Source: Candidatus Iainarchaeum sp.
GTDB taxonomy: Archaea; Iainarchaeota; Iainarchaeia; Iainarchaeales; JACQJH01
DNA length: 32,000 nucleotides
Direction of reading: 5' to 3'
Assembly: GCA_016205145.1 (NCBI GenBank)
Contig: JACQJH010000002.1
Span: forward strand, 270,001 to 302,000
Part shown: piece by piece, positions 1 through 32,000 of the stretch
How the letters are laid out: every line of letters starts with the position of its first letter
Numbering within the stretch: the first letter of the stretch is position 1
Made by a program: the position numbers and the translations under genes
The notes under the pieces: model-generated
The model's input: the letters and a program-made list of their open reading frames with translations, nothing else
The model's database searches: none
What the model was told of the DNA's origin: nothing

Positions 1-112
1 TGCCGGCAGGAGAAAAACCAGCGAAACCAGCGAAACCGAAAAATCAAAAAACCGCTTCAGCAACCGCACCACGCAGACACATTGGAAAACAGAAGAAAAG
101 AAATGCTTTGCC

Positions 113-1300
113 CTACGCCGGCCGGGCGGGGATTGACTCAAGTTCGCGCGCATACCTGCGGAGAAGCTTTTTCCGGTCAAAATGCGCTTCAGCAAAAGCC
201 CTTCCTTTCCTGCCGAGCCGTTCCCTGCGCCGCGCGTCTTTTTTGATGCGTATTACGGCATCAGCAAACCCGCGCGCGGTTTCCGCAACAACGATTCCGG
301 AACTCCTCTTCAAAATTCCGGAAAGCGCCCCGGAATTCGAGACAACCGGCTTTCCGCAGGCAAGGTATTCAAGGCACTTGTTAGGAATGAAACTCAGGCC
401 GGAAACCTTTTCAATCATTGAATTCACGCAGACATCGGCCTGCATCAGAAGCTCCGGAAGGGCGGCTTTGGGGATGACCGGCAGGAAGAGCACGTTGCCT
501 AGACGATTGGTTTTTGCAAAAGCCTTCAGGCCGGCTTTTCCGCTGCCGTCGCCCACAAGCACGAAAAGCAGTTCCTTATCATGGCGCAAAAGGACCGCGG
601 CTTCAAGCACGCGCTGAAGACCGTAAAACCGGCCCATGGGTCCCGCATACATCACGACAAACTTTTTCCAGCGCCGCTTTGCGGGCTTTTTGCCTGCAAA
701 CAAATCCAGGCTGACGCCGTTCGGAATCACAAGCACTTTTCCCGACCCGATTCCGGTTTTCAGGATTTCTTTCCTGAATTCATTGGTGACGCAGACAATC
801 CTGTCAGCAGACCTGTACAAAAGCCGCTCAATAAAGTTCCCAAGCCGCGCTAACAAGCCATTGCGCAGGGCGCCCATCAAGACAGGCACAAGCGGCCACA
901 GGTCCCTGACCTCTAAAACAAACCTGGCGCGCCTAGCCTTGGCAATGGCCAGGCCCGCAAGCCCGGACTGCAATGGCGGGGAACTCGCCAGGACAACATC
1001 AATCCGGGGGATTTTAAAGGAGGCAAAAAACGCGCCCAGCATGAAAGACTGCTGCGCCAAAAGCCTTCCGAAAAAGCCAGCGTGATGCGAACCTAGAACA
1101 TTGCAATAAATGACCTGAAGGTTCCTGCGCAGGACAACTTTTGTCACGCCGCGCTTTTTGTCGGTCATATAGTTCCTGTTTCCGGCCAGCACCCAGACAG
1201 TGTGACCGGCTTCCGCAAGAAAAACCGCCAAATCAAATGGCTTCGACGAACCCGGCTCGCCGGGAAGCGTGAAATGCTTGTGAATAATCAGAATATTCAA
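113..1300 (-). CDS. Glycosyltransferase family 4 (WbuB-like, GT-B fold)
   Basis: Track ORF 113..1339 (-). From the TTG at 1300 the product reads (M)NILIIHKHFTLPGEPGSSKPFDLAVFLAEAGHTVWVLAGNRNY, a typical N-terminus for WbuB-type GT4 enzymes. The C-terminal half has the GT-B sugar-nucleotide region (IPNKCLEYLACGKPVV). No in-frame ATG lies near the N-terminus. A TATA-like box (minus-strand CTATTAAATA, 1323-1332) sits ~27 nt upstream of the TTG at 1300, which favours that start. Other TTG/GTG candidates run up to 1339. Confidence 0.85.
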   Translation of the reverse strand: MNILIIHKHFTLPGEPGSSKPFDLAVFLAEAGHTVWVLAGNRNYMTDKKRGVTKVVLRRNLQVIYCNVLGSHHAGFFGRLLAQQSFMLGAFFASFKIPRIDVVLASSPPLQSGLAGLAIAKARRARFVLEVRDLWPLVPVLMGALRNGLLARLGNFIERLLYRSADRIVCVTNEFRKEILKTGIGSGKVLVIPNGVSLDLFAGKKPAKRRWKKFVVMYAGPMGRFYGLQRVLEAAVLLRHDKELLFVLVGDGSGKAGLKAFAKTNRLGNVLFLPVIPKAALPELLMQADVCVNSMIEKVSGLSFIPNKCLEYLACGKPVVSNSGALSGILKRSSGIVVAETARGFADAVIRIKKDARRRERLGRKGRAFAEAHFDRKKLLRRYARELESIPARPA

Positions 1301-1365
1301 AAAAACCACCAAATAAGGCAATGTATTTAATAGCAACAATCTAAAAAATTATTAGGATTGACTCA
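1301..1365. promoter_or_regulatory. AT-rich divergent promoter region between two glycosyltransferase genes
   Basis: This 65-nt AT-rich spacer holds two TATA-like boxes. TATTTAATAG (1323-1332) faces the minus-strand gene. AAAAATTATTA (1344-1354) faces the plus-strand gene and lies ~26 nt before the second ATG at 1375. Confidence 0.4.
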
Positions 1366-2550
1366 ATGACCCGTATGCATATTACCTGTTTGAATGGCTT
1401 TTTGATGGGAAAAGAAAGCGGCGGAGCAAAAAGAATCAATTATATTACACGGAATCTTTCAAGGCATTTTACCGTGACCAGAATGGACTTTGCCAGCACC
1501 ATAAAACTGGTGAAGCCAGCGGAGGAAACAATCTTGAACAAAAGCCTCACAAGATATGGCTTGCCACAAAGTCCAATTCTTAACGGGAGCCTGAAGGCAA
1601 TTGGCGTGCCGTATGGCGTGAGACAGCATTATTGCTCTGGCGGATGGTCGTTGCCTTCGAAGGTCATGGAAAAGGCAGGCAGCCCAGACATTATACAGGT
1701 TGAATTCCCGTACCTGTTCGAATTCGCGGCAAAAAAATTCCCCGGCAAAAAAATTGTGCTTTCCGAGCATAACGTGGAACTTGACATGCAGCCCATCATC
1801 GCAAAAGAGCACAAGATTAGAAAATTTTTTTATGCAAAAATTGAGGAAATAGAAAGAAATGCCGTTCAAAGTTCCGACGCAATTGTCACGGTTTCTGCGG
1901 AAGACGGACGAAGGATTTGCAGGCATTACAGCATAAAAAAAGGCAAAATAATCGTTTGCCCGAACGGCGCCGATACAAGGGAAATCGTGCCGGCTACAGC
2001 GGAACAAAAAAATGATGCAAAAAAAGCAATCGGAATAGGCCCGGAAAAAAAAGTGATACTATTCTGCGGCTCAAAATATGCCCCGAACAACGAGGCTGTG
2101 CGGGTCATCGAGCAAATTTCAAAGTCCGCGCCAAGGGAATACGTCTTTCTGATTGTCGGGCAAAGCGGGCTGCATAAAGGGCGGGAAAACAAAATTGTCA
2201 GGACTGGCTATGTCCCAGACATCAAGCCGTATTTTCAGGCGGCGGACCTTGCAATAAACCCAGTTTTGGATGGCGGGGGCTCAAACGTAAAGATGTTCGA
2301 ATACATGGCCGCCGGTCTGCCGATAGTTTCTACACCCGTCGGGAGACGTGGCATAGAAGCCAAAAACGGAAAGCATTTGGTCCTGTCGGAAGAAAAATAT
2401 TTTGCAGAAAATATCGAACTAATTGCATCTGACGAAAACCTGTGCGACAAAATAGGCAAAAATGCCAGAAGGCTTGCTGAACAGAAATATGACTGGGAAA
2501 AAACAACCTATCCGCTTGTAAAAAAATACAGGCAAATGCTGAAAAAATAG
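1366..2550 (+). CDS. Glycosyltransferase family 4 (GT-B fold)
   Basis: 394-aa ORF. The C-terminal Rossmann half carries NPVLDGGGSNVKMFEYMAAGLPIVSTPVGRRG, the GT4 E-x7-E type donor site. ATG at 1366; the ATG at 1375 (MHITCLNGF...) is an equally plausible start given the TATA spacing. Confidence 0.85.
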   Translation: MTRMHITCLNGFLMGKESGGAKRINYITRNLSRHFTVTRMDFASTIKLVKPAEETILNKSLTRYGLPQSPILNGSLKAIGVPYGVRQHYCSGGWSLPSKVMEKAGSPDIIQVEFPYLFEFAAKKFPGKKIVLSEHNVELDMQPIIAKEHKIRKFFYAKIEEIERNAVQSSDAIVTVSAEDGRRICRHYSIKKGKIIVCPNGADTREIVPATAEQKNDAKKAIGIGPEKKVILFCGSKYAPNNEAVRVIEQISKSAPREYVFLIVGQSGLHKGRENKIVRTGYVPDIKPYFQAADLAINPVLDGGGSNVKMFEYMAAGLPIVSTPVGRRGIEAKNGKHLVLSEEKYFAENIELIASDENLCDKIGKNARRLAEQKYDWEKTTYPLVKKYRQMLKK

Positions 2551-2563
2551 CAGAAGGCAGAAA

Positions 2564-3484
2564 ATGGGAAATGAGATAGCCAACCTGGAAAAAAGCGGCC
2601 GTGGGGCGTTCGTAACGGCAGTCATCCTACTTTACAACAGCCGAAACCATGTAATGAATTGTATTGAATCTTTCAGAAACCTGGATTACAAAAACTTTCA
2701 AATAATTGTTGTTGATAATTACTCTGTTGACGGAAGCCTTGACGTTGTCAGACAAAAATACCCGTCAATAAGGACAATAAAAAACGAAAAAAACCTTGGC
2801 TATGCTGCCGGAAATAACATCGGCATAATGGAGGCTCTCAAAGACAAAAAAACAAAATATGTTTACATTACCAACCCGGACATTTTACAGGAAAGGGGCA
2901 CACTTGGAAAACTCGTTAGAAGAGCCGAACAAGAAAAAGACTGCGGCATCATCGGACCAGTCATATACGAAAGCGCTTCCGGCGGGGTGGAATTTGCCGG
3001 CGCCACAATCGACAATGCGACTGGAAAAATAACTTTTTTACATCAAAAACCGAAAAAGGCGCTTGAAAGCCTTTACGCGATGGGCTGCGCAATGCTTGTA
3101 AACAGGAAAGTGTTTGAAAAAATAGGCTTGTTTGATCCCGACTATTTCTGCTACTGGGAAGAAACGGATTTTTGCATGCGTGCAAAAAAAGCAGGATTCA
3201 GAGTGTTGGTGACACCTGAAACCACAATAATCCACAAAGGCATTGAAGAGAAAGAAAAGGATTTATGGCACAATCTGGAAAAAAACTATTTTTTGTCAAA
3301 AAACTATTTTCGTTTTGTCAAAAATAATATTGAAAAACGCAGGCACAAGGAATTTATACTGGCTTTTTTAACCACGACATTTCTGAAAAAAATTAAAGCC
3401 GGGGCATTAAAAGCTGACTTTGCTACAATTTTAGGGACGCTTGCAGGAACCACTAAAGGGGCGATAGAATTCTGCCTACATTAA
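2564..3484 (+). CDS. Glycosyltransferase family 2 (GT-A fold, rhamnosyltransferase-like)
   Basis: The N-terminus VTAVILLYNSRNHVMNCIESFRNLDYKNFQIIVVDNYSVDGS is the classic GT2 start. It is followed by ITNPD and GCAMLVNRKVFEKIGLFDPDYFCYWEETDFCMRAKKAGF. The start lies 13 nt after the upstream stop. Confidence 0.9.
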   Translation: MGNEIANLEKSGRGAFVTAVILLYNSRNHVMNCIESFRNLDYKNFQIIVVDNYSVDGSLDVVRQKYPSIRTIKNEKNLGYAAGNNIGIMEALKDKKTKYVYITNPDILQERGTLGKLVRRAEQEKDCGIIGPVIYESASGGVEFAGATIDNATGKITFLHQKPKKALESLYAMGCAMLVNRKVFEKIGLFDPDYFCYWEETDFCMRAKKAGFRVLVTPETTIIHKGIEEKEKDLWHNLEKNYFLSKNYFRFVKNNIEKRRHKEFILAFLTTTFLKKIKAGALKADFATILGTLAGTTKGAIEFCLH

Positions 3485-3500
3485 GTTCAATGTGGGTTGC

Positions 3501-4733
3501 ATGACTATCCCCTTAAAAAAAAAACGGAAACTGACTGCGATGACCAGAAATCACCTGATCCTCTCGAACACGCTTCCGGAAAGGCACCCGTACGCGCTCC
3601 TGCTTTACTCCGGACTCAGGAAACACGGATTTGAAGTGCAAAGCCCGCAGAACAGGGCGGGCGTGCGCCTTTGCGCGGAGATTGCGGCAATTTTCCCTAA
3701 AACCCGCATCGTGCATTTGCACTGGATAGAGCACGTTTTCAGCGGCGGGCCCGGAAAATTCCCCGCCATGGCCGGGATTGTCATGGCATCGGCGTTCCTG
3801 TGCTTTCTTGCGCTCGCAAAGTTTCTCGGCAAAAAAATCGTCATAACAATCCACAACGTCGAACCGCACAGGACGCTTTTTCCGCGGCTGGAAAAAGAAG
3901 TGTTCGGCCTCGCCATAAGGATTGCCGACGCGGTGATAGTGCACAATGCCTGGAGCAAAAGGAAGGCAGTTGCTGTTTACCGGCTGAACGGGCGCCAGGC
4001 GGGAAAAATCAGCGTGATACCGCACGGTAATTTCATCGGATACTACAAAAATTCCGCGGGCAGGAAAAAGGCGAGGGCATCGCTTCAAATCCCGCAAAAC
4101 TGTTTTGTGCTCCTGGTTTTCGGCGAAATGCGCGAACAGAAGGGCATTGCCGTGTTCCTGAAGGCGGCCGGGAACGCCATAAAAAAGGACAAGGGCATTT
4201 TTGTGGTGTTTGCCGGCAGGTGCCTCGAGGACAGAGTGAAAGAATCCATTTTGTCGTTTGCGGAAAAGTTTAAGGGAAACTGCATTGCAAGGCTTGAATT
4301 CATTCCAGATGCGGAAGTGCGGGCGTTCATCAACGCGGCCGACGCCGGAGTGCTGCCATACGAGAGGGTTTCAACGTCTGGCGCGCTGATACTGTTCATG
4401 TCCTGCAACAAGGCGGTAATCGCGCCAAAACTCGGGCCGGTGACGGAACTGCTCGGCGCATATCCGCTTCTTTTCAAGCCGAAAAACGCGAAAAGCCTTG
4501 AGAGGGCAATCTTCAAATCTAAAAAATTGCGTCTGGAAAAAATCGGGGAAGGCCTCCGCGCAAAATCCAAACGGCTCGGATGGAAAACAATTTCCGGGTC
4601 GACGGCCAGATTATTCGAAAAAATCCTGGACAGAAGGCGGGGCGGGCAGAAACCGGGCCGGCGGAAAAGCCGGCGGCCGGCTGGAAAACCAAAAACAATG
4701 CTTAAAGCCAGAACGGCCAAGAGCATAACCTAA
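3501..4733 (+). CDS. Glycosyltransferase (GT-B, GT4/GT1-like) with basic C-terminal tail
   Basis: Track ORF 3492..4733. Motifs include GKKIVITIHNVEPH and VLPYERVSTSGALILFMSCNKAVIAPKLGP (GT-B donor-binding half). Start is ambiguous: GTG 3492, ATG 3501 or ATG 3540 (MTRNHLILSN). The last ~35 aa are Arg/Lys/Pro-rich (RRRGGQKPGRRKSRRPAGKPK). Confidence 0.8.
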   Translation: MTIPLKKKRKLTAMTRNHLILSNTLPERHPYALLLYSGLRKHGFEVQSPQNRAGVRLCAEIAAIFPKTRIVHLHWIEHVFSGGPGKFPAMAGIVMASAFLCFLALAKFLGKKIVITIHNVEPHRTLFPRLEKEVFGLAIRIADAVIVHNAWSKRKAVAVYRLNGRQAGKISVIPHGNFIGYYKNSAGRKKARASLQIPQNCFVLLVFGEMREQKGIAVFLKAAGNAIKKDKGIFVVFAGRCLEDRVKESILSFAEKFKGNCIARLEFIPDAEVRAFINAADAGVLPYERVSTSGALILFMSCNKAVIAPKLGPVTELLGAYPLLFKPKNAKSLERAIFKSKKLRLEKIGEGLRAKSKRLGWKTISGSTARLFEKILDRRRGGQKPGRRKSRRPAGKPKTMLKARTAKSIT

Positions 4734-4742
4734 GGTGGCGCA

Positions 4743-5924
4743 ATGGAAAAAACCAGAATCTGCATTTTCGACGCGGTTCACAAGGCGAACGACTCGAGAA
4801 TTTTTTACCGGGAGGCAAGGAGCCTCGCAAAAAGGTTTGCCACCAGCATGATAGCCCAAAGCGACTGCCAGAATCCGGAAAGCCGGGAAATAAAATTTGT
4901 GTTCATAAAACCGCAGAAAAACCGCCTTTTGAGGGTGCTGTTCACGGACTTTGAAATTTTCAGGAAAGCGCTCGGGCAGAACGCCGACATATACCACTTC
5001 CACTGCCCGGAAATGCTCGGCTATGCCGTGATGCTCAGGCTACTCGGAAAAAAGGTCATTTACGACGTCCACGAAAACTATACGCAGTTCATTCTCTACA
5101 AGCACTACCTACCAAGGCCGGCAAGGAAGCCCCTGGCGTTCCTGTTCCGGCATTTTGAGGACTTTTGCTGCGGTTTCTTTGACACCATCATTTTGTCAGA
5201 CGGGGTTTACCTGAAGCGGTTTGAAAAATTCGCGGACAAATGCGTTTTGATAAAAAATTATGACGTGCCGGAAGACCTGGGCGCTTTTGCCGGAAAGCGC
5301 AGGGGCAAAAAAACTTTCGGAATCATTTATGCCGGAAGCGTGCAGGGGATTCGCGGCATGCAAAACATGCTCAACGCATTCGCCGAGGCCTCCGCACGCA
5401 TTCCGCAGGCGAGGCTTTCAATAGTCGGCTCGCCCGAATCCGAGGAATACGCGCGGTGGCTCAGGGGATACGCCGAAAGCCTCGGCATCGGCGCAAAAAC
5501 CGGGTTTTTGTGCGATGGGTTTGTCGACCACCGCGAAATAGAGGCGCATTACAATGCCGCCGACATCGGGCTTGCATTGTATCCGCGCATAAGGATACAC
5601 CGCCACAAATTCGTGACCAAATTCTTCGAATGCATGAAGCACGGCGTTCCGATAATCGCAAGCGACTTTCCGGAGTGGAAAAGCTTTCTGAAAAAATACG
5701 GCTGCGGGACCACCGCCGACCCCAAAAAACCCGCCGAAGTGGCCGAAAAGATCGTTTGGCTCGCTAAAAATCCCGCCGCAAGGAAAGCGATGTCGGAGGC
5801 CGGAAAAAAGGCGTTCAGGGAAAAATTCAACTGGTCGTCGGAGGAAAAAAAGCTCTTTGAATTGTATGAAAAACTGGTTGAATCCACCCGCAATAAAAGC
5901 GCCGTGGGAGATGCTTCCAGATGA
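4743..5924 (+). CDS. Glycosyltransferase family 4 (GT-B fold)
   Basis: 393-aa ORF. Motifs: IYHFHCPEMLGYAVMLRLLGKKVIYDVHENY (N-domain) and TKFFECMKHGVPIIASDFPEWKSFLKKYGCG (E-x7-E-like donor site). The start lies 9 nt after the upstream stop. Confidence 0.85.
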   Translation: MEKTRICIFDAVHKANDSRIFYREARSLAKRFATSMIAQSDCQNPESREIKFVFIKPQKNRLLRVLFTDFEIFRKALGQNADIYHFHCPEMLGYAVMLRLLGKKVIYDVHENYTQFILYKHYLPRPARKPLAFLFRHFEDFCCGFFDTIILSDGVYLKRFEKFADKCVLIKNYDVPEDLGAFAGKRRGKKTFGIIYAGSVQGIRGMQNMLNAFAEASARIPQARLSIVGSPESEEYARWLRGYAESLGIGAKTGFLCDGFVDHREIEAHYNAADIGLALYPRIRIHRHKFVTKFFECMKHGVPIIASDFPEWKSFLKKYGCGTTADPKKPAEVAEKIVWLAKNPAARKAMSEAGKKAFREKFNWSSEEKKLFELYEKLVESTRNKSAVGDASR

Positions 5925-6865
5925 GCGCCGCAAAAAACCGGCCGGATTTTGTCGTAATCGGCGCGCAAAAGGCGGGCACGTCGTTTGTGGCCAGGTGCCT
6001 TGCCGGGCATCCGCGGATTTTCATGCCTGAAACTGAGATTCCTTTTTTCAGGAACGAAAACGCGCCGGTGAAGGACGCGGAAGATTTCAATGCCCTGTTT
6101 GCCGGACTCGATGGCGGGACCATTGCCGGCGTAAAGGACCCGCTGTATTTGGCCACTGCGGGCTGCGCCGAAAAAATTGCGGAGAACAATCCCGGCACAA
6201 AAATCATTGCGGTTCTGCGCGACCCGCTTGACAGGATGCTGTCCGCATATTACATGAACATGTGCTGCAACCAGCTGCCGGTCGTGGAACCCGAAACAGG
6301 CATTGCAAGAATCCTTGAAAAGCGCGGCCGCGACAAAAGCGGACCGGAGCGCCGCCTCACGGAATGCGGCTTTTACCACCGGCATCTTTCAAGGTATTAC
6401 AGGAATTTTGACAGGGCACAGGTTATGGTCCTGCTTTACGACGACCTGAAAGCCAGCCCGCTTGCGGAAATCCGCAAAATCTACGGGTTTTTGGGAGCGG
6501 AAAAAAACTTCAAGCCAGGCTGCATCGGCAGAAGGGAAAACGCGGGCACGTATTCCCTGACAGCAATCCGGCTGTTCGCCCTGGCGCAGGCGGCCCTCTT
6601 TGTGCGGAACACGTCATTCGGCCTTGCGGATGGCGGCGTGTATTTGCATTGCCGCCCAAAAAACCGGTTTTGCGGGGCAATAGCCGGCGCCGGAAAAGGC
6701 ATTTACAGGGAACTGCTGCCCTGCATCGGAAAAAAACCGCGCTTAAGCCGCGGCCTGTCCGAAAAAATCAGGAAAATGTATGCGCCGGACATCCGCAGGC
6801 TTGAAAAAATACTCGGCAGAAACCTTTCCGGATGGAAAGCCAACGGCGGCGAAAACAACGGCTGA
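5921..6865 (+). CDS. PAPS-dependent sulfotransferase domain protein
   Basis: The 5'-phosphosulfate-binding loop is present (PDFVVIGAQKAGTSFV), as is the 3'-phosphate-binding motif (AVLRDPLDRMLSAYY). GFYHRHLSRYYRNFDRAQVMVLLYDDL is typical of the Sulfotransfer_1/3 families. The start ATG overlaps the upstream stop (ATGA at 5921-5924), indicating translational coupling to the preceding glycosyltransferase. Confidence 0.85.
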   Translation: MSAAKNRPDFVVIGAQKAGTSFVARCLAGHPRIFMPETEIPFFRNENAPVKDAEDFNALFAGLDGGTIAGVKDPLYLATAGCAEKIAENNPGTKIIAVLRDPLDRMLSAYYMNMCCNQLPVVEPETGIARILEKRGRDKSGPERRLTECGFYHRHLSRYYRNFDRAQVMVLLYDDLKASPLAEIRKIYGFLGAEKNFKPGCIGRRENAGTYSLTAIRLFALAQAALFVRNTSFGLADGGVYLHCRPKNRFCGAIAGAGKGIYRELLPCIGKKPRLSRGLSEKIRKMYAPDIRRLEKILGRNLSGWKANGGENNG

Positions 6866-6936
6866 CCGGCCGGTTTCCGATATGGCCACGGCATCTTGCG
6901 GGGCACTGCGGGAAAAGCCGCTTGGGCAAATGTGCA

Positions 6937-8292
6937 TTATAACCGCCACGGCCAGAAAACAAGCATTCCCGCCGAAAGCCACAAAATCCTTTGCCCGGAA
7001 AAGTCAAAGCTGAACTGGGCCTCGACAAGCCCGATGGCAAAGGCTACAAAAAAAAGAATAAAAAAATCCCTTTCATGCCCGGCCGCCATCGGCTTCAGCC
7101 GCAGGAAAAACGAATAAATGGCCAAAACCAGGAACACTGCAAGCAACGCCAGGCCGGCTGCGCCCAGTTCGCTTGAAGCCTCAAGGAAAATGTTGTGAGG
7201 ATAAGGAACGGGCCTGTTTCCCAGGACAATAAGGGAATACTCCGGCAGCGTGGAACCGTACTCTTTGGAAAAAGCGCCCAGGCCCCATCCCAAAAGCGGC
7301 TTTTTCATTGTGAGGCCAATCGCGGCAGAATAAAGTGCGCCCCTGGCCGAAATGCCGCGGTCCTCGGACAGAAAATCAGGCGAAATGAAGACGAATGCCT
7401 GCGGGAAAAGAAAAAACGCCAGGACGCAGAACGCGGCGGCTAACGCGGAAAAAACCAGGAACGCCCTGCCGAACCTTTTTGCAAAAAACACCGCGAACAA
7501 AACCGAGCCCGCGAGCAGGCTCAATATCGGCCCGAGGGACTGGGAAAAAACCGCCAGCAGGAGAAAGAACGCGGCGCAGGCGCCGAAAAAAAGCCTCTTG
7601 GCCGGCGGGCCGGGCCGCATGGAATAAAAGGCGCTTATGAAAAAACCCAGGGCAAAAAAAATTCCAAGAAGGACTATGTTGCGGGCGAGGCCAAGGGTTG
7701 CCTCGCGGAAATCCACGAAAAACAGGAGCGAATAAACAAACAGGCCGGAGCCCATTCCGAGTATGCCGAAAAAGACCGCCTTGAAAAACCGGTCGAACTG
7801 CCCCGAACCAGTGCCCACGAACGCGGGAAACAGGAAAACCGGGACTGCCATGACCAAGAAACTCGAGAATTTTTCGGCTCCCTGCGCGGCATCCGACGAC
7901 CACATAAGAGACAGGCCCATTAATGCCGTGAAAAGCGCGAAAAAAATCGCTGGCGCGGAAAAAATTTTTGCGAAAAAATCGTTTTTCCTCACGGGCGACA
8001 ATGCCACGGCAAGCGCAAGCACCGGCAACACGACAAAAACGGGGTTTATTATGTGCTCGAAGTTTTCCGGAAAAAGCGCGAACATCGGCGACAGGAAAAA
8101 CACCGCGAACGCAATCCCCGGATTCCTTGCAAGGACGGGCAGGTTGACGAGGCAAAACAGCGCAAGCAAAAAAACCGTTTCGGGCAGGCGCACCACGCCG
8201 GAAACGAAAAAGACCGCGCACAAGCCCGCCAAAAAAAATTTCCACCACAAGCCGGAAACGCCCGGCTCCTGATGCGTGACTGCGGCGGGCAT
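6937..8292 (-). CDS. O-antigen ligase/polymerase-like (Wzy_C family) polytopic membrane protein
   Basis: Track ORF 6937..8367 (TTG). The ATG at 8292 (MPAAVTHQEPGV...) avoids overlap with the upstream gene and lies 28 nt downstream of a TATA-like box (minus-strand CTTTATATT, 8316-8324). The protein is very hydrophobic with more than 10 TM segments. It carries the Wzy_C loop motif PVPYPHNIFLEASSELGAAGLALL. Confidence 0.8.
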   Translation of the reverse strand: MPAAVTHQEPGVSGLWWKFFLAGLCAVFFVSGVVRLPETVFLLALFCLVNLPVLARNPGIAFAVFFLSPMFALFPENFEHIINPVFVVLPVLALAVALSPVRKNDFFAKIFSAPAIFFALFTALMGLSLMWSSDAAQGAEKFSSFLVMAVPVFLFPAFVGTGSGQFDRFFKAVFFGILGMGSGLFVYSLLFFVDFREATLGLARNIVLLGIFFALGFFISAFYSMRPGPPAKRLFFGACAAFFLLLAVFSQSLGPILSLLAGSVLFAVFFAKRFGRAFLVFSALAAAFCVLAFFLFPQAFVFISPDFLSEDRGISARGALYSAAIGLTMKKPLLGWGLGAFSKEYGSTLPEYSLIVLGNRPVPYPHNIFLEASSELGAAGLALLAVFLVLAIYSFFLRLKPMAAGHERDFFILFFVAFAIGLVEAQFSFDFSGQRILWLSAGMLVFWPWRL

Positions 8293-8332
8293 AAAACAAA
8301 AATATGCGGAGCGCGAATATAAAGCTTTCCGG

Positions 8333-10411
8333 CTAACCGGCCTTTTCGATCGACATGTCGTCGACAAGAATCGTGCCCCGCCCTGAAAGGTTTGAAGACG
8401 TGATCACTGACGGCCTGACGCCCGCGATTTCCCCGCCCGTCCTGAAAACAAGGCGCCTTTCAAACCACCCGCCTCTTGGCGCGGAACCGTCAACAAACTG
8501 GTCCAAACCCGAAAAGGTTATGCCGAGGCATTCCGGCGGCTTTCCCGCGCATTCCTTGCGGCCGAAAAAAAACGCGGAAAGCCGGAACGTTCCTGAAAAA
8601 TCGCCGTTTTCTGGTACGAAAAAAAATGCGGAAAGCACATAATCCGAATCCGGTTCCAGGCTCACGGCATAAGCGTTGAAAGTCGAAAGGCCCGCCCAGC
8701 TTTTAGTCGGGCCTTCAACGCGCAGGCCCATCGAACGCTTTCCGGAGCGCGCGTTTTCGGACAAAAATATTTCCGAGTTGTTGAACGAGTCCCAGCCCTT
8801 GAAGCCGTCTTCAAAGCCAGGATTCACAAGCCCGCCCTTCAACTCATGCGAAATGCCGGATTCAAGCGCCTGCTGCGCCTCCAAAAGAAACGGCGCAAGG
8901 GAAAAGGCGGCGAAAACAACCGAAAAAGCCGAGGCCAGTGCAAGCAGATGTTTCCATGAAACCTGCTTTTCGGGGGAACCGCCGCCTGAAGCGCCAATCG
9001 ACATTCCCGCAAAAAGCCAGAACACAAAGGCGTTCCTAGCCGAAAACAAGGCGAATTCGAAAAAGCCGCCCGCAAAAAAAATCAGGGCGGAAAGGAAAAG
9101 CGCGGCGCAGGCGCCGGAACTTTCACGCCGCGACAAAAGCCGTTTGGCAAGCAGGAAAACAAGCGCGGCCTGGAAAAAAAGGAAAAACAATCCTGCGGGA
9201 ACCCCGCGCTCCAGCGCAAAATGCAGGAAAGAATTGTGCGCATTCTTCGGCCCCCCGAAGTCTTTTCCGGCCAGGCCGAAATAGGCCATTTCAAACGAGC
9301 CGAAGCCGTTGCCGAAAAAAGGCTCTTGAAGCGCGGCTCGGGCGCTGACCGAAAAAACCTGCGCACGGATTTCCGGACTGCGGTCCACAACCGAAAGCCT
9401 GTTGAAAAAGGAATACTCCGAAGGCGTGGCTTCCCCGGAATTGCCGAAAACCGTGCCGTACAATATTGCGACGGAAAACATCAGCAGGAGGCATGCGGCG
9501 GCCGACAAGCCCAAAGCCAGCGTGCGGCCCCGCGCCTGACGGGCCGTTGATGGCCAGTTATGCAGTTTCAAAAGCATTGCCGCCAGCACGCCAAGCAGGG
9601 CAAGAATCCAGGCGCCGCGCGAGTACGTGTAAAGCAGTGCAAGCAGCAGCGGCAGGCACGAAAAAAGGAAAAGCATTCTTTTCCAGCCATGCGAAAACAG
9701 TGCAAAAGAAAACGCGGAGGAAAAAAAAACCGCGAAGAACAGCCCCGCGGCATTCTCATAAAAAAACGGGAATTCAAGCCGGTAAAAGGAAGCCGGGCCC
9801 TGGAACCCCAAAAAAAGGCCCGCGCCGGGCGCCGAATGGAAATTGAAAAGGATTATTCCGGAAACCGCGAGAAAAACCGCCGCGGCAAGCATTGCAATGA
9901 AAGATTTCCGGGGCGAAACCGCGAACGTGAAAAACCCGCGTCCGATAAGGTAAAGCAAAATGAACTCGAACGAGAGGACCGCCAGCCTCAAGGGATAGGG
10001 TTCAAAGGCGTTTCCCGCAAAAACGCCGGCAACAAATGCCGCGCCTGAAAACAAAAAAAAGCCGCCCGCAAAAAAATCGGCAATGCCCGCCTTGAAGGCA
10101 AAGCCCTTTTCCGAAAAAAAGGCGCGCGACAGCGCGGAGGCCGCAAAGCCAAGCAGGGCGAACTCCGCCAAAAGGATGTTTTCGGCGGAAAATCCGTTCT
10201 GCAAAAAAGGCGACAGCGCGGCAAAAACCGCAAGGGCATAAAACGCCGGAACGGGCCGCAAAAGCGCGGCCGCGAAAAACACCGCAAACACCAGCAATGG
10301 AACCGCAAAATCCCCGGAAACCCATAACAGCGCCGCCGCGGAAACAAGCGAACAGAAAAACAGGACCGTGAAAAAAATCCTGAAAACCGTGGCACGCCCA
10401 GAAAGTTCCAT
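8333..10411 (-). CDS. Wzy_C/O-antigen-ligase-like membrane domain fused to a C-terminal CBM4_9-like carbohydrate-binding module
   Basis: Track ORF 8333..10414 (GTG); the ATG is the next codon at 10411. The N-terminal ~520 aa are polytopic, with the motif GPKNAHNSFLHFALERGVPAGLFF. The C-terminal ~165 aa read LVNPGFEDGFKGWDSF...SGKRSMGLRV...LEPDSDYVLSAFFFVPENG...GGWFERRLVFRTG...ILVDDMSIE, a CenC/CBM_4_9-like pattern. Confidence 0.8.
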   Translation of the reverse strand: MELSGRATVFRIFFTVLFFCSLVSAAALLWVSGDFAVPLLVFAVFFAAALLRPVPAFYALAVFAALSPFLQNGFSAENILLAEFALLGFAASALSRAFFSEKGFAFKAGIADFFAGGFFLFSGAAFVAGVFAGNAFEPYPLRLAVLSFEFILLYLIGRGFFTFAVSPRKSFIAMLAAAVFLAVSGIILFNFHSAPGAGLFLGFQGPASFYRLEFPFFYENAAGLFFAVFFSSAFSFALFSHGWKRMLFLFSCLPLLLALLYTYSRGAWILALLGVLAAMLLKLHNWPSTARQARGRTLALGLSAAACLLLMFSVAILYGTVFGNSGEATPSEYSFFNRLSVVDRSPEIRAQVFSVSARAALQEPFFGNGFGSFEMAYFGLAGKDFGGPKNAHNSFLHFALERGVPAGLFFLFFQAALVFLLAKRLLSRRESSGACAALFLSALIFFAGGFFEFALFSARNAFVFWLFAGMSIGASGGGSPEKQVSWKHLLALASAFSVVFAAFSLAPFLLEAQQALESGISHELKGGLVNPGFEDGFKGWDSFNNSEIFLSENARSGKRSMGLRVEGPTKSWAGLSTFNAYAVSLEPDSDYVLSAFFFVPENGDFSGTFRLSAFFFGRKECAGKPPECLGITFSGLDQFVDGSAPRGGWFERRLVFRTGGEIAGVRPSVITSSNLSGRGTILVDDMSIEKAG

Positions 10412-10432
10412 CACATTAAATCAGGCGAAATC

Positions 10433-10444
10433 GGTATATATACC
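10433..10444 (-). promoter_or_regulatory. Palindromic TATA box (GGTATATATACC) for the 8333..10411 gene
   Basis: Perfect 12-nt palindrome. Its centre is ~27 nt upstream of the ATG at 10411 on the minus strand, a spacing typical of archaeal leaderless transcripts. Confidence 0.5.
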
Positions 10445-10463
10445 TTTTTCCGCGTCCGGGGGC

Positions 10464-10519
10464 GTGTAAGTATTCTGGTTTCTGTGTAAGAAATAGCCCC
10501 TAACAAGGTTTACTTACAC
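10464..10519. promoter_or_regulatory. Three copies of heptamer GTGTAAG (two direct, one inverted); candidate transcription-factor site
   Basis: GTGTAAG occurs at 10464-10470 and 10484-10490, and its complement CTTACAC at 10513-10519. The outer copies extend to a 9-bp inverted repeat, GTGTAAGTA / TACTTACAC. The element lies between the stop of the 10574..11779 gene and the TATA box of the next gene. Confidence 0.4.
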
Positions 10520-10573
10520 AAAGCTTCCGCGGCCTGCCGGCCCGATGCGGAATGCCCGCAGGCGGCGGGAAAG

Positions 10574-11779
10574 TCAGGCCTTTTTCAAGCCGAGCCCGTC
10601 GACAAAAAATTCCCCGGACGAATCCGGTTCCACCGACGAAAAGAATGGGACAAAATTCGTGGCATCGGCATCCGTTGTGAACACGGCGGATTTTTCAAGC
10701 CATGCGCCCCTCTGGCTGTTGGCGTCAACGGACAAATCGGATTTGACAAGCGAATGCCTGTGGCACCCCTTGTCCCCGCCACAGCCATCCGGGCCCAGCA
10801 CGTGGAATGCCAGCTTGAAGTTTCCGGAAATATCCGCGCCTTCCGGGATGAATACCCTGCCTGAAAAAACATAGTTCGTGTCAGGCTCAACCGAAACCCT
10901 TGCAACGTTTGACATTGTAAGGCCGGAGTACAGCGGGTCGGCTCCGGTGACAACCACTTTCATTGAGTGCCTGCCCGAAAAAGCAGGGTTTTCCGCAACC
11001 AGAATCTTTCCGCCGCCGTTCACGGTCCAGGGAATTATGCCGTCCTCAAAATCCCGGTTCGGAATGTCAAAAAGCGTTTTTCCCGCAACACCAGCGAATT
11101 GCCTTGTCTCATCCCCAAGCAATTCAAGGTCCAGGCTGTCAACAAAAACGGGCCCAAACTGCCCTTTGCCCGGAGAAGTGACAAACGGAAAAACATGTTT
11201 TGCCTTAGAGCCTGTGCGGAACGTGACAAACCGTTCAACCCATTCGCCGCGGACGCCGCCGTCAACAGACGGGGCTGAATCAACCACTTCCGCATAGCAG
11301 GCCTGGCCTTCGCAGCCGTCCTCTCCCCTAACCTGAACTCCCATCCTCAAGCTGCCGCCGGTTTCCGCGCCATCCGGCACAAAAAAATGCGCCGAAAAAC
11401 GGTAAACCGTGTCCGGCTCCACGGCAAGCCGCACGCCGTAGCCGAAAACCGCGCCGGAATAAGCCTTTGAACCCGGCTTGACCAGGACCTTGAGCGAATT
11501 TTTTCCCGAAAACGCGCGCTCCGATGACAGGGAAACCGCCGCATCCATTTGCGCAACCCATGGAACCGCGCCAAGCTCAAAATCCGGGTTGGGCAATTCA
11601 AGGACGTCCATGCCGGAAATCCTTGCCGAAAGGGCGCGCTCGGCACGCAAGCCTTCGGTCTGCACGAAAAAGGCGGCAAGCCAGCCGATTGCGATTCCCA
11701 GAACCATCACGGTTCCGAAAACCGCCGCTGCCGGCCACAAGCCCTTTGCAGTCGAATCCTCCGCCATCATGAATGCCAT
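10574..11779 (-). CDS. Membrane-anchored protein with two tandem CBM4_9-like carbohydrate-binding modules
   Basis: ATG at 11779, ~25 nt downstream of a TATA-like AATAATTTAATTA on the minus strand. There is one N-terminal TM segment (GLWPAAAVFGTVMVLGIAIGWLAAFFV). Two ~165-aa repeats follow: LPNPDFELGAVPW...SGKNSLKVLV...VEPDTVYRFSAHFFVPDG...GEWVERFVTFRTG and IPNRDFEDGIIPW...SGRHSMKVVV...VEPDTNYVFSGRVFIPEG...GAWLEKSAVFTT. Both are paralogous to the C-terminal module of the neighbouring gene. Confidence 0.8.
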   Translation of the reverse strand: MAFMMAEDSTAKGLWPAAAVFGTVMVLGIAIGWLAAFFVQTEGLRAERALSARISGMDVLELPNPDFELGAVPWVAQMDAAVSLSSERAFSGKNSLKVLVKPGSKAYSGAVFGYGVRLAVEPDTVYRFSAHFFVPDGAETGGSLRMGVQVRGEDGCEGQACYAEVVDSAPSVDGGVRGEWVERFVTFRTGSKAKHVFPFVTSPGKGQFGPVFVDSLDLELLGDETRQFAGVAGKTLFDIPNRDFEDGIIPWTVNGGGKILVAENPAFSGRHSMKVVVTGADPLYSGLTMSNVARVSVEPDTNYVFSGRVFIPEGADISGNFKLAFHVLGPDGCGGDKGCHRHSLVKSDLSVDANSQRGAWLEKSAVFTTDADATNFVPFFSSVEPDSSGEFFVDGLGLKKA

Positions 11780-11804
11780 AACTATTTACAACCCGCTAAT
11801 TAAA

Positions 11805-11925
11805 TTATTTGCCTAGAGGGAAAGCGGCGGCATCCGCGCGCAAAATCCCGAAAACCTTTGCCACAACAGCCGACCGCACGCTTTTGAACAAAAACGATTC
11901 AAGCTGGGAGCGGTTGCAATGTCCA
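11805..11925 (-). pseudogene. Orphan 3'-end fragment of a kinase gene (paralogous to the 3' end of 12815..13387)
   Basis: Minus-strand reading gives ...RNGHCNRSQLESFLFKSVRSAVVAKVFGILRADAAAFPLGK* (stop at 11805-11807). The intact kinase ends ...RKPHNRSQLESFLFKSSKSAVVKRISETIC*. There is no start codon, and an in-frame stop sits just upstream (complement of TCA at 11951-11953). Confidence 0.65.
11862..11921 (+). repeat. Left copy of an imperfect ~60-bp direct repeat
   Basis: The core GCTTTTGAACAAAAACGATTC (21 nt) is identical to the copy at 12860-12880. The flanks are similar: CCACAACAGCCGA vs TCACAACCGCCGA, and AAGCTGGGAGCGGTTG vs CAGTTGCGAGCGGTTG. Confidence 0.8.
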
Positions 11926-12059
11926 TTGCGCTCGCGTTGTTCCTGGCGGGTTCAAAGGCGCTTGGAAAAAAAATCGTCATCACCCTGCACAACGTCGAAC
12001 CCCGCTCCGGGTTTTTTTCACGCACGGAGAAAGCGAGTCACCGCGGAATAAAATATTAA
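11919..12059 (+). pseudogene. Internal glycosyltransferase fragment (46 codons)
   Basis: Translates to MSIALALFLAGSKALGKKIVITLHNVEPRSGFFSRTEKASHRGIKY*. This aligns with an internal segment of the 3501..4733 product (MASAFLCFLALAKFLGKKIVITIHNVEPHRTLFPRLEKEV). It is too short to be a functional GT-B enzyme and falls below the ORF-track cutoff. Confidence 0.6.
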
Positions 12060-12081
12060 GGTTACCACGCAAAATAAAATT

Positions 12082-12825
12082 ATGAAAAAAGCCCCAACTA
12101 TCGGCAAATTATTTTCCAGCATAGATTTGCGCGTGCACGGTGTTTTCGAATCCCTCAGCAACGAGATTGTTAAACCGTCCGTGCTGGCAGTTTTAGGCCT
12201 CAAAAGGCACGAACGATGGCAGTTGAAGCCGGAAAAATATTTGGCAGACGATTACCTGTCGGAAATACCGTCAAATTCGGTTACCAGAACCGCATTGTAT
12301 GCCGCAATAAACAGGACAGCCGGCAGAAAAGTTCTTGATATTGGCTGCGGCCCGGGCATATTTTTTGACGGATTCAGAAAAAATTGCAAAACAAAAACCT
12401 ACATCGGGATAGACATTACCCCTAAGATGGTCAAAATAGCAAAAAAAAGGTTTCCTGAAGCGGATTTCAGGAAAGGCGATATAACAAAACTAGATTTCAA
12501 GGACGCGGAATATTCAATCTGCATCATAAGCCATGTATTAGAGCACCTGGCACCGGAAACCTGCAAAAAAGCGATAAGGGAATCGGTCAGAGTGGCAAAA
12601 AGAAAGGTGATAATCGAGTTCTTCATCCCGCCAAGAGAGAAGGAAACCACAAGGCAGTTAGACTACTTTTACTACAACCAATACGATGGCAAAGAACTCA
12701 AAAAATTCATCAGAAGCCTCAATTGCAAAATCAAAATCACCAAAATAATCGACAAGGAACAACCAATAATAAAAAACAGGCACTACGAAATCTGGGAAAT
12801 AGAAAAAAAAATAGTCAGCAAATAG
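12082..12825 (+). CDS. Class I SAM-dependent methyltransferase
   Basis: Motif I is VLDIGCGPGIFF. Post-I/II region: YIGIDITPKMVKIAKKRFPEADFRKGDITKLDF. Motif III-like: YSICIISHVLEHL. The gene is visibly AT-rich (17 G+C in the 60 nt at 12721-12780). A TATA-like AATAAAATATTA lies ~30 nt upstream of the ATG. Confidence 0.85.
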   Translation: MKKAPTIGKLFSSIDLRVHGVFESLSNEIVKPSVLAVLGLKRHERWQLKPEKYLADDYLSEIPSNSVTRTALYAAINRTAGRKVLDIGCGPGIFFDGFRKNCKTKTYIGIDITPKMVKIAKKRFPEADFRKGDITKLDFKDAEYSICIISHVLEHLAPETCKKAIRESVRVAKRKVIIEFFIPPREKETTRQLDYFYYNQYDGKELKKFIRSLNCKIKITKIIDKEQPIIKNRHYEIWEIEKKIVSK

Positions 12826-13387
12826 TTTCAGAAATCCTTTTCACAACCGCCGATTTACTGCTTTTGAACAAAAACGATTCCAGTTGCGAGCGGTTGTGCG
12901 GTTTCCTTGCAATGGAAGCCTTCTCAAAATCAATTATTACCGGCCCGCCTTTCCTGACAAGAATGTTCCTGCCCTTGCCCGCAAGCTGGCCGTGGTCCAA
13001 TCCGGCCGAGTCGAGCCTGTCCGCCTGCCCAAGCAAATCATTTATGAAAGCCCGGAGCTGCCTTTTTCCGGGATTGCCATCCAAAAGCCAGTCCGTGAAG
13101 CGTTCGCCTTCGACAAACTCCATGAGAACGCACCGGTTTTCTGAATCCTGGGCAAAAAGTTTGGGCCCTACGCAAACGGAATTCGCAAGCGCGAGATTGG
13201 CAGCTTCCCTTTCCGCCATTGCCTGCCTCGGCGAATCGTCGCGCTCGATTTTCAGGCAAAAGCTTTTCCTTGCCTTCCGCACCAAAAAAATTTTCGAGGA
13301 AAAGCCCTTTGACAGCTGCCTGTCAAGTTTCAGGCGGTTGGCCGAGAGAAACGCTTCCAGCCTGCTTTCAAGGGGCGCTCCAGGCAT
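12815..13387 (-). CDS. Small RIO/Bud32-like protein kinase-fold protein (COG2112-like)
   Basis: 190 aa. Features: Gly-rich/ATP region LSKGFSSKIFLV, Lys in FCLKIER, hinge LMEFVEG, catalytic-loop position LDHGQLAGKGRNILV, and metal-binding-like IIDFEKA. ATG at 13387, 7 nt downstream of the CaCA stop. The 3' end overlaps the convergent methyltransferase by 11 nt. Confidence 0.7.
   Translation of the reverse strand: MPGAPLESRLEAFLSANRLKLDRQLSKGFSSKIFLVRKARKSFCLKIERDDSPRQAMAEREAANLALANSVCVGPKLFAQDSENRCVLMEFVEGERFTDWLLDGNPGKRQLRAFINDLLGQADRLDSAGLDHGQLAGKGRNILVRKGGPVIIDFEKASIARKPHNRSQLESFLFKSSKSAVVKRISETIC
12842..12900 (+). repeat. Right copy of the imperfect ~60-bp direct repeat (inside the kinase 3' end)
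   Basis: See the left copy. This copy encodes residues NRSQLESFLFKSSKSAVV of the intact minus-strand kinase. Confidence 0.8.
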
Positions 13388-13393
13388 AATCTT

Positions 13394-14389
13394 TCACAGG
13401 CGCACAAGGAATTCCGCGGCAACGCTTGCAAGGTAAAGCAGCAGCAAAATCAGTCCTGCTTTCCTTGAAATCCTGCCGCGCAGGGAAAAAGCGAAAAAGG
13501 CGAGGCTCACAACCAAAATCGCGGGCGCAGTGACAAACGCGGTTTCGGAGTCAATCGAAACAGGCGCAATAAGCGATATGATTCCGAGAGTGACCAGCAA
13601 GGTGAAAATGTTCGAGCCGATTGTTTCGGATACCGCCAGATCGTCGTACTTTTTTCTCACGGCCTGGATTGCGGCTGCAAGGTTCGGCAGGCTCGGGCCG
13701 ATCGCGCCAAGAGTTACGCCCACCAAAAGCTTGGGCAGTGCAAACGCGACCGCTATCCCCGACAGGCCCGAAGTGAAAAGCTCGGCGCCTGCCAACAGCA
13801 ACAGGATGCCTGCGCAAAAAATTAATTTGGGGTCCTTTATGGAAGACGCGCCGTCAGCAAGGCGGCCGAAAAACATGAGGGTTTTCTCGATTTTTTCGGA
13901 TTCGCGCTCGCGCTGCTCCTTTGCCAAAGCCCTTTCCTGCTCGACAACATTGATGATGTACGGCACGAACAACAGCAGGAAAACAATGCCGTTGCGCCGG
14001 GTTATGCCGAAATCGTCAAGCACAATCAATGAAACCACGATGGTTGCCACAACCATGAAGACCACGTCGCGCGAAATGATGTGCCTTGGAAAGACTATCG
14101 GGCGCAGCATCGCGGAAATCCCTATAACAAGGCCGAGGTTGACGACAATCGAACCGAGCACCACGCCTACTCCGATGCCGTTCTCGCCTTTGACAATCGC
14201 AAGAATCGCGACCAGAAGCTCGGGCAGGCTCAAAACAGCTGAAACCAAAAGTATTCCGACAGCAGTGTTAGTGGTGTGAAAGCGCTTTGCAAGAAAGGTT
14301 GCCGCCTCCGAAACCCAGTCCGAGCCCACCACAAGCAGGAAAGCGCCGAGCAAAAGCAAAAAAATTTCAAAAATCACGCCAAAAACCAA
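13394..14389 (-). CDS. Ca2+/cation antiporter (CaCA family, YrbG-like sodium/calcium exchanger membrane protein)
   Basis: Two alpha-repeat regions are present: GILLVSAVLSLPELLVAILA...GSIVVNLGLVIG and GVTLGAIGPSLPNLAAAIQA...GSNIFTLLVTLG. There are ~10 TM segments and a charged central loop (EQERALAKEQRERESEKIEK). Start is TTG at 14389 or GTG at 14377. Confidence 0.85.
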   Translation of the reverse strand: MVFGVIFEIFLLLLGAFLLVVGSDWVSEAATFLAKRFHTTNTAVGILLVSAVLSLPELLVAILAIVKGENGIGVGVVLGSIVVNLGLVIGISAMLRPIVFPRHIISRDVVFMVVATIVVSLIVLDDFGITRRNGIVFLLLFVPYIINVVEQERALAKEQRERESEKIEKTLMFFGRLADGASSIKDPKLIFCAGILLLLAGAELFTSGLSGIAVAFALPKLLVGVTLGAIGPSLPNLAAAIQAVRKKYDDLAVSETIGSNIFTLLVTLGIISLIAPVSIDSETAFVTAPAILVVSLAFFAFSLRGRISRKAGLILLLLYLASVAAEFLVRL

Positions 14390-14541
14390 TAAGCTAACGC
14401 AGGCAAACTATAAAAAAATAAGCTGAAAAACCCAAAACAGAATAAAAAACTTACAACAAAAAACAAATGCCTCGGTTCGCCCATCTATCTTCATTCCCTG
14501 AAGGGGTCGGTGTCATCGTCAGTTCTTCATCGGCAAAAAAT

Positions 14542-14566
14542 ATTGTCCGACAATAGCTTATAAAAC
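14542..14566 (+). promoter_or_regulatory. Palindrome ATTGTC-C-GACAAT abutting a TATA-like box (CTTATAAAAC) upstream of the MetE-like operon
   Basis: The 13-nt palindrome is at 14542-14554, immediately 5' of CTTATAAAAC (14557-14566). The ATG at 14618 is ~55 nt downstream, so a short 5' UTR is implied. Spacing is less canonical than at other promoters in the window. Confidence 0.35.
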
Positions 14567-14617
14567 ATTTCACCGGCAACAAATAATCTGCTTTTTTGGA
14601 AAATCCGGTGTTCTGGC

Positions 14618-15595
14618 ATGGCTTTTTTGGGCGCAACTCTGTCTGGCACCGTTACAAGGTCGCCTGAAACCATCAAATCGCACAGGCTTGTGCGCGACGG
14701 GCACGCAAAATACGATGAGTTCAAGGCACGCGTTGACAAGGACGCCGAAGAAATTCTTGCCGCACAGCAAAAAGGCTTTGCCTTTGTTTCCGGCGGACAG
14801 CTCGACTGGCTCGATTTGATGAGGCCGCTGGCGCATTCCTGGACGGGGTTTGCTAAAAGGCAGAGCGAAGGCGAGGACGCCATTGGACCGGTCACTCGCT
14901 GGTTCAGGACAAACACGTTTTACAGGAAGCCGAGCGTTTCCGGAAAACTTGAATGCGGGGGCAGCGAGATTGCCGACTGGCTGCCGAAAGTTGAAGGCAA
15001 CGGCATTGTTTTTTTGCAGGGGCCTTACACGTTTTTCAGGCTCGCCGAGCACTCCCATTACAAAAGCGGGCAGGAATTTGCAGACGATTATGCCGAAGCA
15101 ATCGTGAAAAGTTCCATGGCATTGAAGGCAAAAGGCTATTCGGCGGTTTTGTTCTCCGAAAATTCCGTGGGCTACGATTTGTCGCTGAAAAGGCTTGACG
15201 AAAAACTGTGGGCAGAGGATTTCGCGGAAAAGGCGAAAAAAGGCGGATTGAAGGTCGGAGTGAACTTTCCGCTTGCCGACGCCTCCAAGGTTTTGCATCT
15301 GGCTGAAGGCACGGCATTCGATTTTGCCGGCATCGACGCTTCGTTCACTGACTTTGCGCAGGTGAAAACCTCGAAGGACATACTGCTCGGCGCGGCCGAC
15401 GGGCAGCGCATCGGCGTTGAAATGCCGGAGCACATGGCGAAGATTGCACGCGAGTTTGAAAAGTCCGCGAAGTTTTCCGGCGATTATTTCATCGGCCCCA
15501 ACGACAGGCTGTTCGACGTGCCGTTCGAGCAGGGCATTGAAAAAATAAAATCGCTTGCCGGCGCGGCAAAAATTCTTGGCAGGGGCGGAAACTGA
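14618..15595 (+). CDS. MetE N-terminal-domain-like protein (cobalamin-independent methionine synthase family, non-catalytic half)
   Basis: 325 aa with a (beta/alpha)8-like pattern, e.g. SGGQLDWLDLMRP and GVNFPLADA. No His-x-Cys / Asp-Cys-Gly zinc site was seen. It lies directly upstream of the catalytic MetE-like ORF, the split layout I recall from archaeal metE loci. Assignment rests on weak similarity plus context. Confidence 0.55.
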   Translation: MAFLGATLSGTVTRSPETIKSHRLVRDGHAKYDEFKARVDKDAEEILAAQQKGFAFVSGGQLDWLDLMRPLAHSWTGFAKRQSEGEDAIGPVTRWFRTNTFYRKPSVSGKLECGGSEIADWLPKVEGNGIVFLQGPYTFFRLAEHSHYKSGQEFADDYAEAIVKSSMALKAKGYSAVLFSENSVGYDLSLKRLDEKLWAEDFAEKAKKGGLKVGVNFPLADASKVLHLAEGTAFDFAGIDASFTDFAQVKTSKDILLGAADGQRIGVEMPEHMAKIAREFEKSAKFSGDYFIGPNDRLFDVPFEQGIEKIKSLAGAAKILGRGGN

Positions 15596-15615
15596 ACAAT
15601 TGGTTTGGGTTGTTT

Positions 15616-16791
15616 ATGGCAAAGTCTTTCATAACGCAGGAAATCGGAAGCATCCAGCGCCCGATCTGGCGGCAGGAGCTTAACGCGAAGGCAAATCCGG
15701 CTTGGATAAAGGATGCGCTTTCATGGGGCCAAAGGCTGGGCGTCGAAAACGAAATTGTTGAAGAGTTGGAAACGCTTTTGTCAAAGGACGGCAAGGAGAG
15801 AAGCGGGGAAGAGAAGAAGCGCATTGTCGACATTTCAAGCATTTTTGTGATTCGCATGCAGGAGAAGGCCGGGCTGGACAGGGTTTTCAACGGCGAACAG
15901 CCGCGCACGGAAATGTACGACATGCTCGCACGCAAGATTCCCAACATTGAAAAGGCGGGTTTTGTGAATTCATTTGACGCGAATTATTTCAGGAAAGGCA
16001 TTCTTGCCGGTGAACTCGAACTCGAGAAGGATGCCGTGCAGTGGTTTGTCGAAGAATTCGATTTTGTGAAAAAAAACACCGGCAGGATTGTCAAGCCATG
16101 CATTACCGGCGCTTACACAATGACGGACTGGAGTTACGTTGAATTCTTCCAGAAAAAGCACGAGAAAGCGGGGAAAAGCAGGACGGAAGCCTACATGGCG
16201 GGAAGGCGCGAAGCCATTCTTGCATTTGCGGAGCACGTGATCAGGCCTGTCGTTGATGCGCTGGTTGAAGCCGGCGCGGAAGTCGTGCAGATCGACGAGC
16301 CTGCCGCCGCGACAAACGAGCAGGAGTCAAGGGTTTTCACGGAATCCATAAACTCCTCTTTCGCCAACGCGCCGAAAAGCGTTGAAAAGGCCGTGCACCT
16401 GTGTTACAGCAATTATTCCGTGCTGTTCCCGGAGCTGTCCGAATCGGTTGCTGATTCCTACCAGATCGAATTCACGAACCACGCTTCGCCGGGAAAATTC
16501 GGCGCGAAAAGCGTGAACCCTGAAGCGTTCAAGGCAATCGAATTATTCAAGCAATACAAAATGCCCATCAGCGTCGGCGTGGGCGTAGTCGACATCCACT
16601 CTGACGTAATTGAATCGCCCCAGCTTGTCAAGGACCGCGTCCTGCTCGCTTCCGAGCTTCTGGGCGGACCGGAAAAAGTGCAGGTCAACCCTGACTGCGG
16701 CCTGAGGACGAGGACTTGGGAAGTTGCGTTCAAAAAACTGCAGAACATGGTCGAAGGCACGGCTCTTGCGAAAAAAGAACTCGGCATATGA
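15616..16791 (+). CDS. metE: Cobalamin-independent methionine synthase, catalytic (Meth_synt_2) domain protein
   Basis: Zinc-site motifs are present: AVHLCYSNY (His-x-Cys) and VQVNPDCGLRTRTW (compare E. coli MetE NPDCGLKTR). Also IQRPIW and VVQIDEPA. The track ORF starts at TTG 15610; the ATG at 15616 (MAKSFITQEIG) is preferred. Confidence 0.85.
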   Translation: MAKSFITQEIGSIQRPIWRQELNAKANPAWIKDALSWGQRLGVENEIVEELETLLSKDGKERSGEEKKRIVDISSIFVIRMQEKAGLDRVFNGEQPRTEMYDMLARKIPNIEKAGFVNSFDANYFRKGILAGELELEKDAVQWFVEEFDFVKKNTGRIVKPCITGAYTMTDWSYVEFFQKKHEKAGKSRTEAYMAGRREAILAFAEHVIRPVVDALVEAGAEVVQIDEPAAATNEQESRVFTESINSSFANAPKSVEKAVHLCYSNYSVLFPELSESVADSYQIEFTNHASPGKFGAKSVNPEAFKAIELFKQYKMPISVGVGVVDIHSDVIESPQLVKDRVLLASELLGGPEKVQVNPDCGLRTRTWEVAFKKLQNMVEGTALAKKELGI

Positions 16792-16909
16792 ACTTTTTCC
16801 GCATGAAAAAAATCCGAAAACCGCATCAAAACTAATTTAAATGCGGGGCCACTTATTTCATTCAACAGGAACCGGTTTCTTCCGATTTTTTTGCTGGAAG
16901 TGGAAAAGC

Positions 16910-17647
16910 ATGCAGCACGCGCAGGCAATCATCAAGGCCGAGAACGTTTCAAAGGTCTACGACATGGGCCGCCAGGTGCAGGTTGCCGCGTTGAAGAAAA
17001 TAAACCTTGAAATCGGAAAAGGCGAATTCGTTTCAATCATCGGCCAAAGCGGCTCGGGCAAGACGACACTGCTTGACATCCTGAGCGCATTGCTCCGACC
17101 GACGCATGGCGAGGTTTACATCAACGGGAAGCCAATTTCAAAAATGAGCGATTCCGAGCTGGCCGTGGTGAGGGGCAAAACCATCGGATTCATTTTCCAG
17201 AGCTTCAACCTCATTTCAAGGATGTCGGCGCTGGAAAACGTCATGCTGCCATTGTGGTTCCAGGGCGTTCCGGCGCAGGGGCGAAAGGAGATTGCCACAA
17301 AAATCCTGCAGGACGTGGGCTTGGGCGACAGGATGGACCACAAGCCCAACGAGCTTTCCGGCGGGCAGAAGCAGAGGGTTGCCATTGCACGCGCGCTTGC
17401 AGTCGACCCGGACATAATCGTGGCGGACGAGCCGACCGGCAACCTTGACTCCAAATCCGGCGCGACAATACTCCAACTCATCGAAAACCTCAACCGTGAC
17501 AGGGGCAAAACCATTTTGATTGTTACGCATGAAAGATATGTTGCCGAAAGGGCGCAAAAAATAATAAACATCAAAGACGGTGAAATTATAAGCACCGAAA
17601 TCAATGATTCAGAGAATTCCAGATCCGTTAGGAGGGACTACAAGTGA
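16910..17647 (+). CDS. ABC transporter ATP-binding protein (MacB/LolD-type)
   Basis: Walker [13 protein letters not shown]-loop FIFQSFNL, signature [15 protein letters not shown], Walker [14 protein letters not shown] and H-loop VTHE are all present. The track ORF begins at 16841, but the conserved N-terminus ([17 protein letters not shown]) starts at the ATG at 16910. Confidence 0.9.
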
Positions 17648-18882
17648 ACAAAAAATTCGGTTTTGCGGCATTCATGGCATTTTTGGTCCTGTTCTGCCTG
17701 CCGGCCTTTGCAGCCAACCTTGAGGTTTCATCCGTAAGCTACAACCCATCGCCCGCCATTCCTGGGCAAAGCCTCAACCTGTTTGTGAACGTCACAAACA
17801 AGTCAACCTCCACCGCGGGCGTGGCGTTCTTCAACCTGAAGCTCAAATCCGACCAGTCCGAAACCACGTTCCCGTTCACCCTCGACCCGACCGACACTAC
17901 AAGGCGCGACCTCGGCGACATTCCTCCGGGAAAAACCGCGCTCGTGAAATTCAAGATCCTGCTCGACCCGTCGGCAACAGACGGCACCTTTGACATATTC
18001 TTCGAGCTTGGCAGCGAGGGAAAAACCGAGAAGATAACGCCGTACAGCATTTCCGTGCTCAGCAGGAAACCCATAATAAAAATCGTTTCAGCCTCGCCTG
18101 ACTCCGCGGAAATCGGGAAATCGTCAACGCTTGAGATTGTCGTCAGGAACATCGGCAGCAGCCGCGCCATAAACCTTTCAGTCGGCCTTGACGAGGAAAG
18201 GACCGTAACTTCCACCGGCGTTGTCGTTGAAAGGAACGTCGTGCCCCTGGGCGCCGGCTCGGTTTACATTCCCCAGCTGAACGCGAACGAAAGCGCTCCG
18301 GTTTCACTGCCGTTCATAATCAATCCGGGCGCGCAGGCCAACGCATATTACATTCCGATCAACGTGGAATTCTTCGACGAAAACAAGTCCAAGTATTCGG
18401 AAAAGGAATACGTGGGCATCAAGGCTTCAAACGAGCCGGAAATAGGGGCGACGCTCTCGGAATCAGAGCCCCTGCCTGTGCCGGGCGGAAAAACAAAACT
18501 GAGCCTTGAACTCTACAACGTCGGCATTGGTTCCGCGCAATTCCTCACTGTCAGGGTCGACTCTAATGACATGTTCCTTTCACAGAAGGAATTCTTCATC
18601 GGAACCCTTGAATCGGACGACTTCGACTCGGTCGCAATTGACACCATCGTGAACAAGGACTCTGCCACTGGCGAAAAGGATCTTCTGCTGACGTTCTCGT
18701 ACAAGAACGGTTTCGGGGAAGAAGTGTCGGTGGAAAAAAAGGTTCCGTTCAAGATTTATTCTGCTGCGGAAATAGCCGCGCAGAACCCCGCACAGACGCC
18801 ATGGCTTTTGTACATGGGCATAATCGTTGCTGCCGGCATTGCCTACTGGTGGTTCAAAAAGCGCGGGAAGAAAGCGCTGTAA
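17644..18882 (+). CDS. Secreted CARDB/S-layer-domain-like (COG1361-like) surface protein with C-terminal TM anchor
   Basis: The GTG start overlaps the ABC stop (GTGA at 17644-17647). Signal peptide: [23 protein letters not shown]. There are repeated beta-rich modules of the CARDB type (LEVSSVSYNPSPAIPGQSLNLFVNVTNKSTSTAG; IVSASPDSAEIGKSSTLEIVVRNIGSSRA; LELYNVGIGSAQ). C-terminal anchor: WLLYMGIIVAAGIAYWWFKKRGKK. Confidence 0.75.
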   Translation: MNKKFGFAAFMAFLVLFCLPAFAANLEVSSVSYNPSPAIPGQSLNLFVNVTNKSTSTAGVAFFNLKLKSDQSETTFPFTLDPTDTTRRDLGDIPPGKTALVKFKILLDPSATDGTFDIFFELGSEGKTEKITPYSISVLSRKPIIKIVSASPDSAEIGKSSTLEIVVRNIGSSRAINLSVGLDEERTVTSTGVVVERNVVPLGAGSVYIPQLNANESAPVSLPFIINPGAQANAYYIPINVEFFDENKSKYSEKEYVGIKASNEPEIGATLSESEPLPVPGGKTKLSLELYNVGIGSAQFLTVRVDSNDMFLSQKEFFIGTLESDDFDSVAIDTIVNKDSATGEKDLLLTFSYKNGFGEEVSVEKKVPFKIYSAAEIAAQNPAQTPWLLYMGIIVAAGIAYWWFKKRGKKAL

Positions 18883-18905
18883 TTGAGTTGCGTTGAATTG
18901 TGCTT

Positions 18906-18930
18906 TTTGCCCGTTGTTTTTTCGGGCAAA
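18906..18930 (+). terminator. Perfect 8-bp hairpin (TTTGCCCG / CGGGCAAA) with T-rich loop, followed by two T7 runs
   Basis: Stem 18906-18913 / 18923-18930, loop TTGTTTTTT. Oligo-T runs follow at about 18962-18968 and 18976-18982. The element lies 24 nt after the stop of the CARDB-like gene. Archaeal termination typically uses oligo-T. Confidence 0.5.
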
Positions 18931-18993
18931 AGCCAAAAACCCGGATTGCATTCAGCTTGAATTTTTTTCAAACCTGTTTTTTTCAGGGATGAC

Positions 18994-20379
18994 ATGCCGC
19001 TCTCCGACCTAGAAATTGTGAAGCAAGCAGAGAAAAGGAAAAGCGATTCGCTCAGGAACTCCATAGTCGACGGAATGGCTTTCTCCGTGATGGTGGGCTT
19101 CGGCGAATCGCTCGCAGTTCCATTCGCGCTGGCATTGCATGCAAACGCCTTCCAGGTCGGATTGCTCACGGCATTGCCCCTGCTGCTTGGGGCAGTCGTC
19201 CAGCTTGCGGGCGCAAAAATTCTTGGCATCACGAAAAACAGGCAGAAGATAATCCTGCCGTTCGTGTTCCTGCAGGCAGTCATGTGGGCGTTCATTGCAC
19301 TGGTGCCCTTTGTTTTCAGGGAAAACGCTGTCTGGATCCTGATAGCATTCTACTGCATTTACATAATGTTCGGCCAGGTTGTCAGCCCCGCGTGGAACAG
19401 CCTCATGGCGGATTTGGTTTCGCCAAAGGAAAGGGGCGCATACTTCGGCAGGCGGAACGCCATGACCGGCCTCACTGCTTTGAGTGCGACTCTCGCGGCA
19501 GGCTATTTCCTCAACCTGTACTCGAAGGAAGCGCTCATGTTCGGCTTCGCGTCAATGTTTTTCATAGCCATGGCTTACAGGTTCATTTCGCTCGCATACC
19601 TCAAAAAAATGCACGAACCCGAATACATCTGGGACGAGGAAAAAGGCGACGGCTTAGGCCATTTCATCAAAACCGCGCGAAAAAGCAATTTCGGGTTGTT
19701 CGTATTGTTCATGGGGTTCATGAACTTCTCGGTTTTCCTTTCCGCGCCATACTTCACGCCTTACATGCTCGGCGCCCTGCGCTTCGACTACCTGACCTTC
19801 ACGATAGTGAACTCGGCCGCGGCACTTGCGACAATCCTTGCAATGCGCAGGTGGGGCCTGACAGGCGACACTTTCGGCAACAGGAGAATAATCGCCATTA
19901 CGGCATTTCTCATTTCAATCGTGCCCGTGCTCTGGCTGTTCTCCTCAAACCCCCTTTACCTGATTGCCGCGCAGTTGTTTTCAGGCCTCGTCTGGGCCGG
20001 ATTCACTTTGGCTGCGGCAAACTTTTTGTACGATTCGGTCGAACCCGGAAAAATAGCGAAATACTTCGCGTACCAGAACATCGTGATTGGCGTCATGGCG
20101 GTGCTCGGCGCGCTCGCAGGCAGCTACATCCTCGACCATGCAACCCAGAAAATCTGGCCTTCAAACTATTTGTTCGTTTTCCTGGTTTCAACCATGCTGA
20201 GGCTTGCGGCCGCCGGCGTTTTCGTCACAAGGATAAAGGAAGTGCGCAAAGTCCAGCTTGTCTCGAAAAGGCAGCTGTTCTTCAAATTCGTGACAATCAG
20301 GCCGCCATACGGCCTGGTGCACGAAGCAGCAATCATAGGAAAAAAAATCTCCGGCCTGAAAAGCAGGATGAAAATCTGA
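18994..20379 (+). CDS. MFS transporter
   Basis: 461 aa with ~12 TM segments. MFS loop motif between TM2/3-like segments: PKERGAYFGRRNAMTGL. The N-terminal region SLRNSIVDGMAFSVMVGFGESLAVPFALAL is typical of a widespread MFS_1 subfamily. Confidence 0.8.
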   Translation: MPLSDLEIVKQAEKRKSDSLRNSIVDGMAFSVMVGFGESLAVPFALALHANAFQVGLLTALPLLLGAVVQLAGAKILGITKNRQKIILPFVFLQAVMWAFIALVPFVFRENAVWILIAFYCIYIMFGQVVSPAWNSLMADLVSPKERGAYFGRRNAMTGLTALSATLAAGYFLNLYSKEALMFGFASMFFIAMAYRFISLAYLKKMHEPEYIWDEEKGDGLGHFIKTARKSNFGLFVLFMGFMNFSVFLSAPYFTPYMLGALRFDYLTFTIVNSAAALATILAMRRWGLTGDTFGNRRIIAITAFLISIVPVLWLFSSNPLYLIAAQLFSGLVWAGFTLAAANFLYDSVEPGKIAKYFAYQNIVIGVMAVLGALAGSYILDHATQKIWPSNYLFVFLVSTMLRLAAAGVFVTRIKEVRKVQLVSKRQLFFKFVTIRPPYGLVHEAAIIGKKISGLKSRMKI

Positions 20380-20504
20380 CAGCCTAAACCGGCGTTCAGA
20401 TGGCCAAGCCAGTAAAAAGCCAGCCAACATAATACTCTACTTTTTCACTACAAAAAGCATCGTCTTAAATATTGTTTCTGGCACGCTTATTGCAGTGGTT
20501 TCCG

Positions 20505-20789
20505 GTGGAAGTATTCTGGACACGGCATGCACGGGAAAGATTCATAGAGCGGGCATTGCTCCATGGGTTCACAAGAGCCGAAATTGAAATGGTAATCAAA
20601 AAGCAACTGGTGCGATTAAACAAAGGTTTTGACGAAAAATACATGAAAAACAAGTTTGAAACTGTGGGAGTTGTGGCAGGCAAATTTTTCACTATTGAAA
20701 AAGCCGAGGACAAAAAGCGAATAATAGTAATAACTTTGTGGGAGTCAAGCAAAAAGGAGGTTGAATTATGGTTTTCAAAGCAAAAATAA
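20505..20789 (+). CDS. DUF4258-like small protein (putative toxin of a toxin-antitoxin pair)
   Basis: Track ORF 20472..20789 (TTG); the GTG at 20505 gives VEVFWTRHARERFIERALLHGFTRAEIEMVI...KRIIVITLWESS. This matches the DUF4258 pattern as I recall it: F-T-x-H-A-x-x-R-x-x-x-R near the N-terminus and an hydrophobic-ViT-x-y/w strand near the C-terminus. It is AT-rich and overlaps the downstream ORF by 22 nt. Confidence 0.6.
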   Translation: MEVFWTRHARERFIERALLHGFTRAEIEMVIKKQLVRLNKGFDEKYMKNKFETVGVVAGKFFTIEKAEDKKRIIVITLWESSKKEVELWFSKQK

Positions 20790-21106
20790 AATGCCCGATA
20801 TGCGAAGGGCACGCCAAGCTGTCAAAGTCAAGCGTTGAATTGTTCGGGGGCGCAATCAGCATCAAAGACAGCCCCATATATGAATGCCAAAAATGCGGGG
20901 AGCAATTCGGGACAGGAAACATGGTTGACAAAACTCTTGAAGAAGCAAGAAAACAGTTCGGCTTCAGCAGGCAAATAGTCTCAACCGGCGGCTCGCTGGC
21001 GATAACAATCCCGCCCGATTTGGCAAAATTCTACAAACTGCGCAAAGGCGAAAAAATAGAGCTTGTGCCGGCAGGCGAAAAAATGTTGAAAGTCAAAATC
21101 TGTTAA
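20768..21106 (+). CDS. YgiT/MqsA-type zinc-finger fused to AbrB/MazE/SpoVT-like swapped-hairpin domain (putative antitoxin)
   Basis: Strong Shine-Dalgarno GGAGGT at 20756-20761, 6 nt before the ATG. N-terminus: KCPICEGH...(x27)...CQKCGEQF, a CxxC...CxxC arrangement like the YgiT zinc finger. C-terminus: SRQIVSTGGSLAITIPPDLAKFYKLRKGEKIELVPAGEKMLKVKI, which is AbrB/SpoVT-like. Confidence 0.7.
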   Translation: MVFKAKIKCPICEGHAKLSKSSVELFGGAISIKDSPIYECQKCGEQFGTGNMVDKTLEEARKQFGFSRQIVSTGGSLAITIPPDLAKFYKLRKGEKIELVPAGEKMLKVKIC

Positions 21107-21161
21107 AAACATGATGAAATTGCGGCTTACCGGGAAGGCCGCCAAAGCTTTTTAAACATTT

Positions 21162-21198
21162 ATATCCATCAATCTTGTCAGGCTTTTTTGATGGATAT
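21162..21198. promoter_or_regulatory. Perfect 11-bp inverted repeat (ATATCCATCAA N15 TTGATGGATAT) overlapping a TATA-like box upstream of the thermosome gene
   Basis: Arms at 21162-21172 and 21188-21198. The left arm overlaps TTTAAACATTTATAT (21150-21165). A second GC hairpin (CGCGC AAAAGG GCGCG, ~21200-21216) follows. The thermosome ATG is at 21291 with a GGAGGT SD at 21277-21282. Confidence 0.4.
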
Positions 21199-21290
21199 GC
21201 GCGCAAAAGGGCGCGTGAAATGGTCGGATTTTGAATCTTAAAAACTTGGGTTAAAAGCCAGGGTTTTGGTTTTTTTGGAGGTAATGGATT

Positions 21291-22931
21291 ATGGCTGAAA
21301 ACCAGCAGCAACCGGTAATGTTCCTGTCAGAGGGAACGAGGAGAACGCGCGGAAGGGACGCGCAGCGCATAAACATTCTCATCGGCAAGGCAGTCGCTAA
21401 CGCAGTGAAAAGCACTCTCGGCCCCAAGGGAATGGACAAGATGATTGTCGACGAACTTGGTGACGTGACGATTTCAAACGACGGCGCGACTATCCTGACG
21501 GAAATGAGCTTGGACCACCCGATTGGAAAAATGATGGTTGAAGTTGCCAAGACCCAGGACGACGAGGTCGGCGATGGCACCACGACAGCGGTCATTCTGG
21601 CCGGCGGCCTGCTCGCAAAAGCCGAAGAGCTTCTGGATGATGAAATCCATCCAAGCATCATAATCAAGGGTTACAGGGAAGCCTCGAAAAAGGCGATTGA
21701 AGTCGTCAGGGAATTAGGCGAACCCGTTTCGTTTGATGACATGAGGGTGCTGAAAAACATTGCGCGCACTTCCATGACGGGCAAGAGCGCGGAAAGCGAG
21801 GAAACCCTCTCCGACTTGGTGGTTGAGGCGATAAAGCTTGTCGCGGACAAGGATGCGGACGGCAAAACAACGATTGACATCGACAACATCAAGGTTGAAA
21901 AGAAGGAAGGCGCTTCGATTGCCGACAGCCAGCTCATCAGGGGCATTGTAGTCGACAAGGAAGTCGTGCATTCCGGAATGCCGAAAAGCGTGAAAGGCGC
22001 GAAAATCGCATTGGTCGACGTTGCACTGGAAATAAAGGAAACCGAAACCGACGCGAAAATCGAAATCACTTCGCCCGACCAATTGCAGGCGTTCTTGGAC
22101 CAGGAAGAGGGAATGCTGCGCAAGATGGTTGACAGGATTGCAGAGTCAGGCGCAAACATCGTCGTCTGCCAGAAGGGCATCGACGATCTGGCACAGCATT
22201 TCCTTGCAAAAAAAGGCATTCTTGCAGTGCGCCGCGTCAAACAGTCCGACATGACGGCGCTGTCAAGGGCGACCGGAGCGAAAGTCGTTTCAAGGCTCCA
22301 GGACATTTCAAAGGACGACCTCGGAAAAGCCGAAACGGTTTACGAAAAGAAAATCGCGGGCGACAACATGGTCTTCATCGAAGGCTGCAAGAACCCGAAA
22401 GCAGTTTCGCTCATCATAAGGGGCGGCACCGAGCACGTCATAGACGAAATCGAAAGGGCCGTGCACGACGCTTTGATGTCGACCGCAACGGCCGTCAGGG
22501 ACGGCAAAATTGTCGTTGGCGGCGGCGCGGTTGAAGCCGAAATCGCATTCAAACTACGCGATTATGCTAAGACCATCGGCGGCAGGGAACAGCTTGCAAT
22601 CGAGGCATTCGCTGAAACCCTCGAGGAGATTCCGAGAACCTTGGCGGAGACGGCCGGCATGAATCCGTTGGACACGCTTGTCAGTTTGCGCTCCGAGCAC
22701 GGCTCTAAAGGCGGAAAATACATCGGCGTGAACGTGTTCACGGGAAAGCTCTCCGACATGAAAAAGGCCAACGTCATAGAGCCCTTGTCCGTGAAAGTGC
22801 AGGCAATCAGCTCGGCAACGGAAGTTGCGGAAATGATCCTGCGCATCGACGACATCATAGCGGGCAGCAGCAAGAATTCCGCTCCGCCAATGCCTGGCGG
22901 CATGGGCGGAATGCCGGGCATGGAAATGTGA
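21291..22931 (+). CDS. ths: Thermosome subunit (group II chaperonin, Cpn60/TCP-1 family)
   Basis: 546 aa. Motifs: [16 protein letters not shown]-binding [21 protein letters not shown], and the characteristic C-terminal [11 protein letters not shown] tail. SD GGAGGT lies 8 nt upstream. Confidence 0.97.
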
Positions 22932-22939
22932 AAACCACA

Positions 22940-22961
22940 TTTCCTTTCTTTTTCTTTTTTT
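22940..22961 (+). terminator. Pyrimidine/T-rich tract after the thermosome gene
   Basis: TTTCCTTTCTTTTTCTTTTTTT begins 9 nt after the stop codon. Oligo-T tracts are the usual archaeal termination signal. Confidence 0.5.
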
Positions 22962-22987
22962 ACAGGCGCGGCAAATCCCCAACAACC

Positions 22988-22997
22988 TTTATATATT
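22988..22997 (+). promoter_or_regulatory. TATA box (TTTATATATT) for the 23019 gene
   Basis: Its centre is ~26 nt upstream of the ATG at 23019, a leaderless-type spacing. Confidence 0.5.
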
Positions 22998-23018
22998 ACA
23001 AAAAACTAATTAGCAATC

Positions 23019-23531
23019 ATGCGGGAAACAATTATGCGGGTTGCCGCGCTGTTGCTGCTGTGCTTGGCAATGCCGCAGGCGTTTGCTCAAACCGCGGACG
23101 TGTTGGCGGTTTCAATCAACTCCATAACCTTCGACCCGCAGACAGGGGTTGCCGCGCTCGCATTTACTGCCAGCAACGTGTCTGCGGCCAATGCCACTGC
23201 GACAATCACCTTCGACCTTCTTGACGCAACGACAAATGCGGTTGTGGCAGACAACATAGTGCCCCCCGACTCGAGGGCAATCGCCGCGCATTCGGAAATT
23301 CCGATTACCAGGAACATTGACCTTGCAGGAAAGACCACCGGAAGCAAAAACTATTACATCAAAATAACCGCTGCCGGATTCGGCGGAGAGACTGATCTTT
23401 CGGACAACACCGCAAAGGCGCTCGTAACCGTGCCCAAAAGCGTCCAAACCCTGAACGTCGACGAAACGAACGTTCTTTTGCTGCCGCTCGTCTTTTTAAC
23501 GGTTTTAGGGTTAATCCTTTTCAGGAAATGA
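23019..23531 (+). CDS. Small secreted CARDB-like surface protein with C-terminal TM anchor
   Basis: Signal peptide: MRETIMRVAALLLLCLAMPQAFAQ. Beta-rich domain: DVLAVSINSITFDPQTGVAALAFTASNVSAANATATITFDL. C-terminal anchor: LLLPLVFLTVLGLILFRK. No specific function can be assigned. Confidence 0.6.
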   Translation: MRETIMRVAALLLLCLAMPQAFAQTADVLAVSINSITFDPQTGVAALAFTASNVSAANATATITFDLLDATTNAVVADNIVPPDSRAIAAHSEIPITRNIDLAGKTTGSKNYYIKITAAGFGGETDLSDNTAKALVTVPKSVQTLNVDETNVLLLPLVFLTVLGLILFRK

Positions 23532-23574
23532 AAGCCGGAACTGCCGGGCACTAAAAAAAAGCGGTGGACTTTTT

Positions 23575-24138
23575 GTGATAATAATCGCGCTCACGGGCAT
23601 GGCGAGAAGCGGCAAGGACACTGCCGCAAACGTTTTGGAGAAAAAATTCGGCTTCAAAAAACTGGTTTTCTCGGATTTCCTCAAAGCGGAAGTTGAAAGG
23701 CGCGGCCTTGAAATCAGCAAGGAAAACATGTCCAAAGTGGGGGACGAACTGCGCAAAGCCGAGGGCATGGACTGCGTCGCAAAACGGCTCTGGCTTGAAG
23801 CGAAAAAATCCGAAAAAGTCGTGGCGGTCGGCATGCGATCCGTAGAGGAAGCCGAATTCCTCAAAGGCAGGGCGGACTCCTTTTACCTGATTGCATTGAA
23901 GGCCGAGCCTTCAATGCGGTTTGAACGGAAATCCGAAGCCGACCCGCAGGCCGAAAAAGACTTTTTTGCAAGGGACGAGCGCGACGTTGCAAACAAGGGC
24001 CTTGGAAAAATAATCGGCCTGGCTGACATGATGATTGAAAACAATTCGACGCTTGATGCGCTGGAAAAAAAAGTTGAAATGGCCGCCCGGCTTGCCCAAA
24101 AAAAGCCCCGAAAACCTGCCGGGAAGACAAAGCCTTAA
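23575..24138 (+). CDS. P-loop nucleotide/nucleoside kinase-like protein (UPF0200 / dephospho-CoA-kinase-like)
   Basis: GTG start. The P-loop sits at the extreme N-terminus (IIIALTGMARSGKDTAANVL). Size (~187 aa) and layout resemble archaeal UPF0200/adenylate-kinase-like proteins. The C-terminal tail is basic (AQKKPRKPAGKTKP). Substrate unknown. Confidence 0.6.
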   Translation: MIIIALTGMARSGKDTAANVLEKKFGFKKLVFSDFLKAEVERRGLEISKENMSKVGDELRKAEGMDCVAKRLWLEAKKSEKVVAVGMRSVEEAEFLKGRADSFYLIALKAEPSMRFERKSEADPQAEKDFFARDERDVANKGLGKIIGLADMMIENNSTLDALEKKVEMAARLAQKKPRKPAGKTKP

Positions 24139-24176
24139 AAAGAAGAAAAACCCAATAAAAGCTGGTGGTTTTGAAA

Positions 24177-24887
24177 ATGGCTGACCCGATAACGGATTTC
24201 ATCAGCATTCTTGGCCTTGGCCTGGCAAGAATCGGCGAAAACCTTCTCAATGAAACAGCGAGAATTGTTCCAGGCCTGCTTGTCGCGGTAATACTCATAA
24301 TCGTCGGCGTAATAGCCGCCAAAATCGCCAAGGAAATAGTCGTAAAGATACTGCAGGGCATAAGGATCGACCAGTGGATCGAGGAACAGAACCTGCATCC
24401 GGCCATAGGCAAAACCCCGATATCCGACATTCTTGGAAGCCTTTCCAAATGGTACATTCTCGGAGTGTTCCTGGCGGAGGCCGCAGTAAGAGTCGAGCTC
24501 AAAGTCGTGCAAACACTCATCAATTCCCTTGTCTACTACATTCCACTCGCGGTCTCCGCGATAATAGTGCTTCTGTTCGGGTTGCTTGCAGCGCGCTACG
24601 TCAGGAACAAAATCAGCGCAACCGAGCACAGGTACAGGAATGCCGCCGGACTGGCAGTCGAAGCCGCAATTCTGCTGTTTACTGTTCTTTTGTCATTGAC
24701 ATACGTTGTCGGCGACGCCAAAACCCAGATACTGCTGCAGGCCGTTTACTTCTTCCTCAACCCGTTCCTGTGGGCCGCCGCAATAATAACCGGCATAGTC
24801 GTAGGAATATCCTTTGGTGTAGCGTTCAAGGAAGACATCAAAAAGCTGGGCTTCGAGGCCAAAAAGTTCGCGAACAAGTTCAGATAG
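24177..24887 (+). CDS. Integral membrane protein (about 4-5 TM helices), function unknown
   Basis: Track ORF 24165 (GTG); ATG at 24177 (MADPITDFISILGLG). Long hydrophobic helices include IVPGLLVAVILIIVGVIAAKIAKEIVV and YYIPLAVSAIIVLLFGLLAARYV. This loosely resembles the conserved-TM-helix repeats found in the N-termini of some mechanosensitive channels. Confidence 0.55.
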   Translation: MADPITDFISILGLGLARIGENLLNETARIVPGLLVAVILIIVGVIAAKIAKEIVVKILQGIRIDQWIEEQNLHPAIGKTPISDILGSLSKWYILGVFLAEAAVRVELKVVQTLINSLVYYIPLAVSAIIVLLFGLLAARYVRNKISATEHRYRNAAGLAVEAAILLFTVLLSLTYVVGDAKTQILLQAVYFFLNPFLWAAAIITGIVVGISFGVAFKEDIKKLGFEAKKFANKFR

Positions 24888-24954
24888 GCTGAAGGCAGGC
24901 AATTTTCCACGAAAAAAGGTGGCTTTAAATAAGCTTGCCAGCCGAATCTTACCG

Positions 24955-25320
24955 ATGACTATGAAGGTAAGCGAAATAAGGCCGTACGGAAAAAAAATTG
25001 ACCTGACAGTGAAGGCACTCAAAAAGAACGAGGAACGCGAAGTCAGCTCAAAACTCGACGGCTCAACGCACAAAGTAACGGAAGCGCTTGTCGGCGACGA
25101 AACAGGAACCGTGCTCCTGACGCTCTGGGATGACACGATTGCAAAAGTCGAGGAAGGCAAATCGTACAAGGTGACGAACGCCTATGCTTCTTTTTTCAAG
25201 AACTCCCTGAGAGTGAACATCGGCAGGTTCGGCACTATAGAGGAAAGCCCTGAAACCGTGGAAAACGCCAACGAAAAAAACAACCTCAGCGAAAAAGAGT
25301 TCTCCGGAAGACAGGCTTGA
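24955..25320 (+). CDS. ssb: Single-stranded DNA-binding protein, single OB-fold (Sulfolobus SSB type)
   Basis: HKVTEALVGDETGTVLLTLWDDTIAKVEEGKSYKVTNAYASFFKNSLRVNIG closely parallels the Sulfolobus SSB core as I recall it ([50 protein letters not shown]). The track ORF starts at GTG 24919. The ATG at 24955 lies 27 nt downstream of the centre of TATA-like TTTAAATAA (24924-24932). Confidence 0.8.
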   Translation: MTMKVSEIRPYGKKIDLTVKALKKNEEREVSSKLDGSTHKVTEALVGDETGTVLLTLWDDTIAKVEEGKSYKVTNAYASFFKNSLRVNIGRFGTIEESPETVENANEKNNLSEKEFSGRQA

Positions 25321-25399
25321 AACTGCCACAGGGCAAAAAAAAGCCAAAAAAAGCCGCCGGCATGGCAAAAAACTTTTTCAAAAAACCGGGAAGTTTAAC

Positions 25400-25407
25400 T
25401 ATTTAAA
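25400..25407 (+). promoter_or_regulatory. TATA box (TATTTAAA) upstream of tRNA-Ile
   Basis: It lies ~30 nt upstream of the mature tRNA 5' end at 25436, which is compatible with a short 5' leader. Confidence 0.45.
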
Positions 25408-25435
25408 GACTACTTCAGTCATATCCTTAAAAGCC

Positions 25436-25507
25436 GGGCGCGTAGCTCAGCGGTAGAGCATTGGTCTTATACACCAACGGTCGGCGGTCCGAATCCGCCC
25501 GTGCCCA
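25436..25507 (+). tRNA. tRNA-Ile, anticodon UAU (reads AUA)
   Basis: Cloverleaf folded by hand. Acceptor: GGGCGCG / CGTGCCC (one G-U pair), discriminator A. D arm: GCTC-AGCGGTA-GAGC. Anticodon stem: TTGGT / ACCAA, with loop C-T-TAT-A-C. Variable loop: CGGTC. T arm: GGCGG-TCCGAAT-CCGCC. There is no intron and no encoded CCA. Confidence 0.9.
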
Positions 25508-25592
25508 AACCCGCTTTCGCGCGGGTGAAACGACGACGGGTATTTCGCTCCGCTCAATACCCATCTGCGCGCCAAAAAAAGAGTGAAATCGC

Positions 25593-28472
25593 ATGCAGGA
25601 AAAGAAATTGCTTGAGGCGTATTCGCCTGAAAAGGAAGCCGAAGTCAAAAGGCTGTGGAAGGAAAAGGGCATCCCCGGAAAGGCCAGGCGAAAGAACGCC
25701 AAGGCGAAGGAAAAATTCTATTTGATGGACGGCCCGCCATACGCGACCGGCCACATCCACATGGGAACCGCGCTCAACAAGATACTGAAAGACGTTGCAA
25801 TCAGGTCAAAGCGCATGCAGGGATTCGAGGTTTTCGACCGCGCGGGATATGACACGCACGGCCTGCCAATCGAGCACGCAATCGAAAAAGAGCTGGGCTT
25901 CAAAAACAAGCAGGACATCGAAGCCTACGGCGTTGAAAACTTTGTCAAAAAATGCAGGCAGTTTGCAACGCAGTTCATCGGCACAATGAATTCCGAGTTC
26001 GAGGAGCTCGGGGTGTGGATGGACTGGGAAAACCCTTACAAGACGCTTGAAAACTCGTACATCGAGGCAATCTGGCATTCGTTCAAAAAAGCCGACGAAA
26101 AAGGCCTGCTGTACCTTGGAAAGTATTCCGTGCACGTCTGCCCGAGATGCGCGACGGCCGTTGCCTACAATGAAATAGAATACGCGAAGCAGACTGACAC
26201 GAGCGTTTACGTGAAATTTCCAATCGAAGGCGAAAAAGGGAAATTCTTTGTCATCTGGACTACAACGCCCTGGACCCTGCCCGCAAACACGGGCATAATG
26301 GCGCACCCCGCATTCAAGTATTCTGAAGTCAGCCTGAGCAACGGCGAAACCTGGATTGTGGCGGAAGCTCTGGTGCAAAAACTCATGGCCGCGATTGAGG
26401 CAGGCTACACTGTAAAGCGCACGTTTTTTGGAAAAGAGCTTGAAGGGAAAAAATATTCCAATCCATTGTCAAAGAACCTCGCGTTGAAGCCGGAGGACAC
26501 GAAAAACGCTTACCGCGTAATCCTGAGCGACAGGTACGTGAACCTCGACGAAGGCACGGGACTCGTGCACACTGCACCCGGCCACGGCAAGGAAGACTTC
26601 GACGCCGGTTCGAAAGCAGGCCTGCCGGTTCTGTCGCCGGTTGAAATCGACGGCACAATGACAAAAGAAGCGGGAAAGTATGCGGGCAAAAAGGCAAGGC
26701 AGGTCGACCCGGAAATAATCGATGATTTGGAAAGCCTCGGAGCATTGGTGTACAGGCACCCTTACACGCACGATTATCCGCTTTGCTGGAGATGCAAGAC
26801 TCCATTGCTGATGATTGCGACTCCGCAGTGGTTCTTCCGCGTTTCGCAGATTCAGAAAAAAATGCTCGCGGAAAACGACAAGGTCAACTGGGTTCCGGCC
26901 TGGATGAAGGACAGGATGAAAAACTGGATTGAAAGCCTCGGCGACTGGCCGGTTTCAAGGAAACGCTACTGGGGCTCGCCCCTGCCGATCTGGGTGTGCG
27001 CAAAATGCAATAAAAGAAAGGTTGTCGGCTCGCTTGCGGAACTCAAAAGCCTTGCCAAGGTGCCGGAAGGAATTGACCTGCACAAACCCTACATTGACGC
27101 CATAACAATGAAATGCGATTGCGGCAATGAAATGAAAAGGGTCGAAGAGGTCTTGGACGTCTGGTTCGATTCCGGCGTTTCAAGCTGGGCAGCGCTCGGC
27201 TTTCCCGCTGAAAAAAAGCAGTTTGAAAGGTTCTGGCCCGCTGATTTGAACATCGAAGGAACAGACCAGGTCCGGGGCTGGTGGAACTCGCAGCTCATAA
27301 CCTCGACAATCTGCTTCGGCAAAAAGCCGTTCGAAAGCATAATGGTGCACGGCATAGTGCTCGGCCCAGACAAGCAAAAAATGGCAAAAAGCAATCTAAA
27401 AAGCATGATAAGGCCGCAGGAGGTAATCGCAAAATACAACCGCGACTACCTGCGATATTACCTTATTTCCGCCTCGAAAGGCGAGGACTTCTCTTTCGAC
27501 TGGAACGGGTTCAGCGACATTTCAAGGTTTTTCAACATTCTCTGGAACTGCCACAATTTCGCAAAACTCTATCTTGAGATAGACGCAGAAAAAGCGGATA
27601 AAATCGATGCCGCGCAGCTTGAGCCGGAGGACAACTGGATTCTTGCAAGGCTCAATTCAGTGACGGAGGAAACACTGCAGGCATACAACGGCTACGCGTT
27701 TTACAAGGCGTTGGCGTGCATAAGCGATTTCGTCATGGAGGATTTCAGCCGCACCTACATCAAGCTTGTCAGGGAACGCGTCGGCACAGGCACGGAAAAA
27801 GCGCTCGCGCGGACGGTGTCAAAAATCCTTTTCGACCTGCTTAGATTGCTTGCGCCGGTCACGCCGCACATAACCGAATACATTTACCAGGACATCCGCA
27901 CTGGAAAAATGCCTGAAAGCATCCACCTGCTGGAACTGCCAAAGCCGGACAAAAAGCTTGAAAACAAGGCATTGGAAAAAGAAATGTCCTTGGTGAAAGA
28001 ACTTGCACAGGCCTGCCTCGCTCTCAGGGAAGAGAACAAGCTGAGGCTCAGATGGCCGTTGAACAGGCTTGTTGTGGTGACCAAGACCGGAAAAGAGCTT
28101 GGAAAGGCAAAGGATATTCTCGCAAAAATGGCGAACGTGAAAAAGGTTTCCGAAGCAAAGGAAAAGCCTGCAGGAAAGTTCGCGGAAAAGCAGGCCGGAG
28201 AAACAACTCTTTGCCTTGACATCGCAACCACGAAAGAGCTTGAAGACGAATGGGAACTGCGGGAACTTGTCAGGCAGGTGCAGGCCATGAGAAAAGAGGC
28301 AAACCTCAACCCCAACGACACTGCCAGGCTGGGAATAAGCTGCGACGACAATGTTTTCCTCAAAAAATTCGCAAAGCAGATAGAGGAAGAAACGAACACG
28401 AAAATCGCCGGGGCGAAAGGCGAAATGAAAAAGCTGTTAAAGCGCGGATTCCATTTAGAGATAGGACAATGA
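25593..28472 (+). CDS. ileS: Isoleucyl-tRNA synthetase
   Basis: 959 aa. Class I HIGH region (PPYATGHIHMGTALNK) and KMSKS variant (KMAKS) are present. Editing (CP1) motifs: WTTTPWTLPAN and GTGLVHTAPGHGKEDF. Also WPVSRKRYWGSPLPIW. The overall pattern is IleRS rather than ValRS or LeuRS. Confidence 0.95.
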   Translation: MQEKKLLEAYSPEKEAEVKRLWKEKGIPGKARRKNAKAKEKFYLMDGPPYATGHIHMGTALNKILKDVAIRSKRMQGFEVFDRAGYDTHGLPIEHAIEKELGFKNKQDIEAYGVENFVKKCRQFATQFIGTMNSEFEELGVWMDWENPYKTLENSYIEAIWHSFKKADEKGLLYLGKYSVHVCPRCATAVAYNEIEYAKQTDTSVYVKFPIEGEKGKFFVIWTTTPWTLPANTGIMAHPAFKYSEVSLSNGETWIVAEALVQKLMAAIEAGYTVKRTFFGKELEGKKYSNPLSKNLALKPEDTKNAYRVILSDRYVNLDEGTGLVHTAPGHGKEDFDAGSKAGLPVLSPVEIDGTMTKEAGKYAGKKARQVDPEIIDDLESLGALVYRHPYTHDYPLCWRCKTPLLMIATPQWFFRVSQIQKKMLAENDKVNWVPAWMKDRMKNWIESLGDWPVSRKRYWGSPLPIWVCAKCNKRKVVGSLAELKSLAKVPEGIDLHKPYIDAITMKCDCGNEMKRVEEVLDVWFDSGVSSWAALGFPAEKKQFERFWPADLNIEGTDQVRGWWNSQLITSTICFGKKPFESIMVHGIVLGPDKQKMAKSNLKSMIRPQEVIAKYNRDYLRYYLISASKGEDFSFDWNGFSDISRFFNILWNCHNFAKLYLEIDAEKADKIDAAQLEPEDNWILARLNSVTEETLQAYNGYAFYKALACISDFVMEDFSRTYIKLVRERVGTGTEKALARTVSKILFDLLRLLAPVTPHITEYIYQDIRTGKMPESIHLLELPKPDKKLENKALEKEMSLVKELAQACLALREENKLRLRWPLNRLVVVTKTGKELGKAKDILAKMANVKKVSEAKEKPAGKFAEKQAGETTLCLDIATTKELEDEWELRELVRQVQAMRKEANLNPNDTARLGISCDDNVFLKKFAKQIEEETNTKIAGAKGEMKKLLKRGFHLEIGQ

Positions 28473-28518
28473 AAAAAAAGAAAAAAACCGGCAAGCTGGA
28501 AAAACGGGTGACAAAACC

Positions 28519-29433
28519 ATGCAGAAAATAGTTGACTTCGACTCGGACGCATTCTCCGCCAAGGGAATTTCAGGAGTGTTCGCAAACTCCGGCTTCCAGG
28601 CGACAAACATTGCCGGGGCTGTCGAGTTGATTGAAAAAATGAAAAAGGACAAGGCGACGATCATTCTCAGCTTCACCGCAAACATGGTGGCAACGGGAAT
28701 GCGAGGCATCATCGCGGAACTGTGCAGGAAAAAATTCGTCGACGCGATCATAACAACTGCCGGCAGCACAGACCATGACATCATCAAAAGCTTCGTGCCA
28801 TACTCCGTCGGAAGCTTTGACGCCGATGATTCCGAACTGCACGCCAAAGGCATCAACAGGATCGGCAACATTTTCGTGCCCACAAAAGGCTTCGAGGTTT
28901 TGGAACAGAAAATAAGGCCCGTTTACAAAAAAATGCTTGAAGGCAAAAAGCCTTTTTCGCCCAGCGAACTCAACTCCGAAATCGGCGGAATACTCGGAAA
29001 GGACTCGTTCCTTTACTGGTGCAGGAAAAACTCGATTCCTGTTTTCTGCCCCGGCATAACCGACGGCGCGATCGGGCTGCAAATGTACTTTTTCAGGCAG
29101 GACAACCCTGGTTTCATTGTTGACGTCACAAAGGACATGAAAGAGCTGGCTGACATTGTGCTGAACGCGGACAAAACCGGGGCAATCATTTTAGGCGGCG
29201 GAATCTCCAAGCACCATACAATCGGCGTGAACATTCTGCGAGAAGGCCTCGACTACGCGGTTTACGTTTCAACGGCAGGCGAGTTCGACGGCAGCCTCAG
29301 CGGCGCAAGGCCGAAAGAAGCGAAAAGCTGGGGCAAGCTCAAGGAAAAAGGTTCTTCCGTCCACGTTTTCTGCGAAGCCACAATCGCAGTGCCATTGATT
29401 GTCGCGTCGCTCAAGGAAAAAGGGCTGTTGTGA
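28519..29433 (+). CDS. dys: Deoxyhypusine synthase
   Basis: 304 aa. Motifs: SGFQATNIAGAVELIEKM, TTAGSTDHDIIK, NRIGNIFVP, PGITDGAIG, ILGGGISKHH, and the catalytic-lysine region RPKEAKSWGKL. Confidence 0.93.
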   Translation: MQKIVDFDSDAFSAKGISGVFANSGFQATNIAGAVELIEKMKKDKATIILSFTANMVATGMRGIIAELCRKKFVDAIITTAGSTDHDIIKSFVPYSVGSFDADDSELHAKGINRIGNIFVPTKGFEVLEQKIRPVYKKMLEGKKPFSPSELNSEIGGILGKDSFLYWCRKNSIPVFCPGITDGAIGLQMYFFRQDNPGFIVDVTKDMKELADIVLNADKTGAIILGGGISKHHTIGVNILREGLDYAVYVSTAGEFDGSLSGARPKEAKSWGKLKEKGSSVHVFCEATIAVPLIVASLKEKGLL

Positions 29434-29440
29434 AAAGCGC

Positions 29441-30370
29441 ATGATTCCGGAAGTCATTTTGTTCGGGTTGTCGGGCTTTTTCGCAAAGCTCACGGACAAC
29501 CTTGTCGACGAAAGGTTCGTTTCAAGGGATAGCCTCAAGTACTTCACTGCAATAATGTACGGCGCGGTTGCCGGCTACCTTGCATCGACGAATTCGGATT
29601 TTGCAACGCTCATTTTCGGGATAATGGCGGGCAACATAGCGTTCGGCAGGATCGACCACAAGGCGCACCAGCTTGGCGTGGCAATCATAATAGCGGTTGT
29701 CGCGGTTTTCGGCTTAGCGCAAATCAACGCATTGCTGTTCATTGCGTTCGCACTGCTTGCATGGCTCGACGAGTTCCTGAACGACTTGGAAAAAAGCCCG
29801 GGCGTGCTCGGCGAAAGGCCGATGCTGCCATTGGCGTGCATTGCCATCGGCGCATTTTACGGCAATTGGATTTTCCTCATGGCAATCGTGGCATTTGACG
29901 CGAGCTACCGGCTGGCGGATTACGCCATGGAAAGGCTCATGAAAAAATTCAAGGCGGAGTTTGGGCCGCAGCTTGCAATCGACTGCTACAAGTGCAAAAG
30001 CAAAAACCTGTCAAGCGAAAGCTTTGTCAAAAAATTCCTCCTCGAACTCGCAAAAACAATCGGCATGAAACCCATCAGCGGGCCTGCCACAATAAACTAT
30101 TCCGCGGAAAAACCCGACGACAACGGCATTTCAGGCTTCATTCTCATAGCCGAATCGCACATAAGCATCCACACCTATCCCGCGCGCGCACTCGCAAAAG
30201 TCGACATAGTCTCATGCAAGGAATTCGAACAGGCGCAGGCAGTGGAGTTCGTGCGGAAAAAGCTTGAAGCCGAAGACGTGGTGTGGAAAAGGATCGAGCG
30301 CGGAAAAGAATACCCGAAAGACGTCGAAGAAGCCAAAGGCATAATTGACAGGGAAAGAAAAAGCGCCTGA
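29441..30370 (+). CDS. Polytopic membrane domain fused in frame to a pyruvoyl-dependent S-adenosylmethionine decarboxylase (SpeH/SpeD class 1) domain
   Basis: Track ORF starts at TTG 29399 inside dys. The ATG at 29441 lies 8 nt after the dys stop. Residues ~1-160 form 4-5 hydrophobic helices (VILFGLSGFFAKL, AIMYGAVAGYLAS, LIFGIMAGNIAFG, LGVAIIIAVVAVFGLAQINALLFIAFALLAWL, LPLACIAIGAFYGNWIFLMAIVAF). The C-terminal ~140 aa read FGPQLAIDCYKC...GISGFILIAESHISIHTYPA...KVDIVSCK, with the Glu-Ser self-cleavage site of AdoMetDC proenzymes. An internal in-frame ATG at 29927 could also express the soluble domain alone. This cannot be distinguished from the crenarchaeal arginine-decarboxylase paralogue by eye. 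Confidence 0.75.
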   Translation: MIPEVILFGLSGFFAKLTDNLVDERFVSRDSLKYFTAIMYGAVAGYLASTNSDFATLIFGIMAGNIAFGRIDHKAHQLGVAIIIAVVAVFGLAQINALLFIAFALLAWLDEFLNDLEKSPGVLGERPMLPLACIAIGAFYGNWIFLMAIVAFDASYRLADYAMERLMKKFKAEFGPQLAIDCYKCKSKNLSSESFVKKFLLELAKTIGMKPISGPATINYSAEKPDDNGISGFILIAESHISIHTYPARALAKVDIVSCKEFEQAQAVEFVRKKLEAEDVVWKRIERGKEYPKDVEEAKGIIDRERKSA

Positions 30371-30908
30371 ACAACGCGGACTTCAGGCCAGGCAAAAACC
30401 AGATTGCCATTGAAGAGGCGACAGCACAAAAGCAGATGGGTATTGCAACGGCAATGCTCCAAGATCCAAAGATTCCGGGCACGTCGCAAAATCTTGGATT
30501 TTACAAAGTACCCGTCGTCGGAACCGGCGTTGCGAGCAGGGCGAGCCAGCTACACTGCAGGGGTTGCACCCCTTGCAAACCCCGCAAAGCATGCGTGGTG
30601 TTCCGCAACAGCGTGAACACCACAAAACGTACCCGCCGGACGAGACGGCTGCGGACGAAACCGCCGAGTCAGAGGAACAGGTGCGCCGCAACAAGCACCA
30701 CAATCGTTGCAACCGCAAAGCCAACCACAAACAACGGCGGGATTTTCGGCCCTTTAGTGTCCGAATCAAAAAAACGCATTATGCCCAGGCTGGAACTCGG
30801 CCCTGAAACGCCCGGACCCTTTGAAAACTTGACCAACAAAAACCACCCTCTGGAAAAACCAATGAAAGATTATTTAAGGGGGTTACCAATAAAAATAATT
30901 GGTTTGAC

Positions 30909-31898
30909 ATGCCGGGATTCGATTTCGGGCCGCCGATGCCCGCATACATGCCGAAAAAGGCCGCGCCGCCATCAAACCCGCTTGCGAACTTTCTCGTTCT
31001 GCTGGCGCTAATCGCAGTCCTGCTTTTTGTGGCAACCTGGACCGGCGTGATAAAATGCAACGCAGTTCCATTCTGGTGCGACACGTACTATGCCATAATG
31101 GGAAAACCGAAAGTGCTCATAGTTTACGGCAACGAAGGCCTGGGCGACCCGGAACTATTGCAGGAACTGCTCGCGGACCCGGCGTTTGTCGGAGTGAAGC
31201 CGACAATGCTGCACATCGACAGGGTCAACCTCGGAAACCTCAAACCATACGCGCTTGTAATAGTCGAAAGGGCGAAAAAAATTGAAACAAGAAAACTCCA
31301 GGACTTCATCGAATACGCCGCATCCGGCGGCAGGCTTGTTTGGACCGGGGATGCGGGCACTGAACTCGGAACAGGCGACGACTACTTGTTCGCGGATGAA
31401 AGCCCGGACGCAAACTCGAAAGAGCACAAGATAATCGGCCCCTGGACCAGGAAAGTGGGAGACACAATTGTGAGTTTCGACCAGCTCATATCAGTGAACT
31501 ACAAGGCAAATTACTGTAAAATCAAAGCCTGCCAAAAAGACAATTCAACGTCGGTCGGCAGCCTCAGGCCCGAACCGACAAGGGAGCATCCGCTGATTGC
31601 AAACCTTTCCACAAACCTTGTGCTACGCGTGTTCGACGGCGAAGACTTTGCAATAGTCAACACAACCACAGGATACGTCACAACCGAAGTGCTGACAGTC
31701 GACTACGGCGGCCAGCTGTTTGACGCCGAAAACAAGCCCGCGGGAAGCACTTCGCCGATGATAGTGGTTTCAGGCGTCGGGGAAAGAGTCGCGTACTACG
31801 CCATGCCGCCCGAACTATTCGCAAACCCCAAGCTCGCGCAAAACCAGAAATACTTCAGCATAGTGCGCAACATGTACAACGGAATGCTCGGCAAATGA
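30909..31898 (+). CDS. Membrane-anchored hypothetical protein (possible class-I-glutamine-amidotransferase-like/ThuA-like fold ectodomain)
   Basis: 329 aa. TATA-like TTATTTAA (30870-30877) lies upstream. N-terminal Pro-rich segment, then one TM helix (FLVLLALIAVLLFVATW). The segment KVLIVYGNEG...LKPYALVIVERAKKIETRKLQDFIEYAASGGRLVWTGDAG resembles the flavodoxin-like strand-helix pattern of ThuA/GH42M-type domains. The function call is weak. Confidence 0.55.
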   Translation: MPGFDFGPPMPAYMPKKAAPPSNPLANFLVLLALIAVLLFVATWTGVIKCNAVPFWCDTYYAIMGKPKVLIVYGNEGLGDPELLQELLADPAFVGVKPTMLHIDRVNLGNLKPYALVIVERAKKIETRKLQDFIEYAASGGRLVWTGDAGTELGTGDDYLFADESPDANSKEHKIIGPWTRKVGDTIVSFDQLISVNYKANYCKIKACQKDNSTSVGSLRPEPTREHPLIANLSTNLVLRVFDGEDFAIVNTTTGYVTTEVLTVDYGGQLFDAENKPAGSTSPMIVVSGVGERVAYYAMPPELFANPKLAQNQKYFSIVRNMYNGMLGK

Positions 31899-32000
31899 AA
31901 CAGGCCCGCCAAAAAAATCTAACAAAAACATTTTTAAATAACAAAGAATATTATGATAGCAAATTTGGCCGAAGGAAAGATATTTAAAGACAAGAAACAA

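Follow-up and report, generated by a model that had tools for sequence, protein, structure and literature searches.

The question raised by this locus is why a predicted membrane enzyme of glycan assembly carries a carbohydrate-binding module at its C-terminus, next to a membrane-anchored protein with two further copies of the same module, and which glycan these modules would hold. The window analysed here is a stretch of 32,000 nucleotides from a tiny DPANN archaeon, represented by a Ca. Diapherotrites MAG, which is the single MAG from which the fusion is known.

A native gene fusion in a glycan-assembly cluster

Both open reading frames of the preliminary description, here called genes A and B, were recovered on the − strand with the same boundaries (Table 1). 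Gene A (NCBI MBI4053298.1, annotated 'O-antigen ligase family protein') encodes 692 aa from its ATG, or 693 aa from a GTG 3 nt upstream, at 10414; gene B (MBI4053299.1, 'hypothetical protein') encodes 401 aa. The fusion in A is real and native. A Logan contig from an independent assembly carries the same ORF letter for letter, with 0 mismatches over 7508 nt, and an assembly artefact is thereby excluded. Furthermore, GC3 is 0.63 in both halves of A, close to that of housekeeping genes, and the composition is uniform across the junction.

The surrounding glycan-assembly cluster is large, extends to the left beyond the window (left flank L027) and comprises a Bac_transf primer, about eight glycosyltransferases, a sulfotransferase, a methyltransferase, an AsnB-like enzyme and three Wzy_C paralogs. 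One of these, gene C, lies 40 nt downstream of A and is probably co-transcribed with it; C has the canonical architecture with no module, and Leu replaces its first conserved Arg. The separate promoters previously proposed for A and B are plausible, as TATA-like boxes lie ~25–27 nt upstream of each start codon; the position of the element before A implies a leaderless transcript.

Table 1. Features of the locus, with window coordinates and the basis of each assignment.
Feature	Position	Strand	Basis
Five glycosyltransferase genes (GT4 ×4, GT2) and sulfotransferase (5921..6865)	113..6865		Pfam
Gene C, second Wzy_C paralog, 451 aa as called	6937..8292	−	ORF; Pfam Wzy_C, 61.5 bits
Gene A, Wzy_C-family membrane protein with C-terminal CBM_4_9-like module	8333..10411	−	ORF; Pfam Wzy_C
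Module copy 1 (A, aa ~525–693)	8336..8842	−	alignment; AF2; Foldseek; module HMM
Extra transmembrane helix (A, aa ~488–511), beyond the canonical last core helix	8882..8953	−	hydropathy; AF2 helix 486–517
Wzy_C (PF04932) match (A, aa 252–412)	9179..9661	−	Pfam
Large hydrophilic loop with conserved Arg, GxGxG and His (A, aa ~320–404)	9203..9457	−	hydropathy
Archaeal BRE/TATA-like element AAAAAGGTATATATACC, ~27 nt upstream of A ATG	10433..10449	−	sequence; function inferred from position
Gene B, single-pass membrane-anchored protein with two CBM_4_9 modules	10574..11779	−	ORF; Pfam
Module copy 3 (B2, aa 232–401)	10577..11086	−	CBM_4_9 30.8 bits, above cut-off; BLASTP; HMM
Module copy 2 (B1, aa 56–222)	11114..11614	−	CBM_4_9 24.4 bits, just below cut-off 25.9; BLASTP; HMM
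B signal-anchor helix (aa ~14–39)	11663..11740	−	hydropathy
TATA-like element AAATAATTTAATTA, ~25 nt upstream of B ATG	11797..11810	−	sequence; function inferred from position

The membrane core and the three modules

The membrane part of A had been described as a Wzy_C domain, and the Pfam match bears this out (E 3.3e-15, 56.6 bits against a cut-off of 31.7). It contains the motif NAHNSFLHFALERGVPAG (aa 391–408) and, in the numbering of the 693-aa product, R266 (SRG motif), R350 (loop), GNGFGSF (aa 368–374) and H393 (NAHN motif). R266, R350 and H393 align with the RGA, loop-Arg and AHN motifs of WaaL (7TPG) and of the OTase 9RMK, and A thus retains the complete Arg/Arg/His trio that WaaL and PglL are reported to require (PMC3643930). 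A profile of the three Wzy_C cores of the cluster matched 9RMK, named 'Oligosaccharyltransferase' (E 1.4e-4), and 7TPG (E 4.6e-4), and both alignments span the RGA, loop-Arg, GxGxG and AHN motifs. No match for A was found to PglL_A/PglL_B, to other O-OTase-specific families or to an NCBIfam equivalog, and O-ag_pol_Wzy (PF14296) gave no match.

Judged by its sequence, A belongs to the Wzy_C (WaaL/PglL/Wzy) superfamily and would transfer lipid-linked glycans. Polymerase, ligase and protein O-oligosaccharyltransferase are each candidates for its activity, and since the closest solved relatives of the core are a ligase and an 'Oligosaccharyltransferase', with no polymerase among them, 'polymerase' is not the default reading. 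A shares the Wzy_C domain, the polytopic core and the large external loop with WaaL and with the Wzy_C O-OTases (PglL, PglS, TfpO, TfpM; 9RMK), and C-terminal periplasmic domains have been predicted on O-OTases of this family such as PglS (PMC9829042). In contrast to these enzymes, A has a CBM_4_9-type jelly-roll as its C-terminal domain, joined through an extra TM helix, and its archaeal host, unlike that of WaaL, offers no lipid A-core as acceptor.

The modules had been assigned to the CenC/CBM_4_9 type. B as a whole matches CBM_4_9 over two stretches (E 8.2e-13, 49.3 bits; Pfam cut-off 25.9) and B2 does so by itself, whereas the A module alone has no direct Pfam match and was assigned through homology and Foldseek. 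The three copies align with 33–37% identity (33–34% for the A module against B1 and B2) and 37 invariant columns, BLASTP connects them at E-values of 1.7e-20 (A–B1), 1.6e-26 (A–B2) and 2.8e-35 (B1–B2), and a module HMM found exactly three copies in the window and 10 kb of left flank. These comparisons mark the three modules as homologous, far beyond chance. Of seven motifs listed as common to the copies, four hold in all three when searched as regular expressions and three need small corrections: B2 has VFIPEG instead of F-[FI]-[VI]-P, the Cys pair of A is C-x6-C rather than x3-5, and A has LVDDM instead of [FV]-V-D.

The AlphaFold model of the A module (pLDDT 73.5, pTM 0.75) retrieved CBM22, CBM4-2 and CBM16 with Foldseek at E ~2e-7, TM 0.55–0.63 and probability 1.0; the list consisted mostly of CBM22, CBM4 and CBM16, and the sequence matches of the module in the PDB were CBM22 and CBM16. 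A module aromatic (W/Y in SKSW/KAY/PLY-[SA]-G) is aligned with Trp53 of CBM22 (1DYO), and the invariant Trp of NPxFExGxxxW with Trp20 of CBM16 (2ZEW). According to this model, the A module is a CBM4/9/16/22-like β-jelly-roll. The modules have the N-terminal NPxFExGxxxW signature and the β-jelly-roll in common with families 4, 9, 16 and 22 (1DYO, 2ZEX, 1K42), but those occur on glycoside hydrolases, whereas here the modules are carried by a biosynthetic membrane enzyme and a membrane anchor, and their subfamily has a loop Cys pair (C-x4-6-C). The modules are mildly acidic (pI 4.9–5.3), and their charge thus does not speak for a sulfated polymer held by electrostatic attraction.

Predicted topology and probable origin of the fused protein

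The hydropathy profile of A has ~12–15 hydrophobic segments up to aa 511, followed by a hydrophilic tail of ~170 aa, in agreement with the ~165-aa module previously placed after the final TM segment; the full-length AlphaFold model (pLDDT 51) is unusable for the membrane part. The large hydrophilic loop of A probably lies on the extracytoplasmic face, as the homologous loop of WaaL and PglL is periplasmic (PMC3643930, PMC2932511). Past this catalytic loop, A has four hydrophobic helices and its paralog C three. Both share a last core helix with W-L-x-A-G-M, after which C stops. The K/R-rich loops KRLLSRRESS and PEKQVSWKH of A fall on the predicted cytoplasmic side in a positive-inside pattern. 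Based on the helix count and this agreeing pattern, the extra helix should return the chain to the outside, and the A module would be extracytoplasmic, as the preliminary description had proposed.

In B, hydropathy reveals one hydrophobic segment and the module HMM two modules behind it, so that the single anchor and the two copies formerly described are both present. The orientation of B is probably N-in/C-out; the charges at the anchor are ambiguous, with K12 on the N-side and E42 followed by R45/R48/R53 on the C-side. The tethers to the modules are short, ~18 aa in A and ~16–23 aa in B, which argues for a membrane-proximal ligand.

In A, a core of the canonical 12-helix type, ending in the cytoplasm, appears to have been joined to a unit of one TM helix, a short linker and a CBM module. 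Since this appended unit has the architecture of gene B, A most likely originated when a B-like gene became fused to a Wzy_C gene.

Distribution and possible role of the modules

The module profile was searched against 1.84 billion protein representatives, a survey that covered the relatives of the module. Only 366 proteins matched at E ≤ 1e-3, and A is the sole polytopic protein among the 150 best relatives. No further Wzy_C-module fusion was found among the module relatives searched, consistent with the earlier remark that no characterised Wzy-CBM fusion was known. Relatives of the fusion or of the A–B gene pair were likewise not found, and evolutionary conservation thus does not back a functional link between the two. 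The architecture is rare, and the A–B combination was met nowhere else in the searches made. Among small proteins, the closest relatives are archaeal pilin-like proteins with Pilin_N and CBM_4_9 (P0006, P0008, P0052), on which the module presumably binds foreign surfaces rather than a glycan that the cell itself is making; the remaining relatives are for the most part large proteins, secreted or at the cell surface.

In the archaea, operons of euryarchaea combine two Wzy-like paralogs (arCOG03206) with arCOG03414, a secreted protein with a predicted sugar-binding function (Makarova et al. 2015, PMC5898192). The locus studied here resembles them in its paired Wzy-like paralogs and an adjacent predicted sugar-binding protein, but their paralogs belong to pfam14296 and ours to PF04932, their sugar-binding domain is of the TrmB type and ours is CBM_4_9, and no fusion has been described in them. 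Another parallel in architecture is mycobacterial EmbC, which, as predicted for A, is a polytopic transferase with a C-terminal extracytoplasmic CBM, and which uses a polyprenyl-linked sugar; its CBM binds the acceptor, and CBM Trp mutants block lipoarabinomannan extension (PMC3044687). EmbC belongs to another enzyme family and fold class (GT-C Emb, where A is Wzy_C), has a CBM of another subfamily, is bacterial, and lacks a separate tandem-CBM partner gene.

The explanation that we prefer, with about an even chance of being correct, is that A is a fusion-derived transferase whose outer-face lectin holds the enzyme's own glycan, as in EmbC. A would act at the outside of the host's cytoplasmic membrane, in a cluster that would make a decorated, Bac_transf-primed glycan (sulfated, possibly methylated). 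The extra helix would set the jelly-roll outside the membrane, on its ~18-residue tether and a few nanometres from the catalytic loop (R350, H393). There, the module would bind the glycan of the pathway as acceptor, growing chain or finished product, which by analogy with EmbC is its most likely role, and such binding may raise the local substrate concentration or the processivity. B, bivalent and tethered to the membrane but not fused to an enzyme, would be a partner that also binds this glycan, near the membrane, and holds or organises it. Within A, the module would act in cis. Several observations count against this reading: the fusion and the A–B pair have no relatives in the searches made, the A module has no direct Pfam match, the full-length model is unusable for the membrane part, the charges at the anchor of B are ambiguous, the modules are mildly acidic, their closest small relatives are pilin-like, and no flippase was seen in ~41 kb.

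Alternatively, B might be a surface lectin with which an episymbiotic DPANN cell recognises host or environmental glycans, the A module being likewise outward-looking and the fusion without catalytic meaning. The pilin-like and surface relatives of the module fit adhesion, and N-terminal-TM lectin-like proteins have been proposed as host-recognition factors of cultivated DPANN archaea (bioRxiv 10.1101/2023.10.27.564410). However, the short tethers would keep the modules at the membrane, under any S-layer and with poor reach to another cell. In addition, one module is covalently joined to a glycan transferase, and B has no match to the Pilin_N signal and lies within the glycan-assembly cluster, where two Wzy_C genes follow immediately downstream. 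We consider this explanation unlikely.

Another proposal was that the CBM tethered to A and the bivalent B measure, cap or retain the polymer in place of a polysaccharide co-polymerase; it started from the absence of a Wzz/PCP gene (PF02706), none of which was found in ~41 kb. LPS does not occur in archaea, and to our knowledge there is no report of an archaeal Wzz; in this host the 'missing' Wzz is therefore no anomaly and its absence is uninformative. Wzy–Wzz systems (e.g. WzyE–WzzE, PMC10030265) do share with this locus an enzyme of the same broad superfamily, a neighbouring partner that is anchored in the membrane and has a large part outside it, and clusters with a phosphoglycosyl-transferase primer, several glycosyltransferases and modification enzymes; they differ from it in that no flippase was seen here in ~41 kb. 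One published Wzz model, in which binding of the growing polymer favours processive catalysis (PMC10030265), agrees with the idea, as do the EmbC CBM mutants that alter polymer extension (PMC3044687). Nevertheless, B lacks the defining features of Wzz, having one TM instead of two and two β-jelly-rolls instead of a coiled-coil, helical oligomeric barrel. Nothing marks A as a polymerase over a ligase or OTase, and the A–B pair was found nowhere else in the searches made. A Wzz surrogate therefore seems quite improbable.

It is very doubtful that A and/or C are PglL/TfpO-like O-oligosaccharyltransferases with B as their target, recognised homotypically through the shared module. The best PDB match of the core profile, the occurrence of module relatives on archaeal pilins and the adjacency of bacterial pglL homologs to pilin substrates in 21 of 31 cases (PMC3643930) speak for it. 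Against it, the O-OTase-specific families gave no match, the WaaL score nearly equals the OTase score, B has neither a Ser/Thr/Pro-rich low-complexity stretch nor a C-terminal Ser nor a Pilin_N signal, and homotypic pairing of CBM_4_9 modules is unsupported here. Finally, a recent stop-codon loss at the end of a Wzy_C gene, through which translation ran on into a B-like gene downstream, leaving the A module with no selected function, would suit the exact 'core plus B-like unit' architecture and the singleton status of A, but is extremely unlikely, since the A module has lost none of the hallmark residues, the Cys pair and both Trp among them, at its low identity to B1 and B2, which points to long purifying selection and not recent decay, and since composition and topology are coherent across the junction.

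The Wzy_C-CBM_4_9 form with a tandem-module neighbour was met only at this locus in the searches made, and the design to which it would belong, a transferase of lipid-linked sugars with an external lectin, is already known from EmbC.

The fusion gene and its neighbours

The preliminary description reported a Wzy/O-antigen-ligase-like membrane protein joined to a lectin module beside a tandem copy of that module, and this observation was confirmed, since both open reading frames and all three module copies are present. Gene A encodes a Wzy_C-family membrane protein ending in a CBM_4_9-like module of about 165 aa, gene B a membrane anchor followed by modules B1 and B2, and gene C a second Wzy_C paralog lacking the module; the three genes share one orientation on the minus strand. 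The gap between B and A is 160 nt and contains, as read by eye, AAAAAGGTATATATACC about 27 nt upstream of the ATG of A, and B has a comparable AT-rich box, AAATAATTTAATTA, about 25 nt ahead of its ATG. As these positions match those of the TATA boxes of leaderless archaeal transcripts, the earlier proposal of separate promoters for A and B is plausible. Only 40 nt separate the stop of A from the start of C, which is probably co-transcribed with A. A scan for sigma-70 promoters and terminators gave no signal over the shuffled background; sigma-70 promoters are irrelevant in archaea.

The fusion reading frame of A was identical in an independently assembled contig, in a match spanning 7.5 kb, and GC3 was 0.63 in both halves of A, compared with 0.63 in B, 0.66 in C and 0.65–0.68 in housekeeping genes. 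The identical second assembly and the even GC3, close to that of the housekeeping genes, rule out that the fusion is an assembly artefact or a recent horizontal transfer.

Features of the window and of its left flank, contig L027 (window position 1366 corresponds to L027 position 10001)
Feature	Position	Strand	Details
Third Wzy_C paralog (468 aa) and DUF4330 protein (479 aa)	L027:4048-6903		left of the window; paralog 73.5 bits
Bac_transf gene	L027:8096-8707	−	E 1e-61
Low-GC3 segments	window 1366..3484 and 12082..12825		one GT4, the GT2 and the methyltransferase genes, GC3 0.42–0.51
Gene C	window 6937..8292	−	451 aa by the gene calls of public assemblies
Gene A	window 8333..10411	−	692 aa from ATG, GTG one codon upstream; MBI4053298.1, 'O-antigen ligase family protein'
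Gene B	window 10574..11779	−	401 aa; NCBI MBI4053299.1, 'hypothetical protein'
ABC-transporter ATPase gene	window 16841..17647
CARDB/Ig-like protein	window 17644..18882	+	412 aa
tRNA-Ile, anticodon TAT (UAU)	window 25436..25507	+
Class I aminoacyl-tRNA synthetase gene	window 25593..28472

Concerning the host, the window encodes archaeal markers such as a thermosome subunit, deoxyhypusine synthase and a RIO-type kinase, and the public records of A and B belong to a Candidatus Diapherotrites (DPANN) metagenome-assembled genome, on a 637-kb contig. A tRNA-Ile with the UAU anticodon lies just upstream of the synthetase gene; AUA is read by a modified CAU tRNA in most archaea, and UAU tRNA-Ile is uncommon. 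The protein with CARDB and Ig-like domains, whose gene overlaps the end of the ABC-transporter ATPase gene, has no relation to the module family; it is probably a surface protein.

To the left of the three genes, Pfam identified four GT4 genes, one GT2 gene and a sulfotransferase, and a methyltransferase gene lies to the right of B. On the Logan contig L027, which reaches another 10 kb to the left, the cluster also has a Bac_transf priming phosphoglycosyltransferase (Pfam), another GT4 gene, an AsnB-type amidotransferase and a third Wzy_C paralog. As the primer, glycosyltransferases, modification enzymes and Wzy_C paralogs occur together, the archaeal locus is a large glycan-assembly cluster of bacterial style; the bacterial-type primer itself thus stands within a glycan cluster of a DPANN member. 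Directly after the third paralog comes a membrane protein with one transmembrane pass and three stretches of DUF4330, so that a second Wzy_C gene in the cluster is paired with an anchored extracytoplasmic protein, as A is with B. No Wzz/PCP gene and no Wzx-type flippase were found in the approximately 41 kb of window and flank. GC3 within the locus is mosaic, the low values of some genes (see the table) standing beside 0.63–0.68 in A, B, C, the other glycosyltransferases, the sulfotransferase and the housekeeping genes, and this pattern suggests exchanged cassettes.

The membrane core and the lectin modules

The membrane part of A matched Wzy_C (PF04932) over aa 252–412 with 56.6 bits, above the Pfam gathering threshold of 31.7, as the preliminary description had expected; C scored 61.5 bits, and NCBIfam gave nothing more specific than Wzy_C for A. 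When the Wzy_C cores of the cluster's three paralogs were combined in a profile and searched against PDB sequences, the best match was 9RMK ('Oligosaccharyltransferase', E 1.4e-4), and 7TPG (WaaL O-antigen ligase, E 4.6e-4) was matched as well, in alignments spanning the RGA motif, the loop Arg, the GxGxG motif and the AHN His. According to Schulz et al. (PMC3643930), R215, R288 and H338 of E. coli WaaL, like R224, R298 and H349 of PglL, are conserved and matter for function; the equivalents in A, aligned with the 7TPG and 9RMK motifs, are R266 (YSRGA), R350 (PEIRAQ) and H393 (NAHN). Given these three residues and the Wzy_C match, A is credible as an active enzyme of the WaaL/PglL/Wzy superfamily. 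In C, Leu replaces the first conserved Arg (QSLGP) while the loop Arg and the His are retained, and its activity may therefore be different or reduced.

Neither PglL_A (PF15864) nor PglL_B motifs gave a Pfam match at E<=1 in A or C, and A matched none of the polymerase-specific profiles (O-ag_pol_Wzy PF14296; TIGR04370-type), Wzy_C being its only match in Pfam and NCBIfam. Wzy polymerases are very diverse, and a missing profile match leaves polymerase activity possible. The sequence of A, silent on this choice, appears compatible with a polymerase, with a ligase to glycan or lipid, or with protein glycosylation.

Hydropathy and AlphaFold (AF2) secondary structure place about 15 helices in A, with a hydrophilic loop at aa ~320–404 carrying R350 and H393, followed by four hydrophobic helices (about aa 406–427, 432–454, 458–474 and 486–517). 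C has only three helices after the loop and then ends, and the motif W-L-x-A-G-M is common to its last helix and the third post-loop helix of A. The predicted cytoplasmic loops of A are K/R-rich (KRLLSRRESS; PEKQVSWKH), and the segment beyond the fourth helix is acidic. In WaaL and PglL, the counterpart of the catalytic loop faces the periplasm (PMC3643930, PMC2932511); we infer that this loop of A is extracytoplasmic, its sidedness being taken from this homology and the positive-inside rule. With one more helix than C and with this charge pattern, the chain would be taken back outside, which supports the location proposed earlier: the module of A would lie outside, on a tether of ~18 residues, beside the catalytic loop. 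From the full-length AF2 model of A, built from window sequences only (pLDDT 51, pTM 0.32) and unusable in its membrane part, helix positions only were used, and an alignment including C was left out because MAFFT placed the C-terminal half of C on the module. The unit of TM helix, ~20-residue linker and module in A is the N-terminal architecture of B, so A would most simply have arisen when a canonical Wzy_C gene was fused to a B-like gene. The charge balance around the anchor of B is ambiguous, and its modules are placed outside with less certainty than that of A, mainly from the nature of the domains and their Cys pair.

The C-terminal ~169 aa of A and aa 56–222 and 232–401 of B align with 37 invariant columns and pairwise E-values of 1e-20 to 1e-35 (1e-20 to 1e-26 for the module of A against B1 and B2), and a module HMM found exactly three copies within window and flank. 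The seven motifs that the preliminary description ascribed to all copies are correct overall on literal checking, with three one-residue deviations. Its assignment to CenC/CBM_4_9-type modules is supported by the Pfam score of B, by homology and by the predicted fold of the module of A, and the profile matches differed between the copies: against the CBM_4_9 (PF02018) gathering threshold of 25.9, B as a whole scored 49.3 bits and B2 30.8, whereas B1 fell just under it (24.4) and the module of A alone had no Pfam match to CBM_4_9. The latter is placed in the family because it is homologous to B1 and B2.

The AF2 model of the isolated module of A, from a three-sequence alignment, is all-β (pLDDT 73.5, pTM 0.75), and the jelly-rolls of 2WYS/2W5F (CBM22), 2Y64/1K42 (CBM4-2), 2ZEX (CBM16) and 3P6B (CBM4) top its Foldseek list of PDB neighbours (E ~2e-7 to 1e-6, probability 1.0, TM 0.55–0.63), CBM22 and CBM16 being found also by PDB sequence searches with module profiles. 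In those sequence alignments, Trp20 of CBM16 is matched by the invariant Trp of NPxFExGxxxW, and Trp53 of CBM22 by the aromatic position of S-W/Y-[SA]-G; both presumably contact ligand in their families. The conserved Trp residues of A are W541 and W650 when its 693 aa are counted, which NCBI, with 692 aa, numbers W540 and W649. Thus, the jelly-roll/CBM assignment holds for all three copies, directly for B and through modelled fold and homology for A. Charge complementarity with a sulfated glycan was also considered, and the mildly acidic modules are uninformative in this respect. B has no N-x-S/T sequon in 401 residues, an unusual lack in an archaeal surface protein this large, and the module of A has two.

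Rarity of the architecture

When 1.84 billion cluster representatives were searched with a profile of the three modules, 366 proteins reached E<=1e-3, with only A and B below 1e-30 and the next best at 1e-26. Among the 150 matches listed of these 366, a hydropathy screen found A alone to be polytopic, and the other listed matches carry an N-terminal signal or anchor, some with a C-terminal anchor too. The nearest relatives form two groups, namely bacterial multi-CBM surface proteins and glycoside hydrolases, and small archaeal proteins with a type IV pilin N-terminus and one module of the same subfamily including the Cys pair. Three relatives (P0006, P0008 and P0052) match Pilin_N and are candidate lectin-tipped pilins or adhesins.

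When genomes and metagenomes were scanned with the module alignment, 24 weak loci appeared that match only the N-terminal motif, none of them a polytopic fusion. Word-indexed homolog searches, started from full-length A, from the module alignment or from the Wzy_C core, returned A itself or nothing for this divergent protein. For a fusion elsewhere, "not found" is therefore weaker than "absent", the survey having covered relatives of the module. The remark in the preliminary description that no characterised Wzy–CBM fusion was known agrees with our results, since none was found described in the literature, nor another polytopic protein among the 150 listed relatives. A is a Wzy_C enzyme with an acquired CBM_4_9-type lectin in an archaeon, adjoined by an unfused tandem paralog of that lectin, and this architecture is rare.

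Proposed glycan capture and its alternatives

The best-supported reading, which we judge about as probable as its opposite, is the capture of a glycan in cis by the module of A. The fused lectin, no more than a few nanometres from the catalytic centre of a transferase of lipid-linked glycans, would bind the acceptor or product of its own enzyme, and B, whose two modules have short tethers, would attach to that glycan as well, at the membrane. EmbC sets the direct precedent: arabinan acceptors bind to a CBM at its C-terminus, and the extension of lipoarabinomannan is blocked when Trp residues of this CBM are substituted (PMC3044687). In addition, euryarchaeal operons combine two Wzy-like paralogs with a secreted sugar-binding protein (Makarova et al., PMC5898192).

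That the modules are instead outward-facing adhesion lectins would accord with their relatives on pilins and with lectin proposals for DPANN archaea, but the short tethers and the genomic setting make this unlikely. The preliminary description had suggested that the pair might stand in for the missing Wzz, which fits one model of Wzz action. B, however, lacks any defining Wzz feature: the Wzz profile (PF02706) matched neither B nor any ORF scanned in window or flank, and B has one TM segment and two β-modules, versus the two TM helices flanking a helical periplasmic domain in Wzz. This proposal is quite unlikely to be correct. Similarly doubtful is the joint claim that A and B form a product-capture device without a co-polymerase, which would keep the lipid-linked glycan at the archaeal membrane as it is made and set its length or pass it to C. 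Of the earlier interpretation, the domain assignments and the outside location found support, while the functional story is still hypothetical.

A could also be an O-OTase with its substrate encoded next door, for which adjacent enzyme and substrate genes offer a precedent; as B has no pilin or sequon-like features, we consider this very unlikely. Pilin_N (PF07790) had no match in B aa 1–70 even at E<=10, and the resemblance of AKG/LWPAAAV in B to KRG/LSPLIAV of the pilin-like relative P0052 is no more than a weak lead to an archaeal pilin. Finally, an incidental fusion is highly improbable, since the module of A, only 33–34% identical to B1 and B2, keeps the hallmark residues, which points to long selection.

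These findings bear on two unsettled matters, namely how Wzy-type polymerases and ligases grip a long hydrophilic glycan while acting at its lipid-linked end, and what sets chain length where no Wzz partner is present. The weight of the case is limited by the fact that A–B is known from a single metagenome-assembled genome, without conserved relatives, and that its design principle, a transferase with a CBM, is already established by the well-studied EmbC. The natural fusion of enzyme and lectin in A, with its unfused bivalent paralog, is a "Rosetta stone" suggesting that glycan capture at the membrane surface belongs to the mechanism, and the modules, as small soluble domains, are easy to express and test. 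To our knowledge, few enzymes of non-N-linked glycosylation have been identified in archaea, and the locus records a bacterial-style glycan pathway, with a Bac_transf primer and several Wzy_C enzymes, in a DPANN archaeon, a group whose surface glycans likely matter for symbiosis. If the device reading were true, it would provide a new solution to the control of chain length or processivity in Wzy-type pathways and an early functional handle on archaeal Wzy_C enzymes, among which no characterised example was found.

Follow-up and report, generated by a model that had tools for sequence, protein, structure and literature searches.

A conserved seven-helix membrane module fused to a SpeD-fold decarboxylase and encoded next to deoxyhypusine synthase in a DPANN archaeon

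Related systems

Enzymes of the SpeD fold do not all act on AdoMet. DPANN SpeD homologues whose genes cluster with speY and speB/aguAB have arginine decarboxylase activity, and neofunctionalised SpeD candidates without AdoMet decarboxylase (AdoMetDC) activity have been reported (Li, Liang, Phillips & Michael, JBC 2023, PMC10407285). These arginine decarboxylases are called SpeDA; PIN84875, PIN80235, PIS27863 and WP_119321511 are experimentally verified examples. One proline is reported to be retained by all AdoMetDCs but not by SpeDA (PMC10407285). Bacterial SpeY uses agmatine, and whether archaeal deoxyhypusine synthase (DHS) does likewise has been posed as a question (JBC 2026, PMC13625781).

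The protein described here is encoded in the window, a stretch of 32,000 nucleotides from Candidatus Iainarchaeum sp. (contig JACQJH010000002.1, positions 270,001 to 302,000). It resembles SpeDA (PMC10407285, PMC13625781) in fold, catalytic residues, DHS-homologue and agmatinase-family partners, DPANN host and lack of a nearby speE. Its C-terminal domain is also without the Gln/Thr/Phe/Tyr signature of the ornithine-specific SpeDC. The characterised SpeDA enzymes were purified as ordinary recombinant proteins, and no membrane segment is mentioned for them, whereas the domain in the window, known from sequence, is fused to a seven-helix protein. The cluster differs too: it has a fourth, undescribed membrane component, and the neighbouring gene scores as an archaeal DHS, not as a bacterial SpeY.

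Class 1b AdoMetDC, with structures from T. maritima (1TLU) and A. aeolicus (2III), shares with the fusion the PF02675 domain and a Glu-Ser site accompanied by His and Cys. Foldseek TM-scores are 0.80-0.86 over about 118 residues, at 23-26% identity. Both structures have “TCG” where the family, the window included, has “SCK”. Fusions carry Asp or Glu where these enzymes have Pro two residues upstream of GxSG. Further differences are a C-terminal “RGKxYPKD...ER” extension, the fused membrane domain, and the absence of a SpeE partner from the loci searched.

Membrane fusions of another polyamine enzyme have been described. In the SpeE-like proteins HVO_0255/HVO_B0357 and Haloarcula WP_014030772, the enzyme is likewise C-terminal to a polytopic, transporter-like membrane domain, and the haloarchaeal HVO_0255/HVO_B0357 have seven N-terminal transmembrane segments (PMC5178350). 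The catalytic enzyme is a different one, however, and the membrane domain has about 320 residues compared with 166 here. SpeE-type fusions were mentioned in a preliminary description of the window, but the membrane domains are unrelated (hhalign of alignment A3 against residues 1-321 of WP_014030772, the one example compared, gave a probability of 0.1%).

Amino-acid decarboxylases are also tied to membrane proteins in AdiA/AdiC and in the pyruvoyl HdcA/HdcP system. By analogy, the module in the window could move a cationic substrate or product. Transporters of the AdiC/HdcP type are APC-family members with about 12 helices, encoded as proteins in their own right, and their role is in acid resistance or energy; the present module is novel, has about 170 residues and is linked to DHS.

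A last relevant system is the euryarchaeal cluster aIF5A-agmatinase-(HVO_2298)-DHS, together with the proposal that agmatine is the aminobutyl source of deoxyhypusine (Prunetti et al. 2016, PMC5178350). There, as here, DHS is physically clustered with an agmatinase-like gene. The arginine decarboxylase of that system has another fold, and no aIF5A gene adjoins the DPANN clusters examined.

The gene pair

The first gene of the pair (28519..29433, + strand) encodes 304 residues that, by sequence, are a bona fide DHS. It matches PF01916 (E 3e-107, 358.6 bits), TIGR00321 (318.4 bits; cut-off 304.25) and NF002294 (350.1 bits; cut-off 350). The translation keeps the GGGxSKHH motif (“GGGISKHH”) and the SWGK motif of the catalytic lysine (“KSWGKL”).

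The second gene is the fusion of a membrane module with a SpeD-fold pyruvoyl decarboxylase proenzyme (29441..30370, + strand). It runs from ATG 29441 to the TGA at 30368-30370 and encodes 309 residues plus the stop. The DHS stop codon ends at 29433, leaving 7 nt between the genes. The uninterrupted frame had been described before as starting 8 nt past that stop, and its coordinates were reproduced. An in-frame TTG at 29399 lies upstream of the ATG and overlaps the DHS gene; the start was taken as 29441 because homologues align from the ATG.

The fused arrangement is widespread. A protein from a separate assembly, P0001, is 95% identical and has the identical architecture, and 12 more full-length homologues (35-47% identity) align over the junction without interruption. 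Altogether more than 25 independent assemblies contain the fused frame (35-95% identity), and conservation continues through the junction. An assembly error, raised earlier as a concern, does not explain such recurrence. In the AF2 model of the full fusion the mean pLDDT is 84, falling below 50 in a short linker at residues 169-173.

Two in-frame ATGs (29927..29941, + strand), Met163 at 29927 and Met167 at 29939, are candidate internal starts judging from the reading frame. The preliminary description placed the first exactly at the domain boundary. The ATG is indeed there, but Met163 lies inside the last helix of the membrane family, and the decarboxylase domain proper begins only at about residue 170-173 (“FGPQL”; soluble homologues begin “MFGPHL”), 4-9 residues beyond the two ATGs. 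Internal initiation may occur alongside the full-length product.

The membrane module

The membrane module comprises residues 1-166 (29441..29938, + strand). In the AF2 model of this domain (pLDDT 89, pTM 0.85) it is predicted to form seven helices, at residues 2-23, 30-50, 52-68, 74-90, 97-116, 128-140 and 144-165. A Kyte-Doolittle scan with a 19-residue window rises above 1.5 in only two regions. The N-terminal domain had earlier been read as a membrane domain of 4-5 helices; its membrane nature stands, and the helix count does not. Lysine and arginine together average 1.9, 1.3 and 2.6 in loops 1, 3 and 5, compared with 0, 0.3 and 0.1 in loops 2, 4 and 6. The predicted topology has the N-terminus outside and the C-terminus in the cytoplasm, with positive charge on loops 1, 3 and 5 and on the C-terminal side.

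Conserved residues fall in four motifs, all on the + strand. The cytoplasmic end of helix 1 carries K16-L-T-D19-N-L-V-D23-E24 (29486..29512; alignments A1, A2 and A3), in which D19 is invariant across the membrane family and K16 is kept in at least 90% of members. D72-H-K-A-H76-Q77 (29654..29671), with D72 and H76 invariant, extends from cytoplasmic loop 3 into helix 4. At the cytoplasmic end of helix 5 is D110-E111-F-L-N-D115 (29768..29785), with E111 invariant, and in helix 7 is D153-A-S-Y156 (29897..29908), with D153 and Y156 invariant. These six invariant residues are joined by four near-invariant polar or charged ones, across sequences 21-40% identical to the module in the window. The six invariant residues are all on the cytoplasmic side of the module. 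Since the conservation is concentrated in that half and traces no path through the membrane, a binding or catalytic pocket fits at least as well as a transporter.

Sequence comparison identifies the module as an undescribed archaeal (DPANN) family whose members usually stand alone. An exhaustive profile search found 601 cluster representatives (E<=1e-3). The best 150 of these include 128 stand-alone proteins (median 178 aa), 20 fusions to a SpeD-like domain and 1 fusion to an arginase-family domain. The module matched nothing in Pfam or NCBIfam. When 46 family members were compared with Pfam, no family was matched by more than two of them and every match was below threshold. Foldseek against the PDB gave no fold match (best E 1.3, TM <0.3). 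The decarboxylase is tethered to the membrane as first supposed, but the tether is not an ad hoc anchor; it belongs to a family of its own that is coupled primarily to DHS.

The decarboxylase domain

Residues 167-309 (29939..30367, + strand) are, by sequence, a class 1b SpeD-fold pyruvoyl proenzyme, predicted to be an arginine decarboxylase. PF02675 matches residues 178-288 with 93 bits (cut-off 25) over profile positions 2-107 of 107. The domain finds 1TLU by sequence (E 1e-8, about 38 bits in direct comparison) and by structure (Foldseek E 4e-7, target TM-score 0.85-0.86, rmsd about 2 Å, domain pLDDT about 90).

Self-cleavage is predicted between Glu238 and Ser239 (codons GAA-TCG, 30152..30157, + strand), which align with T. 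maritima Glu62-Ser63. His244 (30170..30172, + strand) is equivalent to T. maritima His68, and Cys259 (30215..30217, + strand) to Cys83. All four residues are invariant in 13 fused sequences (alignment A1) and in 10 C-domain sequences (alignment A5). The proenzyme class and the Glu-Ser site had both been noted at first reading.

Two positions before GxSG, 28 of 30 fusions have Asp or Glu, and 113 of 120 soluble relatives have Asp. At the same position Pro is found in T. maritima, in Aquifex and in three SpeD1 AdoMetDC domains, the SpeD1 residues being read from OCR'd text. The proline of an “HT[YF]P” motif is conserved in the family, and the window reads “HTYP”.

The ornithine decarboxylase SpeDC was considered as a candidate and rejected. 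Its diagnostic Gln/Thr/Phe/Tyr of the central region (“QLIETSLVSGHF...AYIDIFSC”) is absent, and the window has “ILIAESHISIHTYP...KVDIVSCK” instead.

Gene neighbourhoods in relatives

Of 24 distinct informative loci, 20 have a DHS gene directly upstream of the membrane-family gene. The gap between the two is -4 to +52 nt, and a 4-nt overlap is frequent. The linkage to dys, which had suggested a dedicated module, extends well beyond the window.

Gene orders are given here with DS for DHS, TM for the membrane module, ADC for the SpeD-fold decarboxylase, ARG for the arginase/agmatinase family and a double colon for a fusion. Locus L003 has the order ARG-DS-TM::ADC and L022 the order ARG-DS-TM. In L005 the order is ADC::DS-TM-ARG, so that a stand-alone membrane protein (hhalign probability 99.6%, E 5e-24) is placed between a SpeD::DHS fusion and an agmatinase. 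L009 has DS-TM::ARG, in which the membrane module is fused to an agmatinase-family domain (P0142). In L017 an ARG gene lies about 0.8 kb upstream. Finally, L010, L012, L030 and L031 contain stand-alone DS-TM pairs without a decarboxylase domain. Such fusion of a single module with alternative enzymes of one pathway provides strong genomic evidence for its membership in that pathway.

For four of five arginase-family proteins the best NCBIfam match is agmatinase, TIGR01230; the L005 and L037 proteins exceed its cut-off, and those of L003 and L022 fall slightly short of it. For the arginase-family domain of P0142, arginase and agmatinase models score about the same, in each case far under the cut-off. 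An agmatinase gene directly follows the gene for P0185, which is the closest soluble relative having a polyamine-gene neighbour among the contexts examined.

The linkage has exceptions. The fused members L001, L017 and L021 have no neighbouring DHS, and more distant members of the membrane family do not adjoin DHS either, so the family's function may be more general.

Arginine or AdoMet

The decarboxylase is more likely an arginine decarboxylase of the SpeDA type than an AdoMetDC. This assignment, made by analogy, is favoured because the neighbours in relatives are DHS and agmatinase, speE is missing from the loci searched and the DPANN SpeD homologues are active on arginine. The clustering is that of SpeDA: DHS adjoins in the window, an ARG gene is present in L003, L005 and L017, and none of these loci has SpeE. 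As had been noted before, the window holds no SpeE homologue; none was found in 39 related loci either (about 380,000 residues of six-frame stop-to-stop ORFs of at least 50 aa). The 32-kb window contains no agmatinase gene. The initial label “AdoMetDC” is right for the fold but probably wrong for the activity, given that the partners in relatives are DHS and agmatinase-family proteins.

The main competing explanation, which is improbable although it deserves more weight than the others, is that the C-terminal domain is a true membrane-tethered AdoMetDC. Decarboxylated AdoMet would then lead to spermidine, directly or via N1-aminopropylagmatine, and DHS would use it for aIF5A. Canonical DHS does use spermidine. 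In the Thermococcus-type route, AdoMetDC and SpeE make N1-aminopropylagmatine, which an agmatinase-family ureohydrolase converts to spermidine, and an ARG gene, a DHS and a SpeD homologue are also compatible with this route. If it operated here, speE and another arginine decarboxylase would be needed elsewhere in the genome. The AdoMetDC reading also draws on the catalytic triad and fold (TM-score 0.85) shared with T. maritima AdoMetDC, on PF02675 and TIGR03330 scores above their cut-offs and, should it be the diagnostic proline, on the conserved “HT[YF]P” residue. TIGR03330, the NCBIfam AdoMetDC equivalog, is passed marginally (77 bits against 75.65). It is passed as well by the DHS-fused P0013 (89.1 bits) and by P0185 (84.7 bits), and because the latter is paired with agmatinase the model does not separate the activities. 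Against the AdoMetDC reading stand the missing speE in all loci searched, the acidic residues in place of Pro before GxSG, and the pairing of the close soluble relative P0185 with agmatinase only. Furthermore, those DPANN SpeD homologues from speY/speB clusters that have been characterised decarboxylate arginine, and such candidates are reported to lack AdoMetDC activity (PMC10407285).

Proposed mechanism

The overall explanation preferred here, to which a probability of roughly 55% is assigned, is that a DHS-linked seven-helix module and a SpeD-fold arginine decarboxylase act together, the membrane module handling the cationic substrate or product. One polypeptide combines two modules that elsewhere occur apart. 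The gene for the first normally comes next after DHS and is often translationally coupled to it. The second would cleave itself between Glu238 and Ser239. Of the two products, the beta chain (1-238) would stay membrane-bound, and the alpha chain (239-309) would begin with Ser239, converted to the pyruvoyl group. The catalytic alpha chain would be held non-covalently on the membrane-embedded beta chain, at the cytoplasmic face.

We infer that this enzyme acts on L-arginine, giving agmatine, and not on AdoMet. Its product would go into an agmatine-dependent reaction of the DHS/SpeY type. An agmatinase-family ureohydrolase, adjacent in relatives and presumably encoded elsewhere in this genome, would complete the route, with homospermidine and/or the deoxyhypusine of aIF5A as the end product. 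For the membrane module, the most likely role is to handle arginine, agmatine or a polyamine at the membrane and to keep the pathway enzymes in place there.

Role of the membrane module

A more specific proposal, offered tentatively, is that an agmatine-dependent DHS pathway of archaea has a dedicated and hitherto overlooked fourth component in the seven-helix protein. This protein may be a transporter of arginine, agmatine or polyamine, or else a membrane platform or enzyme for DHS, decarboxylase and ureohydrolase.

A simpler role would be that of a passive anchor or scaffold, assembling DHS, decarboxylase and agmatinase into a metabolon without handling any ligand. Fusion of the module to two alternative enzymes of one pathway, and its translational coupling to a third, would suit a scaffold, as would the lack of similarity to any transporter or enzyme family in Pfam or among PDB folds. 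A pure anchor, however, would need neither seven helices nor polar or charged positions of which six are invariant and four nearly so, and this role is considered unlikely.

Slightly less plausible still is a small membrane-embedded enzyme, for instance a metal-dependent one, catalysing an unrecognised step on agmatine, a polyamine or a lipid at the inner leaflet. Charged clusters at cytoplasmic helix ends are typical of cytoplasm-facing active sites in integral membrane enzymes, and the invariant D, D, E, D, H and Y cluster with K and R at the cytoplasmic ends of helices 1, 4, 5 and 7. No fold or motif match to known membrane enzymes was found, though, and arginine decarboxylase, DHS and ureohydrolase already form a chemically complete route (PMC13625781).

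The fusion might alternatively be an arginine/agmatine exchanger resembling AdiA/AdiC or HdcA/HdcP, consuming protons for pH homeostasis or proton-motive force rather than serving biosynthesis. The membrane protein joined directly to its decarboxylase has many acidic residues, the fused genes of L001 and L021 have no DHS neighbour at all, and Micrarchaeota include acidophiles. This is hard to reconcile with the tight coupling to DHS in 20 of 24 loci, the fusion to an agmatinase-family domain in L009 and the stand-alone DS-TM pairs without a decarboxylase, and exchange is accordingly judged quite improbable.

Least credible of all is that the fusion is an artefact (a frameshift, chimeric assembly or read-through) or that a separate soluble decarboxylase is made from Met163 or Met167: the two ATGs just before the domain and the very common soluble homologues of 140-160 aa would fit, but the junction is conserved in the independent assemblies, the Micrarchaeia-type P0010, P0011 and P0012 have another residue at the position of Met163, and no clear GGTGA-type ribosome-binding site precedes 29927.

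Significance

For archaea, modification of aIF5A with hypusine or deoxyhypusine is essential. The source of the aminobutyl donor in archaea without spermidine synthesis is a standing question, and an agmatine-dependent archaeal DHS has been asked about (PMC13625781). The DPANN clusters bring together an archaeal DHS, a SpeD-fold decarboxylase, an agmatinase homologue and a conserved, undescribed membrane protein.

The preliminary description knew of no membrane fusion of AdoMetDC, and no description of a membrane-SpeD fusion was found in the literature; the word “membrane” does not occur in PMC10407285 or PMC13625781. Current annotation names these proteins only “adenosylmethionine decarboxylase” or “hypothetical protein”, which is probably wrong on activity and is silent on the membrane module.

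The DPANN fusion thus points to an unnoticed membrane component of archaeal polyamine and hypusine metabolism. If the preferred explanation is right, the module would be a new membrane protein family for polyamine biology, with no detectable relative among solved structures, and its genes would be candidates for testing arginine or polyamine uptake in host-dependent archaea. On the more tentative proposal of a dedicated fourth component, synthesis of deoxyhypusine and homospermidine in DPANN archaea would be membrane-associated, which would also offer a concrete system for asking whether archaeal DHS uses agmatine.

Architecture of the fusion protein

The reading frame of the fusion protein starts with the ATG at 29441 and runs for 309 codons on the forward strand, ending at 30370 in the window sequence. 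Directly upstream is the gene for deoxyhypusine synthase (DHS; 28519-29433, forward strand, 304 aa; PF01916, E 3e-107), whose TGA stop (29431-29433) is separated from the ATG by 7 nt. The DHS frame exceeds the cut-offs of TIGR00321 (318 bits against 304) and NF002294 (350.1 bits against 350), and its translation contains the motifs GGGISKHH and KSWGKL, the latter with the catalytic lysine. Among the loci compared, it is closest to the DHS of Iainarchaeum-type loci.

The C-terminal part of the fusion belongs to a known fold. Residues 178-288 match the Pfam family AdoMet_dc (PF02675) with 93 bits (cut-off 25), and the protein scores 77 bits with TIGR03330 (cut-off 75.65). By sequence, this part aligns with the AdoMet decarboxylase (AdoMetDC) of T. 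maritima, 1TLU (E 1e-8), which places Glu238-Ser239, His244, and Cys259 opposite Glu62-Ser63, His68, and Cys83. The AlphaFold2 model of the fusion has a mean pLDDT of 84 and reaches target TM-scores of 0.84-0.86 to 1TLU, 1TMI, and 1VR7. Residues 1-162 have no match in Pfam or NCBIfam. AlphaFold2 models the N-terminal domain as seven helices (2-23, 30-50, 52-68, 74-90, 97-116, 128-140, and 144-165; pLDDT 89, pTM 0.85), the sixth of them short; the preliminary description had counted four or five. The models thus predict a single polypeptide in which a seven-helix module is joined by a short linker to a cytoplasmic SpeD-fold proenzyme. As an observation, the preliminary description (an open frame beside DHS that unites a membrane domain, an AdoMetDC-fold domain, and a Glu-Ser site) stands on the Pfam and NCBIfam matches, the 1TLU alignment, and AlphaFold2.

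The linker is about 5 residues long, and pLDDT falls below 50 at residues 169-173. Soluble homologues begin with MFGPHL, the counterpart of which in the fusion is FGPQL (residues 173-177). In these homologues the pyruvoyl serine is typically residue 69, so that the decarboxylase domain should start near residue 171. The internal ATG at 29927 is present, but it does not sit exactly at the domain boundary as had been claimed; it encodes Met163, within helix 7 of the membrane module. A second in-frame ATG (Met167) is found at 29939. There is also an in-frame TTG at 29399, 42 nt 5' of the ATG, which would stretch the frame so that it overlaps the 3' end of DHS. It is taken as unused, because homologues align from the ATG at 29441.

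Conservation of the fusion

An error of assembly or a frameshift, named earlier as a possible refutation, is excluded by conservation, since the same fused frame occurs in independent assemblies. With the full-length protein as query, a search recovered P0001, 95% identical and from another assembly, together with eleven more proteins of 300-339 aa with 35-47% identity. Each full-length homologue spans 86-100% of the query. In the alignment, conservation continues unbroken across the junction (D153, Y156, then G175). Six-frame analysis of genome and metagenome loci showed that one open frame holds both domains in the majority of close-subfamily loci. In a crude neighbour-joining tree, the fused C-domains separate from the sampled soluble ones. 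One fusion of this kind, P0026 (424 aa), carries about 100 extra C-terminal residues, for which there is no Pfam match.

A family of membrane proteins

The N-terminal domain defines a family. When 1.84 billion cluster representatives were searched exhaustively by HMMER with the N-domain alignment A2 as query, 601 proteins matched at E<=1e-3, of which 360 reached E<=1e-10. The exhaustive method was required: by word-indexed search, the N-domain profile had only 4 matches. Most of the best 150 representatives (128, with a median length of 178 aa) stand alone. The module is fused to a SpeD-like domain in 20, and to an arginase-family domain in one (P0142; PF00491, E 6e-28). The last of the 150, P0100 (256 aa), has two partial copies of the module. 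Members of the membrane family are named "hypothetical protein" in their source database; the other database names are "adenosylmethionine decarboxylase" and "arginase family enzyme".

No known family accounts for the module. Pfam and NCBIfam gave nothing consistent for the module itself, for 10 members, or for all 46 members of the family alignment A3; any one Pfam family was matched by at most 2 of these 46, and every match was below threshold. Foldseek comparison of the confident N-domain model with the PDB gave no match (best E 1.3, TM <0.3), and the idea of a SWEET- or PnuC-like 3+1+3 arrangement is for this reason unsupported. An internal duplication (helices 1-3 against 5-7) was also considered. 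Although hhalign placed 70 columns in register (P = 0.0095), the probability was 4%, which is not significant.

A long polytopic N-terminal domain also occurs in a SpeE-like protein of Haloarcula hispanica, WP_014030772 (597 aa, named "spermidine synthase"), whose gene on pHH126 (L040, 1499-3292) is followed by a DUF2617 gene. In this one haloarchaeal example, the membrane domain bears no relation to the present family (hhalign probability 0.1%).

The 46 aligned members, which are 21-40% identical to the window module, share six invariant residues: D19, D72, H76, E111, D153, and Y156. G12, K16, G41, and R126 are kept in at least 90%. Lysine and arginine are unevenly distributed, with means of 1.9, 1.3, and 2.6 in loops 1, 3, and 5 and 1.8 after helix 7, as against 0, 0.3, and 0.1 in loops 2, 4, and 6. 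By the positive-inside rule, the module is predicted to have its N-terminus outside and its C-terminus in the cytoplasm, which would place the decarboxylase in the cytoplasm as well. In this predicted topology, helix 7 and the cytoplasmic ends of helices 1, 4, and 5 carry the invariant acidic, histidine, and tyrosine residues.

Association with deoxyhypusine synthase

A search for related loci with alignment A2 found 13 in genomes and 9 in metagenomes. Over all the loci compared, 24 of the close subfamily are informative once duplicates are removed, and in 20 of them the DHS gene lies directly 5' of the membrane-family gene, which bears out the earlier proposal that the linkage to DHS forms a module. 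The gap between the two genes is -4 to +52 nt. In nine distinct loci they share a 4-nt overlap of the ATGA type, an arrangement that indicates translational coupling as judged from sequence.

The most frequent order is DHS followed by the fusion of membrane module and decarboxylase (the window, L004, L008, L013-15, L018, L020, and L024-27). In L003 (Aenigmatarchaeota), an arginase/agmatinase-family gene precedes this pair. DHS is followed by a membrane-family gene alone in L010, L012, L030, and L031, and the same pair is preceded by an arginase/agmatinase-family gene in L022 (Micrarchaeota). In L009 (JGI Ga0611987_014648, 1044-3291), DHS is followed by P0142, 436 aa, in which the arginase-family domain takes the decarboxylase's place.

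Another arrangement is found in L005 (GCA_964344235.1, CAYFMJ010000003.1, 10001-12730), and also in L006 and L007. Here P0013, 450 aa, is a fusion of a SpeD-like domain to DHS, a combination for which no published mention was found. The overlapping genes that follow encode a stand-alone membrane-family member of 183 aa (probability 99.6%, E 5e-24 against the family profile in hhalign) and an agmatinase (TIGR01230, 207 bits).

Agmatinase TIGR01230 is the best model for the arginase-family proteins of L003, L005, L022, and L037; those of L005 and L037 are above its cut-off and those of L003 and L022 just under it. The arginase-family domain of P0142 fits arginase and agmatinase models about equally, far below both cut-offs. 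From these fusions and adjacencies, the membrane module is thus joined to, or beside, three enzymes able to form one pathway. The association is not universal. DHS is missing from the neighbourhood of two Micrarchaeia-type fusions (L001 and L021); L017 likewise lacks it and has an agmatinase-like gene some 0.8 kb upstream; and the distant stand-alone members P0104 and P0150 are in unrelated contexts. In Haloferax, HVO_2298 lies between agmatinase and DHS and was considered as a candidate relative; a search for information on this gene found none.

Genomic surroundings

Besides an archaeal-type DHS, the window encodes a thermosome and an isoleucyl-type class-I aminoacyl-tRNA synthetase. A Sec61-beta gene (30669-30839, reverse strand; PF03911, E 3e-11) lies directly downstream of the DHS-membrane pair on the opposite strand, as it does in L004, L008, and L010. 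The window, L004, L008, L014, and L020 share one gene order: MscS-like, synthetase, DHS, fusion, Sec61-beta.

The named relatives are MAGs of Aenigmatarchaeota, Iainarchaeum, and Micrarchaeota. Taken with the gene content, the shared order, and the similarity of its DHS, they mark the window as DNA of a DPANN archaeon. Four contigs have bacterial labels: L012, L014, and L016 (Chloroflexota/Chloroflexi) and L020 (Falkowbacteria). Synteny with the archaeal window (MscS-like, class-I tRNA synthetase, DHS, membrane-decarboxylase fusion) is seen in L014 and L020, and in L012 and L016 the same membrane-family genes are linked to DHS. The four contigs probably belong to DPANN archaea and were placed in bacterial bins by mistake.

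Elsewhere in the window, a glycosylation island (113-11779) encodes five glycosyltransferases of GT4 and GT2 types, a sulfotransferase, a CBM_4_9 protein, and two large membrane proteins of the Wzy_C type (O-antigen-ligase-like; 476 and 693 aa). Two neighbouring genes at 14618-16791 encode proteins of 325 and 393 aa, each like domains of cobalamin-independent methionine synthase (MetE). By appearance, they are a short MetE-like pair, either split or duplicated.

Arginine or AdoMet

A profile search with the C-domain found thousands of soluble relatives of 140-160 aa with 38-54% identity, in Micrarchaeia, Anstonellaceae, Aenigmarchaeota, and bacteria such as Eisenbacteria. The whole subfamily shares the pattern [DE][DE]xG[VIL]SG..IAESHISIHT[FY]P....D..SCK. 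It lacks the Gln/Thr/Phe/Tyr signature of SpeDC, the ornithine-specific form, and is therefore either an AdoMetDC (SpeD) or an arginine decarboxylase (SpeDA). The latter is the predicted activity, with a probability of about 70% on sequence and context.

SpeD homologues from MAGs of Diapherotrites and Woesearchaeota, clustered with speY and speB or aguAB, decarboxylate arginine, and the DPANN homologues of speY clusters have no activity on ornithine or lysine (Li et al. 2023, PMC10407285). The same study reports that neofunctionalised SpeD candidates lack AdoMetDC activity. Bacterial SpeY, a DHS homologue, joins two agmatines into N1,N9-bis(guanidino)homospermidine, which a SpeB homologue hydrolyses to homospermidine (Li et al. 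2026, PMC13625781). The DPANN clusters found here have exactly the gene content of this agmatine route, which argues against AdoMet as the substrate. So does a soluble relative on a 4.16-Mb bacterial contig, P0185, whose gene is directly followed by an agmatinase.

P0185 is 43% identical to the window C-domain (L037, ENA ERZ25039492 contig_2926, 6001-7497), and no DHS/SpeY or SpeE gene lies within 6 kb of it. No SpeE homologue was found in the window, as already reported, or in any related locus searched, and this was counted for arginine. A sequence position was counted likewise. Two residues before GxSG, T. maritima, Aquifex, and three SpeD1 AdoMetDC domains (these three read from OCR'd text) have proline, whereas the fusions have Asp or Glu (28 of 30) and the soluble relatives Asp (113 of 120).

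That the protein is a true AdoMetDC is unlikely, though several features would fit. The window protein passes TIGR03330 marginally, and so does the agmatinase-paired P0185. The proline of HTYP, which may or may not be the published discriminating one, is conserved. The Thermococcus-type route would likewise set a ureohydrolase and SpeD beside DHS; in it, AdoMetDC and SpeE give N1-aminopropylagmatine, which a ureohydrolase converts to spermidine. Phage homologues (about 30-37% identity) are of the cyanophage SpeD type, the S-PM2 member of which is a true AdoMetDC; they do not help in deciding between the two substrates.

Possible pathway and significance

If the decarboxylase acts on arginine, a pathway can be proposed. 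Following the chemistry of the family, self-cleavage at Glu238-Ser239 would yield a beta chain (residues 1-238) embedded in the membrane and a 71-residue alpha chain with the pyruvoyl group, leaving the active enzyme on the inner membrane face. Context and literature suggest that its product would be agmatine. The co-translated DHS could use agmatine, directly or after conversion, for homospermidine and/or aIF5A modification, and an agmatinase-family ureohydrolase would finish the chemistry. The earlier interpretation, of a membrane-tethered decarboxylase of the polyamine pathway, is as a whole partly supported.

The part of the membrane module may be conceived in several ways. Sites for polyamines and basic amino acids usually use acidic and aromatic residues, and it is speculated that the module binds or moves a cationic substrate or product. 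Alternatively, because the invariant residues are gathered in the cytoplasmic half and there is no similarity to any transporter, the module may be a scaffold or an enzyme. It may hold the enzymes of the pathway together.

The SpeD-fold decarboxylase, DHS, and their clustering are of known kinds, and whether archaea have agmatine-dependent DHS enzymes is a question already posed (PMC13625781). What is new is the membrane family itself, the tightness with which it is coupled to archaeal DHS, and the fact that it occurs fused to a decarboxylase or an agmatinase-family domain. Full-text literature searches found no description of these, in keeping with the earlier statement, which named membrane-domain fusions for some SpeE-type enzymes and none for AdoMetDC; the word "membrane" is absent from both PMC10407285 and PMC13625781. 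The role of the membrane module, the most interesting part, is suggested by genomic association. The fusion is neither an artefact nor ordinary, and it includes a component of a previously undescribed family.
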